Shown here one piece after another: positions 1-64,000 of a DNA stretch of 64,000 nt. A program made the translations under genes and the position numbers. Under the pieces are notes generated by a model. That model saw nothing but the letters and a program-made list of their open reading frames with translations, had not been told where the DNA came from and did no database searches. The stretch is from an uncultured Bacteroidia bacterium. GTDB lineage: Bacteria; Bacteroidota; Bacteroidia; Bacteroidales; F082. The stretch is taken from the NCBI GenBank assembly GCA_902770835.1, contig CACXUM010000017.1, positions 9,055-73,054 on the forward strand, in the 5' to 3' direction. Position 1 is the first letter of the stretch; each line of letters begins with the position of its first letter.

Positions 1-1
1 G

Positions 2-1420
2 ATGAACGAAAAACAGGTGACCATCGTCGAGACCACCTTCGACGGTCGCTTGGAGTTGGTCAACAATGAAGGCCTGCTCGATTATTTTTCCTTGATGCGC
101 TTGGCTTTGCAACGCTCGGCCACTGCCCGAGAAGCCATCAAGTGCATGGCCGAACTCGTTGAAGAATACGGCTACAACAGCAGCGGCGAAACCATCACCA
201 TTTGTGACCCCAACGAGGCTTGGATTATGGAAATCATCGGCAAAGGCCCAGGCCGCAAAGGTGCCGTTTGGGTGGCCTTGCGCATCCCCGACGACTGCAT
301 TTGCGCCCATGCCAACCTGAGCAGAATCAGGCAGTTCCCTCAAGAAAAAGGTAGGAGCATCAATAGCAAGCAACTCTCGAAAATTGACAAACCCGAAGTG
401 GAATGTGTCTATGCCTACGATGTAATTTCCTTCGCCCGTGAGAAAGGCTTCTTCAATGGCAAGGACGTAGATTTCTCTTTCCGCGATGCCTACTGCCCCA
501 TCGACTTCGAGAATGTGCGCTACGCCGATGCCCGCGTGTGGAGCTTCTTCCGCCACCATTACAACCACGAGGAGATGGACAAATACTTGCCTTACATCAA
601 CGGCGACTTCGACCAATGCGACCACCTCCCGCTGTGGATTAAGCCCGACAAGCCGCTCACTATGCACGACTTGCAAAACGACATGCGCGATCACTTTGAA
701 GGCACACCTTTGGACATGACCGCCGACATGACCGCTGGTCCGTGGGGAATGCCTATCCGTCCGCTCCCGATGCACTTCAAGGACAGCGACAGCATCCCTT
801 ATTTCCGCGAGCGTCCCATTGCCACGCAACAAAGCGGTTTCACCATGACTTGCCAGATGCGCTCATGGCTGCCCGACGACGTGGGCGGCGTCACTTGGTT
901 CAACTGCGACGATGCCAACATGGTGGCATACGTGCCGCTCTATTGCTGCATCACGCAGGTGCCCGACGCTTTCCGCCCCGAGAACAACCCACGCAACGAG
1001 TTCAGCGACCAGTCTGCCTTCTGGATGAACAATTGGGTGGCCAACATGGTCTATCCGCGCTATTCGATGATGATTGGCGACCTGCGCAAGGCGCAAAGTG
1101 AATTGGAGAACTACTATTTCGCCGACCAAGACAGCGTCCTCGTCGCCATCAAGGACATGACCCCCGCCGACCGGCAGAGTTACCTCAACAAAAAGAGCAT
1201 CGCTTACACCGAGCGCATGATGCAGCGTTGGGACAAGTTGGCGAAATACCTGATTGTCAAATACAACGACCAAGTAGTGAAGCGCGTCGACAAAAACGGC
1301 AATTTCCAGCGTTGGGGATACGAAACGCCCGGCTACGACCAACAATTCATCGATGCCATCGGCAAATCAACTGGGGACCGATATAAATTGAAGGAAGTCA
1401 TTGAGCGGCGGGAGAGGTAG
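2..1420 (+). CDS. Dipeptidase, peptidase family C69 (N-terminus cut by window edge)
   Basis: 472-aa ORF open to the window start. The sequence resembles the C69 dipeptidase body (EAWIMEIIGKGPG, WFNCDDANMVAYVP). The N-terminal Cys nucleophile region is absent. Confidence 0.75.
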   Translation: MNEKQVTIVETTFDGRLELVNNEGLLDYFSLMRLALQRSATAREAIKCMAELVEEYGYNSSGETITICDPNEAWIMEIIGKGPGRKGAVWVALRIPDDCICAHANLSRIRQFPQEKGRSINSKQLSKIDKPEVECVYAYDVISFAREKGFFNGKDVDFSFRDAYCPIDFENVRYADARVWSFFRHHYNHEEMDKYLPYINGDFDQCDHLPLWIKPDKPLTMHDLQNDMRDHFEGTPLDMTADMTAGPWGMPIRPLPMHFKDSDSIPYFRERPIATQQSGFTMTCQMRSWLPDDVGGVTWFNCDDANMVAYVPLYCCITQVPDAFRPENNPRNEFSDQSAFWMNNWVANMVYPRYSMMIGDLRKAQSELENYYFADQDSVLVAIKDMTPADRQSYLNKKSIAYTERMMQRWDKLAKYLIVKYNDQVVKRVDKNGNFQRWGYETPGYDQQFIDAIGKSTGDRYKLKEVIERRER

Positions 1421-1440
1421 GCCTATTACGGTTAATTCTT

Positions 1441-1509
1441 ATTTTCACGCGAATCCACATTAAACAAAAAGTATTTGATATTCAATAACTTCCAATTTTC
1501 ACGCGAATC
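1441..1509. repeat. Perfect 15-bp direct repeat ATTTTCACGCGAATC x2 (1441-1455, 1495-1509)
   Basis: Both copies read directly from the sequence, in the spacer between convergent genes. Confidence 0.9.
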
Positions 1510-1632
1510 TACCATGCCTAAAAGCACCAATAAAAGCGGCGGGGAAATCTAAGTATAACAACCGAACAACTCACAACTCCAAACAACACTCATCTCTAAA
1601 CCAACACAGTCCGCAGACCAAGGGAGTCTTGC

Positions 1633-2376
1633 CTAAAACCCCACAATTATATCAGCAAACTGACTCCATCCCCAAGCGGTTTTATAAGCGTCCACGCTGG
1701 CTTGGGGAACCTTGATTTCTTGAAGACGAGACAAAAGAAAATCCGATTCCACAAACACAATCGACGGAGGTGTGCTGGCTCGACAAGTTAGGGAAGTCAA
1801 AGAGGTACAATCCTCAAATGCATGTGATCCAATCCACTTGATGGAGGCAGGCAAATCAACCGAAGCGAGGTTACCGCATCCATGAAATGCATCATATCCA
1901 AGCTCTTCAAGTGCGTTGGAAAACGTAACGTTACTCAATTCTGTACAACAATAGAAAGCGTAATCGCCAATTTTGGTGATGGTATTGGGCATTACTATGG
2001 AAGTCAGTTTATTACATTTCCAAAATGCCTGACTCTTGATGCCTACTACCGAATAAGTCCGCCCAAGATGCGAGAACTCGGACGGAATAACTTCTTTGCC
2101 GTAATACTGCCTGTTGACCAGCTCGGGGTTGAAGTCCGTTGCATGGGTGACCATGGCCGTATTAGGCGAAACGAGGATGAAATACATCTTCTTCAACTCG
2201 TTTTGATAGCTGGCCTCCACAATCACTTGGCCTTCGCGAACCACTTCCTGTGTGGAAATGATTTTCAGCGGGTCGTTGTCATCTTTTTGGCAAGCAGTCA
2301 AGGAAAAACCCAAAACAAGGACCAGCAAGCCTTTCCGTAAATACTTTGTTTTCATCTTTTTCTTTTTTTTGATCAT
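1633..2376 (-). CDS. BspA-type leucine-rich-repeat (LRR_5) lipoprotein
   Basis: Signal peptide with lipobox (LTAC). Repeated ~23-aa units of the form I..IG..AF..C..L.S match BspA-like LRRs. Confidence 0.8.
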   Translation of the reverse strand: MIKKKKKMKTKYLRKGLLVLVLGFSLTACQKDDNDPLKIISTQEVVREGQVIVEASYQNELKKMYFILVSPNTAMVTHATDFNPELVNRQYYGKEVIPSEFSHLGRTYSVVGIKSQAFWKCNKLTSIVMPNTITKIGDYAFYCCTELSNVTFSNALEELGYDAFHGCGNLASVDLPASIKWIGSHAFEDCTSLTSLTCRASTPPSIVFVESDFLLSRLQEIKVPQASVDAYKTAWGWSQFADIIVGF

Positions 2377-2378
2377 AA

Positions 2379-3338
2379 TTACATCCCAACGATGATGTCC
2401 TTATACAACCGCCAGAAATGGCTTTCCTTGTACAAGTTGACACTTTGTGCCGGAACAAGAATGCGCTCGATGGCATTGTTCAGCATAAAATAGTCCCCGT
2501 AATAATGACCCTCAGGGTCTTTCTCAGGAGGCGTTATCGGGTGGCATATCAATGTGGTCAACGAGGCACAATTGTCAAATGGATTCACGCCAAGATATTT
2601 CACCGAGGCCGGAATTTCAAAACTCGTTAAACCTGTACTTTCAAACGCGCCGTCGCCAATGCAGGTGATGTGGTCATGCAAAGTAACGGATGCCAAAGAA
2701 AAGCACATGGCGAACATGCCAATAGGAATTTTTTCCATTGACTCGGGAATCTTGATGCTTGTTAGACGAGTGGAACAAAAGACATTGTTATCAAAAGTGC
2801 AGGTGGAATTATAGATATCCACAGAAGCCAAGGCGGAGCCAGCAAAAGCGGCGTCACCAATGTATTTCACCGAATTGGGAATGTCAATGGAGGTAAGATG
2901 CACACACTCACTAAAAGCCATGCTGCGGATGGTGTCGATGGTATTGGGCATCTCGACTGAGGACACCAAACTGACAAGTTCGTGATTTTGGACTGAGGCT
3001 TTAAAAGCACCATTACCGATGCATGTCACCTTGTACATCTTGCCGTTGTGGACAAAGCGGTCGGGAACAACAACATCGCCGCGATAAATCCAAGGAAACG
3101 ATTCGCCTTCCTCGGAATAAAACCTGTTATGATTGACCACTTCAGCAGTCGTGTCCGAAAGCAAGTGGAAATACATCTTTGTACTGTCGGAATAAAATAC
3201 TTTGACTGTAGTACCGAAATAGTTCTCGACCTCTTCGGTAGCGATAATTCCCAAGACGTCAGCATCTGTCTTATGACATCCTGCAAAAGTTGCCAATAAA
3301 AGCATCAATACCAATGCGAATAATAATGTCTTTTTCAT
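2379..3338 (-). CDS. BspA-type leucine-rich-repeat (LRR_5) lipoprotein, tandem paralog
   Basis: Lipobox FAGC and the same LRR_5 units (IPNSVKYIGDAAFAG..., IPASVKYLG). Lies 2 nt upstream of its paralog. Confidence 0.8.
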   Translation of the reverse strand: MKKTLLFALVLMLLLATFAGCHKTDADVLGIIATEEVENYFGTTVKVFYSDSTKMYFHLLSDTTAEVVNHNRFYSEEGESFPWIYRGDVVVPDRFVHNGKMYKVTCIGNGAFKASVQNHELVSLVSSVEMPNTIDTIRSMAFSECVHLTSIDIPNSVKYIGDAAFAGSALASVDIYNSTCTFDNNVFCSTRLTSIKIPESMEKIPIGMFAMCFSLASVTLHDHITCIGDGAFESTGLTSFEIPASVKYLGVNPFDNCASLTTLICHPITPPEKDPEGHYYGDYFMLNNAIERILVPAQSVNLYKESHFWRLYKDIIVGM

Positions 3339-3379
3339 TGTTATTTATTTTAATTGGTTTACCTTCTCGGATAATTGGT

Positions 3380-3460
3380 TCATAGTCTTGCGCTTGTGTC
3401 GTTACCCCCTCCCGCCATCAACAGGAGCGCAAGCAGGGTCATAATTCTTCTTGTTTTCAT
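3380..3460 (-). CDS. 26-codon upstream ORF (MKTRRIMTLLALLLMAGGGNDTSARL), signal-peptide-like
   Basis: ATG..TGA read by hand, between the -7 promoter box and the LRR gene. Too short for the ORF track. May be a leader peptide or a gene remnant. Confidence 0.2.
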   Translation of the reverse strand: MKTRRIMTLLALLLMAGGGNDTSARL

Positions 3461-3482
3461 ACTTCAATAGTTTTATTCCTTG

Positions 3483-3490
3483 CAAAAGTA
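3483..3490 (-). promoter_or_regulatory. Bacteroidota -7 promoter box TACTTTTG (LRR lipoprotein operon)
   Basis: CAAAAGTA on the + strand matches TAnnTTTG on the - strand, upstream of the uORF and LRR genes. Confidence 0.5.
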
Positions 3491-3796
3491 CTGATTATTA
3501 TTCAATGTCAAGTCCCTTTTGCCCCGCTCAACCGTTTTGTCCCTACTTTTTTTTCGCAGTCCGTAACCAACTTACTGAAAACGAACACCTAAAAAAAACA
3601 CACCAAATCTTTTGTCCCTATGAAAATCCCAACCCCGCTGGGGTGATCTGACCCTAAATGTAGAACACGCTCGCTATAAGCCTGTTGCGTGGCCTCCAAT
3701 TCAACATCGATATTATTCTTTTTTTGTATGGCAGAAAACCATAAAGTCGTTGCAATTTTTCAGAAATCGTTGCATTTTTCATTTCACCAAAGCGCG

Positions 3797-3828
3797 AAAA
3801 AAGGAGTTACAAATCATTGTAACTCCTT
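3797..3828 (-). terminator. Intrinsic terminator after tRNA-Pro
   Basis: 12-bp stem AAGGAGTTACAA/TTGTAACTCCTT followed by a T-run on the - strand. Confidence 0.7.
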
Positions 3829-3839
3829 GATTTTCACCG

Positions 3840-3914
3840 TCGGGGCAAAAGGATTCGAACCTTCGACCCCCTGCTCCCAAAGCAGGTGCGCTAGCCGGAC
3901 TGCGCCATACCCCG
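3840..3914 (-). tRNA. tRNA-Pro (anticodon TGG)
   Basis: The reverse complement CGGGGTATGGCGCAGTCCGGCTAGCGCACCTGCTTTGGGAGCAGG...GGTTCGAATCC...CCCCGA folds as a cloverleaf with anticodon loop TTTGGGA. Confidence 0.9.
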
Positions 3915-3941
3915 AAAAAAAAGACGATTCTGCATCGTCTT
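3915..3941 (-). terminator. Terminator-like hairpin plus U-run between tRNA-Ser and tRNA-Pro
   Basis: Stem AAGACGAT/ATCGTCTT followed by T8 on the - strand, which abuts the 5' end of tRNA-Pro. Confidence 0.5.
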
Positions 3942-3951
3942 CCTTCTTTCG

Positions 3952-4040
3952 CGGAGAGGGGGGGATTCGAACCCCCGGTATCCCTTGCGGAATACGACAG
4001 TTTAGCAAACTGTTGGTTTCAGCCACTCACCCACCTCTCC
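3952..4040 (-). tRNA. tRNA-Ser (anticodon GCT), long variable arm
   Basis: The reverse complement GGAGAGGTGGGTGAGTGGCTGAAACCAACAGTTTGCTAAACTGT... has a long extra arm and a GGTTCGAATCC T-loop. Confidence 0.9.
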
Positions 4041-4059
4041 AGCGTGTGAATTGCGGGTG

Positions 4060-4067
4060 CAAAAATA
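4060..4067 (-). promoter_or_regulatory. -7 promoter box TATTTTTG for the tRNA-Ser/tRNA-Pro unit
   Basis: CAAAAATA on the + strand, 20 nt upstream of the tRNA-Ser 5' end. Confidence 0.55.
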
Positions 4068-4246
4068 GTGTTTTTTTCATTACCCGCAAGCGTTTTTTGC
4101 TACTTTTTTTCAAACAATGTGATAATCTATTGATTATCAGTCAGATAATTTGTCGTTTTCATGGTCGCTTGGTTTCCTTCAAAAAATGAGTTTGTGCTGA
4201 AAAAACATTTTCCGCCAAAAAATCCTTTTGGTTTTCAAATAATTCC

Positions 4247-4254
4247 TATATTTG
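4247..4254 (+). promoter_or_regulatory. -7 promoter box TATATTTG (DUF349 gene)
   Basis: TAnnTTTG match about 64 nt upstream of the ATG at 4318. Confidence 0.5.
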
Positions 4255-4317
4255 CAGGCTTAATTGTACAACTCGAATCGGGCGAAATGCCCTGATTGTT
4301 CTTAAAAATGTATTGAA

Positions 4318-6303
4318 ATGGAAAACAACGAACAACTGGCTCAAAATCCTTCAACAAACGAAGGCATTGAGAATGAACAGATTACGAAAAAGGCTGCAAA
4401 GAAAGCCATTGACGCGAACGAGAAAAAGAAGATTGTCAAACTCATCCAGCCCAACATCTTGCCCGGCAAGGTGAGAATCGATGTGGCGACCCTTGGTGGC
4501 GAGGAAAAGCCCGAGACAGCTCCCTTGGCCGACGAGGTGATGCCCGACATCGTAGAAGCTCCCGAAATGGATGAAGATGAGGGTGTTGAGGATATTGCCC
4601 TTGACGGTTTGAATAAGCTGCAACTTGTGGAAATGCTCGAAGAACTCGTGCAGGATTCCGACATCCAGAACATCAAGGACAAGGTTGCCGCTATTCGCCT
4701 CCATTTCAATAAGTTGAATAAGGAAGACATGGACAACGAACTCGACCAGTTCCTGCAAGGTGGGGGCGAGGCCGAGAGTTTCCAGCATGTGGAAGACCCC
4801 ATCGAACAGCGTTTCAACGCGGCTTTCGGCATCTTCAAGGCCAATCGCGCCAAGCAGAACGAAGACCTCGAAAAGCAAAAGGTGGAGAACCTTTCGAAGA
4901 AGCAGGCCATCCTTGACGAACTGAAGGAAATCATCGCTTCGGACGAGTCGCTGAAAAAGACCTACGACGACTTCCACGCCCTGCAAGACCGCTGGAAGGA
5001 AATCGGGCCTGTGCCGGCTGCCGAAAACTCCAACCTTTGGAACAACTATCACTTCCTCGTGGAGAAATTCTTTGATAAGGTGCGCATCGGACGCGAGCTC
5101 CGCGACCTCGACATGAAGAAGAACCTCGATTCGAAGATTGAACTGTGCGAGAAGGCCGAGGAACTGTTGGACGAGAAGTCTATCACCAAGGCTTTCAAGG
5201 CTTTGCAGAAATTGCATGAGGATTGGAAGGAAGTCGGTCCCGTGCCGCAAGACAAAAAAGACGAAATTTGGGAACGCTTCAAGGCCGCTACCGATAAAAT
5301 CAACCAAATCCGCCGCGAGCATTATTCCAAGATAGAGGAGGAGCAAACCTCCAACCTCGAAACCAAAAAGGCTTTGTGCGACAAGGCTGAGGAACTCATC
5401 GCCGAGGACTATCAGAGCGTGAACGCATGGCAGAAGAAGTCGACCGAATTGGCCGAGATTTTCGGCATTTGGAAGACCGTTGGCCCCGCCAGCAAGAAAG
5501 ACAACGAGGAGATTTGGCAGCGTTTCCGTGGCACGATGGACACCTTCTTCGCCAAGAAAAAGGCCTTCTTTGCCGGCCTGAAAGACAGGCAGACGGAAAA
5601 CCTTGAGCGCAAAACCCAACTTTGCATCGAGGCCGAAGCCCTGATGGATTCTTCTGAATGGAAGACCGTCACCGAGCAGATGAAGAAACTGCAAGAGGAA
5701 TGGAAGACCATCGGTCCTGTGCCGAAGCGCCACACCGACAAGATTTGGAAGCGTTTCCGCGCCGCCTGCGACACCTTCTTCAACCGCAAGAACGAGCATT
5801 TCAGCGGTCGCCGCACCGAAGAGGACGCCAACCTTGCCGCCAAGAAAGCATTGATTGAGGAAATCAAGGCGTTCCAGCTCACCCCGAGCCGTAACGAGAA
5901 CATGGAGGCCATCAAGACGTTCCAGAAGCGCTGGATCGAAATCGGGTATGTGCCGATGAAGCACAAGGATGCTATTAATAAGGAGTACCGCGAACTCATC
6001 GACGGCCTCTTCGACATGATGCGCAAGAACCAGAACGAGGCTTCGACCAACGAGTTCCGTGAGATGATGGAGGGCTGGAAGGACGACCCGAGCGCCAACG
6101 ACAAGGTGCGCCGCGAGCGCCTTACGCTCCAGAACCGCATCCAGAAACTCCGCGACGAAATCGCAGCGATGGAAAACAACATCGGTTTCTTCTCCAACAG
6201 CAAGAACTCCGAACTGATGCGTGCCGAATACGAGAAGAAAATCAACAAGGCCAAGGAAGACCTGAAAGTGCTTGAGGCCAAGTTGAAGATTGCAGAAGAG
6301 TAA
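4318..6303 (+). CDS. DUF349 repeat protein
   Basis: About six repeats of the DUF349 signature (W(K/E)xxGPVP....iWxrF....FF). The protein is charged and coiled-coil-like. Confidence 0.85.
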   Translation: MENNEQLAQNPSTNEGIENEQITKKAAKKAIDANEKKKIVKLIQPNILPGKVRIDVATLGGEEKPETAPLADEVMPDIVEAPEMDEDEGVEDIALDGLNKLQLVEMLEELVQDSDIQNIKDKVAAIRLHFNKLNKEDMDNELDQFLQGGGEAESFQHVEDPIEQRFNAAFGIFKANRAKQNEDLEKQKVENLSKKQAILDELKEIIASDESLKKTYDDFHALQDRWKEIGPVPAAENSNLWNNYHFLVEKFFDKVRIGRELRDLDMKKNLDSKIELCEKAEELLDEKSITKAFKALQKLHEDWKEVGPVPQDKKDEIWERFKAATDKINQIRREHYSKIEEEQTSNLETKKALCDKAEELIAEDYQSVNAWQKKSTELAEIFGIWKTVGPASKKDNEEIWQRFRGTMDTFFAKKKAFFAGLKDRQTENLERKTQLCIEAEALMDSSEWKTVTEQMKKLQEEWKTIGPVPKRHTDKIWKRFRAACDTFFNRKNEHFSGRRTEEDANLAAKKALIEEIKAFQLTPSRNENMEAIKTFQKRWIEIGYVPMKHKDAINKEYRELIDGLFDMMRKNQNEASTNEFREMMEGWKDDPSANDKVRRERLTLQNRIQKLRDEIAAMENNIGFFSNSKNSELMRAEYEKKINKAKEDLKVLEAKLKIAEE

Positions 6304-6323
6304 GAGTTGTGCGATGAACATAA

Positions 6324-6357
6324 AGCGAGGCAGGAATTTTCTTGCCTCGCTTTTTTC
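6324..6357 (+). terminator. Intrinsic terminator after the DUF349 gene
   Basis: Stem GCGAGGCA/TGCCTCGC followed by T6. Confidence 0.75.
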
Positions 6358-6385
6358 GTTTGTAGCATTTGGTATTTTGAAGCCG

Positions 6386-7138
6386 CTATCTGGTCATCAA
6401 AGCATCAATCGCGGGCAGAATCTCACCCGACTTGCCTTCAAGGTAGATGTCCGTGATGTAGTTCGTATAGGTCGAAGGCTCCATGTTGATTTCGATGATC
6501 TTGGCGCCGTTGCGCTTGGCGATGCCAGGAATCATGTTGGCCGGACTGACTTGTCCCGAAGTGCCGATGATGACGAAGGCGTCGCAGTTTTCGGCAGCGC
6601 GCACCGAGCCATAATAAGCGTCTTCAGGGATGCCCTCGCCGAAGAAAATAAAGTCGGGTTTCATCAGGCCGCCGCATTGGGCGCAACGGGGCGGTTCCTC
6701 GGTGAGTGTCAGGCTTTTGGCATCGACCTTGTGGCCGCATTTGGTGCACACGAAACGCGACATGTTGCCGTGGAACTCATACACCACGCTGTTGCCCGCC
6801 ACGGTGTGCAGGTCGTCGATGTTCTGCGTGATGACGCTGCTCAAACGGCCTTCCTTCTCCCATTTTGCCAGGACAAGATGTCCAGGGTTAGGTTTGATGT
6901 CCTTGTTGCTGAAAAAGTTATAGAACACCTCGCGGATGATCTTCCACGATTCCTTGGTGTGACGATAGTAGAAGTCGATGTCGAGTGAGTTGGGGTCGTA
7001 CTGGTTCCAGATGCCGCCCTCGCCACGGAAAGGCGGGATGCCGCTCTCTGCGGAAGTGCCGGCGCCGGTGAAGCCCACGATGTTCTTCGCCTTGGAGAGG
7101 ATTTCGGCGGCTTGCTTGATTTTTTCTTCGTTATTCAT
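6386..7138 (-). CDS. cobB: NAD-dependent protein deacylase, Sir2/CobB family
   Basis: GAGTSAESGIPPFRG NAD-binding motif, a CxxC...CxxC zinc ribbon (CTKCGH...CAQCGG), and a length of 250 aa. Confidence 0.85.
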   Translation of the reverse strand: MNNEEKIKQAAEILSKAKNIVGFTGAGTSAESGIPPFRGEGGIWNQYDPNSLDIDFYYRHTKESWKIIREVFYNFFSNKDIKPNPGHLVLAKWEKEGRLSSVITQNIDDLHTVAGNSVVYEFHGNMSRFVCTKCGHKVDAKSLTLTEEPPRCAQCGGLMKPDFIFFGEGIPEDAYYGSVRAAENCDAFVIIGTSGQVSPANMIPGIAKRNGAKIIEINMEPSTYTNYITDIYLEGKSGEILPAIDALMTR

Positions 7139-7156
7139 AACAGTTGTGTTTTTTTA

Positions 7157-7294
7157 TCACAAAACTTGCAAAACCCGACAAAACCTTTTTTCTTGGTTGA
7201 GGAAAGCCTGCCAACCGGCGGCTTTCCGGCGGCGATGCGGTTGCGCAGCCGCCCACGCCAAAGGATGGTTTTGTATGTTTTGTCGGTTTTGTGA
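7157..7294. repeat. Long-range imperfect inverted repeat enclosing two GC-rich hairpins
   Basis: Left arm 7157-7185 (TCACAAAAC..CAAAAC..CAAAACC) pairs with right arm 7267-7294 (GGTTTTG..GTTTTG..GTTTTGTGA), about 22 bp in total. Inner hairpins are GGAAAGCC/GGCTTTCC and GGCGGC/GCCGCC. Confidence 0.6.
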
Positions 7295-7372
7295 CATGAT
7301 TTGACATGTTTACTATTTAGGCGCAAAGTTAGTGAAAAAAGATTGATTTGATGAAAGAAGGATGAAAATGTG

Positions 7373-7380
7373 TATTTTTG
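7373..7380 (+). promoter_or_regulatory. -7 promoter box TATTTTTG (ATPase gene)
   Basis: TAnnTTTG match 28 nt upstream of the ATG at 7408. Confidence 0.5.
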
Positions 7381-7407
7381 CAAGGTCAAGATAAAAACGG
7401 AGTCAGT

Positions 7408-8964
7408 ATGAGGAAAGAATTCAATGTCACAGGAAGTTGCAATCCGCAAAGACATTATATGGTTGATACGGAGAAACGCTTCAAAGCCGTTGAAAACCTG
7501 ATTGATAGAGGGAATTATTTCACCATCAACCGAGCACGGCAGTATGGGAAGACGACCATGCTGAACAAGATTTGGTTTAGATTATCGGACAAATATTTGG
7601 TCATCCCACTGAGTTTTGAAGGTTTGGGAGACGAGGCCTTTGCTAGTCCTGCGACTTTTGTCACAACATTCAAAAGGCAAATGGCGAGGCATCTTGTTTC
7701 ACTCCGTCAAAACGAGGCATTGATAGGGATTTGGCAAAACGGCAATGCTTCATCAATAGATGATTTGTCAGAGATTGTCACGGATTTTTGCAGAGCTTGT
7801 CCAAAACCCGTTGTGGTCACCATCGACGAAGTGGACAAGAGTAGCGACAATCAGTTGTTCATGAATTTTTTGGGCATGTTGCGCAACAAATACTTGGAAC
7901 GTGATAAAGAGGGCATGAACTATACTTTCCACAGCATCGTTCTCGCAGGCGTTTACGACATCAAGAACCTCAAACTGAGACTTCGTCCCGACGCTGAAAA
8001 GAAATACAATTCGCCTTGGAACATTGCCGCCGATTTCAACGTGGATATGACTTTCCATCCTGAGGAAATCGCCCAGATGCTCAATGATTACGAGAACGAT
8101 GTGCATTCGGGTATGGACATTAAGGCCATCAGCGAGGAGATCTACAAATACACAACGGGCTATCCTTATTTGGTGAGTGCGATTTGTAAGATTATCGATG
8201 AACGCTTGGAAGCGAAATGGACGCTTGACAACGTGCAGCAAGCCGTGAAAATCATCGCGATAGGCGAAAATGTCACCCTTATTGACGACCTCTCAAAGAA
8301 CATCGAGAACAACATTGAACTGAGAGATTTCCTCTTTTCCATCGTGGTCAACGGAGCGGAATACTCTTTTACAATGGTGGACCCCATTGTCAAACTGGCC
8401 AATATGTTCTCCTATATCCGCAAGAACCAACGTGGCAAGACAATAATCCACAACCTGATTTTCGAAGAGGCCTTGTTTATGTATTTCGGCAATAAGACCA
8501 TGCGCGAACAGGGGACAAAAATCTCTCCGTATGTGCTGAATTATGTTCAAAATGGCAAACTCAATATGGAGCACGTGGTCACCCGTTTCCGTGACCTTAT
8601 GCACGAGGAGTACCGCGAAAGCACCGAGCCTTTCCTCGAAAAGGAAGGCCGTCTGCTGTTTCTCACCTTCCTCAAACCCATCATCAACGGGATCGGGTTC
8701 TACTACGTGGAGCCGCAGACCCGCGACAACCGCCGCATGGACTTGGTGGTGACCTACGACAAGCAGGAGTATATCGTGGAATTGAAGATTTGGCATGGCG
8801 ACAAATACGAGGAACTTGGCCGCGACCAACTTTCAGGCTATCTCGCCACTCGCGGTATGGATGAAGGTTATTTGGTCACCTTCGACTTCTCGAAAAACAA
8901 ACAAGAAGCAGAACCTCAATGGATTGAGTGGAACGGAAAGCGGATTTTTGAGGTGATTGTTTGA
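7408..8964 (+). CDS. AAA-ATPase_like / PD-(D/E)XK (PDDEXK_9-type) fusion protein
   Basis: N-terminal NPQRHYMV and Walker-A-like RQYGKTT, with a C-terminal RMDLVV...YIVELKIW nuclease-like D..ExK motif. Start is placed at the first ATG after the promoter box. Confidence 0.7.
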   Translation: MRKEFNVTGSCNPQRHYMVDTEKRFKAVENLIDRGNYFTINRARQYGKTTMLNKIWFRLSDKYLVIPLSFEGLGDEAFASPATFVTTFKRQMARHLVSLRQNEALIGIWQNGNASSIDDLSEIVTDFCRACPKPVVVTIDEVDKSSDNQLFMNFLGMLRNKYLERDKEGMNYTFHSIVLAGVYDIKNLKLRLRPDAEKKYNSPWNIAADFNVDMTFHPEEIAQMLNDYENDVHSGMDIKAISEEIYKYTTGYPYLVSAICKIIDERLEAKWTLDNVQQAVKIIAIGENVTLIDDLSKNIENNIELRDFLFSIVVNGAEYSFTMVDPIVKLANMFSYIRKNQRGKTIIHNLIFEEALFMYFGNKTMREQGTKISPYVLNYVQNGKLNMEHVVTRFRDLMHEEYRESTEPFLEKEGRLLFLTFLKPIINGIGFYYVEPQTRDNRRMDLVVTYDKQEYIVELKIWHGDKYEELGRDQLSGYLATRGMDEGYLVTFDFSKNKQEAEPQWIEWNGKRIFEVIV

Positions 8965-9080
8965 CGAAATAGTTGAACGCCAAACAGACTGCACAGGGAG
9001 AAGGGGAATTGCTGTTGGATGGTGATAGGGTATGAAAAACTGAAGGATAGAAGAAAAAGATAAAGATAAATAGAAGATAC

Positions 9081-9117
9081 GAAAATAAAACGATGGAGAG
9101 TCACCCCTCCATCGTTT
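9081..9117 (-). terminator. Hairpin terminator after the small minus-strand ORF
   Basis: 11-bp stem AAACGATGGAG/CTCCATCGTTT followed by TATTTTC on the - strand. Confidence 0.4.
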
Positions 9118-9128
9118 AGCATTGCAAA

Positions 9129-9332
9129 TTACGCATCAACTTCAAATGATAACGTCTTTTTGCAAATGCTCTTTAAAAACCAACAACCTTGAAGTGCCAC
9201 AAAGAAATACTCATTGTTTTGAAAATAGCAGCCTTCGTTTGGGTTGGCACCGATTAATAATTTTGTGATTACCATAAAACTATGTTTTAGATAAGCATAT
9301 ACAAAGATATTGTTTTTTATGGGATATTGCAA
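9129..9332 (-). CDS. Hypothetical small protein (67 aa) in an AT-rich islet
   Basis: An ORF followed directly by a hairpin terminator. No promoter box or recognisable family was seen. Confidence 0.2.
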   Translation of the reverse strand: MQYPIKNNIFVYAYLKHSFMVITKLLIGANPNEGCYFQNNEYFFVALQGCWFLKSICKKTLSFEVDA

Positions 9333-9416
9333 TAGATTAAGCTTTCATATTGGATAATCGATATAAAATTACTTATAGGTTCTGATTTTTTTCCTCATAA
9401 TATGCAATTATTTTCC

Positions 9417-9424
9417 TACTTTTG
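9417..9424 (+). promoter_or_regulatory. -7 promoter box TACTTTTG (orphan lipoprotein)
   Basis: TAnnTTTG match upstream of the ATG at 9503. Confidence 0.45.
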
Positions 9425-9502
9425 CATCAGATAGAAGAGTTTTTTCGATTAGGTGATGCATTACGAATAAATAGCAGTCTGTATGATAAAACAAAAGAAA
9501 CT

Positions 9503-9982
9503 ATGAAGAAGTTCGTTCTCCTAAATATTGTGATTTGCATTTTCGGATTGATTGGATGCAATCATATTAATCAAAAGCAATCATTAACAGAGGATGTAGT
9601 TGATTTTAACCAATGGTATCTGAAAGAACATCCTAATAAAATCGCTGTTGCAACGTCCTTCATACCAACTGTTGATATCAATTATATTGATGGTTTATCA
9701 TTGGAGGAACTCATTATACAGAATTGTTATAAAGAAAAAACTACCTATACTTGTGAGGATGCGCTTGAATTTAGACGAGAGCTTAATGCAAATCATCATG
9801 TTTCATTTAAATTTGTGCCTGATAGTTCAAATTTGGCTAAAGCATATTGTTTGGAAGACCCTTCCCATTTCAAGAAATATAATAGCGAGTATTGTAACAA
9901 TGTGTGTATAAAGTATAAAGAAACTCTGCGTAAGGAAAATGAACAGAAAACCCAGGAAATATGGGATAAATATTTGGAGTAA
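9503..9982 (+). CDS. Hypothetical Cys-rich lipoprotein
   Basis: MKKFVLLNIVICIFGLIGC is a signal peptide with lipobox. The gene is AT-rich relative to its flanks. No family was recognised. Confidence 0.55.
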   Translation: MKKFVLLNIVICIFGLIGCNHINQKQSLTEDVVDFNQWYLKEHPNKIAVATSFIPTVDINYIDGLSLEELIIQNCYKEKTTYTCEDALEFRRELNANHHVSFKFVPDSSNLAKAYCLEDPSHFKKYNSEYCNNVCIKYKETLRKENEQKTQEIWDKYLE

Positions 9983-10057
9983 TTATTTAGGCAAGATTAA
10001 GTTGATTTCTTCAAATACTCATCTCAAAATATTTTGTGCATAGAGAAAGGCAAATCC

Positions 10058-10582
10058 TTAATCATACAACTCCACAAACTCATAGGAATTCCCCATAGCC
10101 TCCAAAAACTTGATAAAGTCCTCCTGGCTAATAATGATCGTCCCCGTGTTGTCATTGGGATGGAAGCTTAAGCGAGGAGCGTTCAAGAGGTTTTTGTCGA
10201 TGAAGAGGTGTACCTCGTGGTTCTCGTCGTTGATGAGGCCGAAGGGGGAGACGCTGCCGGGCTTCAGACCGAGGTATTTCTCCATGCGGGCCTCCGAGGC
10301 GAAGGTGAGCTTGCCCTGGTGCAGGCGCTGCTCGAGGTCGTGGATGTCCATTTGGTGCATGCACTCAAAGATGACGAGGTAGTGCTTGTTGCCCTTGTGG
10401 TTACGGAAAAACAGGTTCTTGCAGTGCGTGGCCTCGAACTTGCCCCAGTAGGCCAACGACTCCTCGATGGAGCCCAACGGCGGGTGGAACTTGATGTCGA
10501 AGTCGATACCGAGGCCGAGCAGGGTATCCACTACTTTCTGCTGCCGCTCACTCAAGGGTTGGTTTATTTCTGATGGTTTCAT
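10058..10582 (-). CDS. YbaK/prolyl-tRNA-synthetase-associated (aminoacyl-tRNA editing) domain protein
   Basis: HCKNLFFRN.KG..HYLV and GLKPGSVSPFGL motifs are typical of YbaK/ProX-like deacylases. Confidence 0.75.
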   Translation of the reverse strand: MKPSEINQPLSERQQKVVDTLLGLGIDFDIKFHPPLGSIEESLAYWGKFEATHCKNLFFRNHKGNKHYLVIFECMHQMDIHDLEQRLHQGKLTFASEARMEKYLGLKPGSVSPFGLINDENHEVHLFIDKNLLNAPRLSFHPNDNTGTIIISQEDFIKFLEAMGNSYEFVELYD

Positions 10583-10595
10583 ATTTTTCTTTATT

Positions 10596-10700
10596 GGGAT
10601 TGCTTCGCAAGAAATCTTTCAAAATCGTTTTTAAAATCTTATAAAAATCATTTTTCATTTTTGAGAGATTTTATTATTGATTTTTGACAGATTTCTCGGC
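10596..10700. repeat. Dispersed repeat, copy A (GGGATTGCTTCGCAAGAAATCT head plus AAAATC-rich palindromic body)
   Basis: The head is shared with 44037-44100 and 50129-50152. The internal arms are reverse complements (AGAAATCT at 10610-10617 versus AGATTTCT at 10689-10696, extending about 35 bp). Confidence 0.7.
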
Positions 10701-10714
10701 GCAGCCGATACCAT

Positions 10715-13522
10715 TTACAACTTGATTTTCAACGCTTTACCAGTATAGGATTCCTTGCACTTCACCAGGTCTTCAGGCGTGCCTTCAAAGACGATCTCGC
10801 CGCCTTTGTTGCCGCTCTCGGGACCCAGGTCGATGACCCAGTCCGCCGACTTGATGACATCCATGTTGTGCTCGATGATGATGACGCTGTGGCCGTTGGC
10901 AATCAAGGCGTTGAACGACTCCAGCAGCTTGTTCACATCGTGGAAATGCAGACCAGTCGTCGGCTCGTCGAAGATGAAGAGCGTAGGTTTCTCCACCTGT
11001 CCCTTGATGAGGAAATAGGCCAGCTTCACGCGCTGCGCCTCGCCGCCCGAGAGCGAGCTCGACGACTGCCCGAGCTTCAGATAACCCAAACCGACTTCCT
11101 GCAAGGGCTTCAAGCGGTTGAGGATACGCCCGACAATGGGGGTCTGCCGCTCCGACGAGTGCTCGAAGAAGTCGATGGCCTCTTCGATGCTCATGTTGAG
11201 GATGTCGGAGATGTGTTTGCCGTCGTATTTGATCTCCAAGACCTCTTCCTTGAAGCGCGTGCCGTGGCAAGCCTCGCAAGGCAGATAGACGTCGGCCATG
11301 AACTGCATCTCAATCTTTTGCACGCCCTCGCCCTCACATTCCTCACAGCGACCGCCCGGCACGTTGAAGGAGAAGAACGCGGGCTTGATGCCGCGCAGTT
11401 TGGCCAACTTTTGCTCTGAGAATAACGTTCGTATTTCGTCGTATGCCTTCAAGTAAGTGGCAGGGTTGGAACGTGACGACTTACCGATGGGGTTCTGGTC
11501 GATAAACTCGACGGCTTGGATGAGGCGCAGGTCGCCTTCCAAGGCACCGTAACTGCCGCATTTCTCGGCGTTCTCGCCCAGCTGCCGTTTCATGGCGGGG
11601 TAGAGCACATCCTTCACCAAGGTCGATTTGCCCGAGCCACTCACGCCTGTGATCACGGTCATCATATTGAGCGGGAAGCGCACGGTGAGGTTTTTGAGGT
11701 TGTTCTGCGTCGCACCCTTGATGACGATGGCGTTGGCGCTCTTGCGTCGGCGGGTGGGCACGGGGATGCTCATCTTGCCCGTGAGGTATTGCGTGGTGAG
11801 GCTCTTCTCGCAGTGGACGAGGTCCTTGATTTCGCCTTCGAACACGACTTCACCGCCAAAGGCACCCGCCATCGGCCCGATGTCGATGATGTAGTCGGCG
11901 GCACGGATAATCTCCTCGTCGTGTTCCACCACGATGACGGTATTGCCGATGTCGCGCAGGCGTTTCAGCACCTTGATGAGTTGCTCGGTGTCGCGGGAAT
12001 GCAAGCCGATGCTGGGCTCGTCCAAGATATAGGTGGAACCGACCAGACTGCTGCCCAACGATGTCGCGAGGTTGATGCGCTGCGACTCGCCGCCCGAGAG
12101 CGTGTTGGAGAGTCGGTTCAGGGTCAGGTAACCCAAGCCCACCTCGATGATGAAATCCAGGCGGTTGTTGATTTCCACCAGCAGGCGAGAGGCGATTTTG
12201 CTGTCGGTTTCGTCGAGTTTGAGGTGGTCGAAGAAGGCCTTCAGCTCGTCCAAGGGCATCAGCACGAGGTCGGTGATGCTCTTGCCGCCCACCTTCACAT
12301 ATTGCGCTTGTCGGCGCAGGCGCGTGCCGTGGCATTCGGGGCAGACCGTCTTTCCACGATAGCGCGACAGCATCACGCGGTATTGTATCTTATAGGACTG
12401 TGTCTCAACATAGTTGAAGAAGTCCACGATGCCTTCAAAATACTGGTTGCCAGTCCAGAGGAGGCTCACCTGCTCATCGGTGAGTTCGTAGAACGGCTTG
12501 AAGATGGGGATGCCCACCTTGTCGGCCACGCGGATGAGGGCGTCTTTCCACTCGCTCATCTTCTCGCCGCGCCAGCAGGCGATGGCGTTCTCGTAGATCG
12601 ACAGGCTCTTGTTGGGCACAACCAGGTCGGGGTCGATGCCGATGACGCTGCCGAAGCCCTGACAGGTGGGGCAGGCGCCGTAGGGGTTGTTGAAGGCGAA
12701 CATATTGGCCGTAGGCGGCTCGAAGGTGATGCCGTCGGCCTCGAAACGCGACGAGAAGTCGGCTTCCTTGCGCTCGCCGTCGAGTTCGCTGATCACCTGA
12801 CAGGTCTCCTTGCCCTCGTAAAAGGCAGTCTGCACCGAGTCGGAGATGCGCCCGATGGCGTCGTCCATGCTCTCGCTGACCTTGATGCGGTCGATGAGTA
12901 GCTTCACCTTCTTCTCGCTGACCTTTTTCTTCTGGTCGAGGAAATCTTCGATTTTGATGATCTCGCCGTTATATAATATACGGTAGAAGCCCTGCTGCAT
13001 GAGGATGTTGAGATGCTCTTCGAGGCTGCGGCCTTCGGGCAGGTGAAGCGGTGCGACGATGTAGGCCGTGCTACCCGTCGGCAGGCTGAGGATATGATTC
13101 ACCACATCCATCACCTGGTGCTTCTTGACTAATTTACCCGAGGCGGGGGAGTAGGTCTTGCCTATGCGGGCATAGAGGAGTTTCAGGTATTCGTAGATCT
13201 CGGTGCTGGTGCCCACGGTGGAGCGCGGGTTGTGCGAGTTCACCTTCTGCTCAATGGCGATGGCGGGCGAGAGGCCCGTGATGCTCTCCACATCGGGTTT
13301 GTTGAGTCGGCCCATGAACTGCCGTGCGTATGAACTCAAGCTCTCCACATAGCGACGTTGTCCTTCCGCGTAAAGCGTGTCGAATGCCAAGGATGACTTG
13401 CCCGATCCCGACAAGCCGGTGATGACCACTAATTTGTTCTTTGGAATCTGCAAACTGATGCTTTTCAGGTTGTTGACCTTCGCGTTGCGGATGGTGATAT
13501 AGGAAGTTGTTTGCTCTTTCAA
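10715..13522 (-). CDS. uvrA: Excinuclease ABC subunit A (UvrA)
   Basis: Two ABC ATPase modules (GLSGSGKSS, GVSGSGKST, LSGGE signatures) and zinc modules (CPTCQGFG, CPECHGTRL, CEECEGEG, CEACHGTRF). A TTG start is proposed 21 nt downstream of the promoter box. Confidence 0.9.
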   Translation of the reverse strand: MKEQTTSYITIRNAKVNNLKSISLQIPKNKLVVITGLSGSGKSSLAFDTLYAEGQRRYVESLSSYARQFMGRLNKPDVESITGLSPAIAIEQKVNSHNPRSTVGTSTEIYEYLKLLYARIGKTYSPASGKLVKKHQVMDVVNHILSLPTGSTAYIVAPLHLPEGRSLEEHLNILMQQGFYRILYNGEIIKIEDFLDQKKKVSEKKVKLLIDRIKVSESMDDAIGRISDSVQTAFYEGKETCQVISELDGERKEADFSSRFEADGITFEPPTANMFAFNNPYGACPTCQGFGSVIGIDPDLVVPNKSLSIYENAIACWRGEKMSEWKDALIRVADKVGIPIFKPFYELTDEQVSLLWTGNQYFEGIVDFFNYVETQSYKIQYRVMLSRYRGKTVCPECHGTRLRRQAQYVKVGGKSITDLVLMPLDELKAFFDHLKLDETDSKIASRLLVEINNRLDFIIEVGLGYLTLNRLSNTLSGGESQRINLATSLGSSLVGSTYILDEPSIGLHSRDTEQLIKVLKRLRDIGNTVIVVEHDEEIIRAADYIIDIGPMAGAFGGEVVFEGEIKDLVHCEKSLTTQYLTGKMSIPVPTRRRKSANAIVIKGATQNNLKNLTVRFPLNMMTVITGVSGSGKSTLVKDVLYPAMKRQLGENAEKCGSYGALEGDLRLIQAVEFIDQNPIGKSSRSNPATYLKAYDEIRTLFSEQKLAKLRGIKPAFFSFNVPGGRCEECEGEGVQKIEMQFMADVYLPCEACHGTRFKEEVLEIKYDGKHISDILNMSIEEAIDFFEHSSERQTPIVGRILNRLKPLQEVGLGYLKLGQSSSSLSGGEAQRVKLAYFLIKGQVEKPTLFIFDEPTTGLHFHDVNKLLESFNALIANGHSVIIIEHNMDVIKSADWVIDLGPESGNKGGEIVFEGTPEDLVKCKESYTGKALKIKL

Positions 13523-13542
13523 GGTTCGGAAAATTGAATTTG

Positions 13543-13550
13543 CAAAGGTA
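13543..13550 (-). promoter_or_regulatory. -7 promoter box TACCTTTG (uvrA)
   Basis: CAAAGGTA on the + strand. It lies inside the long ATG-initiated ORF, which argues for the downstream TTG start. Confidence 0.5.
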
Positions 13551-13589
13551 CGGAAAAGCGAGGAAATAGGAGAGGGGGAAGAAGAAAAT

Positions 13590-13868
13590 AATAAGATTTG
13601 CGTATTTTTGGAGAAATCGAATAAAAATATTTCGATATTTTTGGATAAAAGACAATTTGGTATTTTCCATAAATCGAATAAAAAAGCCAAGCTTAAGCCG
13701 ATAGAAGTGAAGTCTTTCGGTTACAACACCCACAAGCCGCTCTATGTGTTTTGCGAGAAATACGCTCATGTTGTCGAACGGCGTTATTTGATTTACACAA
13801 AGGATTTGAAAACGGACAAGGGAAGCAACTTGCTACCTGTTTACATGCCCCCTTTCCTTGGCGAATAA
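13590..13868 (+). pseudogene. C-terminal remnant of an AAA-ATPase (AAA_14/DUF4143-like) gene
   Basis: The frames contain YFWRNR / YFWIKDN and KLKPIEVKS....LLPVYMPPFL, which resemble the tail of this ATPase family. There is no N-terminal ATPase part and the frames are broken. Confidence 0.35.
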
Positions 13869-14155
13869 AGCGAGGCTAAGGTTTTTCCGACAATGCGCCG
13901 CAGGTTAGGAAAAGGATTTCGGTCTCAAAACAATCAATGTGTCTTTTTGGCTGTTATACCTTACAAGAAAAAATGAAAGAGTGGATTGGCGAATACGAAC
14001 AGATACAGCAGATGCCTTGAGGCATGGCAAAGCAGTTGGGGTAGAGATATGGATAGAATCAATAGAGCGTGTTGTTGGTTTTGGTACGGTTTTTGAACAT
14101 CCCAAAAATTTGTTTGAAAAATCGGAAGTTTTGAACAACGGACAACAATAATTAC

Positions 14156-14163
14156 TAATTTTG
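14156..14163 (+). promoter_or_regulatory. -7 promoter box TAATTTTG (DUF1573/aminotransferase operon)
   Basis: TAnnTTTG match 23 nt upstream of the ATG at 14186. Confidence 0.5.
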
Positions 14164-14185
14164 CACACTTTTAATTTAAAACACA

Positions 14186-14644
14186 ATGAAAAAAGTTATC
14201 TATCTGCTTGGTATCATGCTCCTTATGGCTGGAGCGGCCAAGGCTCAGGACAGCAAAGCCCCGATGGGACCAGAAATCGAATTTGAGAAAATCGTCCACG
14301 ACTACGGCGATGTGCCTTACAACGGCAACGGCGAGTGCGAGTTCCGCTTCACCAATACCGGCACCGAACCGCTGTTGGTGCAAAAACCCAAGTCGAGTTG
14401 CGGCTGCACGATTCCTTCGTGGCCCAAGGAACCCATCCTTCCCGGCGAGTCTGACGTAATCAAGGTGACCTACCGCACCAACCGTGCCGGCAACATCAAC
14501 AAGACTGTGACCGTCACCTCCAACGCCGTGAAAAACTCGACTGTGGTGCTGCGCATCAAGGGTCGCGTGCTCGAACAACCCACTGAGGCCATGCCCGAAA
14601 AGAAGAACGATTTCGGCAACGGCTCACCCGTCAACAACAATTAA
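14186..14644 (+). CDS. DUF1573 domain protein (secreted)
   Basis: Signal peptide followed by F.F.N.G..PL.i....SCGCT.p.wp..Pi.PGe...i.v.y, the DUF1573 signature. Confidence 0.8.
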   Translation: MKKVIYLLGIMLLMAGAAKAQDSKAPMGPEIEFEKIVHDYGDVPYNGNGECEFRFTNTGTEPLLVQKPKSSCGCTIPSWPKEPILPGESDVIKVTYRTNRAGNINKTVTVTSNAVKNSTVVLRIKGRVLEQPTEAMPEKKNDFGNGSPVNNN

Positions 14645-14655
14645 ATCAAACATTT

Positions 14656-15873
14656 ATGCCACAAATATCCAAAAAAGGTCTGGATTTGCCGCAGTCGGCT
14701 ATCCGTAAACTTGTTCCTTTTGCCGATGCCGCCAAGGAACGCGGTGTCCATGTGTATCACCTCAACATCGGCCAGCCCGACATCGAGACCCCGAAGGGTG
14801 CTTTGAAGGTTTTGGCTGAGACCGCCAAGGAACTTCCGGCCAGCCACGGTGTGTTGGAATACAGCCACTCGGCGGGCATCCCGTCCTATCGTCGTGCCTT
14901 GTGCAACTATTACCATAGGCATGGTATCGATGTCACGCCTAACCAAGTGCTTGTCACCACGGGCGGTAGCGAGGCTTTGCAAATGGCCTTCACAGTGTGC
15001 CTCAACCCGGGCGACGAAATCATCATCCCAGAACCTTATTACACCAATTATAACACCTTCGCCAAGTTGTGCGATGCCAAGATTGTCACCATCCCCAGCG
15101 ACATCAAGACGGGCTTTGCCCTGCCGCCCATCGAGGAATTTGAGAAGGTCATCACGCCGCGCACCAAGGCCATCATGATTTGCAACCCCAACAACCCGAC
15201 GGGCTATCTTTATACCCACGAGGAACTGCTGAAGGTGGCCGGATTGGTCAAGAAATATGACCTGTATCTTTTTGCTGACGAGGTGTATCGCGAGTTCTGC
15301 TACGATGGCCATAAGCACGTCAGTGTCATGCAGTTGGAAGGCTTGGAGCGCAACACCATTTTGTTCGACTCTGTTTCGAAGCGTTATAGCGCATGTGGTG
15401 CCCGCGTGGGCTGCATGGTGACCCGCAATAGTGAGGTCTATGCCATCGCCATGCGTTTGGCTCAGGCTCGGTTGTCGCCGCCGTCGTTTGGTCAGATTTT
15501 CGCTGAGGCCGCCGTCGACACGCCGCAAGAGTATTTTGATGCCGTGCAAAGCGAGTATGTGGCCCGCCGCAATGTCATCGTTGAGGGTGTCAACAAGATT
15601 CCGGGCTGCTTCTGCCCGATGCCGAAAGGTGCTTTCTACACCGTCATCGACTTGCCCATTGACGACAGCGACAAGTTCTGCCAGTGGCTGCTCACCGATT
15701 TCAGTTACAATGGTGCTACTGTCATGCTGGCTCCTGCCACGGGCTTCTATGCCGACCCCGAAAAAGGCCGTCATCAGGCTCGTATCACCTACTGCATCTG
15801 CATTGACGATTTGAAGGCCGCCATGAAGTGCCTCGAAGAAGCCTTGAAGGTGTATCCGGGGAGAACGAGATAA
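14656..15873 (+). CDS. PLP-dependent aminotransferase, class I/II (aspartate aminotransferase-like)
   Basis: 405 aa with a SVSKRYSACGARVG lysine motif and an N.G.P start, typical of the class I fold. Confidence 0.85.
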   Translation: MPQISKKGLDLPQSAIRKLVPFADAAKERGVHVYHLNIGQPDIETPKGALKVLAETAKELPASHGVLEYSHSAGIPSYRRALCNYYHRHGIDVTPNQVLVTTGGSEALQMAFTVCLNPGDEIIIPEPYYTNYNTFAKLCDAKIVTIPSDIKTGFALPPIEEFEKVITPRTKAIMICNPNNPTGYLYTHEELLKVAGLVKKYDLYLFADEVYREFCYDGHKHVSVMQLEGLERNTILFDSVSKRYSACGARVGCMVTRNSEVYAIAMRLAQARLSPPSFGQIFAEAAVDTPQEYFDAVQSEYVARRNVIVEGVNKIPGCFCPMPKGAFYTVIDLPIDDSDKFCQWLLTDFSYNGATVMLAPATGFYADPEKGRHQARITYCICIDDLKAAMKCLEEALKVYPGRTR

Positions 15874-15898
15874 AGTAATTTATGATATAATTCATGTA

Positions 15899-15925
15899 GG
15901 GCTGTCACATTGTGGCAGCCTTTTT
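15899..15925 (+). terminator. Intrinsic terminator after the aminotransferase gene
   Basis: GGGCTGTCAC ATT GTGGCAGCC hairpin followed by T5. The hairpin sequence is near-identical to the core of the repeats at 24020 and 24376. Confidence 0.7.
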
Positions 15926-15979
15926 CTTTATGTAATTTTTTCTTGTCGAGAAAAACATTTTGGGATTTTCTGCAACCTA

Positions 15980-16810
15980 TCAAATAATCCCCTCCAATGC
16001 CGCCCGAAATTCTGGCATTGGGCAGTGCGTGTCGCGCTCAATGATGAGTGTTTTGAGTCCGGCGAAGGGCAAGATTTTCTTTTCTATTTCATTGAGGGTA
16101 AGGTTCTTGCCGAAATAGGCAGGGGCAAAGGCTTCCCAAAACTTGATGGAGGTGGTTTTCTCCATGTGGAAAGTCTCGCGGATGAAGTCTTCGTGGCTGA
16201 GTTTGCAACTCAGGTAAACCATGCCCACATCGAAAAGGGGATTGCCGTAGCAGAAATCACCTAAATCGATGAAATAGCGTTGGTTGGGCGTGAAGATGGC
16301 ATTGGAAAACTGTAAGTCGCCGTGGATGGCTGTGTCAGTGTCGGGAACGCTGTCGATGAAGTTTCCAATCTTTTCCTTTTCGTCTGTCGTGAAAAACGGG
16401 TTCTCTGCCAAAAGCCTATGGTAGCGATCTTTTACATTTTCAAATTGTTTCGTATCCACATGGGTTTCATGCAGTTGCAGGCACATTTGTGCAAATTCCT
16501 CAGCGTATTGTTTCACCTTTTCGGGATGGTCGCCCGTGGCACGAGAATAGGAAACTTTGTTCAAAATGCGTCGGAATCTGATGCCATAGCGGCCGTCCTC
16601 GGTCACCACGTAGTCACCGGGTTCGGGCGTGGAAATGCCTGACTCATAAACCATTCGGGCAAGTCTCATTTCGTCCAACGGCTGCTGGATTTTTCCGGGG
16701 AAATAGAGTTTGAGCATTACCGTCGGGTCGGTCTTGTGGTCGTAACTCTCGCCGTTGGCCCCGCCGCCACTGAGGACATAGTCGTCCAAGGAAATTTTGA
16801 TGGCTTCCAT
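15980..16810 (-). CDS. Phosphotransferase, APH/choline-kinase family
   Basis: HGDLQFSNAIF catalytic loop and an IDLGDF metal-binding motif. Confidence 0.75.
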   Translation of the reverse strand: MEAIKISLDDYVLSGGGANGESYDHKTDPTVMLKLYFPGKIQQPLDEMRLARMVYESGISTPEPGDYVVTEDGRYGIRFRRILNKVSYSRATGDHPEKVKQYAEEFAQMCLQLHETHVDTKQFENVKDRYHRLLAENPFFTTDEKEKIGNFIDSVPDTDTAIHGDLQFSNAIFTPNQRYFIDLGDFCYGNPLFDVGMVYLSCKLSHEDFIRETFHMEKTTSIKFWEAFAPAYFGKNLTLNEIEKKILPFAGLKTLIIERDTHCPMPEFRAALEGII

Positions 16811-16834
16811 TTGCTATGGTTTGGATTTCTGCGA

Positions 16835-16842
16835 CAAAAGTA
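16835..16842 (-). promoter_or_regulatory. -7 promoter box TACTTTTG (APH-family gene)
   Basis: CAAAAGTA on the + strand, 25 nt upstream of the start at 16810. Confidence 0.5.
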
Positions 16843-16882
16843 GAAAAAAGATTCGGAAATCGTTTTGCTTTTCAAGTTTTTG

Positions 16883-16890
16883 TATTTTTG
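16883..16890 (+). promoter_or_regulatory. -7 promoter box TATTTTTG (partner-switching/alarmone operon)
   Basis: TAnnTTTG match 20 nt upstream of the ATG at 16910. Confidence 0.5.
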
Positions 16891-16909
16891 CTGCAATTAT
16901 TCTATTGAT

Positions 16910-17902
16910 ATGGGAGGCAAATCTTTTTCGGGCAGACTGACTTTGAGAATCATTGGTATTATGTCGTTGATTACCATCGTGTCACAATTCGTGATGGCCG
17001 TGGTTTCACAAATCATCATTGCCAAAGAAGTGACACGTCATCCCGGATTGGAGCAGCATCCGATAGATATTTTGCTCCATTCGCTGCCTATGCAGATTTC
17101 GTTGATTGTCATTCTGTTGGCAAGCATTGTGGTGATGTTTTTCGTTTGCCGTCGTGTCATCAGCCGTATGGCGAGTCCAGTCGATCGCATCGAGTCGGAT
17201 TTGGTTTTGGCCCGCAAAATCCAGCTTGGGATGTTGCGCACTGATTTTCCCCCCATGTTATATGCGTTGCTCAATCCGGCCAAGAGGGTTGGCGGCGACC
17301 TGTACGACTTCACCATTAAAGACGACCAACTCTATTTTGCCATCGGCGATGTGTCGGGCAAGGGCATTGCTGCCTCGTTGGTGATGGCCATCACGAGGGT
17401 GATGCTCCGTTTCGTGGTGGGATCGGGGCTGCCTTTGGACGAGACTTTGCGTCGTATCAACGATGAATTCAGTGCAACCAATAAAACAGGCATGTTTGTG
17501 ACCTTGTTTGTCGCCCGCGTCGACTTGAAAACGGGCCACATGGACTTCTGCAATGCGGGTCACAATCCCATCCTCGTCATCCCGCCTGATGCTGAGCCTT
17601 ATTTCCTCAAATGCAAAACGAATATCGCCGTTGGCATGTTCGAGAAATTCAACTACGAGGCGGAACAGATTGACCTGAAGCAGGGTACGCGAATCATTGC
17701 CTATACCGATGGCGTGACCGAAGCCGAAAAAGCCGACCAAAGCCTGTATGGAAACGAGCGTCTGTTGGAATGGTCGAAGACATTGAAAAACAACGAATTA
17801 ATTGAAAAAGATGTGGTTGAACGCCTTTATGCTTCGGTTCAAACCTTTGCCGAAGGCAATCCACAGAATGACGACATAACCATTGTTAGTTTACGATTAT
17901 GA
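16910..17902 (+). CDS. Membrane-anchored PP2C/SpoIIE-family Ser phosphatase (RsbU-like)
   Basis: Two N-terminal TM helices, then GGDLYDF, FAIGDVSGKGIAASL, NAGHNP, YTDGVTEA and NDDITIV PP2C motifs. Confidence 0.85.
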   Translation: MGGKSFSGRLTLRIIGIMSLITIVSQFVMAVVSQIIIAKEVTRHPGLEQHPIDILLHSLPMQISLIVILLASIVVMFFVCRRVISRMASPVDRIESDLVLARKIQLGMLRTDFPPMLYALLNPAKRVGGDLYDFTIKDDQLYFAIGDVSGKGIAASLVMAITRVMLRFVVGSGLPLDETLRRINDEFSATNKTGMFVTLFVARVDLKTGHMDFCNAGHNPILVIPPDAEPYFLKCKTNIAVGMFEKFNYEAEQIDLKQGTRIIAYTDGVTEAEKADQSLYGNERLLEWSKTLKNNELIEKDVVERLYASVQTFAEGNPQNDDITIVSLRL

Positions 17903-18318
17903 AAAAGAAACGATTTAATCCCATCACCGACCGGAGCAGCGAAATCATCACTTTTCTGATGGCTTCGCCCGACATGCCCGACGATGCCGACCTGCGTTTC
18001 AAGATTGAACTTTCCATCGAGGAAGCCGTTGAAAATGTGGTGCGCTATGCCTATGAAGGCGGCATTGGTTGGCTTGAGGCGGGTACGCATTTGGATGATA
18101 AGTCATTGATACTTACCATCGAACTGCGCGATGCTGGCAAGCCTTTCAATCCACTCGAAGAAGCCGACCCCGACATCACGCTTTCGGCGAATGAGCGTCC
18201 CGTTGGCGGTCTCGGTATCTACCTCTGCAAACAGATGATGGACAGCATCACCTATCGCTATGAGGACGGTAACAATGTGCTCATAATGAAGAAATTAGTC
18301 AGCCCGGAAAGGGCGTAA
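17899..18318 (+). CDS. RsbW/SpoIIAB-like anti-sigma-type Ser kinase (HATPase_c_2)
   Basis: N-box EEAVENVVRYAY, G1 DAGKPFNP and G2 GGLGIYL. Its ATG overlaps the phosphatase stop (ATGA). Confidence 0.8.
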   Translation: MKKKRFNPITDRSSEIITFLMASPDMPDDADLRFKIELSIEEAVENVVRYAYEGGIGWLEAGTHLDDKSLILTIELRDAGKPFNPLEEADPDITLSANERPVGGLGIYLCKQMMDSITYRYEDGNNVLIMKKLVSPERA

Positions 18319-18366
18319 CACTACAACCCGACATTTCATGTCGGGGGCAAACAAGAAGTGAAGAAT

Positions 18367-18669
18367 ATGAACATTACCATAAACAAACAAGGTGGAAAAA
18401 CCCTCGTTGTGCTTGACGGGCGCATCGACAGTTCGAATTCCGACCGATTCCAAAAGGACATGGCACCGCTGATGGAAGGCGACAGCCCCGACATCGACAT
18501 CGACTGTGGGGGAATGACTTACACTTCGTCGCAGGGCCTGCGCATTTTCCTTTTGCTGCAAAAAAGTGTGATGGCACGCAAAGGCAAATTGGTGATGCGC
18601 AACATGAATTCCCATGTGAAAGAGGTCTTCGACATCACAGGTTTTTCAAATATCATCACCATCATCTGA
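18367..18669 (+). CDS. STAS-domain protein (RsbV/SpoIIAA-like antagonist)
   Basis: About 100 aa with a conserved phosphorylatable-Ser region (MTYTSSQGLRIF) and a C-terminal V.EVFDITGF. The start could also be GTG at 18358. Confidence 0.8.
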   Translation: MNITINKQGGKTLVVLDGRIDSSNSDRFQKDMAPLMEGDSPDIDIDCGGMTYTSSQGLRIFLLLQKSVMARKGKLVMRNMNSHVKEVFDITGFSNIITII

Positions 18670-18674
18670 ACGCC

Positions 18675-19754
18675 ATGAAACGCAACATGCACACGGAGTT
18701 GCTGCTTGATGCCTATCACGAGCAACTTCCTCTTTATGAGAAACTTAAATCCATCGTCGTTGAGCAGATTTACACTTGCTTGCATGAAAACCATATCCGT
18801 ATTGCCGGATTGGAATCCCGCATCAAGGAGGAGAAGAGTTTGGCGAACAAGTTGGAGTTGAAGGGCTATAAGTATCATTCAATCAATGATGTAACGGATA
18901 TTGTTGGCATTCGTGTCATCACATTTTTCAGTGATGAGGTGGACATTATTTCGGCTCTTGTGGAACAGATGTTCGACATTGATTGGGAAAACTCCGTCGA
19001 CAAGCGCAAGTCATTGGAAATCGACCGTTTCGGCTACATGTCGCTGCATTATATTTGCCGTTTGCCTGGGTCGATTTGCAAGGAGGCCGACATGCTGGAG
19101 CTGTGCCAAATCCGTTTTGAGTTGCAGATGCGGAGCGTGTTGCAACACATGTGGGCCAACATGTACCACGACATGGGCTACAAGAGTGATGTGGAAATTC
19201 CCGTTGAGTATCAGCGCAATATGAACCGATTGGCGGGCATGTTGGAGTTGGCCGACGAGCAGTTTAGCCGTATTCGCAGGGAGATTAACGATTACCGCCG
19301 CAATGTGCAGTCGCTTGTGGCGACAGGCAATTTCGACGAAGTTCCCTTAAACGGCGATACCTTCCGCAGTTATCTTGACTTGAAACCCTACCAGCGTTTG
19401 ATGGAGAAAATCGCGGCCATCAATCAGGCGGAGATTTACGAAGACAGCCTGATACCGTATTATAACGTGTTGTTGCACATGGGCATGAGGACCGTAGGCG
19501 ATATTGAGCGGTTGCGCAACAAATACAGTGACGGAGCCTATCAGTTGGCGCTCCTCCAATTGGCTGGCACGGGTCTCGACATTGTGGCCTATTCGGTGGC
19601 TCTGCAAAACATTTGCATCGTGGCCATCCTCAAACAGGGTTTCGGCGAGGCGGGATTGATACGCCTTTTCGCGGCCCTTTACGGCGAAAGTGCCTACAAT
19701 GCACAACGCGCCGAGCGTGTTTTTGAGCAAGCCCGAAAAATCAATTTAGTGTGA
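18675..19754 (+). CDS. RelA/SpoT-domain small alarmone synthetase with a ~150-aa C-terminal extension
   Basis: Synthetase motifs are RIKEEKSL, DIVGIRVI, GYMSLHY and ELQMRSVLQHMWANMYHDMGYK. Starts 5 nt after the STAS stop. Confidence 0.8.
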   Translation: MKRNMHTELLLDAYHEQLPLYEKLKSIVVEQIYTCLHENHIRIAGLESRIKEEKSLANKLELKGYKYHSINDVTDIVGIRVITFFSDEVDIISALVEQMFDIDWENSVDKRKSLEIDRFGYMSLHYICRLPGSICKEADMLELCQIRFELQMRSVLQHMWANMYHDMGYKSDVEIPVEYQRNMNRLAGMLELADEQFSRIRREINDYRRNVQSLVATGNFDEVPLNGDTFRSYLDLKPYQRLMEKIAAINQAEIYEDSLIPYYNVLLHMGMRTVGDIERLRNKYSDGAYQLALLQLAGTGLDIVAYSVALQNICIVAILKQGFGEAGLIRLFAALYGESAYNAQRAERVFEQARKINLV

Positions 19755-19759
19755 AAACC

Positions 19760-20323
19760 ATGAATAACCCATTGGAAACCAGTCTTTTCGATAAAGCGGT
19801 TAAGTTAGCCGTCGAAGCCCACAGCGGCACTGAGCGGCGTTGCAAAGGCTATCCCTATATCATCCATCCCATGGAGGCCGCCGCCATTGTGGCCACTATG
19901 ACCAACGATCAAGAAATGCTGGCCGCCGCCATTTTGCATGATGTGGTGGAAGATACCGACGTGACCCTTGAGCAAATCCGCGATGAGTTTGGCGACCGTG
20001 TGGCCACGCTCGTCCAACATGAAACCGCGCCCGACGACGAAAACCTGACTTGGCGCGAGAAGAAGTCGATACAAGTGGAACAACTGGCTGCCGCGCCCAT
20101 CGACAGCAAGATTGTTGCCCTCGGCGACAAGCTATCCAATATGCAAGGCATTGCCTTGGACTATCGTCAAGTTGGCGACGCGGTTTGGAGTCGCTTTCAT
20201 ACCCCAAACGGAAAGCCCGATGTGGAGTGGTATTACCGCTCACTCGCAAAGGCTCTGTCGGAGTTGTCGGAATTGGCTGCCTATCAGGGTTTTGTGAAGT
20301 TGTTGGGAGAAACTTTCGGATAG
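19760..20323 (+). CDS. HD-domain (p)ppGpp hydrolase-like protein (small alarmone hydrolase, Mesh1/SpoT-HD type)
   Basis: YPYIIHPMEAAAIV and AAILHDVVEDT motifs (HD_4-like). Lies 5 nt after the synthetase stop, or overlaps it by 4 nt if GTG 19751 is the start. Confidence 0.8.
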   Translation: MNNPLETSLFDKAVKLAVEAHSGTERRCKGYPYIIHPMEAAAIVATMTNDQEMLAAAILHDVVEDTDVTLEQIRDEFGDRVATLVQHETAPDDENLTWREKKSIQVEQLAAAPIDSKIVALGDKLSNMQGIALDYRQVGDAVWSRFHTPNGKPDVEWYYRSLAKALSELSELAAYQGFVKLLGETFG

Positions 20324-21568
20324 TCAATACATCAGATACTTCGCCCGAATTGCCTTGAAAGCCACAAGGTCGTTTTGCCACGAAGCGCGGATTTCGTCTG
20401 CGCTTTTTCCGTTTTCGATGTCGCGCTGCAATTGCTGGTTGCCTGAAAGTTTCACGAAGTAATTGTTGAAGAAATTCTTGTCTTTCAGTTGCTGGTAAGC
20501 CTCAATGAGCCATTCCAAATGCAACTGATTGGCATTGAGCGCATAATCGTGGGCAAATTCAACCAAGTTTTCACCACGGCAACGTTGTCCTTCAAGCAAT
20601 GGTTTTGAGGCTCCACTTGTGCTTTTTGGCGTGAAAGTGAAACTGCCGCGCATGTCAGGGTGACCATATATCTGGAAAGGCGTTTCCGTGCCGCGACCGA
20701 TGCTGACGATGGTGCCCTCGAAGAAACAAAGGGTGGGGTAGAGGTACACCGATTCCCAGTTGGGCAGGTTGGGCGAGGGGCGCACGGGCAACTCATAGAT
20801 GGCGTTGCGGTTGTATTTATTAATAGGTATCACGGTGAGGTCGCAGCGGATGCCGTTCTTCAGCCAGCTTTCGCCGTTCACCATTTTGGCATACTCGCCG
20901 ATGGTCATGCCATAGACGACGGGGACTTGGTGCATTCCCACAAACGATTGGTTTTCAGTCTTCAAAACAGGGCCATCCACATAAAAACCATTTGGGTTGG
21001 GGCGGTCGAGGACGATGACGGGAAGGTTGTTTTCGGCGGCGGCCTCCATGACGTAGGTCATCGTGGAAATGTAGGTGTAGAACCTCACGCCAACATCCTG
21101 CAAGTCGAAGAGAATCACATCGATGCCTTGAAGCATTTCGGGCGTGGGTTTCTTGTTTTTGCCGTAAAGCGACACGATAGGCAGGCCCGTTTTCTCGTCC
21201 TTGGCGCTATTCACTTTCGCGCCCGCATCAGCCGTGCCACGGAAGCCATGTTCGGGCGTGAAGATTTTCCGCACATCCACGCCCAAAGAAAGCAGCATGT
21301 CCACCAAATGCGTTTCTCCAACAATGCTCGTTTGGTTGCCAACCACACCAACTCGTTTTCCTCGCAGAAGTGGCAGGTAATCATCCATTTGCATAGCGGC
21401 GGAAACATAGTGTTCCTTGTCAATAAAAGCAAGTTGAGACGTTACCAAATTGGCTGGCTTTTGCGTTTTGATTCTGTTGTTTGGCTCATTGTCCATCTTG
21501 AAGATTTGGGCTTGGGCTGGCGCAAGGAAAGCGCATAGCAGCAGGGCGAAAAAGGATTGTCGTTTCAT
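20324..21568 (-). CDS. namZ: DUF1343 / NamZ-like exo-beta-N-acetylmuramidase
   Basis: Signal peptide followed by GKRVGVVGNQTS, TPEHGFRG, ILFDLQDVGVRFYTY and DRPNP motifs, typical of DUF1343. Confidence 0.8.
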   Translation of the reverse strand: MKRQSFFALLLCAFLAPAQAQIFKMDNEPNNRIKTQKPANLVTSQLAFIDKEHYVSAAMQMDDYLPLLRGKRVGVVGNQTSIVGETHLVDMLLSLGVDVRKIFTPEHGFRGTADAGAKVNSAKDEKTGLPIVSLYGKNKKPTPEMLQGIDVILFDLQDVGVRFYTYISTMTYVMEAAAENNLPVIVLDRPNPNGFYVDGPVLKTENQSFVGMHQVPVVYGMTIGEYAKMVNGESWLKNGIRCDLTVIPINKYNRNAIYELPVRPSPNLPNWESVYLYPTLCFFEGTIVSIGRGTETPFQIYGHPDMRGSFTFTPKSTSGASKPLLEGQRCRGENLVEFAHDYALNANQLHLEWLIEAYQQLKDKNFFNNYFVKLSGNQQLQRDIENGKSADEIRASWQNDLVAFKAIRAKYLMY

Positions 21569-21588
21569 TTCAGAAGTGTTTTGTTTTG

Positions 21589-21596
21589 CAAAAGTA
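21589..21596 (-). promoter_or_regulatory. -7 promoter box TACTTTTG (namZ-like gene)
   Basis: CAAAAGTA on the + strand, 21 nt upstream of the start at 21568. Confidence 0.5.
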
Positions 21597-21649
21597 TTGA
21601 AATTTATGCAAATTTAGTGCCTAAAGGTTTCGCCGAACCAATTTTTCCC

Positions 21650-21657
21650 TATTTTTG
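21650..21657 (+). promoter_or_regulatory. -7 promoter box TATTTTTG upstream of the structured RNA / long leader
   Basis: TAnnTTTG match about 40 nt upstream of the base of the rod-like hairpin. Confidence 0.45.
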
Positions 21658-21696
21658 CCCCGAATTGGCTCGCCAGTTCGGACTTTATGAACTTTA

Positions 21697-21874
21697 GAAG
21701 CGTTATGCTTCTTTGTACTTGAGAACCTGCGAAATTTTCAAGTAAAATGATAAAGGAAGTCGTATAACGGCTTCACGCTGTTTAGCGTGTAGCTGTTATT
21801 ACATTCTTTATTACGGGTTTTCGCAGGACCTTCAAGTACGATGTGATATAACACAGCGCACGCTTCTTTTGTTT
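21697..21874 (+). ncRNA. Candidate structured RNA (rod-like ~170-nt hairpin; 6S-like sRNA or 5' leader)
   Basis: Hand-paired stems: 21697-21703/21860-21866 (7 bp), 21715-21734/21819-21839 (18 bp with a 2x3 loop), and 21764-21779/21784-21799 (15 of 16 bp). A TTTTGTTT tract follows. Confidence 0.35.
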
Positions 21875-21954
21875 GGTGTTGACGGTGGGAGAATCTGCTA
21901 AATTGTTTGAAAATCAGTAACTAACAAGTTTAATAAACATCAAAAAACGGAAAA

Positions 21955-22290
21955 ATGGACAAAAAGAGAAAGAAGAAAAACCTCGCGTTTTCACTTCTGT
22001 TGGCAACAGGAATGCTGTTCCCTTCTCATCTGCCTGCACAGGAACAAAACGATAGGCCGGGAGGTCTGTTTGGTGAAACTACCCCGACTGTTTCCGACGG
22101 CCTGATGCGCAGAAACGAAGGCACTGCTGGAGGCTATTTCACAGGGCAGGGTTTCGGAGCCACAAGCGGCAACATCACAGGCCAAACTTTTGGCGCACCT
22201 TTGAGCAGCGGATTGCTCGTCATGCTCGCGGCAGGTGCAGGTTATGCAACAATTAAATCAAGGAAAAAACAAAACAGAAAGGAAAAATGA
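21955..22290 (+). CDS. Small Gly-rich secreted protein with a C-terminal TM helix and basic tail
   Basis: N-terminal signal peptide (..HLPAQEQ), a repeated TGQ(G/T)FGA motif, and the C-terminus SGLLVMLAAGAGYATIKSRKKQNRKEK. Its stop overlaps the next ATG (ATGA). Confidence 0.55.
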   Translation: MDKKRKKKNLAFSLLLATGMLFPSHLPAQEQNDRPGGLFGETTPTVSDGLMRRNEGTAGGYFTGQGFGATSGNITGQTFGAPLSSGLLVMLAAGAGYATIKSRKKQNRKEK

Positions 22291-23891
22291 ACATGAAAAA
22301 GATTAGTATTTTCGTAACGGTATTGGCGTTTTTGGTAGCCCTGACGCAATGCAAAAAGGAACAAGCAACTCCTGCCAATGATGGCAAAAACTTTGACATC
22401 ACCTTGGACATCAAGAGCGGTAACGGCACAAGAATGGATGTGAACACAAGCACGGGCGAAGTCACATACGAGACTGGCGACGTGATTTATGTGGCCAGTG
22501 GTGGAACATTCATTGGCACGCTGACACACAACGGTACAAACTTCGCTGGCACCATCACCAACCCAACCGTGGGCGAACCACTTGACTTCTATTTCTTGGG
22601 CAATGTGACCCCAGCCGAAACCCTCACGGCGGGCACAACGACAACTTGTTCCGTGGTCATCAGCGACCAAACGGAGCATTTGCCCGTGATTGAATATGCG
22701 CCGTCCAACGAAACCTATAATTCGGGTGTGACCACTTTCACCGCCCATCTGCTCAACAAGTGTGCCTTGGTGAAGTTCAATGTGACGACTTCATCGGAGG
22801 CTGCTACTTGCATTACTGGGATGAAAAACAAGGTGACGGTGAGTTTTGCCGACAATACTTTGACCCACAGCCAGGAAGGTAACGGCGTGATCACTTTGCC
22901 TGCTGGCAGTGGAGAAAAGTGGGCTATTTTATTGCCTCAAGAGGCTTTGGAGGGAGGTCTTGCCTATTCCGAAGATGGAGATTATACTGGCACACGCGGT
23001 GCTGTTCCTGCTGTTTATGAGAATGGATACTTTACAGTGGGCATCGAAGTGAATGTGACAACTGAAGTAAACCCTGGTGAAGTTCCTGTTGGTGCTATAT
23101 GTGGGAAGTTCACTATCAATTCCGATGGAGACCAAGTGTATTTCTCGCAGGGGAATTTGCAATACATTGGTAGTGCAACCATACCTTATTGGAAGTTTGC
23201 CGAGAACCAATGGGATTATTTCGGTGACGTTAGTGCTGGCCAAAATGTTGACCGCGATCTGTTTGGCTGGGGCACCAGTGGTTGGAACAATGGGAATATG
23301 TATTACCAGCCATACGATACCGAGAGTTTTTGGGATAGTGAAACAGGTTATGGTTACGGCCCCACCGACGGGACGAACTACAACTATGATTTGACAGGCG
23401 ACTACGCCAATGCCGACTGGGGCGTTTACAATGCCATCAGCAATGGCGGCAACACACCAAACCAATGGCGCACTTTGACCCAGCCCGAATGGGAGTATAT
23501 TATCTTCTCACGCAATACGCCTTCGGGTATTCGTTATGCCAAAGGTATCGTGAATGGAGTGAACGGTGTTATTCTGCTGCCAGATAATTGGAGTGCTTCA
23601 GTTTATGCTTTGAACTACACCAACAAGTACAGCGCACCTTTCAACACGAACGAAATCACATCAGAGAATTGGGCCTTGATGGAAAACAACGGTGCTGTCT
23701 TCTTGCCCGCTGCGGGCAGCCGCCAAGTGGGTGGTAACAGTGAAAGCCACGGATGCTATTGGTCAACCTCTTCCTTTTTCAGTGCATCTTTCTCGTACCG
23801 CGTGTTCTTCGATGATTCTGCCCTCGTCATGGACTGCATCGACCGCTTTGTAGGTCAAAGTGTGCGCCTCGTTGCCCCAGTCGAGAATTGA
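22287..23891 (+). CDS. Lipoprotein: fimbrillin-like N-terminal domain plus FISUMP/DUF1566-like C-terminal domain
   Basis: Lipobox ALTQC. The N-terminal half resembles fimbrillin-family beta domains. The C-terminal half has WGTSGW, NQWRTLTQPEWEYI, AVFLPAAGSR and GCYWSTS motifs. Confidence 0.6.
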   Translation: MNMKKISIFVTVLAFLVALTQCKKEQATPANDGKNFDITLDIKSGNGTRMDVNTSTGEVTYETGDVIYVASGGTFIGTLTHNGTNFAGTITNPTVGEPLDFYFLGNVTPAETLTAGTTTTCSVVISDQTEHLPVIEYAPSNETYNSGVTTFTAHLLNKCALVKFNVTTSSEAATCITGMKNKVTVSFADNTLTHSQEGNGVITLPAGSGEKWAILLPQEALEGGLAYSEDGDYTGTRGAVPAVYENGYFTVGIEVNVTTEVNPGEVPVGAICGKFTINSDGDQVYFSQGNLQYIGSATIPYWKFAENQWDYFGDVSAGQNVDRDLFGWGTSGWNNGNMYYQPYDTESFWDSETGYGYGPTDGTNYNYDLTGDYANADWGVYNAISNGGNTPNQWRTLTQPEWEYIIFSRNTPSGIRYAKGIVNGVNGVILLPDNWSASVYALNYTNKYSAPFNTNEITSENWALMENNGAVFLPAAGSRQVGGNSESHGCYWSTSSFFSASFSYRVFFDDSALVMDCIDRFVGQSVRLVAPVEN

Positions 23892-23975
23892 TTTCATGTG
23901 TCGACGGCTATATCTACAAAAGCCAATCTTGTCCGTCCTTCCGTTCCTTTGTGCGGGAGGACGGATTTGATTATG

Positions 23976-24265
23976 GCGGCTTGCCGTGGTACGACAGCCC
24001 TACAGCCTATCCGTTGTAGGGCTGTCGCATTGCGGCAGCCGCGTTTTGTGTACGTGCTTTTGATGGGTTTCGCCCCGCTGGGGCTTTGTTCGGAATTTGT
24101 TTTTTGTTTGGCAGGGGTGAAATGCAATGGAACCCCTGCCTACTATCCGCCGTCACTCCGTGACTTGGGCTGTGGCACGAAGGAACCCCAAAGGGGTGAC
24201 AGGATATTAGGCAGGCGGTGGAGCATGGCGGAACCCCTGCCGATGAAAACAACGCGAACCAACCC
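23976..24265. repeat. Highly structured ~290-bp repeat, copy 1
   Basis: Aligns by eye with 24333-24621 at about 90% identity or better over the first 265 bp. Contains a nested 66-nt hairpin and at least four shorter hairpins. Confidence 0.85.
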
Positions 24266-24332
24266 TGTTCTTCCGCATTTGCAATTCGGAAGCCGTGAGT
24301 ATCAGCATTTGCAATGCGGGAATGAATGATAT

Positions 24333-24621
24333 GCGGCTGCCGTGGTACGACAGCCCTACAGCCTATCCGTTGTAGGGCTGTCGCATTGCGGTAGCCGCAT
24401 TTTGTGTACGTGCTTTTGATGGGTTTCGCCCCGCTGGGGCTTTGTTCGGGAATTTGTGTTTTGTCGGCAGGGGTTCCATTGCATTTCATCCCTGCCTACT
24501 ATCCGCCGTCACTCCGTGACTTGGGTTTGGGCACGGAGGAACCCCAAAGGGGTGAGAGGATATTAGGCAGGCGGTGGAGCATGGCGGAACCCCTGCCGGA
24601 AAATGGCAAGAACCCAACCAT
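24333..24621. repeat. Highly structured ~290-bp repeat, copy 2
   Basis: Direct repeat of copy 1 with a period of 357 bp. The loop of the GGCAGGGG/CCCCTGCC hairpin is in the opposite orientation. Confidence 0.85.
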
Positions 24622-24651
24622 AAAAAATGTTGTGGTGTCGGTGATTTTGTT

Positions 24652-24659
24652 TATTTTTG
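24652..24659 (+). promoter_or_regulatory. -7 promoter box TATTTTTG (small orphan gene)
   Basis: TAnnTTTG match 26 nt upstream of the ATG at 24685. Confidence 0.5.
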
Positions 24660-24684
24660 CAGTCAGAAACCAACAGAAATATAA

Positions 24685-24978
24685 ATGTGTACACGTACAA
24701 TCCATATCAATGACAGTTTGATGGAGCAAGTCAGACCTATGTTCCCCAACGATGATGTTTTGCAGCGGTGGTTGGAGCAACAAATGGAGTCTATCTTGAT
24801 GAATTATTCGGCTCAACATAAGCCGAAACCTCCTTGTTCCTACACGGATGAGGAAATGTATGCCATCGTCAAGGAACGGTTGCAAAGTCTTGAAAAAGGA
24901 ACAGCCGAACTTGTTGATGGCGAAGAGGTCTTCTCACAAATTCGTAAACGCTATGGCTTTAAGGCATCAGTGGCATAG
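24685..24978 (+). CDS. Hypothetical 97-aa protein, antitoxin-like N-terminus
   Basis: Has its own promoter box. The N-terminus TRTIHINDSLMEQ resembles VapB-type antitoxin starts. No partner gene is adjacent. Confidence 0.5.
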   Translation: MCTRTIHINDSLMEQVRPMFPNDDVLQRWLEQQMESILMNYSAQHKPKPPCSYTDEEMYAIVKERLQSLEKGTAELVDGEEVFSQIRKRYGFKASVA

Positions 24979-25065
24979 CCAAGCCTAATTCTTGCATTCT
25001 GGAACAATCGGAATAATGATACGAATGCAACTGAAATGTTGTCGGAGAGATAAAGTGATCCTATC

Positions 25066-26289
25066 ATGTCCGCCCCAAAATTCATAGCAGACCGTATTTT
25101 TTCGCTTTCGAAGGAAAACCTTTCCTCGACGGTGATGCGCTTGGCCGTCACGAGCGTGGCTTTGGCCATTATCGTGATGCTGATTTCGTGGGCCGTCGTG
25201 GTGGGTTTCAAGAACCAGATTCGAGGCAAGGTGATTGGTTTTGTAGCCCCGATTCATGTGCAGTCGTTGGACAAGAACGAATCTGTGGAGGAAACGCCGT
25301 TTGTGTTGGATTCGTTGTTAATCAGCCGATTAAATGCTATTGAGGGCATTGAGCATTATCAGATGGTGGCCAACAAGGCAGGCATGATTAAGACCGACGA
25401 CGAAATTCAGGGCGTGGTGCTGAAAGGCGTGGACGAAAACTACGACTGGACTTATTTTGGGAACTGCCTCTTGAAAGGGAAAACACCTGAATATCAATCG
25501 GGTGAACGCTCCAATGAGGTGTTGGTTTCCAAGGCTATAGCCAACAAAATGCTTTTGGATGTGGGCGACGATGTGCGTGTGTGGTTCATCGACAAGGACA
25601 TGCAGGCACGAGGCAGGAAATTCAACGTTACAGGCATTTTTGAGACGGGCCTCACCGAGTTTGATGAGCGTTTCGTTTTCGCCGATTTGAACCAAATCCG
25701 CAAGTTGAATGGTTGGGAAGACAACGAAGCGGGATTGTTGGAAATTGCGCTGAAAGACGGTTTCGATGCCAACCAAATCAATGAGAAACTGTATTATGCC
25801 CTGCCTTCTGAGTTGGCTTCCTACACCGCCCGCGATAGCAACCCTCAAGTATTCGATTGGCTTGATTTGCTTGACACCAATGTCTGGCTTATCATGGCTT
25901 TGATGTTGCTGGTAGCAGGCATTACGGTCATCAGTATGTTGCTGATTATCATTATTGAGCGCACTTCCACCATTGGCTTGCTGAAAGCGATGGGCGCGAG
26001 CAACAAGTTCGTCCGCGAGGTGTTTCTGCGTCGTTCATTGCGCATTTTGATGATTGGTATGTTGATTGGCAATGTTATTGGTTTGGGTTTCTGCCTCTTG
26101 CAAAAATACACAGGACTCATCAAACTTGATGCAGCGACTTATTATCTTTCATCCGTGCCCATCGAATTGCACTTTACTACCGTGATACTCATCAATTTGG
26201 GAACTTTAATTCTTTGGGTCTTGATGCTGTTGATTCCGACTTCAGTCATCAATCGCATCAGCCCTACCAAGTCGATTCGGTTTGAATGA
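25066..26289 (+). CDS. ABC transporter permease, FtsX/LolC-LolE family
   Basis: 407 aa with an N-terminal TM helix, a large periplasmic loop, and three C-terminal TM helices (FtsX-like domain). Confidence 0.8.
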   Translation: MSAPKFIADRIFSLSKENLSSTVMRLAVTSVALAIIVMLISWAVVVGFKNQIRGKVIGFVAPIHVQSLDKNESVEETPFVLDSLLISRLNAIEGIEHYQMVANKAGMIKTDDEIQGVVLKGVDENYDWTYFGNCLLKGKTPEYQSGERSNEVLVSKAIANKMLLDVGDDVRVWFIDKDMQARGRKFNVTGIFETGLTEFDERFVFADLNQIRKLNGWEDNEAGLLEIALKDGFDANQINEKLYYALPSELASYTARDSNPQVFDWLDLLDTNVWLIMALMLLVAGITVISMLLIIIIERTSTIGLLKAMGASNKFVREVFLRRSLRILMIGMLIGNVIGLGFCLLQKYTGLIKLDAATYYLSSVPIELHFTTVILINLGTLILWVLMLLIPTSVINRISPTKSIRFE

Positions 26290-26330
26290 GGAAAATTTCA
26301 ATAATTCATGCGTGAAATGCCAAAAAGGTT

Positions 26331-26338
26331 TATTTTTG
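26331..26338 (+). promoter_or_regulatory. -7 promoter box TATTTTTG (DUF3791/DUF3990 cassette)
   Basis: TAnnTTTG match 20 nt upstream of the ATG at 26358. Confidence 0.5.
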
Positions 26339-26357
26339 CAAAATCAATATTGAAGTT

Positions 26358-26582
26358 ATGAGCAAGCTAGAGCATGATAAATTGGATTATTTGGTGGCTA
26401 TCATTAGTGATTTTGCCCTCAAGTTTTCTTTGACACCTTCTCAAGCCTATCGTTATTTGTCTAATTATAAGGCGATTGACTTTCTGATTCGTAATTATGA
26501 TATTGAGCATACATTGTCATTTGAGAATGTTGTGGACGATGTTTCGGTGTTTTGTCGCAATCGGGGAGGGGCTTTGGTATGA
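26358..26582 (+). CDS. DUF3791-like small helical protein (copy 1)
   Basis: 74 aa. Family assigned from memory of the conserved DUF3791-DUF3990 gene pairing. Its stop overlaps the next ATG (ATGA). Confidence 0.55.
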   Translation: MSKLEHDKLDYLVAIISDFALKFSLTPSQAYRYLSNYKAIDFLIRNYDIEHTLSFENVVDDVSVFCRNRGGALV

Positions 26583-27058
26583 TACTCTATCACGGATCGA
26601 ATGTCGAGATTGATAGGATAGACTTGTCCAAATCCAATGTAGGCAAGGATTTCGGTGTTGGTTTTTATCTGACTCCCAACCGCGACCATGCGTTGGGACA
26701 GGCTCAGCGCAAGATAGAAATTTTTTCGTTTGGTGTTCCCTCTTTGACCGCCTTTTCTTTTGATGAAAAAGAACTTCAAAATGGCGAACTTGCTGTAAAA
26801 GTGTTTGATGATTACACCTTGGAATGGGCTGAATTTGTGCTGATGAATAGGCAAAGCAGCAGTAGAATTCCGCTGCACGAATACGATATTGTTATTGGCC
26901 CTGTTGCAGATGATACTGTTGGCTATCAGATTCGTAGGTTGTTGGGGCAACTGATTACCATGGAGCAGTTTATGAAGGAATTGAAATACCCGAAAGAGAA
27001 GAGCATCCAATACTTTTTTGGTACAGAAAAATCAATAAAATACCTCAAGAAGATATGA
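26579..27058 (+). CDS. DUF3990-like protein with a PARP-like H-Y-E motif pattern (putative ADP-ribosyltransferase)
   Basis: Contains LYHGS (His5), FGVGFYLT (Tyr30) and HEYDIVIG (Glu101). Compare PARP motifs HGS / FGKGIYFA / NEYIVY. ATGA overlaps occur at both ends. Confidence 0.55.
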   Translation: MILYHGSNVEIDRIDLSKSNVGKDFGVGFYLTPNRDHALGQAQRKIEIFSFGVPSLTAFSFDEKELQNGELAVKVFDDYTLEWAEFVLMNRQSSSRIPLHEYDIVIGPVADDTVGYQIRRLLGQLITMEQFMKELKYPKEKSIQYFFGTEKSIKYLKKI

Positions 27059-27276
27059 CGAAAGAATCATTTATGATTGAAGAGATGACCAAAGAAATGA
27101 TAGTGCTTTTAATGGAAAAGCGAGGTGTTTCCATGGAAGAGGCTGTGAATCTCGTCTATACTTCAGAAACTTTCTCAAAACTGTGCAATCTGTCTACTGG
27201 TTTATATTTCCAAAGTACGCCATACGTGTACGAATACCTTGAAAAAGAACTGATTACAGGAAAATTAACTGAATGA
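27055..27276 (+). CDS. DUF3791-like small helical protein (copy 2)
   Basis: 73 aa. Translationally coupled to the DUF3990-like gene by an ATGA overlap. Confidence 0.5.
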   Translation: MTKESFMIEEMTKEMIVLLMEKRGVSMEEAVNLVYTSETFSKLCNLSTGLYFQSTPYVYEYLEKELITGKLTE

Positions 27277-27280
27277 TTAT

Positions 27281-27733
27281 ATGATGAAAGACTTTACCAT
27301 TCAACCGCTGAAAGGCTACGGCGAAATACCTTTCGGAATGACACTTGACGATACGGTCAAGTTGCTGAACATGCCCGACTTCTATGAGGAGTTGAACGAC
27401 ATGGAAGAGACGGGCAACCGTTCCATCTATTACGAATATGATGATATTCAGACGAATATCTATTTCGAAGGCATCACCAAGTCGGTGGTGGCTTGTTTCG
27501 AGACGGAGAACGAGGCTGCCACATTGTTTGGCAAGAAAGTGTTCGATCTCAAGAAGGTAGATGTCGTCAAGTTGATGAAAGACAATGGCTTCAAGGACAT
27601 GGAGGAAGAGACCGAGGACGGCGAACTTCGCGTTTCATTCGAAGATGCCATGATGGACTTCTTCTTCGATGGCGACGTGATGACCGCAGTAAGTTGGGGC
27701 GTACTCGTTGACGAACAAGGGGAAATAATATGA
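27281..27733 (+). CDS. Hypothetical acidic 150-aa protein (immunity-protein-like)
   Basis: Starts 4 nt after the previous stop. Very acidic (many D/E). No family was recognised. Confidence 0.55.
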   Translation: MMKDFTIQPLKGYGEIPFGMTLDDTVKLLNMPDFYEELNDMEETGNRSIYYEYDDIQTNIYFEGITKSVVACFETENEAATLFGKKVFDLKKVDVVKLMKDNGFKDMEEETEDGELRVSFEDAMMDFFFDGDVMTAVSWGVLVDEQGEII

Positions 27734-27738
27734 TTGCC

Positions 27739-27827
27739 TCACGCAGAATGCGCAGAATACGCTGAACCTGTCGGGCGCAAAATAGGCATCGCATCGCGAT
27801 TCATATAATTCTGCGAATTCTGCGTGA
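27739..27827. repeat. 20-bp inverted repeat hairpin (TCACGCAGAATGCGCAGAAT / ATTCTGCGAATTCTGCGTGA)
   Basis: Arms at 27739-27758 and 27808-27827 are reverse complements with 1-2 mismatches. Each arm has GCAGAAT tandemly duplicated. Confidence 0.8.
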
Positions 27828-27861
27828 ATAGAAAAGCGAATTCAGGGTGAAAGAGTAAAAT

Positions 27862-28512
27862 ATGAGACTTCAGCAGAAATACGACGCTTTCGTGGCCTAT
27901 TTCTCGGAACACATGCCCATTGCCGAGTCGGAGTTGCATTACAAAGACCCGTATCAGTTGCTGGTGGCGGTGATTCTCTCGGCGCAGTGTACGGACAAGC
28001 GAGTGAACATGACTACGCCTGCACTGTTCCAGCGTTTCCCGACGGCGCACGACATGGCCGCATCGACAGTGGATGAGATTTATTCCTACATCAAAAGCAT
28101 TTCCTATCCTAACAACAAGGCTAAGAACTTGTTAGGCATGGCACAGACTTTGGTCAGTGATTTTGGTGGCGTTGTGCCTGACAATCTGGATGATATGCAG
28201 AAATTGCCCGGCGTGGGTCGTAAGACGGCCAATGTGATGATGGCGGTGGCTTTCAAACAACCGGCCATGCCTGTCGATACACATGTGTTTCGTGTTTCCA
28301 ACCGCATTGGTCTGACCCAAAACTCGAAAAACGTCCTCGAAACGGAGAAGGTCTTGGTAGCACATCTGCCTCAAAATGTGCTCTCTAAAGCCCATCATTG
28401 GCTCATCCTTCATGGTCGTTATGTCTGCCTTGCCCGCAAACCGAAGTGCGACGAGTGCGGGATTACTGCAATTTGTGATTTTTACCAAAAGAAACAGAAA
28501 AAAGAACAATAA
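27862..28512 (+). CDS. nth: Endonuclease III
   Basis: HhH-GPD motif LPGVGRKTANV and a C-terminal 4Fe-4S cluster motif C..ARKPKCDECGITAIC. Confidence 0.9.
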   Translation: MRLQQKYDAFVAYFSEHMPIAESELHYKDPYQLLVAVILSAQCTDKRVNMTTPALFQRFPTAHDMAASTVDEIYSYIKSISYPNNKAKNLLGMAQTLVSDFGGVVPDNLDDMQKLPGVGRKTANVMMAVAFKQPAMPVDTHVFRVSNRIGLTQNSKNVLETEKVLVAHLPQNVLSKAHHWLILHGRYVCLARKPKCDECGITAICDFYQKKQKKEQ

Positions 28513-28513
28513 A

Positions 28514-28972
28514 ATGGAAGAGTATTCAGAAAAACCAAAGAAAAGAGGTATCGGAAGAAAAATCCTCACCACTTTAAGCATCATCCTTGTTTTGGCTGTG
28601 GCGGGCTTTGTTTTCTTCAAGTTTTTTTATGTGTTCGGTAGCGGCGTGAAGGCTGGCGAACTTAACTTGTTCGTTTACAAGGGCTACGTCTTCAAAACCT
28701 ACGAGGGTAGACTGATTCAGGCGGGCTACAACTCGCAGAACAGCAACGCGACCATCCAATCGAATGAGTTCAATTTTTCGGTGAAAGACGAGAATGTGGC
28801 CCGACAATTGGAGCGTTGCGCAGGAAAGATAGTTGAACTGCACTACAAGGAGTATCTCGGCACCTTGCCGTGGCGTGGTATGACCAAATATGTGGTCGAC
28901 AGCGTTTATTCGGTTACCTCGGTAAACGAATCTCGCGATATGCCGATTTCAGTGCCTTTGGAAGTGCTTTAG
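28514..28972 (+). CDS. Hypothetical membrane-anchored protein
   Basis: The ATG lies 1 nt after the nth stop. Basic N-terminus, one TM helix, then a ~110-aa soluble domain. Confidence 0.6.
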   Translation: MEEYSEKPKKRGIGRKILTTLSIILVLAVAGFVFFKFFYVFGSGVKAGELNLFVYKGYVFKTYEGRLIQAGYNSQNSNATIQSNEFNFSVKDENVARQLERCAGKIVELHYKEYLGTLPWRGMTKYVVDSVYSVTSVNESRDMPISVPLEVL

Positions 28973-31029
28973 TTGCTTCTCGAAATCTCCAATTTGCTGA
29001 TTTCCACTTCGTTGTTTTCCGAAATGATTTCAATCCAAGTGTTGTCCTCGCTGAACCACTTGTATTGCGAACCGATGCGGAATAGGAAGGTTTTTTCTTC
29101 CTCTGCGGCTGCGATTGGCAACACAAAACCGCCGTTTTTGCCGCCTGAGCCTCCGAAGGAGACAATCATCGGGAAGGTCTTTTCGGGGTGCGGGTTGCGT
29201 ACCTTGATAATGATATAGTTGGAACGGCGCACAGCAACCTCAATCTTGTTGAAATCAAACCGTTGCGCTTGACCGGCGGCCAATAACATGGGTTCGCTGT
29301 TCAACTCATAAAGTTTGTTTTGCTCGATGATTTCGCTGATGCGGGCAATCATTTCGGTAGGGTAGGTCTCCAAACCAAGTTCCTCAGCCTTGGTGTAGGC
29401 TTCTATTGCTTTGTCGAAGGTGTTGGTCTTGAAATGGCCGTCGCCCTCCTTGATGAAGGCGTTGTATTGTGCGCGTAAGGCTGCGATACGGTCGTTTTCA
29501 GCACGCTCGGCGGTCGCTAATTGGGTTGTCGCGGTTGGGTCGTTGGGCTTGAAAATCAAAGCCGATTGGAAGTGGGTGATGGCTTCGGCGAACTTTTCAG
29601 CGGTCATGGCTTGGTCGCCGGCACTCATGGCTTTGCTGTAGTTGGCTTCCAACTCGGCGGCCATTTGAGCGAAGATGCCATCGATTTCCTGAATCTTTGC
29701 CGTTGCGGTGGCATTGCCTTCGTCGAAGGCAACCACTTCTTGGTATTTCAGTTTGGCATTGGCATAATCCTGTTGGGCGAACAATTCGCCAGCGGCATCC
29801 AACATGCTCTTAATGGTAGCCTGTCGCTCGGCCTCCGCTGCGGCCAATTCGGCTTGACGTCTGGCCTCTTCTTCAGCGGCTATGCGGGCTGCTTCTTCTG
29901 CCGCCAAACGAGCGGCTTCTTGTTCTGCGGCAATTCTGGCGGCCTCTTGCTCAGCAGCGATTCTTGCGGCTTCAGCCTCAGCAGCCAACCTTGCAGCTTC
30001 GGCTTCAGCGGCCAAGCGAGCGGCTTCTTGCTCAGCGGCAATGCGAGCTGCCTCAGCCTCGGCTGCCAAACGCGCCGCTTCTTGTTCGGCGGCGATGCGT
30101 GCGGCTTCCTCGGCATCTTGTTGGGCAATGAGTGGGTCTAAGCGGGCAATCATTTCGGTAGCGTAAGCGTCATCCGTGACCACCGCTAATGCACTCTGGT
30201 ACTGGGCTTTAGCCTCCTTGTAAGCCTTGCTTTCATACAGACGGTCGGCCTCGGCAATGATGCCGTTGTAGCGGTCGGCAATACCTTTGGCGGTTTGATA
30301 ATCGTTTTTCAAGGTGTTGGCTTCTATGTCGTTGGGGAAAAGTTCGAGGGCTTGGCTGAGTTTGTCGATGGCGGCCTCATAGTTTTTGCGCAGGCCAAAC
30401 TGACGGGCTGCCTCCATCAAATTATCGAAGCGCGTCATTTTCTCCGTATAAAGTTGCTTTTTCTGTCGGGCTTCGGCGAGTTTTTCTTTGGGAAGTCTGT
30501 CGTTGGGGAAAATGCCGATGGCGGTTTCAAACTGCATGATGGCCGCATCGAAATTCTCCTCTGCCAAAAGGCTTTCTCCTTGGCTCATGGCCGTGTCGAA
30601 AGCGACTTGCTTGTCTTGGCGTTCCTTTAGGATTGCCCGCACTGCATCTGCCTGACCGCCAACATATTTGTCCTCGGGGAAAACCTTCAAAGCCTGCTCA
30701 TATTCCGACAAAGCCTCCTCATATTTCTGCTGGCCGTAGTATTGGTCGCCGGCATCCAAATGGGCGTAGAAAACCTCCTGTCGGGCACCGTCTTCCTGGA
30801 TTTTCTTCACCGTCTCGTCAAGTTTCTTCTTGGCGGTTGCGTCGCCCGACTTCTGCTTCAAAGCCATCTCATAATAAGTCTTCGCGCTGATGTAGTCTTT
30901 GGCTGAAAACTTGTCGTTGCCCTTCTTCATCAGCGACTCGTAGGATTCGGCGTTTTGGGCTTGCATAATGTTGGCGTTCAATATGATAGAAGCACCAAAC
31001 ATCATGGAAAATATGAGTTTTTTGTTCAT
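28969..31029 (-). CDS. TPR-repeat protein with a central Ala/Glu-rich 9-aa tandem repeat
   Basis: Signal peptide, multiple TPR-like units (Y..A...Y..AL...P.D), and a central (AAR[IL]AAE[QA]E)n block. Confidence 0.75.
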   Translation of the reverse strand: MNKKLIFSMMFGASIILNANIMQAQNAESYESLMKKGNDKFSAKDYISAKTYYEMALKQKSGDATAKKKLDETVKKIQEDGARQEVFYAHLDAGDQYYGQQKYEEALSEYEQALKVFPEDKYVGGQADAVRAILKERQDKQVAFDTAMSQGESLLAEENFDAAIMQFETAIGIFPNDRLPKEKLAEARQKKQLYTEKMTRFDNLMEAARQFGLRKNYEAAIDKLSQALELFPNDIEANTLKNDYQTAKGIADRYNGIIAEADRLYESKAYKEAKAQYQSALAVVTDDAYATEMIARLDPLIAQQDAEEAARIAAEQEAARLAAEAEAARIAAEQEAARLAAEAEAARLAAEAEAARIAAEQEAARIAAEQEAARLAAEEAARIAAEEEARRQAELAAAEAERQATIKSMLDAAGELFAQQDYANAKLKYQEVVAFDEGNATATAKIQEIDGIFAQMAAELEANYSKAMSAGDQAMTAEKFAEAITHFQSALIFKPNDPTATTQLATAERAENDRIAALRAQYNAFIKEGDGHFKTNTFDKAIEAYTKAEELGLETYPTEMIARISEIIEQNKLYELNSEPMLLAAGQAQRFDFNKIEVAVRRSNYIIIKVRNPHPEKTFPMIVSFGGSGGKNGGFVLPIAAAEEEKTFLFRIGSQYKWFSEDNTWIEIISENNEVEISKLEISRSN
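29870..30125. repeat. 27-bp coding tandem repeat (~9 units) inside the TPR gene
   Basis: The protein reads AARIAAEQE/AARLAAEAE about nine times, and the DNA units are near-identical. Confidence 0.8.
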
Positions 31030-31113
31030 GATTCTAATTATTATCCTATTTTAACGGACAAACAATAATAATATTGTGTGCTTCCACAAATTTGTATTCT
31101 TGTAATCCAGAAA

Positions 31114-31163
31114 CCAAACTCTCAACCCTAAACCCTAAACTCTAATCTCTAAACTCTAAACTA
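31114..31163. repeat. 7-nt periodic array (CTCAACC/CTAAACC/CTAAACT...) x7, abutting the ABC ATPase stop codon
   Basis: Units counted by hand. The last unit supplies the CT of the stop codon (TAG on the - strand). Confidence 0.8.
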
Positions 31164-31808
31164 AATCCTCCCGTCCTTAATAGTGATGGTGCGGTCCGAC
31201 ATGGCGGCCAAATCGGGGTTATGCGTGACGATGACAAAGGTTTGGTTCATCTCATCGCGCAGGCGGAAAAACAACTTGTGGAGTTCTTGCGCCGACTTCG
31301 AGTCGAGGTTTCCCGAAGGCTCGTCGGCCAAGACCACCGCCGGACTGTTGATCAAAGCCCTTGCCACGGCAATGCGTTGCTGCTCGCCGCCCGAAAGCTC
31401 GGAAGGCTTGTGGTCTTTTCTTGCCGTAAGATTCAGGTAATCAAGGAGTTTTAAAGCCTTTTCAGTGGCTTCTTTTTTGCCCATTCCGCCAATGAAAGCG
31501 GGAATACAGATGTTCTCTATGGCCGTAAATTCGGGCAAGAGGTGATGGAACTGGAACACGAAGCCGATTTTCCGATTGCGGAAAGCGGCCAAATCGGTGT
31601 CGTTCAGTTTGTTGACCTCGGTTCCATCGATGAGAAGTTGGCCACGGTCGGCCTTGTCCAAAGTGCCGATGATGTGCAGCAAAGTCGATTTGCCTGCGCC
31701 CGAAGCCCCAACGATGCTCACGATTTCCTTCTTGTTGATATGCAGGTCGATGCCCTTGAGCACTTCGAGGCTGCCGTAGGATTTATGTATGCCAGTTGCT
31801 TGAATCAT
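31161..31808 (-). CDS. ABC transporter ATP-binding protein (LolD/MacB-type)
   Basis: Walker [10 protein letters not shown], signature LSGGEQQR and Walker B VVLADEP. Confidence 0.85.
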
Positions 31809-31814
31809 AACCGT

Positions 31815-34109
31815 TTATTCCCTCACAAACTTCAAAACACAAACGCCCGCCTCTGACTTCACCTGAACAAAATACACGCCGCCATTCAAGCCTTCAAGGT
31901 TGATTGCAGTCATGCCTTTGGCGTTGCTTTGTTGGTAGACTTGCTGTCCCAAATTGTTGAAAATCAAGATTTCGCAGGATTCATTGGGCAGATTGAGGCT
32001 AAACTGGCCTTGGTTTGGATTGGGATAGATGGCCACATTGTGCATTGTGTTTTCGGGTGTGTCTAAACACTCGATGGACACGGTTTGCGGCCAAGCGTCG
32101 CAACCAGTGACGATGAGTTTCAGGTCGGCGATGTAATCCAACGGGTCATCAATCTCGACAATGGCTAAGCCGTCTTCGCTGGTGTAGCCCAAACCTATCA
32201 TCTTTTCGTCACGGAAAAGGGTGCAGCGGAAGTTCTTCAGGCCATCGCCGTTTTCGTTGGTTACCTTGACCTCCATTGAGGTCATGCCTTCGAGGATTTC
32301 AGTGGGGTAGTCCACATTGGGTGTGAATGGCTCGTCGTGCCAAGGGCTTACGGCCACGTCGCCCATCATGTTGAGGTCGTAGAAGTTCCAGCGCAGGGCA
32401 CCTTCTTCCCACTGGCCGGGAGCATTGACCCACGGCGCGGTCATGATTTTGCCTTCTCTCAACGCCATGCCGCCGTAGGGGATGCGGTCGTTGTAGTAGG
32501 CATCTTCCGTTTCGCGGGCAAGGTGGATGGCGGGACCTTCCGTCTGGCCTTCGTTGAACCAGCCATAGCGCGAGTTGCCGAAGGTGGCCACGGCGAAGTT
32601 GCTGATTTTGGTCATGCGTTCAAGGATGCAGTCGCTGCTGAAGTCGCCGCAAATGCAGCCCGAAGTGTGGAAGAAGGTATAATTGTGAACCACGCCGTTC
32701 ACGCCGCTGAATTTGTTGTCGGTGATGTCGCTGTTGGTCCAGCCGGCCACATAGTTGGTGTTGGCGTGGCCGTCGTGGTGGACATATTGCGTGCCTTGGT
32801 TGATGGCGTTGCGCAGTTTGGTGCCGCTCCAGTTGCCTTCTTCTTCGTAAAGGCGGTTAAACTCGTAATACTCAGGGATTCCCGTGGTGGTGTAGCCGTT
32901 GTCGTCGCGGGTGCCGATGAGCAGTTCAAGGTATTGGCTGCCGTTGCTTTCGGGATCGTCGAAGAGGTGTTCGCCAGCCATGATGACCTTGCGGAATTCG
33001 CCCAAAACAGGGTCGGTCTGATAGGTCATGGCTTTGTGGAGCATGTTGTTGAGTTCGTTTTGGTTGCTGAAACACATACGTCCTATGCCGATTTCAGGGA
33101 GCAGGTCGTCTTCGCCGATTTCGCCCCAGCGGTTGTCGTTGTCGTCGTTCCAAGTGCCGTCTAAGGCGGCATAATACAGGTCGGCGGGGATGTCGTAGTC
33201 CTCATAGCCGCTTCCGCTGTCTGCGAAGCAATAAAGGCCGCGATAAGGGATGGCTGGCACGTCGCCGGCGAGGTTCACCATCATTATGCCGGCGTTTTCG
33301 TACTCTTGGATGATGAAGTTGCGCAGTTTTTCAGGATTGTCACGACCTTCCATTGTGCTGATAATGTCCTCAAAAGCAACGATTTTCGTGCGAAGGCCAC
33401 GCTCCTCATAGAATTTTTCATACTCGCCAAATGCGCTGACATACTGCTGGTTGGTGACCACGAGCAAGTCGTAGCCGCCCACGGTACGACCCTTGCTGTC
33501 GTAATTCTGCAACATCTCAGGGTTTTGGGCGAGGCTCATGGCGCGTTGGGCATTGCCATTGTTGAGCCACACTTGGCGTGTTTGGTCGGTCTTTGATGCT
33601 TCCGTCGTGATTCTGACGGTGGCTTTCGTCGCATACATCACTTGACCCGTTGCGGGAATGTACTGCACGGGCGTAAATGCGCTGAAAGCAAAGCCGATGC
33701 CATTCATAAAGTGTGTGCTGAGTTTGCCGTAGGCTTGGGCGGGGTAGACGCTTTTCGAGGCATAAAGGGCTTCGTCCTTCACAAACTGATGGCGCACGGG
33801 ATTGGAGTAGGTGAGGGCCGACTGGTAAGGATAGAGGTTGTGGCTACCTTCCATCGTCTGGAAATCAGAAAGTTCCACTTCGATGGCGACGGCTTCCGTG
33901 CCTTGTGGCAGCATTAGGCTGACACTTTGCCAAGGCAATGAAGGTTGACCTGCAAGGGCGCTTTGCATACAATTCTTGAACTGGATTTGGTCATAACCTT
34001 GGATTTGGCTGACATTCGGTTGACTGAAATGATAGGTCTTTTCGATGGTCTGTGCAGAAGCAAACAGGCTGACCATCAGGATTGAACCGATAATAAAAGC
34101 TTTTTTCAT
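31815..34109 (-). CDS. Gingipain-like cysteine peptidase (family C25) with a T9SS C-terminal sorting domain
   Basis: HDGHANTNY (His) and HTSGCICGDF (Cys) motifs. The last ~75 aa (IYPNPNQGQFSL...GVYFVQV...) match a Por secretion tail. Confidence 0.75.
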   Translation of the reverse strand: MKKAFIIGSILMVSLFASAQTIEKTYHFSQPNVSQIQGYDQIQFKNCMQSALAGQPSLPWQSVSLMLPQGTEAVAIEVELSDFQTMEGSHNLYPYQSALTYSNPVRHQFVKDEALYASKSVYPAQAYGKLSTHFMNGIGFAFSAFTPVQYIPATGQVMYATKATVRITTEASKTDQTRQVWLNNGNAQRAMSLAQNPEMLQNYDSKGRTVGGYDLLVVTNQQYVSAFGEYEKFYEERGLRTKIVAFEDIISTMEGRDNPEKLRNFIIQEYENAGIMMVNLAGDVPAIPYRGLYCFADSGSGYEDYDIPADLYYAALDGTWNDDNDNRWGEIGEDDLLPEIGIGRMCFSNQNELNNMLHKAMTYQTDPVLGEFRKVIMAGEHLFDDPESNGSQYLELLIGTRDDNGYTTTGIPEYYEFNRLYEEEGNWSGTKLRNAINQGTQYVHHDGHANTNYVAGWTNSDITDNKFSGVNGVVHNYTFFHTSGCICGDFSSDCILERMTKISNFAVATFGNSRYGWFNEGQTEGPAIHLARETEDAYYNDRIPYGGMALREGKIMTAPWVNAPGQWEEGALRWNFYDLNMMGDVAVSPWHDEPFTPNVDYPTEILEGMTSMEVKVTNENGDGLKNFRCTLFRDEKMIGLGYTSEDGLAIVEIDDPLDYIADLKLIVTGCDAWPQTVSIECLDTPENTMHNVAIYPNPNQGQFSLNLPNESCEILIFNNLGQQVYQQSNAKGMTAINLEGLNGGVYFVQVKSEAGVCVLKFVRE

Positions 34110-34144
34110 AGAAATTGAAATATTAGATGTTTACTATTAGGGTG

Positions 34145-34152
34145 CAAAAATA
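34145..34152 (-). promoter_or_regulatory. -7 promoter box TATTTTTG (C25 peptidase operon)
   Basis: CAAAAATA on the + strand, 36 nt upstream of the start at 34109. Confidence 0.5.
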
Positions 34153-34195
34153 CACATAATCATAACATTTTTACTTGATTTGTTGAAAAATGATG

Positions 34196-34203
34196 TAGTT
34201 TTG
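34196..34203 (+). promoter_or_regulatory. -7 promoter box TAGTTTTG (S41 peptidase)
   Basis: TAnnTTTG match about 93 nt upstream of the ATG at 34296. Confidence 0.4.
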
Positions 34204-34295
34204 CCACCGAAAATAGCTTTCAAGAATATTTTTTGCATTGGCTGTAACTTTTTTCTTCCATCTCCGTATTACGGGTATTACAAATCTATCAAATT

Positions 34296-35849
34296 ATGCA
34301 AAACTACAAAACCATTTCAATGTTTTTGCTGCTGATTTCGAGCAGTTTAACCCTGTTAGCTCAGGAAGATGCCTACAACACCTTGGTCAATCCCGAAGTG
34401 GAAAACAGCGAACTCTATCGCGACGGTAACATTTATCAGCGTGATTTTCTGCTCTTTGCAGACATGCTGGAAAACACGCACCCAATCTTTGCCGAAACCG
34501 GCAGAAGGCATTACGACATGGACAGCCTGACCCGCACGGGATACCAATATCTCGTTGATTGTGAGAGCGATGACCAATTGAAGCAGTATCTGCAATCCAT
34601 CCTTTCGCCGCTCAACGACGGCCACACGAAAGTGTCGATGAGCTTCGATGGCAAGATTTGTCCCTTCGCATTGTTTGCAGACGGCGACACCGCTTTTTAT
34701 TTGACAACCATCACGAAGGAATTTTCCGCCGAGTTGGGGCACCGCGTCACTGCCATCAACGGCAAGCCTACCCGCGAAGTCATTGAGAGCTTCCGCCCCT
34801 TGATGAGCTGCGACAACGACAATCACTTCATCGCCAGCGTGAACAATTACATGCAGTTGAAAACGGCTTGGGACTACAACCCTTACCGCCGCCCCGACGA
34901 CATGCTCGAATTTCAGTTCGATGACGGCAACACAGTTTTGCTGCCTGCGGTCGGACAAGAGGAACTTAGTGAAGATGACATTGAATGGTTCTATACCCCA
35001 AAAAGCAATGTTCCTTTCAAAAAGAGCAGCAAGTACTTCAGTTACAACATCATGCCGGAGAAACAACTTTGCTACTTGCGCTTTTCACAGTGCGTAGACC
35101 GAAACACGCTTCGGATGATGGAAATGTTTGGGCAGTCGCATGGGATGACCGAAGAGGAGTTGGCGCAAGTCCCTGATTTTGGCGAGTTTTTGCAAGAAAT
35201 GTTTTCGGAAATGCGTCGGCAAGGCGTGAAAACCTTGATGGTCGATGTGCGCTACAACGGTGGCGGCAACAGCATGTTGTGCGACCAGTTGCTCTCGTGG
35301 CTGAAACCCGTTGATGAAATGCGCGAGACGTCAAGCCTCATTCGCGTCTCAAAGTTGTGGGAAACCCAATATCCCGATTTGGCGAAGGATTATAAGGAAA
35401 AGTTCCAAAAGAATGGCATGGCCTATCGCTTGGGCGAATTGTTTGACCCTGACTTTGTGGAAGAAGAGGGTGAGATTGAAAAGAAAATGTCTGAATTGTT
35501 TGTGATGAACCAAAGCCGAGACAGCCTTTTCACGGGCGAGGTCCTCTTCATGTTGGGTAAAGACACTTTCAGCAGTGCCGGCTTGTTGATTACTTCTGCC
35601 ATTGACAATGGGATTGGCACCATCATAGGGGAGAACAGCACCTTCGCGCCAAGCAATTATGGCGACATCCTTTATTGGGAACTGCCCAACACCCACACCC
35701 AAGGCATCATCAGCCACAAGATCTTCGTCCGTCCCGATGCCTCCAAGCCCTACGAGAACGCCATCATCCCCGACATTCCCCTGCCCGAGACTTGGGAGGA
35801 CTACCGCGACGGCATTGATCCTTGCTGGAAGTGGGTGATGGAGAGGTAA
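34296..35849 (+). CDS. Peptidase S41 family protein
   Basis: Signal peptide, VDVRYNGGGNS and TFSSAGLL (Ser nucleophile region), typical of S41 tail-specific proteases. Confidence 0.7.
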   Translation: MQNYKTISMFLLLISSSLTLLAQEDAYNTLVNPEVENSELYRDGNIYQRDFLLFADMLENTHPIFAETGRRHYDMDSLTRTGYQYLVDCESDDQLKQYLQSILSPLNDGHTKVSMSFDGKICPFALFADGDTAFYLTTITKEFSAELGHRVTAINGKPTREVIESFRPLMSCDNDNHFIASVNNYMQLKTAWDYNPYRRPDDMLEFQFDDGNTVLLPAVGQEELSEDDIEWFYTPKSNVPFKKSSKYFSYNIMPEKQLCYLRFSQCVDRNTLRMMEMFGQSHGMTEEELAQVPDFGEFLQEMFSEMRRQGVKTLMVDVRYNGGGNSMLCDQLLSWLKPVDEMRETSSLIRVSKLWETQYPDLAKDYKEKFQKNGMAYRLGELFDPDFVEEEGEIEKKMSELFVMNQSRDSLFTGEVLFMLGKDTFSSAGLLITSAIDNGIGTIIGENSTFAPSNYGDILYWELPNTHTQGIISHKIFVRPDASKPYENAIIPDIPLPETWEDYRDGIDPCWKWVMER

Positions 35850-35852
35850 ATA

Positions 35853-35897
35853 AACCAGCCCGCCTGAAACTCCTTCAAGCGGGCTGGTTTCTTTTTG
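35853..35897. terminator. Bidirectional intrinsic terminator between convergent genes
   Basis: 11-bp stem AACCAGCCCGC/GCGGGCTGGTT, followed by TCTTTTT on the + strand and flanked by A-rich sequence on the other side. Confidence 0.75.
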
Positions 35898-35912
35898 TTA
35901 TGTCATCAAGGG

Positions 35913-38900
35913 TTACTCCACCATGATTTTCTGCACTTTCACATCGTTTCCATTGATGAGGCGGAACAAGTAGATGCCGGGAGCGGCGTTCACACTGATA
36001 CTGGCGCAGCCGTTGATGCTTTCACGCTTGATAATGCGGCCTGTGATGTCAATTACCTGCAACTTGGCATGGCCCTCGTTGCTGATGACGAAGCTGCCAT
36101 TGCTATAGAAGGCAAAGTCATTGTCGTCGTTTGTGTCCCCGCAAACGAACACCAGTTTGAAGCGGCTCTCATAGTCAGTCGTCTTGGCCTCGAAGCTATA
36201 ATTCGGGGTCTTTAGCAGGTCGATGTCGTTGCCCGTCATATTATCAATGAGATGCAGATAGCTGAATCTCACCTCATCAGTGTTGAGGCTGATGGTGTAG
36301 GAGCCGTTGGCCTCAGCCTTGAAATTGACGGGCAAGGTGCCCATGTCTTCACTGCTTACCACCGCGAAGTCCTTGCCGTTTTGCGAGATGTAGAGCTTGG
36401 TGTGGTTCCGATTGAGTTGGAACTTGGGCAGTTGACGGCTTTCACCAAAGCGGATGATAGCACGGTCGATGACGTTGCCACGGTCTTGGCTGAGGTTCAG
36501 GGCAATCCCCCTCTTCTGAGAGCCTCTGGAAACTGTGGTGAAGCTAATGAGTTCTGCGTCATTGTTAGCATGGACAAAGACGCCTTCCATGGGCTGAATG
36601 GTTCCATTGGAAGCATCGGCCATCACTTCTGCACCTCCTTCGGCAAGACGATAGAAGTCGCGGCCATCGGCAATGTTGGCTTCCACGGCGAAGGGGTTGC
36701 CCACCAAGTTTATGCCAGGGAACTCGGCATCTGTATCATGGACAAGGGTGACTCCATGAATATCAGTGTTGGCAGTGCCGGCAAAGACGAGGTTGATGCC
36801 TTGTCCGTTGTTGCCGCTGTTGGCATAGAGGTAGCCTTGGCCTGACTGGAGGTTGAAGCCGGGGTTGTGGTTTCCTTCGGCTTCCTTATAGTTGACCCAT
36901 TCGCGGACTTGGGCTTGGTCGAAGTAATAGAGGTCGTACACATTATCGAGCATGCCACCCACATTGGTAGGACTGACTTCACCGATGGGCGATGCAATCA
37001 AATAGTAGCCTCCGTTGTCGGTGTAAGGATCGATGTGCTTGGTATAGAATGATGGCATGGTGAAAACGGCCGCATTGCTCCATTCTGTGGTGCTGCCATT
37101 GCCGTCGCAGTTGATGCCTTGCACTTTATACTGATACGTGGTTTGGGCGCAAAGGTCCGGCAACGTATAGGGGTTGGTGACGTTGTTGACCGTGGTCCAA
37201 GCGCTTCCGTTATCGGTGATGGTGACATTGACACCGTCAGTCGGACCGAAAATTTTCACAGTAAATACGTATGTTTTACCTGCCTCAAACACGTAGTTGT
37301 CTTGACGGCTTTTCACATTGCCATCGTCAGAAGCGATATAAATTTTGTCGTTAGAAGTCGGGTTGGCGATGCACCAGTCGTAGGTGCCAGCAGGAATCTG
37401 GATAGTGATAGTGTTGTTGACCACGATGTTTTGGGCAGTGCATGAAGGATCCGCATTAGAAGGAATCTTGTATTCAAATGCGTTGTACAGCGTCTGATCA
37501 ATTTCACAGCTGGTGGTTAAAGAGCCGCTCGTGGGGATGATGGTACCGTAGGAGTTGGCATCGGCATCAATAAGCATTTGATAGCCTGAACCATCTGGCC
37601 ATATATTGCCAACGGTCAGTGTGATGGTAGCGGTTGCGTTGGGGTCAAACTCACGATATTGAATGTTGTAAGTATCGGCATCACCGGTCCAGCTGAGTTG
37701 TCTGTTGCCTGTGACTTCCGTGGTGAGTTCGGTAGGAGCGTCGCAGCCGAAAGGCGTGGTGAAAGTGAAGCTGCCCGACCATTCGCTTGGATATTCTTCG
37801 CAGCAGACGGTCTGTACCTGTACTTCGTATGTCGTTTCATCTTCAAGGTCGGTGATGTCGAGGCTGTTGTTGTTAGTAGTAACAGAGATCCAATCTTCAG
37901 CCTCTTGTGTGACATAGATGCCAAAGTCGTCGAGGTCGAGTTGATACTTATTTCGGGAGTTATAGTGGCGGATGGCGATGTAGCCCATGACACCGTTATA
38001 GCTGCTGAGATCAACGGTGACTTCCTTGAATTCAAAATTTGTACTGTTGGAGGCAATTCTTTCTTCGCCAACCATGTCGAAATCCTCGATGGCCGTGGTT
38101 CCCGTGGAAACGTAAACGCCATAATGCTCTTGCCAATTGCTGATGCTGCCCATCACTGAACTAACCCAGAACTTCAACGTTCCTTTGAGTGTAACTCTAG
38201 GTGTGATGATCCAATCGTCGGGATCGTGTTCAAAACTGTATGAGGACATGCATCCGGCACCAGAGTGAGCAGTCGTATTATCTTCAAACATCCATTTGCT
38301 GCCGTCGCCATCGTTGTCCACGATAGTCCAACCTGAAGGCAGGCCGTTTTCAAAGTCTTCGAAGAGGGGAGTGCCAGCATAAGAGGCCTTTCTATATCTC
38401 ACGTTGTAGCTTGCCGCTTCACCTTCCCAGTTCACAGTGGCAGAGGTGGGCTTCAAGTTGGTCACGGAAAATTCGGTCTCGGTGGGGAACGGACAAGAGA
38501 TGGGCATGGTGATGGCGTCGCTCACTTGTCCGCAATGGCTGCTCACGCGTACCTTATACGCTGTGTAGGGTTCGAGGTCCTCGAAGGAATAGGGGCTGGT
38601 GGCATTGTCGGCCACAGTTTCCCAAGTGATGGTGGAAGTTGCCACAGGAGCCGTGATGGAGATGTCGTCCAAATAGACTTGATGCTTGTTGTTGCTATTG
38701 TAATGGAAGGCAATATACTTCACATTGGCGGCAAGGTCAAGCCAGTAATTCTGCCAATTTTCTTCGAGACTGACATCGTTCCAGATGAACGCATTCAAAT
38801 CGTTGGTGGTAGTGGAATAACCCACCTGTAAGCTCTCAGGAAATTCTTCATATTTCTTTTTATAGAAGAACTCAAGCTCTGCAGCACTTGTCAAGTATAA

Positions 38901-41900
38901 TTTGGGAGAAATCAGGTATTGGTTATAATTGCCATTGCTTGCTGTGTAATGGGACGAGAACCTAAAGAAATACGAGCCACCGTGTGCATCAAAACTGCTA
39001 TTAGTGACGCCCGCACTATAACCCCCACTATGACCAATGTTGTTTTCGTCATTCATGCTGATGAAGGTCCAATTGCCCAATCCATGCTCAAAATCTTGGT
39101 CAAAGATGATTCCTGGTTCTGTTGTGGGTTCTATTGTTCCCAACTCCACGATGTAGCTGTTGTCGTCACCGTTCCATGTGAGGGTGATTTCGTCGTCACC
39201 GTCCCAAGTGAGGGCGTCGCCAAAACTGAGGTTGTTGGGGATGAAGCAGTTAGAGGTGGAAATCTGGGTGTCGTAAGCTTCCATGGTGAGGGTTTGGCTG
39301 CTGCCATTAACTGCGAGTGTGCCGTGGTTGGCGATGTATTCTCCAGTGCTGCTGCCACTGAGGGTGAGACTCACGATGTCGCCATCGCCGGCATAAAGCA
39401 CATTGTTGTATTTGATGCCCGTGCCGTAGCCGGTGATGCCGCTATGGTTGTATTCGGTAGCTGTTCCTGCATTGGCCACAGTGGCAGGGCTTGCTGCGGT
39501 GATGCTGTAGGCGTGTTTGCCCTTGTTGGTGAGGTTGTAAACCAAGGAATGTTCGGTGTCATCCATATCAGTGGTGGGGTCCAACATATAATAGGTGTTG
39601 GCGATGGTTATTGGATCTAAGGGTTGGTTGGCATATTGGGTGCAACCTATAGGATGGAACTTGGCGTTTTCGTCGTTGTTGGAGTAAGTGCCGGCAAAGA
39701 GACAGTCGGTGATGGTGAGGCCAGCCAAGTTGTTGCTCCAACCAATCAGTCCGCCCACGGGATTGGAAACAGTGGCTGTGATTTGACCCGAATAGACACA
39801 GCCCTCCATTATGATGTTGGAGTATCTGCCATGACCGATGATGCCGCCTGCATAGTCGGAGCCAGAGTTGACGTTGGTGTTCACCTTGCAGTTGCGAATG
39901 GTGTTGGTGCCATTCCAAGCGTAGCCCACGAGACCTGCGGCATAGCGGTTTACGTTACCGCTTCCGGCAGTTACTGTGCCATTCACGATAAGGTTTTGGA
40001 TGGTGGCCCCTTCGATATACATAAAAGGCGCATTTCCTTCGTGGCTAATGCTGGGGAGGTCCACGGTGAGCGTATGGCCTTGGCCGTCGAAGGTGCCCTC
40101 GAAGGTTGTGCCAGCAAAAGTGCCCGCCTTGGTGGTGACCGCAGTGGTGATGTCGGCCGTCATGGTGACAATCTCGCCACTGTAGTTATAACCTTTGTTC
40201 ACAGCGACACAGAAGGCGTTCCAGTCGCTAACAGAGGCGATTTCATTGATGTGGAGAACCGCTGCCGAGATGGTGACATTGGTGTTGGGCATGGCGAGTA
40301 AATAGGGGCTGTAAAAGGGGGTGCCGTTGGCTGCGTAATGCCAGAAATAGCCGTTGCCAGTGTAGCCGAGGTCGAGATACACTCTGTCGTCGTTGCCCGC
40401 GATGATGGTGCCGTTGTAGCGCAGTCCTTGGTTTTCGACGTAGGCCATGCTGTAGGCAGTGATTTGGCTTGCGCTGTATTCGGTGGGGTTGCCGTCCAAT
40501 GCCACGGTGACATCCGATTCGCCAGTGATGGTATGAATTTGTTTGCCTTGGGCGTTACCGAGAAGGGTATTGTAGTAGCTGTTTTCGATGGTGATGTTTG
40601 CGTTATTGCTTTGGCAGGCAATCGTGTTGCCATCGTTGGCAGTTGATACATTAAGCGATGTCGGGGCGAAGATTGAATTTTTGACCAGGCAACTGCCTCC
40701 ATACCTATAGCCTACCATACCGCTGCATTGCGTGTTGCTGGTGCCGCCACCCAATGTGCCGTCAAATACGCAGTCTTCAACGGTAAGGGAACCATTATAG
40801 CCTGCCACAAGGCCAGCCAATTGAGCCTCTGCTCCGACGTTTGTGGTAATGGTGGCGGTGCTGCGGCATCCTCTGATGGTGTTGTCACCATCGCTTATTC
40901 CAACGAGTCCGGCCAGCAGTTTGCCGTCGCTATTGCCGGTTCCATCAATCGTGCCTTCAACATGTAAATCTTCAATGACTGCTCCTTCCACGCATTTGAA
41001 GGGTGCGGCAAACCGCGACTGGTTCGTTAGGTTGATGGTCAGCGTGTGGCCTTGGCCGTCGAAGGTGCCTGAGAAGGGTTTCGTGTCGCTTTCGTTTGTA
41101 TATACACCGCACATCTTGGTGACAGGGCTGTTCACAGAGCCTATATCAGCGGTCATGGTGACGGTTTGACCGCTGTAGTCGTAGCCGTAGTTCACTGTTT
41201 CGCAGAAAGCGTCCCAGTCGGCTTTGCTGGCGATGGTGGTGATGGGAGGATTAGTGGTTATACAAACATCATCTATGCAACATGCATAATAAGAGTTGTT
41301 AACGTTGTACCATTTATAAGCAATGTATGCTGTGCGCGGAACGGAACTGATGTCAACAATCACATTTTGATGGTATTTGGTGTTGGTGATGTTGTGATTC
41401 AGCTTGACAAAACCGTTGCAACCCTCTGGTGATTGGGCGGTCACATAACCTACTTCGAGCGTGCCTGTTCTATCGCTTTCCATTCTGGTCCAGAAAGAAA
41501 GGGAAACGTATGAATTCCCGCTGGGAATGGCAGGCATCACTATGTAAGCAGAATTGTTGTTGGCATAGTTTCCCGATTCCATGTTAGCGGATTGCGAGCC
41601 GCCAGGGGTATGGTTGTAGTTGTAACCGCTGAATTCGGAGCCAATAACCACATGAGGAGTGGTGATGTAATGGTAGCCCTGACTATCCGGATTATCCATA
41701 GCTGTAGTATAACCGTACCATCCATCAGGCATGACGCCCGAAGGATCATAATAGGGCTTTCCTTCAACACCCTCGAAGTCTTCACATACAGTGATGGTTT
41801 GCTCTTCACCCGCTATCAGAGCTGAAATCACGATGTTGTCATAAGGCATGGTGAGGGTGTAGGCGTCTTGGCTGCCTGTGACAGCCGAGCCGTTGAGATT

Positions 41901-42923
41901 GACATTGCTGGCTATATAACGGATAAGTTGGTCACTTCCCGTGAAACTCAACAGAAGGTTCACTTGGTCGTTAAATGCGGCGTAAACTGTGCCGTTATAC
42001 ATGATGCCGCTGTTCGTTGAGTTGCTGTCGATGTATGTGCTATAACCCGTGATGCCGCTCACGTTATAGGTGTATGGTGTCGTGCCAGTGAGGGCCACGG
42101 CGACGCCGGTGTTGCCCACAATCGTATAGGCGTGCTTATACGGAACGCCTACATGGGTACTGCCAGAAGAACCGATTTGAATCAGATTGTTGGTGTTCAC
42201 CGAATCGTAAAAGGTTGGATCTTTTGTATAATAGCAGTTGATGTAGGTTCCATGCGCAGTGACACTTCCGTTTTTGAATGCGATGGGGTGGAAGTTGTTC
42301 GTGCTGTTTTGGACATTACCATCGAAGATGCTGTTGATAACGGTCAGATCGATTCCTGCATCAGACCATCCCATCAGGCCACCGACTTTTCCTTCGGAAT
42401 GCAAGGTGCCATCGTAAACGCAACCAAGGATTTTAACGGTGGAACCTTTGCCATGACCGACAATGCCTCCGATATAGTTGTTGGTCTCGGTAATGTTATT
42501 TGTTACATTGGTGCTTACGCGGCAGTTTTCGATGATATTGGTGCCGCTCCATGCAAAACCGACCAATCCGCTACCATGGTGTTGTCCGGCAGTGACGCTG
42601 CCTGCAACGATAAGGTTCTTAATCGTGGCGCCACTGATGTAATGGAAAGGTGCCGCACCTTGTGTCACACTTTCAATGTTCACATTGAGCGTATGGCCTT
42701 GACCATCGAAAGTGCCTGAAAAGGGGACGGTTTCGGTGCCTACCATGTTGCTGCTGCTTACGGTAACACTGTTTGTGTTGAGATTAACGGTAGTGTAGTC
42801 ACCGGGATTGGTAGCAAAGAGGTCCCAGTCCGATTGCGAATTGATGGTGAGCGTTTGCGCCCATGCAGCTGTCGCGAAGCCGAGCGTCATCATCAAGAAA
42901 AATAAAAACGAAAGCCTTTTCAT
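35913..42923 (-). CDS. Giant (2336 aa) T9SS-secreted surface protein with GLUG-motif modules, cleaved-adhesin/choice-of-anchor-J-like and FN3-like domains
   Basis: Signal peptide. FSGTFDGQGHTL occurs three times, each followed by GLVG/GGIVG (GLUG-like) repeats. FEDFENGLPSGWT...DGDG adhesin-type domains and a C-terminal Por sorting tail are present. Confidence 0.8.
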   Translation of the reverse strand: MKRLSFLFFLMMTLGFATAAWAQTLTINSQSDWDLFATNPGDYTTVNLNTNSVTVSSSNMVGTETVPFSGTFDGQGHTLNVNIESVTQGAAPFHYISGATIKNLIVAGSVTAGQHHGSGLVGFAWSGTNIIENCRVSTNVTNNITETNNYIGGIVGHGKGSTVKILGCVYDGTLHSEGKVGGLMGWSDAGIDLTVINSIFDGNVQNSTNNFHPIAFKNGSVTAHGTYINCYYTKDPTFYDSVNTNNLIQIGSSGSTHVGVPYKHAYTIVGNTGVAVALTGTTPYTYNVSGITGYSTYIDSNSTNSGIMYNGTVYAAFNDQVNLLLSFTGSDQLIRYIASNVNLNGSAVTGSQDAYTLTMPYDNIVISALIAGEEQTITVCEDFEGVEGKPYYDPSGVMPDGWYGYTTAMDNPDSQGYHYITTPHVVIGSEFSGYNYNHTPGGSQSANMESGNYANNNSAYIVMPAIPSGNSYVSLSFWTRMESDRTGTLEVGYVTAQSPEGCNGFVKLNHNITNTKYHQNVIVDISSVPRTAYIAYKWYNVNNSYYACCIDDVCITTNPPITTIASKADWDAFCETVNYGYDYSGQTVTMTADIGSVNSPVTKMCGVYTNESDTKPFSGTFDGQGHTLTINLTNQSRFAAPFKCVEGAVIEDLHVEGTIDGTGNSDGKLLAGLVGISDGDNTIRGCRSTATITTNVGAEAQLAGLVAGYNGSLTVEDCVFDGTLGGGTSNTQCSGMVGYRYGGSCLVKNSIFAPTSLNVSTANDGNTIACQSNNANITIENSYYNTLLGNAQGKQIHTITGESDVTVALDGNPTEYSASQITAYSMAYVENQGLRYNGTIIAGNDDRVYLDLGYTGNGYFWHYAANGTPFYSPYLLAMPNTNVTISAAVLHINEIASVSDWNAFCVAVNKGYNYSGEIVTMTADITTAVTTKAGTFAGTTFEGTFDGQGHTLTVDLPSISHEGNAPFMYIEGATIQNLIVNGTVTAGSGNVNRYAAGLVGYAWNGTNTIRNCKVNTNVNSGSDYAGGIIGHGRYSNIIMEGCVYSGQITATVSNPVGGLIGWSNNLAGLTITDCLFAGTYSNNDENAKFHPIGCTQYANQPLDPITIANTYYMLDPTTDMDDTEHSLVYNLTNKGKHAYSITAASPATVANAGTATEYNHSGITGYGTGIKYNNVLYAGDGDIVSLTLSGSSTGEYIANHGTLAVNGSSQTLTMEAYDTQISTSNCFIPNNLSFGDALTWDGDDEITLTWNGDDNSYIVELGTIEPTTEPGIIFDQDFEHGLGNWTFISMNDENNIGHSGGYSAGVTNSSFDAHGGSYFFRFSSHYTASNGNYNQYLISPKLYLTSAAELEFFYKKKYEEFPESLQVGYSTTTNDLNAFIWNDVSLEENWQNYWLDLAANVKYIAFHYNSNNKHQVYLDDISITAPVATSTITWETVADNATSPYSFEDLEPYTAYKVRVSSHCGQVSDAITMPISCPFPTETEFSVTNLKPTSATVNWEGEAASYNVRYRKASYAGTPLFEDFENGLPSGWTIVDNDGDGSKWMFEDNTTAHSGAGCMSSYSFEHDPDDWIITPRVTLKGTLKFWVSSVMGSISNWQEHYGVYVSTGTTAIEDFDMVGEERIASNSTNFEFKEVTVDLSSYNGVMGYIAIRHYNSRNKYQLDLDDFGIYVTQEAEDWISVTTNNNSLDITDLEDETTYEVQVQTVCCEEYPSEWSGSFTFTTPFGCDAPTELTTEVTGNRQLSWTGDADTYNIQYREFDPNATATITLTVGNIWPDGSGYQMLIDADANSYGTIIPTSGSLTTSCEIDQTLYNAFEYKIPSNADPSCTAQNIVVNNTITIQIPAGTYDWCIANPTSNDKIYIASDDGNVKSRQDNYVFEAGKTYVFTVKIFGPTDGVNVTITDNGSAWTTVNNVTNPYTLPDLCAQTTYQYKVQGINCDGNGSTTEWSNAAVFTMPSFYTKHIDPYTDNGGYYLIASPIGEVSPTNVGGMLDNVYDLYYFDQAQVREWVNYKEAEGNHNPGFNLQSGQGYLYANSGNNGQGINLVFAGTANTDIHGVTLVHDTDAEFPGINLVGNPFAVEANIADGRDFYRLAEGGAEVMADASNGTIQPMEGVFVHANNDAELISFTTVSRGSQKRGIALNLSQDRGNVIDRAIIRFGESRQLPKFQLNRNHTKLYISQNGKDFAVVSSEDMGTLPVNFKAEANGSYTISLNTDEVRFSYLHLIDNMTGNDIDLLKTPNYSFEAKTTDYESRFKLVFVCGDTNDDNDFAFYSNGSFVISNEGHAKLQVIDITGRIIKRESINGCASISVNAAPGIYLFRLINGNDVKVQKIMVE

Positions 42924-43005
42924 TTTGTGGTTTTTTTATGGATATTTTGTTGATTATCAATTTGTTTTCTTTTTGTTTTTTCAAAAAGTGTTCAATAAAG
43001 CGGCT

Positions 43006-43013
43006 CAAAGGTA
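43006..43013 (-). promoter_or_regulatory. -7 promoter box TACCTTTG (giant adhesin gene)
   Basis: CAAAGGTA on the + strand, 83 nt upstream of the start at 42923. Confidence 0.45.
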
Positions 43014-43149
43014 CGAAAAAAATGGAAACGGTTTTCTCTAAAAATGATATTGGTTCGACTGAAATTTTCTCAATCAGATCGGCTATATTGTTCCCGAGTC
43101 ATCATATCGTAAATTTTTGAAAAAAAACGGAATGTTAGATTAAAATCTC

Positions 43150-43157
43150 TATTTTTG
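43150..43157 (+). promoter_or_regulatory. -7 promoter box TATTTTTG (ddh)
   Basis: TAnnTTTG match 19 nt upstream of the ATG at 43176. Confidence 0.5.
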
Positions 43158-43175
43158 CCCTTTAAATTCAAAACT

Positions 43176-44033
43176 ATGAACAAGATCAGAGCCGCCGTAG
43201 TAGGTTACGGCAATGTGGGTCGCTTCGCCTTGGAAGCCTTGGAAGCCGCCCCCGATTTCGAGGTAGCGGGCATCGTCCGCCGCAATGCTAACAAAACTAT
43301 TGAACTCTCTCAATACGAGGTTGTTAAAGACATCAAGGAACTGAAAGACGTGGATGTGGCCATCTTGGCTTGCCCCACGTTGGGCATCAATACCGTGGAT
43401 TCTTTCGACATCCACACCGCGATTGTCGATTACCGCCGTGAGTTGATGCCTATTAATAAGGAAACGAACACGGTGAGCGTCATCGCTGCCGGCTGGGACC
43501 CTGGCTCGGATTCCATCGTCCGTACCTTGATGCAGAGTTTGGCACCTAAAGGCTTGTCGTACACCAACTTCGGTCCGGGAATGTCGATGGGGCACAGCGT
43601 TTGCGTGCGATGCAAAAAAGGAGTGAAGAACGCCCTTTCGGTAACGATTCCATTGGGTGAAGGCATCCACCGCCGCATGGTCTATGTGGAGCTTGAAGAC
43701 GGCGCGACTTTGGAACAAGTGACCGCCGACATCAAAGCCGACCCGTATTTCGCCAACGACGAAACCCATGTGTTTGCTGTGGATAGTGTGGATGCGGTAC
43801 GCGATATGGGCCATGGTGTCAACTTGGTGCGCAAGGGCGTTTCGGGCAAGACCGCCAATCAGCGCATGGAGTTCAACATGAGCATCAACAATCCCGCTTT
43901 GACAGGTCAGGTTTTGGTGAATGTCGCCCGTGCCACGATGCGCCTGCAACCGGGTTGCTACACGATGGTGGAGATTCCCGTCATTGACATGCTCCCCGGC
44001 AACCGCGAGGAATTGATTGCTCATTTAGTGTGA
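43176..44033 (+). CDS. ddh: meso-Diaminopimelate D-dehydrogenase
   Basis: MNKIRAAVVGYGNVGR Rossmann start and an overall resemblance to Bacteroidales Ddh (~290 aa). Confidence 0.8.
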   Translation: MNKIRAAVVGYGNVGRFALEALEAAPDFEVAGIVRRNANKTIELSQYEVVKDIKELKDVDVAILACPTLGINTVDSFDIHTAIVDYRRELMPINKETNTVSVIAAGWDPGSDSIVRTLMQSLAPKGLSYTNFGPGMSMGHSVCVRCKKGVKNALSVTIPLGEGIHRRMVYVELEDGATLEQVTADIKADPYFANDETHVFAVDSVDAVRDMGHGVNLVRKGVSGKTANQRMEFNMSINNPALTGQVLVNVARATMRLQPGCYTMVEIPVIDMLPGNREELIAHLV

Positions 44034-44036
44034 CTT

Positions 44037-44100
44037 ATGGGATTTGCTTCGCAAAGAAATCTATTAAAAATCATAATAAAATCAATCAAAAATCGGAAGA
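44037..44100. repeat. Dispersed repeat, copy B (GGGATTTGCTTCGCAAAGAAATCT plus AAAATC-rich tail)
   Basis: Aligns by eye with 10596-10617 and with the reverse complement of 10655-10696. Confidence 0.65.
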
Positions 44101-44102
44101 TT

Positions 44103-46442
44103 ATGTTTAATAAACGCAATAATAGATTTTGTAAGATTTTGAGAATTAGATTTTTGAATAATTTCTACACGAAGTGTATCCTCATATTATTTGGCTGTGT
44201 TTTATTAGCATCTTGTGCTCAAAAGCAAGACAACGTAGAGGTGTTGCTTTCGCAAATGACCCTCGAAGAGAAATGCGGCCAACTGACATGCCCCATAGGT
44301 TTCAATTTCTACGGCAATGATGGTGATTCACTTTGGCTCGCCGATGATTTCATTGGCATGATGGACACCTTGCCGTTAGGTTCCTGTTGGGCGGTGCTCC
44401 GTGCCGACCCTTGGTCAAGGAAGACTGTGGAAACTGGCTTGAAGCCTCGTGAGTCGGCGCGATTGCTGAACATGATGCAACGCCACGCCGTTGAGAACAC
44501 ACGTTTGGGCATTCCGCTTTTGTTTTGCGAAGAAACGCCCCACGGCCACATGGCTGTGGGTACGACCGTCTTCCCGACAGGAATAGGTCAAGCCAGCACT
44601 TGGGACCCCGCCTTGCTTGAACAAATGGGAGAGGTGATGGGGAAAGAGGTGCGTCTTCAAGGTGCACAAATCGGCTATGGCCCAGTTTTGGATATTGCCC
44701 GCGACCCACGCTGGTCGCGCGTGGAGGAAACCATGGGCGAAGACCCGTATCTTGCTGGCGTTTTGGGTGCTGCTGTCGTCAAGGGAATGCAGAAGAATGT
44801 CTATGCCACCTTGAAACATTTGGCAGCCTACGGCATCCCGCAAGGCGGGCACAATGCCGCCACAGCGGATGTGGGCCAGAATCGTTTGATGACGGATTAC
44901 CTGCCATCCTTTGAAAAAGCCATTCGCGAAGTCGGTGCCAAAACCGTGATGACTTCCTATAACGCCATCGATGGTGTGCCATGCTCCGCAAATCAATGGT
45001 TGCTTCAAGAAGTGTTGCGCAACTCGTGGGACTTCAAAGGTGTCGTTTTCTCCGACCTTAACGCCGTAAACGCCATCTATGCCACCCAACATGTGGCCGC
45101 CGACCCTGCCCAAGCCGCTGCCTTGGCCTTGAAAGCCGGTGTCGATATTGACTTGGGCGGCTATAATTACGGAGGTTTCCTGAAAGAAGCCTTGCAGCGC
45201 GGCCTCGTCACCGAAGCCGACATCGACCGTGCCGTGCGAAATGTCTTGCAACTGAAATTCGACCTCGGACTGTTTGAAAATCCGTATGTTGACGAGGCTT
45301 TGGCCGAGGCTGAAGTCGGAACGACGGAAAATGCTCAATTGGCCAAGCAAGTGGCCTTGGAATCAGCTGTTTTGCTGAAAAACGACGGCGTTTTGCCTTT
45401 CGGCGATAACATTAGAAAAGTGGCCGTCATCGGGCCGAATGCGGATAATATGTACAACCAACTCGGCGACTACACCGCCCCACAAGACCCCGACCGCATC
45501 GTGACCATGCTTGAAGGCATCCGTGAAAAGGGCAGGGCAGAGGTGCTTTACGTCAAAGGTTGCGCCATCCGCGACGAGAACGATGCCAATATTGACGAGG
45601 CAGTGAAAATCGCCAAGGCAGCAGATGTTGTGGTGTTTGTGGTGGGTGGTTCCTCTGCCCGCGACTTCAAGACAAGCTACGAGGAAACCGGTGCCGCCAT
45701 CGTGAACAACCTCATTTCCGACATGGACTGCGGCGAAGGCTACGACCGCTCCACTTTGAAACTGTTAGGCAAACAGGAAGAACTGATGCAGCGCATTTAC
45801 ACCACGGGCAAGCCTGTTGTCACCGTTTACATACAAGGCCGTCCCTTGGACATGAACCTTGCCGCTGAAAAATCCAATGTCCTGCTGTCATTGTGGTATC
45901 CCGGCATGGAAGGCGGTTCCGCCTTGGCCGACATCCTTTGGGGCGACTACAATCCCGCTGGGCGTCTGCCGATTTCCATACCACGCTCGGTGGGACAAAT
46001 TCCCGTTTATTATTCCCAACCTCAAACGGGCGATTATGTTGAGGAAACCGCCAAGCCACTTTATCCGTTTGGTTATGGCTTGAGTTATACCCAATTCGAA
46101 TACAGCGACTTGCAGGTTGAAACTGTATCCAAAATGGATACACTTTGCAAAGTCACCTGCCAAGTGAAAAACATTGGCACTCGTAATGGTGACGAAGTTG
46201 TTCAGCTTTATGTCCGAGACGAAGTGGCTTCCATTGCGCTCGCCTCCAAACTGTTGAAAGGCTTCCAAAAGGTGCTTATTAATAAAGGTGAAACCCGACA
46301 GGTGATTTTCTACCTCACCAAGCGCGATTTGTCCGTTTATTCCGCTGAAAAAGGCTGGCATTTTGAGGCTGGGGAATTTACAATGATGGTTGGAGGAAGT
46401 TCGAATGAAGGCCTTTTGCAGCATAGAATTTGGATAAAGTGA
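44103..46442 (+). CDS. Glycoside hydrolase family 3 (beta-glucosidase, BglX-like)
   Basis: GH3 motifs KHLAAYG and VMTSYNAIDG, a GVVFSDLNA-type region, and a C-terminal FN3-like domain. The first ATG after the repeat is used as the start. Confidence 0.85.
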   Translation: MFNKRNNRFCKILRIRFLNNFYTKCILILFGCVLLASCAQKQDNVEVLLSQMTLEEKCGQLTCPIGFNFYGNDGDSLWLADDFIGMMDTLPLGSCWAVLRADPWSRKTVETGLKPRESARLLNMMQRHAVENTRLGIPLLFCEETPHGHMAVGTTVFPTGIGQASTWDPALLEQMGEVMGKEVRLQGAQIGYGPVLDIARDPRWSRVEETMGEDPYLAGVLGAAVVKGMQKNVYATLKHLAAYGIPQGGHNAATADVGQNRLMTDYLPSFEKAIREVGAKTVMTSYNAIDGVPCSANQWLLQEVLRNSWDFKGVVFSDLNAVNAIYATQHVAADPAQAAALALKAGVDIDLGGYNYGGFLKEALQRGLVTEADIDRAVRNVLQLKFDLGLFENPYVDEALAEAEVGTTENAQLAKQVALESAVLLKNDGVLPFGDNIRKVAVIGPNADNMYNQLGDYTAPQDPDRIVTMLEGIREKGRAEVLYVKGCAIRDENDANIDEAVKIAKAADVVVFVVGGSSARDFKTSYEETGAAIVNNLISDMDCGEGYDRSTLKLLGKQEELMQRIYTTGKPVVTVYIQGRPLDMNLAAEKSNVLLSLWYPGMEGGSALADILWGDYNPAGRLPISIPRSVGQIPVYYSQPQTGDYVEETAKPLYPFGYGLSYTQFEYSDLQVETVSKMDTLCKVTCQVKNIGTRNGDEVVQLYVRDEVASIALASKLLKGFQKVLINKGETRQVIFYLTKRDLSVYSAEKGWHFEAGEFTMMVGGSSNEGLLQHRIWIK

Positions 46443-46483
46443 AGATTTTTGACCCTAAAAGTCGAGGGTAACAGACGATTTAC

Positions 46484-46491
46484 TATCTTTG
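46484..46491 (+). promoter_or_regulatory. -7 promoter box TATCTTTG (yebC-family operon)
   Basis: TAnnTTTG match 34 nt upstream of the ATG at 46525, followed by CCCTAAAATT as at the dnaE promoter. Confidence 0.5.
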
Positions 46492-46524
46492 CGCCCTAAA
46501 ATTAAAATTTCTAAAATCACAAAT

Positions 46525-47253
46525 ATGGGAAGAGCATTTGAATACCGCAAAGCGGCCAAATTGAAAAGATGGGGACACATGTCGAGAGTGTTCCCGAAAC
46601 TCGGAAAACTGATTACCATCGCTGCCAAGGAAGGCGGCCCCGACCCCGATATGAACCCCAAACTGCGCCAGGCCATCCAGAACGCCAAGGCGGAGAACAT
46701 GCCCAAGGACAACATCGATGCCGCCATCAAGCGTGCCACCGACAAGGACGCTGCCAACCTCGTTGAAATCTGCTACGAAGGCAAAGGCCCCTACGGCATA
46801 CAGTGCATGGTGGAGTGCGCCACCGACAACACCACGCGCACCGTGGCCAACGTGAAGTCGTACTTCAACAAATGCGGCGGCTCGTTCCTGCCCATCGGCT
46901 CATTGGAATTCATGTTCACGCGCAAGGCCGTCTTCGAAATCGAGATGCCTGCCGGCATGGACAAAGACGAACTGGAACTTGAACTCATCGACTACGGTTT
47001 GGACGAAATCGTCACCGAGACCGACGAAGAGGAAGGCACCACAACGACCACCGTCTATACCGCTTGGACCGACTACGGCACCATGCACGATGCCCTCGAA
47101 GAGCGCAAAATCAACATTGTGAAGGCCAATTTGCAGCGTTTCCCCAACCAGACCGTCAGTTTCACCGACGAGCAGATGGTGGAAATCGAGAAGTTCCTCG
47201 ACAAAATCGATGAGGACGAAGACGTGCAGGCCGTTTACACAAATATGGAATAA
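46525..47253 (+). CDS. YebC/PmpR family DNA-binding regulator
   Basis: MGRAFEYRKAAKLKRWGHMSRVF...NMPKDNIDAAIKRA is the canonical YebC N-terminus. Confidence 0.9.
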   Translation: MGRAFEYRKAAKLKRWGHMSRVFPKLGKLITIAAKEGGPDPDMNPKLRQAIQNAKAENMPKDNIDAAIKRATDKDAANLVEICYEGKGPYGIQCMVECATDNTTRTVANVKSYFNKCGGSFLPIGSLEFMFTRKAVFEIEMPAGMDKDELELELIDYGLDEIVTETDEEEGTTTTTVYTAWTDYGTMHDALEERKINIVKANLQRFPNQTVSFTDEQMVEIEKFLDKIDEDEDVQAVYTNME

Positions 47254-47276
47254 CGAATCATATAACAATAGGAATA

Positions 47277-47999
47277 ATGAGTTGGCAAGAATCATTAACC
47301 GAAAAACTGACCACCTACGCTGGAGAAGAGTTTGAATATATCGAAACCACCAACATCAACGAGGCCTCCAAATTGAACCACACGCACAAGGGTATCTACA
47401 TGGAAGCCACGATTATCTATTTCGAAATCAAGAACTTATCCTATCTTCTCAAGGAAAACGGCAGACGCAAGACGGCGCAGTCCTACACCATGTGCAAGGA
47501 TGTGCTTGCCGCCATCGCCGAGCAGAATGGTGGCTTTGTCAATTGCTTCTCGTCGTATGGTTTCCTCGTTGTTTTTCCCGGCAAGGAAGAATCCATCAAG
47601 AGGGCCGTCAAGAGTGCAATGCAGATTTCACAAGCCATCAGTGAAACCTTCAAGAAGCAGTTTGCCATCAATGAAGGAATGGAGTTTGCCATGGGTCTCG
47701 ACCAAGGTCACATCATGGGCACAAAGAACATGTCCGACAACGGCGACGAGCATATCACATGGTTTGGAACCAGCATCCTCAAGGCCATGAGGATTTGCAA
47801 GGAATGTGCCCGTCCGTTCTATGTAGGCATTTCCAGCCTCATCTACCACAGCCTTGGCGAAGACCTTCGTATGACCTCGCGCCGTATCCTTGGCATCAAG
47901 AAGACCGTTGAGATTTGGACCAAAGTCACCTATCAGTACGAGAACGTCAAGAAGCACCTCTACCAAACCAACCACAAAATTCCGTTGGATGCAGAATAA
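47277..47999 (+). CDS. Hypothetical protein with a degenerate class III nucleotidyl-cyclase-like domain
   Basis: The pattern ATIIYFEIKN...GGFVNCFSSYGFLVVFPG...AVKSAMQI...GLDQGHIMG...WFGTSILKAMRI parallels the cyclase homology domain, but both metal-binding Asp positions are substituted. Confidence 0.35.
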   Translation: MSWQESLTEKLTTYAGEEFEYIETTNINEASKLNHTHKGIYMEATIIYFEIKNLSYLLKENGRRKTAQSYTMCKDVLAAIAEQNGGFVNCFSSYGFLVVFPGKEESIKRAVKSAMQISQAISETFKKQFAINEGMEFAMGLDQGHIMGTKNMSDNGDEHITWFGTSILKAMRICKECARPFYVGISSLIYHSLGEDLRMTSRRILGIKKTVEIWTKVTYQYENVKKHLYQTNHKIPLDAE

Positions 48000-48029
48000 T
48001 AATTGCCTAAAACCTGCGTTAGTTTCCAA

Positions 48030-49259
48030 ATGAGATTACCAAGGCAGTTATTTCGTATCTTATTGATTATCACATCAACAATAGCCGCTTGCCCGATTTA
48101 TGGGCAAGTGCGCTATTCTTTTTTCACGCCCGAAGTCGAAGCCATTTGCCAAAACGCCCTTGAATACATCCGCATCAAGCAGTCGCTCACCTTGCAGCAA
48201 TACCAAATCAGCCAAGATGTCGAGCAATTGCGCAACACTATCGAAATCCTCAACCGACACCTTGAGCAAACCCTTGACGAACAGGAGGTTGTGGAATCGG
48301 AATTGGCAGCCATCAACCGCCACATCGACTCGATTACGCCCAAACGCCCCGATGGGCCAAGACCCAAGGTGAACATCATCGACATCCTCAGCGAAAGGCT
48401 TTCGTTTCATGGCAACTATGGCCTGAACATCAACCAATTGGCACTCTCGAACTGGGCAGCAGGTGGCGAAAACTCATGGGCGGGCAAAGCCTTTGCCAAC
48501 TTTTCTCTTGTTTATCACAAAAAGCGGTTTGAGCAGAAATTCATCGGCTCGTTTGCTTTCGGCATTTCCCGTTTTGCCGACAAACGTCTTGAAAAACAAG
48601 ATGATAAGATTGATTTGACCTATTCCTTGTCGCTCAACAGCAAAAGTCGATGGAATATCACCACCGTGGCCACCTTCAACACGCAGTTTGCCGACGGCTA
48701 CAAGTATCCCAACGACTCCACCGTGATTTCCACCTTTTTCGCTCCCGCATACCTCACGCTTTCAGCAGGTTACACCTACAAAACGAAGAACGAGCGTTTC
48801 CAAATCTTCCTGAGTCCGATGGCCGGCAAGGTCACTTTCGTGTTCAACCAAGACTTGGCTGATGCGGGCAATTTCGGCGTGAAAAAAGGCTATTATGACC
48901 AAGACGGCAATTGGATTCCGGGCGAGAACATCGCTGCTGCCTTGGGTGTCAACGTCATCATCAACTACAAGCAACCCATTGGGAAGAGCATCACCTATTT
49001 GACCCTGCTCAACGGGTTCTACAACTACACTGAAAAGCGCGACGACGACCTTCTCAGGCTCGACTTCAATTGGGAGAACACTATCAACTTTGCCATTAGC
49101 AAGCACCTGACAACCATTTTGTTCGTCAACCTGAAATACGACCACAACACCACTTTCCCCGTCTACGAAACCATCGAAGGCGAGGAAACCGTGGTCGACA
49201 ATGTGCCCAAACTCCAGCTGAAGGAATCGATAGGTATCGCTTTTGTGCATAATTTTTAA
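48030..49259 (+). CDS. DUF3078 domain outer-membrane protein
   Basis: Signal peptide, a coiled-coil N-terminus, and the LSNWAAGGENSW signature followed by beta-barrel-like alternating segments. Confidence 0.75.
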   Translation: MRLPRQLFRILLIITSTIAACPIYGQVRYSFFTPEVEAICQNALEYIRIKQSLTLQQYQISQDVEQLRNTIEILNRHLEQTLDEQEVVESELAAINRHIDSITPKRPDGPRPKVNIIDILSERLSFHGNYGLNINQLALSNWAAGGENSWAGKAFANFSLVYHKKRFEQKFIGSFAFGISRFADKRLEKQDDKIDLTYSLSLNSKSRWNITTVATFNTQFADGYKYPNDSTVISTFFAPAYLTLSAGYTYKTKNERFQIFLSPMAGKVTFVFNQDLADAGNFGVKKGYYDQDGNWIPGENIAAALGVNVIINYKQPIGKSITYLTLLNGFYNYTEKRDDDLLRLDFNWENTINFAISKHLTTILFVNLKYDHNTTFPVYETIEGEETVVDNVPKLQLKESIGIAFVHNF

Positions 49260-49269
49260 AACATTGGAA

Positions 49270-50151
49270 ATGAATATATTAGTAACAGGCTGTAAAGGCC
49301 AATTAGGAACTGAACTTCAGAAAATCGCTGCAAGGGGCACGCAACATCGATGGACTTTCACCGATGTTGACACCTTGGACATTTGCGACAAGGCTGCCGT
49401 TGAACGCTGCTTTGCAGAAAACCAAATTGAAGCCTGCATCAACTGCGCGGCCTATACTGCCGTCGACAAGGCCGAGGACGAACCAGCATTGGCCGAAAAA
49501 ATCAATGCCTACGCGCCTCAAGTGTTGGCCGAAACCTGCCTGAAACACAAGGCTTTGCTGATTCATGTCTCCACCGACTATGTCTTTGGCGGCGATGCCA
49601 ACGAGCCTTACAAGGTGGACGATGCCATCAATCCGCAATCGGTGTACGGCAAGACCAAGGCCGAGGGCGAAAGGCTCATACGAGAGAGCGGCTGCAACCA
49701 CATGATTGTGCGCACGGCCTGGCTTTATTCATCCGTTGGAAAGAACTTCGTGAAAACCATGCTCATGCTCGGCGACACGAAAGACGAAATCAATGTGGTG
49801 GCCGACCAAAAAGGTTGTCCCACATGGGCTTACGACTTGGCCGTTGCCCTTGTGACCTTGCTCAACAAGAACAGCAAGAATGAAATCCACGAGACTTTCC
49901 ACTTCACTAACGAGGGGCAAATCACATGGCACGACTTCGCAACCGCTATCATGGAAATAGGCGGAAAGTGTTGCAAAGTGAACCCGATAACGACTGACCA
50001 ATATCCCACCAAGGCCAAACGACCTGCTTATAGTGTGCTGGATTTGAGCAAGATAAAGGATTACGGTGGGATTGAGATACCATACTGGAGGGATAGTTTA
50101 ATCAAGTGTATTGAAGAAATATATTCTGGATTGCTTCGTTCCTCGCAATGA
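49270..50151 (+). CDS. rfbD: dTDP-4-dehydrorhamnose reductase
   Basis: MNILVTGCKGQLG Rossmann start, a STDYVFGG motif and a YGKTK catalytic motif. The last 7 codons lie in a repeat element. Confidence 0.9.
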   Translation: MNILVTGCKGQLGTELQKIAARGTQHRWTFTDVDTLDICDKAAVERCFAENQIEACINCAAYTAVDKAEDEPALAEKINAYAPQVLAETCLKHKALLIHVSTDYVFGGDANEPYKVDDAINPQSVYGKTKAEGERLIRESGCNHMIVRTAWLYSSVGKNFVKTMLMLGDTKDEINVVADQKGCPTWAYDLAVALVTLLNKNSKNEIHETFHFTNEGQITWHDFATAIMEIGGKCCKVNPITTDQYPTKAKRPAYSVLDLSKIKDYGGIEIPYWRDSLIKCIEEIYSGLLRSSQ

Positions 50152-50320
50152 CGCAAAGCGATGCAAAAATCAAGCCCCGAAATCGAAGATTCGACGAAGT
50201 CAATGGGCGACACTATCACAACGGGGATTTAATCCCCGCCCGACCAGCCCCGTAGGGGCGACACATCAGTAAGCAGACGACGTAAGTCCCTGCCCTATCA
50301 AGACAAACAACCAACAAAAA
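50129..50320. repeat. Dispersed repeat, copy C, plus a hairpin-rich intergenic block
   Basis: GGATTGCTTCGTTCCTCGCAATGAC head. Hairpins GGGGATTTAATCCCC and GCCCCGTAGGGGC, and a duplicated GGGCGACAC. Confidence 0.6.
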
Positions 50321-50329
50321 TATAACATC

Positions 50330-52051
50330 ATGGATCCTAAAATAATCGAAAGAGCAAAATCGTGGCTCACAGAGCAATACGATGAAGAAACAAGAAAGAG
50401 CGTGCAAAACATGCTCGACAACGACCCTAACGAACTCACTGAGAGCTTCTACCGCAACCTCGAGTTCGGCACTGGCGGACTGCGTGGCATCATGGGTGCC
50501 GGCACCAACCGCATGAACATCTACACCGTGGCCATGGCCACACAAGGCTTCGCCAACTACATCAAGAAGATGAACCCCGACAAGAAGGACTTGAGCGTCG
50601 CCATTTCATACGATGGCCGCAACAACAGCCCCGCCTTCGCCAACGTTACAGCCGATGTGATGTCGGCCAACGGCATCAAGGTCTACATCTTTGATTGTCT
50701 GCGTCCTACGCCAGAACTTTCCTTCGCCGTGCGCGAAATGAAATGCGACGCTGGTGTGATGGTGACCGCTTCGCACAACCCCAAGGAATACAACGGCTAC
50801 AAGGCTTATTGGAACGACGGCGGACAATTAGTCAGCCCGCACGACAAGAACGTCATTGCCGAGGTCGAGAAAATCACCGACCCCTCGATGGTGAACTTCA
50901 AGCGCAACCCTGACCTCATTACCGTTTTGGACGAGAAGTTTGACGACATCTATTTAAATAAAGTGTACGGCCTTTCCCTCTCGCTCGACCTCATCAAGAA
51001 GCACAAGGATTTGAAGATTGTCTACACCCCGATTCATGGCACGGGTCGCCGCTTGGTGCCCGAAATCCTGAAGATGAAAGGTTTCGAGAATGTGTATTGC
51101 GTTGAGGAACAAATGGTTGTGGACGGCAACTTCCCCACCGTGAAGTCACCCAACCCCGAAGAACCTGCCGCTATGGCATTGGCCGTCAATAAAGCCAAGG
51201 AGCTGAACGCCGACCTCGTCATGGCCACCGACCCCGACGCCGACCGCGTTGGCATCGCCGTGAAAGACGACAAGGGCGAGTTTATCTTGCTCAACGGCAA
51301 CCAAACCGCCAGTCTTTTTGTCTACTACTTGCTTCGCCGTTGGAGCGAGTTGGGCAAACTCACTGGAAAAGAGTACATTGTGAAGACCATCGTCACCACT
51401 GAACTGTTGTTTGAGATGGCCAAAAAGTACAATGTGGACCGCTACGACGTGCTGACTGGCTTCAAGTACATCGCCGATAAAATCCATGAACTTGAAGGAA
51501 AGAAGCAATTCATCGGCGGCGGCGAGGAAAGCTATGGCTACCTTGCAGGCGATTTCGTCCGCGACAAGGATGCCGTCATTGCCACGAGCATGGTGGCCGA
51601 AGCCGCTGCTTGGGCAGCCGAGCAGGGCAAGACCCTCTACCAAGTGCTCATGGACATCTACAACGAGTTTGGCCTTTACAGGGAGAAACTCGTTTCGTTG
51701 ACCAAGAAAGGCATCAGCGGCACCGAGGAAATAAAGGCCATGATGGAACGCCTCCGCAACACGCCACCCACTGACATCGAAGGCGATAAGGTGGTTGAAA
51801 TCCGCGACTATAAGTTGCAGCAGGCCAAAGACTTGCAAACGGGCAAAGTCACGCCTATCGCATTGCCCAAGAGCGATGTGCTTCAATTCTTTACTGAAAG
51901 TGGTTCGAAGATTACGGTGCGTCCTTCAGGCACCGAGCCGAAAATCAAGTTCTATTTCGGCATGAAGGGCGACGTGAAAAACGGCCTCGAACAAGCCATG
52001 AAGACGCTTGACGACAAATTGGAGAAAGCAGCCAAACTATTGACAACCTGA
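50330..52051 (+). CDS. Phosphoglucomutase/phosphomannomutase family protein
   Basis: Active-site TASHNPKEYNGYK and metal loop DPDADR. 573 aa. Confidence 0.9.
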   Translation: MDPKIIERAKSWLTEQYDEETRKSVQNMLDNDPNELTESFYRNLEFGTGGLRGIMGAGTNRMNIYTVAMATQGFANYIKKMNPDKKDLSVAISYDGRNNSPAFANVTADVMSANGIKVYIFDCLRPTPELSFAVREMKCDAGVMVTASHNPKEYNGYKAYWNDGGQLVSPHDKNVIAEVEKITDPSMVNFKRNPDLITVLDEKFDDIYLNKVYGLSLSLDLIKKHKDLKIVYTPIHGTGRRLVPEILKMKGFENVYCVEEQMVVDGNFPTVKSPNPEEPAAMALAVNKAKELNADLVMATDPDADRVGIAVKDDKGEFILLNGNQTASLFVYYLLRRWSELGKLTGKEYIVKTIVTTELLFEMAKKYNVDRYDVLTGFKYIADKIHELEGKKQFIGGGEESYGYLAGDFVRDKDAVIATSMVAEAAAWAAEQGKTLYQVLMDIYNEFGLYREKLVSLTKKGISGTEEIKAMMERLRNTPPTDIEGDKVVEIRDYKLQQAKDLQTGKVTPIALPKSDVLQFFTESGSKITVRPSGTEPKIKFYFGMKGDVKNGLEQAMKTLDDKLEKAAKLLTT

Positions 52052-52073
52052 TAGTTAAAACATTGATAAAAAA

Positions 52074-52099
52074 GCGGAAAAATATTTTTCCGCTTTTTT
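52074..52099 (+). terminator. Intrinsic terminator after the phosphosugar mutase gene
   Basis: Stem GCGGAAAAA/TTTTTCCGC followed by T6. Confidence 0.8.
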
Positions 52100-52122
52100 A
52101 TTGTTCGTATTGAATTTTTCTC

Positions 52123-52130
52123 TACTTTTG
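52123..52130 (+). promoter_or_regulatory. -7 promoter box TACTTTTG (tRNA-Met)
   Basis: TAnnTTTG match 14 nt upstream of the tRNA 5' end. Confidence 0.55.
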
Positions 52131-52143
52131 CAACCCGAAAGAC

Positions 52144-52217
52144 GGCGGGGTAGCTCAGTTGGTTAGAGCGTCGGATTCATAACCCGGAGGTCATGAGTTC
52201 AATTCTCATCCCCGCTA
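52144..52217 (+). tRNA. tRNA-Met (anticodon CAT; elongator type, tRNA-Ile2 not excluded)
   Basis: GGCGGGGTAGCTCAGTTGGTTAGAGC...TTCATAA...GGTCATGAGTTCAATTCTCATCCCCGCTA folds as a cloverleaf. Confidence 0.85.
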
Positions 52218-52222
52218 CTTTG

Positions 52223-52248
52223 AAGCAAGGTGAAAGCCTTGCTTTTTT
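52223..52248 (+). terminator. Intrinsic terminator after tRNA-Met
   Basis: Stem AAGCAAGG/CCTTGCTT running into T6. Confidence 0.8.
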
Positions 52249-52299
52249 CGTTTATCGACACAAAATCACGCTTTTTATTTGAGAAACGGATTTTCTTTG

Positions 52300-52307
52300 T
52301 ACCTTTG
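52300..52307 (+). promoter_or_regulatory. -7 promoter box TACCTTTG (SH3 lipoprotein)
   Basis: TAnnTTTG match 32 nt upstream of the ATG at 52339. Confidence 0.5.
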
Positions 52308-52338
52308 TCGGACAAAACGCCATCAAAAACGACTTTTT

Positions 52339-52914
52339 ATGAAAAGATTTTGGTATGCTGCGACAATTGCGATAACCTTGGGTTGGGCTTGCTGCTCATG
52401 TGAAGGGAAAAGCAACAAAAACGAGAACGATGCGCCTTCGGAAACAGAACTGAACGATGATTCCGACACCGACATTGCGGAAATGGAAACAGACACATAC
52501 GATGAAGAGGCCGATGGCGACCCGAAAATCAAGGCCGCTTCCGTCGACCACATGAAAATGGTCATCGACAGCCGTGGGAATGTGGTTGGAAGATATGTGC
52601 GTACCAACCGTACCTCATACACCGTCGCCGTGCAAGACGACGTAGAGATTCCGAAAATCGGACATAAAATCGTGATTTACAGTGCCAAAAACGGCCAAGG
52701 CGTGCTTTTCACCCATAGGACGCACGTCAACATTAGGACACAACCCAAGTTAGAGTCACCAGTAATTACCCAGATTTCATACGACAAAGAAAAAACCCCG
52801 GAAACCTACCCGTGCTTGGGCAAGACCCGAGGTTGGTACAAAATCCGCGTGAAAGGTGCCGTTGGCTATGTGCGCCACGACCTTGTGGAATGGGACGGGA
52901 TGGATTCCTTCTAA
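52339..52914 (+). CDS. Lipoprotein with an acidic linker and a C-terminal bacterial SH3-like domain
   Basis: MKRFWYAATIAITLGWACCSC lipobox. The C-terminus VNIRTQP...GWYKIRVKGAVGYVRHDLV resembles SH3b. Confidence 0.6.
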   Translation: MKRFWYAATIAITLGWACCSCEGKSNKNENDAPSETELNDDSDTDIAEMETDTYDEEADGDPKIKAASVDHMKMVIDSRGNVVGRYVRTNRTSYTVAVQDDVEIPKIGHKIVIYSAKNGQGVLFTHRTHVNIRTQPKLESPVITQISYDKEKTPETYPCLGKTRGWYKIRVKGAVGYVRHDLVEWDGMDSF

Positions 52915-52915
52915 A

Positions 52916-54265
52916 TCACGCCCAAAGCAGCAATCCCGAACAGATTATCAGTCCCGTAACGAACAAGTCGATGATGCAGAAGCCCATGATGTCTTTGGCA
53001 CTCAATTTGGCTATGGCCAAGGCCGGCAAAGCCCAGAAAGGCTGAATCAGGTTGGTCCAAGCGTCGCCCCAAGAGATGGCCATTCCCGTCAAACCAGCAT
53101 CGACACCCAAAGTGGCGCCCGCCGTGAACATGATTGGCGCTTGAATGGCCCAGTGACCGCCGCCCGAAGGGACGAACATGTTCAAAATGGCAGCGCAGAA
53201 GAAGGTAAACAACGGATAAGTCTTTGGCGTTGAAATAGATACACAGGCATTGCTAATCACCTCTCCCAAGCAAATCCCCGACTCGCCCACGCCCGTAATG
53301 ATGCCCATGATGCCCGCATAAAACGGGAATTGCAGCAAAATGCCCGCCGCGCCGTTCACCGATTTTCCAAAAGCCCTGACGTATGCCAACGGCGTGCCAT
53401 GCAGGATAATACCGAGAAAAAGGAACAGCATAATGACCGTGCCGAGGTCGAAACTGCCGCCTTTGAAGAACAATTTGATGACCAAATACGACAGTCCCAA
53501 TATGGAGATAATCCAAGAAAGGACACGACTGTTTTCCATTTTTTCCGCGGGTGAAGTCGCTTTTGGTACTGGCTTGGGTTCTTCCTCAAAAAGCAAGGAC
53601 GGCTCGATGCTAACCACTTGGTTGTCTTTGGGATGCATTAGCGAATTGACCACCACAATGGCCACGATGACCACTGCCACCATGATCAGATTTTGCGTTG
53701 CAAGGATGGTTTGACCGATGGGAACAGGATGCGTCAAAGCTCCTTTCGTGACGGCTTCGAGATTGGAGCCTTCGGTGGCCATCGTCAGCGGAATAGAGCC
53801 TGAAAGTCCGGCGTGCCACACCACGAAGCCACTGTATGCCGAGGCAATAAGTAGCCGATAATCAACGCCTTTCAGCTTCTTGGCGATTTCCTTGGCGAAG
53901 ATAACTCCAACGATAAGGCCAAAGCCCCAATTGAGCCAGCACGCGATGGCCGAAATGCCCGTCACCAATGCAATGGCTCCCGCAGGCGTTTTCGGCTTGG
54001 CCGCCAATGCGCTAATGCCCCGCTTTATGGACGGTGCAGCAGCCAAGGCCGAACCGCTTACCAACACCAAGGCCATCTGCATAGCGAAGGCCAACAGCGA
54101 CCAAACACCGTTGCCCCAATGCTCAACCACCTCAATGGGCGATTGCTTGCAAATCGGCATGGCGATAATGAAGGCCAACAACGTCAAAACGACGGCAAAA
54201 ATGAAGGGTTCAGGTAGGTATTTCTGAACTAATTTGACGCAAAAACGAATGATTTTTTGGAACAT
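52916..54265 (-). CDS. Short-chain fatty acid transporter (AtoE family)
   Basis: 449-aa polytopic membrane protein. The N-terminus KYLPEPFIFAVVLT is typical of AtoE-like transporters. Confidence 0.7.
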   Translation of the reverse strand: MFQKIIRFCVKLVQKYLPEPFIFAVVLTLLAFIIAMPICKQSPIEVVEHWGNGVWSLLAFAMQMALVLVSGSALAAAPSIKRGISALAAKPKTPAGAIALVTGISAIACWLNWGFGLIVGVIFAKEIAKKLKGVDYRLLIASAYSGFVVWHAGLSGSIPLTMATEGSNLEAVTKGALTHPVPIGQTILATQNLIMVAVVIVAIVVVNSLMHPKDNQVVSIEPSLLFEEEPKPVPKATSPAEKMENSRVLSWIISILGLSYLVIKLFFKGGSFDLGTVIMLFLFLGIILHGTPLAYVRAFGKSVNGAAGILLQFPFYAGIMGIITGVGESGICLGEVISNACVSISTPKTYPLFTFFCAAILNMFVPSGGGHWAIQAPIMFTAGATLGVDAGLTGMAISWGDAWTNLIQPFWALPALAIAKLSAKDIMGFCIIDLFVTGLIICSGLLLWA

Positions 54266-54271
54266 ATTCTT

Positions 54272-54318
54272 GGATTTAAAGATTTAAGATTCAAAGATTT
54301 AAATATTTAGTGATTGAG
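54272..54318. repeat. 7-nt periodic A/T-rich array (AGATTTA/AGATTCA-type) between the truA stop and the transporter start
   Basis: GGATTTAAAGATTTAAGATTCAAAGATTTAAATATTTAGTGATTGAGG. The periodicity was counted by hand and is degenerate. Confidence 0.5.
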
Positions 54319-54334
54319 GCCGCCTTCGACAGGA

Positions 54335-55123
54335 TCAGGCTCCCATATCTTTGGCATCAGTCAAGGTCCCTGAGCTTGCCGAAGGGCCGGTATCATACTC
54401 GACTTCCTCCAAAAAAAGCGCGTGGGCTGGCACTGAAGTTCCGGCTTCGCAGCGGTCTTTCCGCTCGATGACGGCGAGAAACTCCTCCAAAGTCATGCGC
54501 CCTTTCCCGATTTCCAACAAAGTACCGACGATGGCCCGCACCATATTGCGCAAGAATCGGTCGGCCTTGATACGAAAAACAAGCAAACCGTCTTGTTCAA
54601 ACCAACGTGCCTCCATGATTTTGCAGTTGTTGGTCTTTACTTGGGTATGGACTTTTGAGAAACTCGTAAAATCCTCATAATCAAAGAGAAGACTTGCGGC
54701 TTCTTGCATTTTCGGGATGTCCAAGTCGCCGTAAAGGAAATAGGCATCGTGCGTGTGGAACGGGTTTTTCGTGCGCGTGATATAATAATGATAGGTGCGC
54801 GAAACAGCATCAAAACGGGCGTGCAAGTCGGGAGCTACCTGCCAGATCCGATAAATTACAATATCCTCGGGAAGAAACGTATTCATCTGACGTGCAAGCG
54901 TTTCTGTGTCCTTGATTTCGTTTTCAAGGTCGAAATGGGCGTAATAATTTCGGGCATGGACACCCGTGTCGGTTCGCCCGCAGCCCGTGATGCCAATCTT
55001 TTGCCCCAATTTGAGGCTCAAACAACGCTCCACCGTAGCCTGAACGCTTGGCGCGTGAGGCTGAATCTGATAGCCATTGTAGCGGCTACCGTTGTAGGCC
55101 ATGTGGATGAAATACCGAGGCAT
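54335..55123 (-). CDS. truA: tRNA pseudouridine(38-40) synthase TruA
   Basis: MPRYFIHMAYNGSRYNGYQIQP start and a GCGRTDTGVHA catalytic Asp motif. The start is set at the ATG after the promoter box. Confidence 0.9.
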   Translation of the reverse strand: MPRYFIHMAYNGSRYNGYQIQPHAPSVQATVERCLSLKLGQKIGITGCGRTDTGVHARNYYAHFDLENEIKDTETLARQMNTFLPEDIVIYRIWQVAPDLHARFDAVSRTYHYYITRTKNPFHTHDAYFLYGDLDIPKMQEAASLLFDYEDFTSFSKVHTQVKTNNCKIMEARWFEQDGLLVFRIKADRFLRNMVRAIVGTLLEIGKGRMTLEEFLAVIERKDRCEAGTSVPAHALFLEEVEYDTGPSASSGTLTDAKDMGA

Positions 55124-55144
55124 CACGTTGCGTTTTTGAACTCG

Positions 55145-55152
55145 CAAAAATA
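55145..55152 (-). promoter_or_regulatory. -7 promoter box TATTTTTG (truA)
   Basis: CAAAAATA on the + strand, 22 nt upstream of the start at 55123. Confidence 0.5.
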
Positions 55153-55165
55153 CGGAATTATTCTG

Positions 55166-55173
55166 TACTTTTG
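55166..55173 (+). promoter_or_regulatory. -7 promoter box TACTTTTG (aat), only 4 nt before the ATG
   Basis: TAnnTTTG match back-to-back with the truA box, 13 bp apart. Confidence 0.4.
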
Positions 55174-55177
55174 CGCC

Positions 55178-55924
55178 ATGATTTATCAACTCAACGACGA
55201 CAATTGCTTTTTCCCACCTGTTGACCATGCCAACCGAGATGGCCTTTTGGCCTTTGGCGGCGACCTCACGCCCCAACGCCTCATCATGTCCTATGCCAAC
55301 GGCATCTTCCCGTGGTACAACGAAGACGAACCTATCCTTTGGTGGTCGCTTGACCCTCGATTGGTCATTCGTCCCGGCGAGATGAAAGTCAGCAAGTCGC
55401 TGCGCCACACGCTGCGGTCGGGAAAGTTTGAGTTAAGAATTGACACCAATTTCCGCGAGGTGATGACGCATTGCGCCGACACGCCCCGCGAGGGACAGGA
55501 CGGCACTTGGATTTTAGACGAGATGATTGAGGCATATTGTCACCTGCATGAATTGGGTCTCGCCCATTCCTTCGAATGTTATCTTGACGGCAAGTTGGTG
55601 GGCGGATTATATGGCGTTTCCATTGGGAAGGTCTTTTTCGGCGAGTCAATGTTCCACACCGTGACCGATGCTTCCAAAGTGGCATTTTATCATCTACATC
55701 AATTTTTGAAAATCAACGGTTTCAAACTTATTGATTGCCAGCAAGAAACAAGCCATCTGATGAGTTTGGGTGCTTATACCATGCCCCGCAACGAGTTTAT
55801 CAATGAATTGAAGATTTTGACGCGAGAAGCAAGCATGGTGGGCAACTGGGGCGGAAAGGAATGCGAGGCGTTGTTTCTCCACATCGAGCAACCCGAAAAA
55901 GTCACGTTTCGGGTTTATGATTAG
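55178..55924 (+). CDS. aat: Leucyl/phenylalanyl-tRNA--protein transferase
   Basis: GLLAFGGDLTPQRLIMSYANGIFPWYNEDEPILWWSLDPR matches the Aat N-terminal signature. Confidence 0.85.
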   Translation: MIYQLNDDNCFFPPVDHANRDGLLAFGGDLTPQRLIMSYANGIFPWYNEDEPILWWSLDPRLVIRPGEMKVSKSLRHTLRSGKFELRIDTNFREVMTHCADTPREGQDGTWILDEMIEAYCHLHELGLAHSFECYLDGKLVGGLYGVSIGKVFFGESMFHTVTDASKVAFYHLHQFLKINGFKLIDCQQETSHLMSLGAYTMPRNEFINELKILTREASMVGNWGGKECEALFLHIEQPEKVTFRVYD

Positions 55925-55963
55925 TTTTTTGAATTTTGCCCTTGCCAATCAAGGAAGATTTCT

Positions 55964-55971
55964 TACCTTTG
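55964..55971 (+). promoter_or_regulatory. -7 promoter box TACCTTTG (arginine deiminase)
   Basis: TAnnTTTG match 59 nt upstream of the ATG at 56030. Confidence 0.5.
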
Positions 55972-56029
55972 CAGCGATATTCGGAACGGGCAAAACGCCA
56001 GTTCCCATTGTTTCATCAAAATAATCTTT

Positions 56030-57274
56030 ATGGATTCCCAACCCATCAATGTCAGTGTAAATTCAGAAATTGGCAAACTCCAACATGTTCTGGTGCATAC
56101 TCCCGGCCCTGAATTGGAAAGAATAACTCCCGAAAACGCGCATACATACCTGTTCAGCGACATTCTGAACATGCAGGTCGCACAAAAAGAATACGGCTAT
56201 TTCAAGAAGGTGTTGCAAAAAGTTGCAGAGGTTCACGAAATCAGCGACTTGCTGACGGACATCCTGAAAATGGACCATATTAAGAACGGTCTTGTCGATA
56301 GGATATGCAGAGCCGAAAACAAAGGCTTCATTGCAGCTTATCTGAAGTCGCTTTCCGCCGAAGACCTTGCCCGTCAACTCATTGAAGGCGTGTATTTGGA
56401 CGATATCACCTACATCAACAGCGACAAGTCGGCCCTGACGCCTATTCCCAACCTGTTCTTCATGCGCGATGCTTCGTTCACCATGTTCGACAACATCATG
56501 ATCAGCAACATGGCCACACAGGTGCGCGCCCGCGAGTGCATGATTTTGGAAGCCATTTACAACCTTCACCCATTGTTTGAGACTAAAGTCATCAATCCCG
56601 TTCTGAATTACGACTCACGCGGCATTGGTACAGTAGAAGGCGGCGACGTGCAGATTATTCGCGACGATGTGGTGATTTGCGGCGTTGGCGCACGCACCAA
56701 CATGCACGGCGTGGAAGCATTGGTGGAACATCTGAAGACCAAACCCGGGGTGAAACACTTGATTTTCCAAGAGTTGCCCCTTACTCCTGACTCCTTCATC
56801 CATCTCGACATGGTTTTCACCATGCTCGATGTGAACAAGTGCATGATCTACAAGCCTGTCATCAAGAGCAGCACTTTCAAGACGTTCCACATCACCATTG
56901 ACGGACAGAAGGCATTGGGAGCGGAAGCCCCCGACATGGTCAGCGCATTGAAATCCGTTGGCATCGACCTTGAGCCAGTGTATTGCGGCAACGGCAACGA
57001 CGATTTCGCCGCCCGCGAACAATGGCACAGCGGCTGCAACTTCTTCTGCCTTGCCCCTGGTCAATTCCTCGGATATGGCCGCAACAAGCACACATTGGAC
57101 GCTCTGAACAAGGCGGGATACAATGTCGTCACGGCTGCCGATGTGGTCAACGGCAAATATGACCTCAGCGGAAAAAAGTGCATCGTCGCTTTCGAGGGCA
57201 ACGAACTCTCCCGTGGTGGCGGCGGCGCACGCTGCATGACGATGCCTGTCCAGAGGATGGCTGTTGATTGGTAA
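56030..57274 (+). CDS. arcA: Arginine deiminase
   Basis: SEIGKLQHVLVHTPGPE start and a C-terminal GGGGARCMTMP catalytic Cys motif. 414 aa. Confidence 0.85.
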   Translation: MDSQPINVSVNSEIGKLQHVLVHTPGPELERITPENAHTYLFSDILNMQVAQKEYGYFKKVLQKVAEVHEISDLLTDILKMDHIKNGLVDRICRAENKGFIAAYLKSLSAEDLARQLIEGVYLDDITYINSDKSALTPIPNLFFMRDASFTMFDNIMISNMATQVRARECMILEAIYNLHPLFETKVINPVLNYDSRGIGTVEGGDVQIIRDDVVICGVGARTNMHGVEALVEHLKTKPGVKHLIFQELPLTPDSFIHLDMVFTMLDVNKCMIYKPVIKSSTFKTFHITIDGQKALGAEAPDMVSALKSVGIDLEPVYCGNGNDDFAAREQWHSGCNFFCLAPGQFLGYGRNKHTLDALNKAGYNVVTAADVVNGKYDLSGKKCIVAFEGNELSRGGGGARCMTMPVQRMAVDW

Positions 57275-57291
57275 ATGATTTTTTGAAAAAT

Positions 57292-57744
57292 ATGAAAGTT
57301 TTGGTAGTCACCGAAACAGACTCATGCTGCGGCCCGATGGCTGCAGCATTTTTGCATGACTATTCGACCTCGATTGAGGTGGTTTCGGCGGGAAGGAATC
57401 CTGCGGAAACCATTGAACCATTGATGATTACAGCGATGAAAGAATGTTTGGTTGACTTGTCAGGCTATCAACCGAAAAGTGTTACAGAATTCGACTTTTC
57501 CGCTTTCGATGCAGTGTACGAGTGTCCCGATTTTTCCGATTTTCCCGCGCCAACAACCCTCGAAAAATTTCGCGAACTACGCGATTTTATCAAAAACGAG
57601 GCATATCAGTTTTTCCTAAGCATCCGCCAATCTCCCCAACATCCCTCAACTCTCAACTCTCAACTCTCAACTATTTATAAACCTCATTCTCGTCAATCAA
57701 ATTATTCAGCAAAGCATACACCGTCAGGCCCGAAACAGACTTGA
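57292..57744 (+). CDS. LMW phosphatase/ArsC-fold protein lacking the CX5R catalytic loop
   Basis: VLVVTETDSCCGPMAAAF aligns with the V(C)TGNSCRSPMAEA loop, but the nucleophile Cys and the Arg are replaced. The tail reads through the heptamer array into the convergent gene. Confidence 0.5.
   Translation: MKVLVVTETDSCCGPMAAAFLHDYSTSIEVVSAGRNPAETIEPLMITAMKECLVDLSGYQPKSVTEFDFSAFDAVYECPDFSDFPAPTTLEKFRELRDFIKNEAYQFFLSIRQSPQHPSTLNSQLSTIYKPHSRQSNYSAKHTPSGPKQT
57645..57672. repeat. Perfect heptamer array (CTCAACT)x4
   Basis: Counted by hand. Its last CT plus the next A form the TAG stop of the minus-strand regulator gene. Confidence 0.95.
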
Positions 57745-58264
57745 TTCCGGTCTTGCGCGTGATGTTCTTTCGGTGCGAGATGACAGTGTGGATTGAAATG
57801 TTCATCTGATCGGCTATCTCCTTGTTCATCAAGCCTTTGGCAACGGCAACAAGCACATCGATTTCGCGTTTTGAGAGTTCCACGTCGTCAGGTTTCTCGT
57901 TTTTGTCGGTGCTTTGAGCGATTTGGTTCAGTTTGTTGATGATTTTCAATTTGCTGTCGTTGATGCCAATGATACCGTCAAAACCCTTAAGGGCCGACTC
58001 ATCCGTGTAGACGGTCACCAAGGCGATGCGAACCAATTGCGGGTTTTCCTTGACCCATTGCGACACCATGTTTTGGCAGTTGAAACCCAATAATAATGGG
58101 TTTATTATCAGTATGTTGGCATCCGAAACGAGCAGTTTTTCCGATAGGTTTTCAGGAGAGTCCAACCGCATGACGACATCGAAGCCCGCCATGCCTTGGA
58201 TGATTTCGTGAAGCCCGTTTGTGATGATTTCAGAGGCTTCGCAAATGATGACACGGTTACTCAT
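57671..58264 (-). CDS. LuxR-family regulator with an atypical (pseudo-)receiver domain
   Basis: C-terminal HTH motif LSKREIDVL...GLMNKEIADQMNISIHTV. The N-terminal REC-like fold lacks the acidic pocket (CEAS for DD, LIIN for the phospho-Asp). Confidence 0.75.
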   Translation of the reverse strand: MSNRVIICEASEIITNGLHEIIQGMAGFDVVMRLDSPENLSEKLLVSDANILIINPLLLGFNCQNMVSQWVKENPQLVRIALVTVYTDESALKGFDGIIGINDSKLKIINKLNQIAQSTDKNEKPDDVELSKREIDVLVAVAKGLMNKEIADQMNISIHTVISHRKNITRKTGIKSVSGLTVYALLNNLIDENEVYK

Positions 58265-58953
58265 GGCTTGGCGTTTTCGAGGGATTCGACGAAGGGGATG
58301 AGGATGTGCTCCTCGATGAGCGAGTGGCTGCTGAGGTCGGCTGAAAGCTCGATGATGTCGGTGGCGATGCACACGCGCTCCGAGGGCAAGATGTTGCCCG
58401 GCAGGTACTTGATGAGGATGTTGGTCATGTCCTCAAGTGCATCCTCGATGTTGCTGTGGTTGTGGCGGAACTGATCGATGCTGTAGTCGGTTTTTTCGCC
58501 TTTGCGCAAAGCGGTGATATACGGAAACACCACTTCCTCCTCGTATTGGAAGTGCTTCACCATTTCGCGTTTGTATTCGTTGTAGAAATGGTCGAGCATG
58601 TTGCCGTATTTTGGTCCTGCGGCCTTGATGATTCGACTGAGATGCTCCTCGATGTGGGGGAATCGCTCGTCTAAATAGGCTCTGTGCGAGGCACTTAGAT
58701 AGGAGAGGAGTGAGGTGAGGTCAACATCGTTAGGTGCTTCGATACGGACGGGCGTGTTGGGGTCGAAGTGGAGGCTGCACACGGCGAGAAACAGGCGCGT
58801 GCTGACCTTGTCTTGTTGGCACACCTCGGCCACGCTGCGGTCGCCGAAGCCCAATTGTATGCCGAAACGGGGGAGAAGTTGCAGCAGTTTCGGGTTGTCC
58901 GCAATCATCTCGTAGAGTTTCGATTTTTCGGAAAAAAGAGGTTGTTTGCTCAT
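58261..58953 (-). CDS. Hemerythrin-like (RIC/ScdA-like) di-iron domain protein
   Basis: Repeated H...E motifs (HRAYLDERFPHIEEH, EEEVVFPYI, HSNIEDALE, HSLIEEHILIPF). Its stop overlaps the regulator's ATG (ATGA). Confidence 0.6.
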   Translation of the reverse strand: MSKQPLFSEKSKLYEMIADNPKLLQLLPRFGIQLGFGDRSVAEVCQQDKVSTRLFLAVCSLHFDPNTPVRIEAPNDVDLTSLLSYLSASHRAYLDERFPHIEEHLSRIIKAAGPKYGNMLDHFYNEYKREMVKHFQYEEEVVFPYITALRKGEKTDYSIDQFRHNHSNIEDALEDMTNILIKYLPGNILPSERVCIATDIIELSADLSSHSLIEEHILIPFVESLENAKP

Positions 58954-59060
58954 CGTATTGGCGTTTGAATGGTGAAGAATGGCATTCGTTAGGCTCAGGG
59001 GTCCTGATGGGTCGCGGTAGTTGAGCCTGTCGAAACGCCGCTTCTCGTTGTTTTGGACTG

Positions 59061-59068
59061 CAAAAATA
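59061..59068 (-). promoter_or_regulatory. -7 promoter box TATTTTTG (hemerythrin-regulator operon)
   Basis: CAAAAATA on the + strand, just downstream of the rpsP terminator and about 108 nt upstream of the start at 58953. Confidence 0.45.
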
Positions 59069-59098
59069 AAAAAAACCGCCCGATTGGGAGCGGTTTTT
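59063..59098 (-). terminator. Intrinsic terminator after rpsP
   Basis: Stem AAAAACCGC/GCGGTTTTT followed by a long T-run on the - strand. Confidence 0.8.
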
Positions 59099-59120
59099 CG
59101 TGTTTTCTGAAATATCGCGT

Positions 59121-59687
59121 TTAGGCTTCGGCAGGTGCTTCGGCGGCCGGGGCTTCCTCAGCAGGAGCCTCTTCGGCGGCAGCTTGGGCAGCGGCTTCGG
59201 CTTCAGCGGCTTTCTTGGCTTCCATTTCAGCAATGCGCTTCTTGGCCAATTCGGCGGCGCGGGCCTCGTTCACTTGCTTCTCGGCTTCCAAACGGGTCTT
59301 CTTTTCGCCACGAGCCTTCTCTTCGTTGGCCTTGACGATGTTGGCGGCCTTGGCTTCCTTCTCCTTCATCCAGTTCTGGAACTTGATTTCGGCTTGTTCC
59401 TCGGTCATTGCGCCTTTCTGGACACCACGCATCAGGTGATACTTCATCATCACGCCGGTCTTGCTGAGCAGCGAGCGGGCGGTGTCGGAGGGCTGAGCGC
59501 CAACGCTGTACCAATACAAAGCCCTGTCAAACTTGATGTTGATTTGGGCCGGTTCGGTGAGCGGGTTGTAGGTGCCTAATTTCTCAATGAATTTGCCATC
59601 ACGTGGTGAGCGAGAGTCGGCAACTACGATGTGATAGAAGGGCTGACCCTTCTTGCCATGTCTTTGCAATCTGATTTTTGCAGGCAT
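59121..59687 (-). CDS. rpsP: 30S ribosomal protein S16 with an Ala/Glu/Lys-rich C-terminal extension
   Basis: [42 protein letters not shown] is the canonical S16 N-terminus. Confidence 0.95.
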
Positions 59688-59748
59688 AATTTAATGTTTT
59701 AAGTTGATTTTTAATGAATTAACTAAAATCTACCCGAGATTTCGGGTG

Positions 59749-59756
59749 CAAAAGTA
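59749..59756 (-). promoter_or_regulatory. -7 promoter box TACTTTTG (rpsP)
   Basis: CAAAAGTA on the + strand, 62 nt upstream of the start. The leader carries the hairpin ACCCGA GATT TCGGGT. Confidence 0.5.
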
Positions 59757-59789
59757 CAAATTTTCGGCGAACCGGCTCACAAAATTCCA

Positions 59790-59797
59790 TAAATTTG
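59790..59797 (+). promoter_or_regulatory. -7 promoter box TAAATTTG (CDF transporter)
   Basis: TAnnTTTG match 23 nt upstream of the ATG at 59820. Confidence 0.45.
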
Positions 59798-59819
59798 CGA
59801 ACTTTTTTGAAATCGTGAT

Positions 59820-60719
59820 ATGAATAGGGAAAAGGAAGTTTATAAAGTGACCCTTTTGGGCAGCGCGGTCAATGTGGTGCTGGTGGTGTTCAAGTTTGTG
59901 GCGGGCATCGTCGGCCATAGTTCAGCCATGATTGCCGACGCGGTACATTCGGTTTCCGATTTTGCCACCGACATCATCGTTTTGGCCTTTGTGCGCATCA
60001 GCCACCGGCCCAAGGACAAGTCGCACGACTATGGTCACGGCAAGTTTGAGACCTTGGCAACCACGCTCATCGGCATTGCGCTTTTCGCGGTCGCCGTGGG
60101 CATCTTCATTGACGGTGCCAAGAAAATCGCTTTTTGGGCGAAAGGCGGCATTTTGCCCCAGCCCGGAATGTTGGCATTGGTGGCGGCTTTGGTTTCCATC
60201 TTGCTGAAAGAGTTGACGTTCCAATACACCAAGCGTAAGGCCGACCAACTCGATTCGCAGGCCATGAAAGCCAACGCTTGGCACCATCGCAGTGATGCAC
60301 TGTCGTCGGTCGGCACTGCCATTGGCATCGGTGGAGCCATCCTCTTGGGTGAACGTTGGGCTGTTCTTGACCCCATCGCTTCCATTGCCGTGGGTGCGCT
60401 CATTGTCAAGGTGGCCATTGATTTACTCAAGAACGGCATGGGTGAATTGATGGAACAATCCTTGCCCGATGAGGTGGAGAACGAGATTTTGGACATTGTG
60501 AGGCGTGTGCCGGGTGTCGCCGAGCCACACGACCTTTGCACCCGTCGCATCGGCAACCATTACGCCATCGAAATGCACATCCTCATGGACGGCGACATCC
60601 CACTAAAGGAAGCCCACGACAAAGCCTCCGAAATGGAACGCCTGCTGAAGGAACGCTACGGCGAGGAGACGCATATTTCCATCCATGTGGAGCCGAAGGA
60701 GGAGAAGATTCCTGTATGA
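59820..60719 (+). CDS. Cation diffusion facilitator family transporter
   Basis: Six TM helices, HSSAMIADAVHSVSDF and WHHRSDA metal-site motifs, and a C-terminal cytoplasmic domain. Confidence 0.85.
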   Translation: MNREKEVYKVTLLGSAVNVVLVVFKFVAGIVGHSSAMIADAVHSVSDFATDIIVLAFVRISHRPKDKSHDYGHGKFETLATTLIGIALFAVAVGIFIDGAKKIAFWAKGGILPQPGMLALVAALVSILLKELTFQYTKRKADQLDSQAMKANAWHHRSDALSSVGTAIGIGGAILLGERWAVLDPIASIAVGALIVKVAIDLLKNGMGELMEQSLPDEVENEILDIVRRVPGVAEPHDLCTRRIGNHYAIEMHILMDGDIPLKEAHDKASEMERLLKERYGEETHISIHVEPKEEKIPV

Positions 60720-60812
60720 GGAAAGCAGTTGATTGATGGTTTGACTGAGCGGATTAGAAGAGTATTATGTTTATGATGGAACGATTATCTTGCACCATTT
60801 CCAAAATTTCCC

Positions 60813-60820
60813 TATCTTTG
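60813..60820 (+). promoter_or_regulatory. -7 promoter box TATCTTTG (dnaE)
   Basis: TAnnTTTG match 67 nt upstream of the ATG at 60887, followed by CCCTAAAATT. Confidence 0.5.
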
Positions 60821-60847
60821 AACCCTAAAATTTAGAGTGGATTTTAT

Positions 60848-60882
60848 CCCAACTCTAAAGTCTAAATCCTAAACTCTCAACA
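60848..60882. repeat. 7-nt periodic array (CCCAACT CTAAAGT CTAAATC CTAAACT CTCAACA) in the dnaE 5' UTR
   Basis: Units counted by hand. The array ends 4 nt before the dnaE ATG. Confidence 0.7.
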
Positions 60883-60886
60883 GATT

Positions 60887-64000
<3,114 letters not shown>

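Follow-up and report, generated by a model that had tools for sequence, protein, structure and literature searches.

A partner switch of the type that usually controls a sigma factor is tied to a small alarmone synthetase (SAS), a small alarmone hydrolase (SAH) and an APH-fold kinase in approximately 80 gut and rumen Bacteroidales species, and this linkage points to an undescribed way to control a stress nucleotide. We analyzed one such locus in a 64-kb stretch of DNA, hereafter the window. An earlier note on this DNA had proposed that partner switching relays a membrane signal to the synthesis of a nucleotide second messenger or toxin, and sequence comparison supports that interpretation, with the amendments given below.

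Organization of the locus

Five tightly packed genes on the forward strand encode the SpoIIE/PP2C phosphatase, the RsbW-like kinase, the STAS protein, SAS and SAH; the open reading frames were found in the order, on the strand and at the coordinates given earlier (Table 1). The proposed profile searches (SpoIIE, HATPase_c_2, STAS, RelA_SpoT and HD_4) all matched, and the catalytic motifs are whole in all enzymes, including the synthetase, whose motifs had been called intact. The five-gene content was correct, but the divergent APH-fold kinase gene, which by its conservation is a sixth component of the module, had been overlooked.

Table 1. Features of the module and its flanks (window positions).
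Feature	Coordinates	Strand	Basis
APH-fold (choline/aminoglycoside-kinase-like) small-molecule kinase, divergent	15980..16810	-	Pfam APH 5e-15
Divergent intergenic region, 99 bp	16811..16909	.	Back-to-back Bacteroidota-type -7 boxes, consensus matches
Candidate -7 box TACTTTTG	16842-16835	-	Consensus match
Candidate -7 box TATTTTTG	16883-16890	+	Consensus match
Membrane-anchored SpoIIE/PP2C Ser/Thr phosphatase	16910..17902 (alternative start 16865)	+	Pfam SpoIIE 8e-48
RsbW/SpoIIAB-type GHKL serine kinase, 139 aa	17899..18318	+	Pfam HATPase_c_2 2e-18
Single-domain STAS protein, anti-sigma-antagonist type	18367..18669 (alternative start 18358)	+	Pfam STAS 3e-14
Candidate phospho-acceptor Ser codon of STAS	18529-18531	+	Alignment
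SAS, RelA/SpoT type, 359 aa	18675..19754	+	Pfam RelA_SpoT 4e-17
C-terminal domain of SAS	19320-19751	+	
SAH, HD_4, Mesh1-like / Lmo0812-like	19760..20323 (alternative start 19751)	+	Pfam HD_4 5e-21
Terminator-like hairpin and T-run	20382..20406	+	Consensus scan; 59 nt beyond SAH stop, within convergent NamZ gene

Read from the sequence, the PP2C and kinase genes share an ATGA overlap (17899-17902), the kinase and STAS genes are 39 nt (GTG start) or 48 nt (ATG start) apart, the STAS/SAS spacer is 5 nt, and the SAH gene either overlaps that of SAS by GTGA or begins 5 nt after it, depending on the start chosen. These junctions agree with those described earlier, except that the shorter kinase-STAS distance had been given as 40 nt. 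Because the orthologues of STAS and SAH are 100 and 187 aa long, respectively, ATG is the favored start of both genes (18367 and 19760). Judged from gene spacing alone, the five genes may form a single transcript.

The candidate -7 box TATTTTTG is located 20 nt upstream of the PP2C ATG, and TACTTTTG would serve the APH-fold kinase side. The claim that a single TATTTTTG box precedes the operon held, as the only other TAnnTTTG match on the plus strand of the operon, at 19050, is within SAS. Matches to the -7 consensus numbered 48 in the window vs. 34.8 +/- 6.3 in shuffles. The hairpin beyond SAH is possibly the operon end; terminator-like sites around it were no more numerous than in shuffles.

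Conservation of the linkage

We compared 80 species-level loci whose SAS is 50-85% identical, mainly from rumen and gut Bacteroidales MAGs, and counted module genes within 6 kb. Partner-switch genes were near SAS in 70 loci and SAH/APH genes in 67; both sets were present in 58, the partner switch only in 12 and SAH/APH only in 9. By component, STAS was present in 67 loci, the kinase in 65, SAH in 64, PP2C in 58 and APH in 54. There were 39 different gene orders, and 333 of the 342 module genes were on the SAS strand. SAH or an SAH-APH fusion was directly downstream of SAS in 51 loci. Loss of synteny in related genomes had been named earlier as refuting the proposal; the synteny is kept, as the 58 loci with both sets demonstrate. 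The linkage between the switch and the alarmone enzymes is not accidental. A search started from the APH-fold kinase found the module again, with its composition unchanged, in a different genomic context (L145/L146), and a relative at 36% identity (L085) retains SAS-SAH-STAS. Minimal loci consisting of kinase, STAS and SAS, or of fused PP2C-kinase, STAS and SAS, without SAH/APH show that the link from switch to SAS is primary.

Several components are also fused. The HATPase_c_2 domain is joined to PP2C in 34 of the 80 loci (dCache-(HAMP)-SpoIIE-HATPase_c_2) and to SAS in P0123, P0391 and P0392. The kinase-SAS fusion is rare, being represented by these three independent sequences from one narrow clade, which are 81-82% mutually identical with all motifs intact. 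SAH-APH fusions (HD_4-APH) were present in 18 loci, SAH-STAS-APH fusions (HD_4-STAS-APH) in some, and an SAS-SAH fusion (SAS-HD_4) was also found.

No sigma factor was detected in the window, either by phmmer over the whole 64 kb at E<=10 using RpoE and SigF queries or by a Pfam search of candidate ORFs. Among the related loci, an ECF sigma factor was within 6 kb in just 1 of 80, and no sigma family recurred in the flanks. The absence of a sigma factor from the module, reported in the earlier note, was therefore borne out; together with the kinase-SAS fusion, the lack of a recurring flank sigma supports its view that the synthetase takes the usual output position.

Properties of the encoded proteins

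The window PP2C comprises two transmembrane (TM) segments (hydrophobic stretches at ~residues 14-38 and 59-85) and the catalytic domain, in which VGGDL.D, GDVSGKG, YTDG and DD.T are conserved at >=90%. Its best PDB match was Rv1364c (1.5e-14), followed by Pseudomonas response regulators, SpoIIE, RsbX and SiaA (6k4e). Its relatives mostly carry a periplasmic dCache (+HAMP) sensor, whereas the window copy, aligned with orthologues of 622-627 aa, has an internal deletion of ~270 aa that removes the Cache domain and HAMP linker. Signal dependence at this locus is therefore uncertain, and the idea of a membrane signal fits the family with its dCache-HAMP phosphatases but not the window copy.

The RsbW-like kinase matched NCBIfam RsbW below the cutoff (2e-10) and SpoIIAB (1l0o) weakly (E 0.009); its N box (EE...N...YAY), G1 (D.G..F.P) and G2 (R..GGLGI.L) motifs are at least 90% conserved in 66 sequences. 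STAS matched TIGR00377 above the cutoff (2e-18), and its motif Y.SS.GLR.FL is at least 90% conserved in 69 sequences. The phospho-Ser region claimed for STAS was confirmed by alignment with RsbV (6m36) and SpoIIAA (1th8), in which Ser58 (103-aa numbering), the candidate acceptor, aligns with SpoIIAA Ser58, the DS*SGLG serine.

SAS consists of a RelP/RelQ-like synthetase domain (~23-207), a long 40-residue helix (177-216) and a C-terminal domain (~216-359) of ~140 residues, which has conserved motifs and no match in Pfam, PDB or BFVD. The sequence search matched RelP/RelQ in the PDB at about 1e-13. Its AF2 model (pLDDT 91.8) matched RelQ/RelP in Foldseek with a TMt of about 0.8 in the N-terminal half only, and was nearer to housekeeping RelQ/RelP (E about 1e-9) than to toxSAS structures, CapRel (5e-6) included. 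R49, K51, D75, G78, R80, Y121, S123, H125, E149, Q151 and H158 were invariant among 22 sequences at 29-50% identity. The G-loop Tyr is common to ppGpp, ppApp and tRNA-modifying enzymes.

SAH matched Lmo0812 (4yf1, 8e-27), then 7qoe, 7qoc and MESH1; AH..TERR.KG.PY..H, LHD..EDT and GDKLSN are at least 90% conserved in 62 sequences. The APH-fold kinase belongs to the TIGR02172 family (NCBIfam 1e-66, slightly short of the cutoff at 224.7 vs. 228.2 bits), and G.G....S, M.K.Y, HGD....N and ID..DF are at least 90% conserved in 55 orthologues. The nearest PDB folds to its AF2 model (pLDDT 90.2) were choline/ethanolamine kinase, amicoumacin kinase, LicA, MTR kinase and APH(3'), with TM 0.5-0.6.

Proposed mechanism and alternatives

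We think it fairly probable that SAS activity is under post-translational control of the partner switch and that SAH, with the APH-fold kinase, provides the counter-activity. The RsbW-like kinase would phosphorylate STAS on Ser58 and PP2C would take the phosphate off, because the catalytic and acceptor motifs are intact and conserved. In most relatives, as the observed architecture suggests, an extracellular ligand would set STAS phosphorylation through the dCache (+HAMP) of PP2C; with the sensor deleted in the window, input would be left to the TM stub, the expression level or nothing. Because a natural kinase-SAS fusion exists and no sigma factor is present, we infer that the kinase keeps SAS inactive, probably via the long helix and C-terminal domain, so that SAS would take the place of the sigma factor in RsbW/SpoIIAB systems. 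STAS without phosphate would then displace the kinase and turn nucleotide synthesis on. With RelP/RelQ as its closest similarity, SAS would use ATP to pyrophosphorylate a purine nucleotide at the 3'-OH; the substrate is most likely GDP/GTP and the product (p)ppGpp, with the caveat that sequence alone cannot predict the product. SAH would strip the added pyrophosphate, and the APH-fold kinase may act on some small molecule of the same pathway.

Tentatively, STAS itself could instead be the output, binding SAS (or SAH/APH) according to Ser58 phosphorylation and activating or inhibiting it, with the RsbW-like protein acting as STAS kinase alone and sequestering nothing. SiaC, HsbA and BgrV control diguanylate cyclases exactly in this manner (PMC8457831). 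STAS is directly upstream of SAS in 43 of the 80 loci, separated by the 5-nt spacer in the window, and the 40-residue helix of the SAS model could, speculatively, be a docking stalk. The PP2C-kinase fusion resembles a bifunctional kinase/phosphatase working on diffusible STAS; a SypE/SiaB-like "kinase only" role explains it no less well than sequestration, and the SAH-STAS-APH fusion is a hint of STAS docking on the hydrolase side. However, the STAS in those fusions lacks the acceptor Ser, as judged by eye, so regulation would not act on it. None of the sequences examined joined STAS to SAS, and the kinase-SAS fusion argues for a direct relation between kinase and SAS.

The close SAS-SAH junction, which resembles FaRel-ATfaRel (PMC7229694), raises the question of a toxSAS/SAH (type IV-like) toxin-antitoxin or abortive infection system, with SAS as toxin, SAH as antidote and the partner switch as trigger. 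SAS also weakly matched the PADLOC candidate PDC-S33 across the catalytic core (5e-11), and 56 relatives at 23-46% identity occur on IMG/VR viral or prophage contigs. Those relatives stand alone, however, with the other five module domains absent nearby; the other five module proteins had no PADLOC match, SAH is absent within 6 kb in 16 of 80 loci, and SAS is structurally nearest to non-toxic RelQ/RelP. The module is surrounded by housekeeping genes in conserved synteny, no adjoining mobile-element genes were seen, and an extracellular dCache suits environmental better than phage sensing. We regard this explanation as unlikely. Still more improbable is a classical anti-sigma role, in which the target of the RsbW-like protein is a sigma factor from another part of the genome, with SAS, SAH and APH just co-transcribed regulon members. 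The three switch proteins do match the RsbW, RsbV and SpoIIE families, and a sigma gene could lie elsewhere in the genome, as the search covered the 64-kb window. Nevertheless, sigma genes were nearly absent, as described above, the linkage persists through 39 gene orders, and the kinase-SAS, SAH-STAS-APH and SAS-SAH fusions would not be expected under mere co-regulation. Group 3 sigma factors of the SigB/SigF type, on which RsbW/SpoIIAB proteins usually act, are not known to be a feature of Bacteroidota.

Relation to known systems

The earlier note knew of no characterized example. This stands for the RSH output, as our literature search found no report of a partner switch coupled to an RSH enzyme, but not for switch-controlled messenger synthetases: SiaABCD of Pseudomonas aeruginosa, HsbR/HsbA-HsbD and BgrSTUWV-BgrR control diguanylate cyclases (c-di-GMP) (PMC8457831, PMC7647112). 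As in those systems, a PP2C, a Ser/Thr kinase and a STAS-like phosphoprotein are encoded with a messenger synthetase and without sigma output (PMC8457831, PMC7647112), and the PP2C domain of SiaA is among the PDB matches of the window PP2C. In contrast to them, the place of the GGDEF cyclase as output is taken by an RSH pyrophosphokinase (RelA_SpoT), accompanied by the HD_4 hydrolase and the APH-fold kinase. STAS is of the canonical TIGR00377 type and has Ser as acceptor, whereas theirs is DUF1987 with Thr; a kinase-synthetase fusion exists and the sensor of the relatives is dCache.

The Bacillus RsbU/RsbV/RsbW-sigma B and SpoIIE/SpoIIAA/SpoIIAB-sigma F systems share the three protein families, the acceptor-Ser position and the GHKL motifs. 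They differ in having a sigma factor as output, and the window proteins are far below the RsbW, SpoIIAB and SpoIIAA equivalog cutoffs, with a membrane-bound phosphatase that carries a Cache sensor in relatives. Firmicutes RelP/RelQ (SAS2/SAS1) are the best sequence and fold match to SAS 23-207, which has every synthetase motif; SAS is, however, just 20-25% identical to them and has the extra C-terminal domain. RelP/RelQ are regulated transcriptionally and allosterically by pppGpp/RNA and are not known to be controlled by partner switching. In FaRel-ATfaRel, as here, the SAS gene is followed at once by the SAH gene, possibly overlapping (PMC7229694). Unlike that pair, the module has a conserved chromosomal context with four more signaling or enzymatic partners, SAH is not always adjacent, and among solved structures its SAS resembles RelQ/RelP more than toxSAS. 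SypE, which acts on SypA in Vibrio fischeri, and Rv1364c of M. tuberculosis each join an RsbW-like kinase to a PP2C and have STAS as their target. The dCache-HAMP-PP2C-HATPase_c_2 proteins of the relatives likewise place opposing kinase and phosphatase in one polypeptide, whereas in the window they are separate proteins, and the linked output enzymes are of the RSH type.

Organization of the module and its candidate control signals

ORF calling identified five forward-strand ORFs in 16865-20323. Pfam assigned them to the SpoIIE, HATPase_c_2, STAS, RelA_SpoT and HD_4 families, in agreement with the earlier note: a PP2C phosphatase, an RsbW-like kinase, a STAS protein, a RelA/SpoT small alarmone synthetase (SAS) and a small alarmone hydrolase (SAH). 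The five genes were confirmed; however, a sixth had been overlooked, which encodes an APH-fold kinase on the opposite strand. Direct reading of all four junctions agreed with the spacings first described, i.e., the PP2C and kinase genes overlap by ATGA, a spacer of 39 or 48 nt precedes the STAS gene and one of 5 nt the SAS gene, and the SAS and SAH genes either overlap by GTGA or are 5 nt apart. The STAS start at ATG 18367 and the SAH start at ATG 19760 were favoured because the orthologues are 100 and 187 aa long, respectively; the PP2C start is probably ATG 16910.

Features of the window discussed in the text. The last column gives the number of loci, among 80 species-level loci carrying SAS relatives, in which the family lies within 6 kb of SAS.
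Feature	Position	Strand	Assignment	Loci
ATPase-nuclease gene	7378-8964	+
APH-fold kinase	15980-16810	-	Pfam APH, 5e-15; TIGR02172, 224.7 bits, just under the cutoff of 228.2	54/80
Candidate promoter box of the APH gene	16842-16835	-	TACTTTTG
Candidate promoter box of the operon	16883-16890	+	TATTTTTG
PP2C/SpoIIE phosphatase	16910-17902	+	Pfam SpoIIE, 8e-48	58/80
RsbW/SpoIIAB-type GHKL kinase	17899-18318	+	Pfam HATPase_c_2, 2e-18	65/80
Hairpin in kinase-STAS spacer	18327-18345
Single-domain STAS	18367-18669	+	Pfam STAS, 3e-14	67/80
SAS	18675-19754	+	Pfam RelA_SpoT, 4e-17
SAH	19760-20323	+	Pfam HD_4, 5e-21	64/80
Two-gene stretch 3' of NamZ	21955-23891	+
Giant ORF	35913-42923	-

The single promoter box proposed for the five genes was located 20 nt ahead of the PP2C ATG, and the only other forward-strand TAnnTTTG match within the operon, at 19050, lies inside the SAS gene. 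The APH-fold kinase gene has a candidate box of its own on the opposite strand, so that this gene and the operon are read in opposite directions out of the 99 bp between them. The whole window contained 48 TAnnTTTG matches versus 34.8 +/- 6.3 in shuffles. Several of the matches that we checked sit just 5' of ORF starts, as would fit Bacteroidota-type promoters and a Bacteroidales origin of the window. An Rfam scan of 15500-22000 at E<=1 gave no match; therefore, no riboswitch or leader RNA is indicated in this region. The kinase-STAS spacer contains a perfect 8-bp hairpin (CCCGACAT TTC ATGTCGGG). We took it as incidental because its fold z is only -1.6 and it is not conserved in an orthologous locus (L005), where the spacer is ~3 nt and the hairpin is absent.

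Motif integrity of the six proteins

Conservation was counted over 55-81 orthologous sequences, depending on the protein. The PP2C retains the metal-binding Asp motifs GGDL.D, GDVSGKG, YTDG and DD.T (each kept at >=90% in 58 sequences), and the N, G1 and G2 boxes of the GHKL kinase are each conserved at >=90% (66 sequences). The kinase scored 40 bits against the NCBIfam RsbW equivalog (cutoff 145) and was also far under the SpoIIAB equivalog cutoff, so it does not qualify as an RsbW equivalog. The STAS protein scored 66.3 bits against TIGR00377, the superfamily model for anti-sigma antagonists, which is above the cutoff of 53.45. Its conserved phospho-Ser region was borne out: Ser58 (numbering of the 103-aa form; codon 18529-18531) falls on the phospho-acceptor Ser in the alignment to RsbV and SpoIIAA and is conserved in 69 STAS sequences, with the Y.SS.GLR motif at >=90%. 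The membrane-signal input suggested for the module was retained only in part. In PP2C orthologues of 622-627 aa, the two TM helices and the catalytic domain are separated by a sensor made up of a periplasmic Cache-type domain and a HAMP linker, whereas the PP2C in the window is a reduced form that has lost both domains. Those of L008 and L013, two related loci, are likewise reduced; that of L005 keeps the HAMP linker.

SAS (359 aa) lacks an HD domain; its RelA_SpoT domain has R.K, D..G.R, GY.S.H G-loop and E.Q.R motifs. The motifs had been described as intact, and R.K, D.TD..G.R, FGY.SLHY, FE.Q.R and LQH.W are all present and conserved at >=90% in orthologues. Residues 23-207 match RelP/RelQ at ~1e-13, and the AlphaFold2 model (pLDDT 91.8) superposes on RelQ/RelP with a TMt of ~0.8, over the N-terminal half only. 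Residues 216-359 form a conserved additional C-terminal domain, for which neither a PDB profile search (best E 0.44) nor Pfam, run on 36 members, gave a match; Foldseek comparisons with PDB and BFVD were likewise negative. SAH is a stand-alone HD_4 protein with HD and ED metal/catalytic motifs; AH..TERR.KG.PY..H, LHD..EDT and GDKLSN are conserved at >=90% in orthologues. Its best PDB relatives were Lmo0812 (8e-27), the bacterial SAH structures 7qoe and 7qoc, and MESH1 (3e-17 and 3e-16).

The product of SAS, named 'hypothetical protein' by NCBI, is most likely (p)ppGpp/pGpp, judging from homology to its nearest relatives RelP/RelQ; alternatively, SAS may produce (p)ppApp (cf. PMC10083569) or pyrophosphorylate the 3' end of tRNA. 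Predicting the acceptor (G, A or tRNA) from sequence was given up as unreliable. The (p)ppApp-specific hydrolase Aph1 is a 149-aa chain with two helices fewer and the signature D24, R96, D116, R119, K133 and Y134 (PMC10083569). SAH, at 187 aa, matched Aph1 (7smg) weakly and partially (7e-9, residues 7-95), with much better matches to Lmo0812, CgSAH and MESH1, and an approximate, not residue-exact, alignment places R-R-C/G-K opposite Aph1 D24-K25-A26.

The APH-fold kinase shows a kinase fold with P-loop Gly, catalytic Lys, HGD....N and ID..D, and the catalytic apparatus is intact among orthologues that are 51-92% identical. Its NCBI label is 'phosphotransferase', and close relatives bear the source name 'TIGR02172 family protein'. 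Neither single-sequence nor profile searches matched the protein to the PDB. The AF2 model, built from database homologues (pLDDT 90.2), had only loose nearest folds at TM 0.5-0.6, namely choline/ethanolamine kinase, amicoumacin kinase, LicA, MTR kinase and APH(3'). Because these are generic small-molecule kinases, no substrate is assignable. A full-text search covering few subscription-journal papers returned no paper on TIGR02172 kinases.

Conserved linkage and domain fusions

Sampling a single genome per species, we retrieved 80 loci whose SAS is 50-85% identical to that of the window. Nearly all are rumen or gut Bacteroidales MAGs, with a few from bins labelled Akkermansia, Fibrobacter or Firmicutes. 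Most of the loci are MAG contigs, and their genes were called by a simple ORF heuristic. The earlier note had proposed examining the five-gene order in related genomes. Linkage was kept, with partner-switch genes and SAH/APH both present in 58/80 loci, but order varied, with 39 different arrangements. Partner-switch genes alone occur in 12/80 loci (e.g., 'KIN STAS SAS', KIN being the kinase), SAH/APH alone in 9/80 and neither in 1/80, and 333 of 342 module genes share the strand of SAS. STAS is the gene directly 5' of SAS in 43 of the 80 loci, and SAH or an SAH-APH fusion is directly 3' in 51. These adjacencies and combinations indicate that SAS is the hub of two sub-modules, one from the switch to SAS and the other from SAS to the hydrolase and kinase. 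A search started from the APH-fold kinase recovered the same module, also in a quite different genomic neighbourhood.

After the module domains, the most frequent flanking family was Y_phosphatase3, a CX5R, tyrosine-phosphatase-like family found in-cluster, co-directional and at varying positions in 16/80 loci (L020, L021, L023-L025, L030, L039-L041, L044, L046, L048, L060, L062, L074 and L083) and absent from the window. The L024 copy (L024:3337-4227) opens with a lipoprotein-like signal sequence. Y_phosphatase3 may be a seventh, accessory component pairing with the APH-fold kinase. A Fic gene (Fic + Fic-like_C) lies between the PP2C and kinase genes at L145:4633-5844 and at the same position in L146, in that other neighbourhood, the module being otherwise identical. 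NamZ and an aminotransferase were rejected as members, as they flank the module in the closest relatives only.

That no sigma factor is encoded in the module held over a wider range. Pfam on candidate ORFs and phmmer with approximate RpoE and SigF queries found no sigma-like ORF in the 64-kb window. Clustering of all flanking ORFs in the 80 loci revealed no sigma factor as a recurring neighbour, and the same phmmer queries found one ECF sigma across them; i.e., no candidate for a sequestered sigma factor occurs in the window or recurs in the related loci, although the kinase may still target one encoded elsewhere in the genome.

Fusions confirmed by Pfam join the components in several combinations. 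PP2C and kinase are fused in 34/80 loci, including dCache/MCP-PDC-(HAMP)-SpoIIE-HATPase_c_2 proteins (700-790 aa). SAH is fused to APH in 18 loci, including those with HD_4-APH proteins of 466-478 aa, and in HD_4-STAS-APH proteins (562-608 aa) the internal STAS, read by eye, has no acceptor Ser. The kinase is fused to SAS in a 521-aa protein (P0123) with a full RsbW-like domain and a full SAS including its C-terminal domain; this fusion is represented by three independent database sequences, mutually 81-82% identical, with every motif intact. An SAS-HD_4 fusion (P0163; L150:1208-2794) has the synthetase first and the hydrolase second, the opposite of long RSH enzymes. Taken together, the fusions form one network joining all six domains. 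In addition, L045:8485-9783 joins an N-terminal DAGK_cat/YegS_C (lipid/NAD-kinase-like) region to the HATPase_c_2 kinase domain, L045 being the only locus checked for this.

The SAS family as a whole is very large: a threshold of E<=1e-3 takes in 7,719 representative clusters, and one of E<=1e-30 takes in 1,236. One relative at 36% identity (L085) retains SAS-SAH-STAS, and further relatives at 35-39% identity are stand-alone in unrelated contexts. On IMG/VR viral or prophage contigs (L087-L142), we found 56 SAS relatives of ~350-370 aa that are 23-46% identical, with no SAH, STAS, PP2C, kinase or APH gene nearby. These wider relatives indicate that the ~360-aa SAS family is broad and that linkage to partner-switch, SAH and APH genes is a clade-specific elaboration.

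Possible mechanism and alternative explanations

Comparison in silico shows which domains are present, that their motifs are intact, that their linkage is conserved, that fusions occur and that the module lacks a sigma factor; beyond this, we infer a classical partner-switch topology in which SAS would stand where the sigma factor normally does. The RsbW-like kinase would keep SAS inactive until STAS, once dephosphorylated, bound to the kinase and freed SAS. A dCache-PP2C responding to an extracellular ligand would set the state of STAS, and the SAS product would be reversed by SAH. We favour this topology mainly because of the kinase-SAS fusion. The principal alternative is that STAS itself binds the synthetase, as in the SiaC/HsbA mode. 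The adjacency of STAS and SAS and the tethering of PP2C-kinase fusions to the membrane argue for this mode, which has published precedents with diguanylate cyclases (PMC8457831; PMC7647112).

A toxSAS/SAH toxin-antitoxin module of the FaRel-ATfaRel type is less likely. Such modules are two- or three-gene units of SAS and antitoxin, often in prophages or variable regions, in which SAS alone is toxic (PMC7229694). SAS does adjoin SAH in 51/80 loci; however, no SAH is nearby in 16/80, so that it is dispensable there, the flanks are syntenic housekeeping genes, and RelQ/RelP are closest to SAS. PADLOC was essentially empty, its sole match being a weak one of the SAS catalytic core to PDC-S33, with none for the other five proteins; a known defence system was set aside as the identity on this result. 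We also considered, as an unlikely possibility, that SAS, SAH and the APH-fold kinase (with Y_phosphatase3 in 16/80 loci) might form a dedicated synthesis and turnover pathway for a nucleotide messenger other than plain (p)ppGpp, e.g., an extra-phosphorylated or different-base alarmone. An extracellular ligand would then control the amount of this messenger by way of the dCache-PP2C/RsbW/STAS switch. If so, it would be a new second-messenger pathway peculiar to Bacteroidales of the gut and rumen and to their neighbours, and the module would contain three opposing pairs of enzymes: protein kinase/phosphatase, pyrophosphokinase/pyrophosphohydrolase and small-molecule kinase/phosphatase.

Control of small alarmone synthetases is generally attributed mainly to transcription, to allosteric nucleotides or RNA, or to antitoxins. 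A conserved partner-switching input, with an extracellular Cache sensor in most members, would introduce a new principle of regulation among RSH enzymes and would couple (p)ppGpp-type signalling directly to the environment in Bacteroidales that are abundant in gut and rumen. Full-text searches, covering few subscription-journal papers, found no description of partner switching, STAS or RsbW with a small alarmone synthetase, and RSH surveys (including PMC7229694) do not mention the arrangement. The earlier note knew of no characterised example; partner switches acting on c-di-GMP synthesis have already been described (PMC8457831), and for this reason the system is not categorically new, and what is new is the output class, the accessory kinase and the predicted regulatory domain of SAS. 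The module provides a testable context for uncharacterised pieces, i.e., the TIGR02172 APH-fold kinases, the SAS C-terminal domain and the sigma-less RsbW/STAS pairs of Bacteroidota, and the fusions yield specific, cheap predictions for pull-down and enzyme assays.

Other features of the window

The 528-aa ATPase-nuclease protein combines AAA_35/predicted AAA-ATPase with a C-terminal PD-(D/E)XK nuclease (PDDEXK_3), and its gene overlaps a fall in local GC to 0.395 at 8001-10000. The giant ORF (2,336 aa) contains MAM, Cleaved_Adhesin, DUF2436 and fn3 domains and has the look of a surface adhesin or protease. The stretch 3' of NamZ encodes a 111-aa protein and a 534-aa putative lipoprotein, with a 4-nt overlap and no Pfam match; it is missing from the syntenic locus L001, where NamZ is followed directly by MacB/FtsX.

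Follow-up and report, generated by a model that had tools for sequence, protein, structure and literature searches.

A three-gene DUF3791-DUF3990 cassette of Bacteroidales with a predicted ADP-ribosyltransferase: a candidate toxin or defence module

Introduction

Does a cluster of small, low-GC genes in a Bacteroidales chromosome encode a toxin or defence module, and which of its genes belong to that module? The question is raised by the 64,000-nt stretch of DNA analysed here (the window; contig CACXUM010000017.1 of an uncultured Bacteroidia bacterium, apparently a Bacteroidales member of the rumen), in which four short genes follow one another behind a promoter-like box. An initial annotation had read them as a DUF3791-DUF3990-DUF3791 cassette with an acidic fourth partner, and had seen in the central protein a PARP-like H-Y-E signature of ADP-ribosyltransferases (ARTs). 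Both the ART assignment of DUF3990 and its status as a defence candidate are already catalogued: DUF3990 has been placed in the Pfam ART clan (PMC7955679), and PDC-M13, which is abundant in rumen genomes (3324 calls in one rumen survey), is one of 145 phage defence candidates predicted by 'guilt-by-embedding' (Payne et al., bioRxiv 10.1101/2024.01.29.577857). No literature characterising DUF3990 or DUF3791 was found.

Results

An Accessory Segment of Three Coupled Genes

The four open reading frames described earlier are all present on the forward strand. The first, g1 (26358-26582), encodes a DUF3791 protein of 74 aa, g2 (26579-27058) a DUF3990 protein of 159 aa, and g3 (27055-27276) a 73-aa member of a small family without a Pfam model, while the fourth gene (27281-27733) encodes the acidic protein of 150 aa. 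As had been described, the first three genes are joined by ATGA start/stop overlaps (26579-26582 for g1/g2 and 27055-27058 for g2/g3), and the ATG of the fourth follows g3 after a 4-nt spacer, TTAT. The low GC content was likewise borne out, as 26300-27279 has a GC content of 0.382, which ranks among the lowest 1.3% of 980-nt windows, whereas the window as a whole has 0.493; the GC3 values are 0.37-0.45 in the cassette genes and 0.59-0.64 in the flanking genes.

Comparison of filled and empty alleles revealed the extent of the segment. In cassette-free strains, 59 nt of native intergenic sequence stand in place of the 980 nt at 26300-27279 (forward strand), which consist of a 58-nt leader followed by the three translationally coupled genes; in the alignment, identity between the two alleles ends at 26299 and resumes at about 27280. 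Presence or absence of the cassette varies between strains with 98.5-100% identical flanks, and its junctions in the sister species are the same as here. The site has a lolE-like permease gene on one side and a core gene on the other, with no R-M, BREX or DISARM system around it. No terminal repeats or target duplications were seen at the junctions, and an Rfam search of the cassette returned no RNA family. The cassette is accessory and mobile; it is an operon of three genes, self-contained and acquired horizontally, with a putative promoter of its own.

At this locus, inheritance has been vertical. The dN/dS ratio is 0.03-0.09 across the three genes (0.035-0.047 for g1 and 0.027-0.039 for g3), and the dS of the cassette (0.63-1.15) is comparable to that of the flanks, which indicates that, from the split of the sister species onward, the cassette has co-diverged with the chromosome under strong purifying selection. 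A gene set of lasting use to the host could show such co-divergence just as a selfish or defence element could.

The promoter box claimed ahead of gene 1 was also recovered. It is a Bacteroidetes-type TAnnTTTG box, TATTTTTG (26331-26338, forward strand), inside the acquired segment and 20 nt before the g1 ATG. Among 79 related loci, 43 have a TAnnTTTG box no more than 100 nt ahead of gene 1, compared with 4.6 +/- 2.0 expected from shuffles and 4 of 79 in a coding control. Transcription of g1-g2-g3, and by now of the downstream host gene too, presumably depends on this box. A scan for sigma-70 promoters and terminators is uninformative in a Bacteroidales genome.

The Acidic Gene Belongs to the Host

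The acidic gene (27281-27733, forward strand), which had been counted as the fourth member of the unit, is a conserved host core gene and plays no part in the module, so the unit comprises three genes. Its product (35 D+E against 13 K+R, net charge -22) is 100% identical in strains with and without the cassette, and in the cassette-free strains the gene lies 69 nt after the permease gene. Its GC3 of 0.64 is like that of the flanks. The protein has 1129 homologues, the best 120 listed being 86-100% identical, and neither PADLOC nor Pfam returned a match to it; no relatives of the gene were found beside the other 79 related cassettes. It is probably co-transcribed with the cassette now.

Conserved Linkage, Permutations and Fusions

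Of 80 loci, each from a different species, 78 keep the order and strand of g1-g2-g3, mostly with 4-nt overlaps, and the remaining two are contig ends. This arrangement is far above chance, and the tight linkage of small co-occurring genes matches that of type II toxin-antitoxin systems. In three of the 80 loci g2 is disrupted, with g1 and g3 intact. Permuted or fused variants were detected in three phyla: a Moraxella plasmid shows the permuted order g2-g3-g1, a Bacteroides uniformis plasmid carries a g3~g1 fusion upstream of g2, and 12 of the 19 proteins of at least 190 aa among the best 150 cluster representatives are g2~g3 fusions. Because the three genes co-occur across phyla in permuted or fused form, their products probably form one complex, and the natural fusions predict that it is ternary. 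In one cassette subgroup an XRE-type HTH gene lies immediately upstream; there is no HTH gene in the cassette of the window.

The Small Proteins g1 and g3

The label DUF3791-DUF3990-DUF3791 held for its first two members. While g1 matches DUF3791 (PF12668) with an E-value of 1.5e-21 (76.6 bits, cut-off 25), g3 has no Pfam match at E<=0.1, DUF3791 included, and its family profile gave no alignment with that of the g1 family in hhalign (probability 1.5%); the third part of the label is therefore not demonstrated. Just two of 32 g3-family members matched DUF3791, and weakly (E 0.0024). Judged by these profiles, g3 is a family separate from DUF3791, whose members may stand alone, be joined to g1-like proteins or form the C-terminal domain in DUF3990 proteins.

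The invariant residues are Y47, H51, T52 and C66 in g1, and E9, S37, T39, Y57 and E65 in g3. An all-helical structure of four helices was predicted for g1 by AF2, with low confidence (pLDDT 68.8) because the alignment had only 16 homologues, and no match with an E-value below 1 came from a fold search with this low-confidence model. Pfam, PDB-chain profile and g1 fold searches recognised neither a DNA-binding nor an enzymatic domain in g1 or g3. Weak resemblances of g3 to UBA-like/TAP_C segments and of g1 to an IclR HTH segment were seen and are leads only.

The Fold and Candidate Active Site of g2

The match of g2 to DUF3990 (PF13151) covers residues 1-157 of 159 (E 5.5e-42, 143.5 bits, cut-off 32.2). 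The nearest sequence family is ART-PolyVal (PF18760), which g2 matches below the gathering threshold (E 0.0033, 18.6 bits, threshold 31.2), as do 62 of 71 g2 relatives (sub-threshold, best E 1.3e-6); the N-terminal HG[ST] and G-x-Y motifs (residues 1-42) are common to both. Searches of PDB chain sequences with profiles of g2, g1, g3 and the acidic gene returned nothing significant.

Comparison of an AlphaFold model with ART folds, which the initial annotation had proposed, supported the ART assignment. The AF2 model of g2 reaches a pLDDT of 95.2, and ART-fold proteins make up 19 of its 20 best Foldseek matches in the PDB. A RES toxin ranks first (E 3.6e-4), followed by VPA0770, ParT, diphtheria toxin, KptA and PARP1, and tankyrase and Arr are also among the matches; the one match not counted as ART-fold is a cyanophage pre-ejectosome protein at rank 8. 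The PDB matches are moderate (TM 0.42-0.46, best E 3.6e-4). In a viral structure library, the best match was a DUF3990 homologue (TM 0.82) and the next were ART-PolyVal proteins. By its predicted structure, the fold class of g2 is that of an ADP-ribosyltransferase, and g2 is a member of the ART superfamily, in the H-Y-[E/D] branch and nearest to ART-PolyVal.

The PARP-like part of the earlier description, by contrast with the ART-type fold, is limited to motifs. LYHGS (residues 3-7), FGVGFYLT (25-32) and HEYDIVIG (100-107) are all present, and g2 has in common with PARP and diphtheria toxin the HG[ST] on strand 1 and the FGxG[FI]Y on strand 2, with an acid before strand 5 as a candidate third element. 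However, the fold matches to these proteins are weak (ranks 10-25), and the candidate acid of g2 is Asp103, not Glu. When the DUF3990 profile was aligned by hhalign with the PARP1 catalytic domain (sequence verified against the PDB), only the 16-residue FGxGxY motif was aligned, with a probability of 4%. The PARP model (PF00644) matched one of the 71 g2 relatives, with an E-value of 0.086. By sequence profile, g2 is not a member of the PARP family.

Analysis of conservation altered the proposed H-Y-E signature in its last member. The invariant residues of g2 are H5, D24, F25, Y30, W83, R91 and D103 (H5, Y30 and D103 scored in 71 diverse relatives), and G6, G28 and F29 are conserved in 90% or more of the 71. 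The His and Tyr of the signature thus stood, but Glu101 proved variable: among 90 aligned sequences (g2 and 89 relatives), only 9 have E at position 101, against 30 with D and 13 with N, and close relatives carry G, P, H, T or S there. In the AF2 model, H5 lies in strand 2-7 and Y30 in strand 29-32, and D103 is directly N-terminal of strand 104-108. The active-site candidates would be an H-Y-D triad, H5/Y30/D103, rather than H-Y-E, the part of D103 being suggested by its position; conservation and strand order point to it as the putative catalytic acid.

Genomic Context and Likeness to Known Systems

The three adjacent, co-oriented genes match the PADLOC models PDC-M13A (g1, E 5.7e-27), PDC-M13B (g2, E 1.7e-41) and PDC-M13C (g3, E 3.7e-18) in the same architecture, although no R-M, BREX or DISARM system surrounds this copy; g2 additionally matches PDC-M10A. 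One related copy sits between hsdM and hsdS in a type I R-M operon, on small non-mobilisable C. botulinum plasmids others adjoin the replication gene, and another adjoins parA on a Bacteroides plasmid. A homologue was found on 88 plasmids, and phage records also contain homologues, one of them a solo copy in Geobacillus virus E3. Sister strains carry Abi_2, HEPN/NTase, ParE and PIN modules in the same chromosomal neighbourhood. The PDC-M13 matches, the plasmid rep/par and type I R-M contexts and the use of DUF3990 as a C-terminal toxin domain in Rhs effectors make the toxin or defence reading of the initial annotation plausible. In the survey of co-occurrence and defence islands that it had proposed, the triad is kept, and no recurrent neighbour or island signal was found among 128 flanking proteins. 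These immediate neighbours, from 78 genomes, comprise 183 Pfam families and are overwhelmingly unrelated housekeeping proteins, with few defence genes.

Among named systems, RES-Xre and ParT-ParS provide the best solved-structure matches of the g2 model (9r35, 6gw6, 6d0i), and their toxins are likewise small, have the ART fold and are encoded in compact operons together with a neutralising partner. However, the signature of g2 is H-Y-D, not R-E-S or the ParT arrangement, its two partners belong to unrelated families, and no RES Pfam match was found in g2 or its 71 relatives. DarT-DarG also has an ART-fold toxin within a toxin-antitoxin or defence operon, and DarT shares a Pfam clan with DUF3990. 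No DarT match was found, and no macrodomain antitoxin of the DarTG kind: g1 is a DUF3791 protein, g3 and the acidic protein have no Pfam match, and a hydrolase-like domain is absent from g1 and g3. ART-PolyVal proteins, which are the nearest viral fold matches after DUF3990 itself, are domains of giant injected polyvalent proteins of phages and conjugative elements, whereas DUF3990 here is a free-standing protein of about 160 aa with two dedicated small partners. Similarly, Rhs/T6SS effectors (Serratia Rhs5, Enterobacter RhsA) carry the same Pfam domain at the toxin tip, followed by a predicted immunity gene, but these are secreted fusions with unrelated immunity proteins, while g2 is cytoplasmic and stand-alone and is accompanied by g1 and g3.

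Discussion

We favour, with a probability of roughly 0.55, the reading that the cassette is a gated ART toxin, that is, a conflict module of the toxin-antitoxin or abortive-infection type with g1 and g3 as bound subunits. In the proposed mechanism, the NAD+ site of g2 would most likely be formed by His5 and the DFGxGFY30 loop, and Asp103, which borders the fifth strand on its N-terminal side, would replace the canonical Glu. As small obligate subunits, g1 and g3 would bind g2 and either inhibit it or determine its specificity. Release of g2 would follow a trigger, for instance infection by a phage or the element's loss, after which the enzyme may ADP-ribosylate an essential target or consume NAD+, with toxicity as the expected outcome. 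Several observations sit uneasily with the gated-toxin reading: a covalent g2~g3 fusion misfits a classical labile antitoxin, the canonical catalytic Glu is absent, the fold matches are moderate, and the neighbours are mostly housekeeping genes.

A bolder version, which we hold only tentatively, is that the cassettes represent a mechanistically new and widespread class of ART immune or toxin systems. In such systems the gate on an H-Y-D transferase would be an auto-inhibitory sensor in two pieces (free, self-fused or enzyme-fused), and neither a macrodomain nor an Xre repressor nor a degradable antitoxin. The logic of a two-piece sensor is analogous to that of fused toxin-antitoxin sensors such as CapRel.

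The cassette could also serve pure addiction in the manner of type II toxin-antitoxin systems, with g2 as the toxin and g1 and/or g3 as labile antitoxin, stabilising the carrier DNA without antiviral function. The compact and translationally coupled operon suits this role, as do the copies beside the C. botulinum plasmid replication gene and the Bacteroides plasmid parA, the homologue on 88 plasmids, and the three loci in which only g2 is disrupted. We nevertheless regard pure addiction as unlikely, since g2~g3 fusions are hard to square with antitoxin turnover, strong purifying selection has acted on the chromosomal copy ever since the sister species separated, and some copies lie inside type I R-M operons, which is the basis of PDC-M13.

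Two further readings appear improbable to a similar degree. In the first, g2 would be an offensive or counter-defence ART of mobile elements that modifies host proteins or nucleic acids to the element's benefit, with g1 and g3 as targeting or chaperone subunits; the same role has been proposed for the ART-PolyVal domains of phage polyvalent proteins. Its closeness to ART-PolyVal, the homologues in phage records and the many plasmid copies would be explained in this way, but most copies, this one included, are chromosomal islets amid housekeeping genes without mobile-element genes nearby, and the cassette is inherited vertically here. In the second, the three proteins would be the subunits of a stable holoenzyme with a non-toxic cellular function, such as Arr-like ADP-ribosylation of small molecules, an RNA 2'-phosphotransferase-like activity or regulatory mono-ADP-ribosylation. 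Arr also has an H-Y-D signature, and the H-Y-D rather than H-Y-E triad of g2, its partial fold matches to KptA and Arr, the fused subunits, the long vertical retention under purifying selection and the mostly non-defence neighbours are all consistent with an enzyme of this kind. Such an enzyme would not be expected to be patchy among near-identical strains, foreign in composition and scattered over unrelated contexts, and the use of DUF3990 as an Rhs toxin tip and the copies embedded in R-M systems also speak against it.

The four-gene module of the initial annotation, in which the acidic protein would act as immunity protein or antitoxin to a PARP-like H-Y-E enzyme, was suggested by the 4-nt spacing behind g3 and the net charge of the protein, but it is refuted by the cassette presence/absence comparison, and we reject it. 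The host-like GC3 of the acidic gene, its absence beside the other cassettes, its lack of PADLOC and Pfam matches and the variability of Glu101 also speak against it.

Gut and rumen Bacteroidales and Clostridia very commonly carry DUF3990 triads. The present analysis refines the target to a three-gene unit with H5, Y30 and D103, not E101, as the candidate key residues, and natural isogenic strains with and without the cassette exist, which allow comparison of phenotypes. If g2 is an active ART held by two dedicated subunits, the cassettes would represent a new regulatory design among ART toxins and candidate antiviral systems.

Extent of the Cassette

At the locus, a forward-strand run of g1 (26358–26582, 74 aa), g2 (26579–27058, 159 aa), g3 (27055–27276, 73 aa) and the acidic gene g4 (27281–27733, 150 aa) lies between a MacB/FtsX-type permease gene (25066–26289) on the g1 side and the endonuclease III gene nth (27862–28512) on the g4 side. 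A putative Bacteroidetes-type promoter box, TAnnTTTG (TATTTTTG, 26331–26338), precedes g1, ATGA start/stop overlaps join g1 to g2 and g2 to g3, and 4 nt separate g3 from the g4 start. GC content of 26300–27279 is low (0.382 against 0.493 in the window, within the lowest 1.3% of equal-sized windows). The initial annotation's description of the sequence was accurate. Additionally, a 16-nt inverted repeat (88% complementary, arms 26338–26353 and 26401–26416) brackets the g1 start codon, where it might serve as an operator or fold into an RNA structure covering the start; another of 20 nt (95% complementary, arms 27739–27758 and 27808–27827, 49 nt apart) lies between g4 and nth.

The four genes had been read as one module with g4 as an acidic immunity partner. 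Comparison among strains revealed that the unit consists of three genes. Among contigs encoding a g4 protein 100% identical to that of the window, the cassette is present in L001 and L002 and absent from L003 and L005–L008, in which g4 begins 69 nt past the permease stop codon; L009–L013, with a 91% g4 orthologue, also lack it. Filled and empty alleles are identical up to 26299 and again from ~27280, and 980 nt of the window stand where empty alleles have 59 nt of native intergenic sequence, so the cassette carries its own 58-nt leader, promoter box included. GC3 is 0.37–0.45 in g1–g3, 0.64 in g4 and 0.59–0.61 in flanking genes. The best 120 of 1129 g4 homologues are 86–100% identical; among the g2 relatives listed, the closest shares 96% and the remainder at most 86%. 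Of 80 related loci in different species, L025 alone has a g4-like protein beside the cassette, and L025 is in effect the window's organism (99% identity, uncultured rumen Bacteroidales genome RUG390). Searches of g4 against Pfam, NCBIfam, PADLOC, PHROG and PDB sequences gave no match. Because g4 is identical with or without the cassette, has host-like GC3 and does not accompany other cassettes, the four-gene version is refuted and g4 is a host gene. Its native upstream region has been lost in the cassette-bearing allele, and it is probably transcribed by read-through from the cassette promoter. The initial observation is real, with its 3' end misdrawn and one of its three key residues wrong.

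The Central Protein g2

A Pfam search assigned g2 to DUF3990 (E = 5.5e-42), a family already placed in the ADP-ribosyltransferase (ART) clan (PMC7955679), with a sub-threshold ART-PolyVal match over residues 1–42; ART-PolyVal is matched by 62 of 71 diverse g2 relatives (best E = 1.3e-6). AlphaFold predicted the structure with confidence (pLDDT 95.2, pTM 0.89), and ART-fold proteins make up 19 of the model's 20 best PDB matches, including RES toxins (E = 3.6e-4), VPA0770, ParT, diphtheria toxin, KptA and PARP1; the remaining one, at rank 8, is a cyanophage pre-ejectosome protein. Tankyrase and Arr rank lower. TM-scores of these best matches are only 0.42–0.46. Against a viral structure library, the model's first match was a DUF3990 homologue (TM 0.82), followed by ART-PolyVal proteins; searching the g2 sequence against solved structures detected nothing. 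These matches indicate that the ART-type fold first proposed is broadly right. The suggested PARP likeness does not extend beyond one motif, as hhalign aligned DUF3990 with PARP1 over FGxGxY alone (probability 4%).

H5, D24, F25, Y30, W83, R91 and D103 are invariant in the 71 relatives. The His and Tyr of the H-Y-E triad assigned earlier are therefore retained, but the position of its Glu101 may hold D, N, E, G, P, H, T or S. The invariant acid is Asp103, immediately before strand 104–108 of the model, and judged from ART strand order it would occupy the catalytic-acid position, giving the putative signature H-Y-D. Arr likewise has H-Y-D.

The Probable Partners g1 and g3

Although the cassette had been labeled DUF3791-DUF3990-DUF3791, only g1 belongs to DUF3791 in Pfam (invariant Y47, H51, T52 and C66); g3 represents a separate family lacking a Pfam model (invariant E9, S37, T39, Y57 and E65), and no homology was detectable between the two families.

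Separate g1, g2 and g3 occur in the window and on C. botulinum plasmid pCLI, adjoining a rep gene, and the order g2, g3, g1 occurs on a Moraxella plasmid between hsdM and hsdS. A g3~g1 fusion of 147 aa lies upstream of g2 on a B. uniformis plasmid, adjoining parA, and on a faecal phage-like contig. In metagenomic contigs L108, L109 and L110, g1 is followed by a g2~g3 fusion of 224–255 aa, while Geobacillus virus E3 has a solo g2. Of the 150 top-ranking cluster representatives, 19 are proteins of at least 190 aa, and 12 of these are g2~g3 fusions. Both kinds of fusion argue that g1, g2 and g3 form one complex, in which g3 would act as a domain of the enzyme.

In one subgroup, an XRE-type HTH gene (HTH_3, E = 1.5e-9), decayed in some copies, lies directly upstream of g1. 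At locus L044 it encodes 75 aa (727–954) and stops 2 nt before g1, forming a four-gene version; it is truncated in L049, and only its last ~71 nt are left in L045.

Conservation, Mobility and History

The order g1-g2-g3 on one strand was found at 78 of 80 loci, mostly with 4-nt overlaps, the other two being contig ends. A TAnnTTTG box lies within 100 nt upstream of g1 at 43 of 79 loci (4.6 ± 2.0 in shuffles, 4 of 79 in the coding control). In one subgroup from unrelated genomic contexts, DNA homology runs from ~71 nt before g1 to 0–10 nt past the g3 stop, limits that point to a mobile unit of ~1 kb whose ends are sharp; neither flanking repeats nor recombinase genes were seen there. No defence-island signal emerged among the 128 immediate neighbours, which are highly varied (183 Pfam families, each at most four times) and include very few proteins linked to defence. 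Two divergent triads stand back to back in one Prevotella genome (L093, 3824–5722). In L027, L049 and L075, g2 seems disrupted (split or N-terminally truncated ORF) beside intact g1 and g3, which could reflect toxin inactivation or assembly error.

Sister species L014 and L019 (permease 88–90% identical) carry the cassette at the identical site with identical junctions, while the closer relative L009 (94%) and even some same-species strains (98.5–99%) lack it. The dS of g1–g3 (0.63–1.15) is similar to that of flanking genes (0.84–1.18), and dN/dS is 0.03–0.09 in each gene, which indicates that the cassette is old here and has co-diverged with the chromosome under strong purifying selection. 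The presence/absence polymorphism is most simply explained by homologous recombination in the flanks.

Other Features of the Window

Strains differ in what lies between namZ and the permease gene (L003, L005, L009, L014 and L019), with Abi_2, HEPN plus nucleotidyltransferase, ParE, PIN or DUF4160/DUF2442 modules occupying this stretch. In the window, a 97-aa ORF (24685–24978) weakly matches Unstab_antitox; in L005 its counterpart precedes a ParE toxin gene absent from the window, so the ORF may be an orphan antitoxin. Within this strain-variable region, a ~261-nt GC-rich element occurs twice in direct orientation (23982–24598; copies 90% identical, 356 nt apart). It is full of internal palindromes, gave only sub-threshold hairpin (miRNA-model) matches in Rfam and resembles repeated extragenic palindromic or MITE-like sequences. 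Still in this region, upstream of the repeats, two overlapping ORFs (21955–23891; 111 and 534 aa) had no Pfam or PADLOC match. The lowest-GC stretch (~8850–10300, 0.31) contains a 186-aa ORF (9422–9982) with a hydrophobic segment near its N-terminus and adjoins a 528-aa ORF (7378–8964) without a PADLOC match. On the reverse strand, 28969–31029 encodes a TPR-like protein of 686 aa in which AEAARIAAEQEAARLAAE-type repeats form a long run; the gene is kept beside the cassette locus in relatives.

Interpretation

The fold and the defence-candidate status anticipated by the initial annotation are already catalogued by Pfam and PADLOC; its functional interpretation is plausible. In PADLOC, g1, g2 and g3 all match the phage defence candidate PDC-M13; g2 has a second match, to PDC-M10. 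The 145 PDC systems are candidates predicted from their embedding in BREX, DISARM and type I R-M loci ('guilt-by-embedding'), and in rumen genomes PDC-M13 is one of the commonest calls. In Serratia and Enterobacter, DUF3990 also stands at the C-terminus of Rhs effectors as a putative toxin domain. A literature search found no experimental characterization of DUF3990, DUF3791, PDC-M13 or PDC-M10.

The evidence best supports a three-subunit module around an ART-fold enzyme, g2, with a putative H-Y-D site, which two obligate small partners, g1 and g3, would gate or direct; its activity, toxicity, trigger and target we infer. Being compact, coupled, accessory, plasmid-borne and sometimes in R-M operons, the cassette resembles toxin-antitoxin and abortive-infection systems in genetic behaviour, and its domain is common to polymorphic toxins. 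That g3 is simply a labile antitoxin becomes less likely in view of the g2~g3 fusions, which favour an auto-inhibitory or specificity subunit. A pure addiction module, mobile-element counter-defence and a benign holoenzyme are less probable alternatives. For this three-subunit module, the analysis provides a corrected gene set, a corrected candidate catalytic triad, fusion evidence for a ternary complex, and natural strains that carry or lack the cassette.
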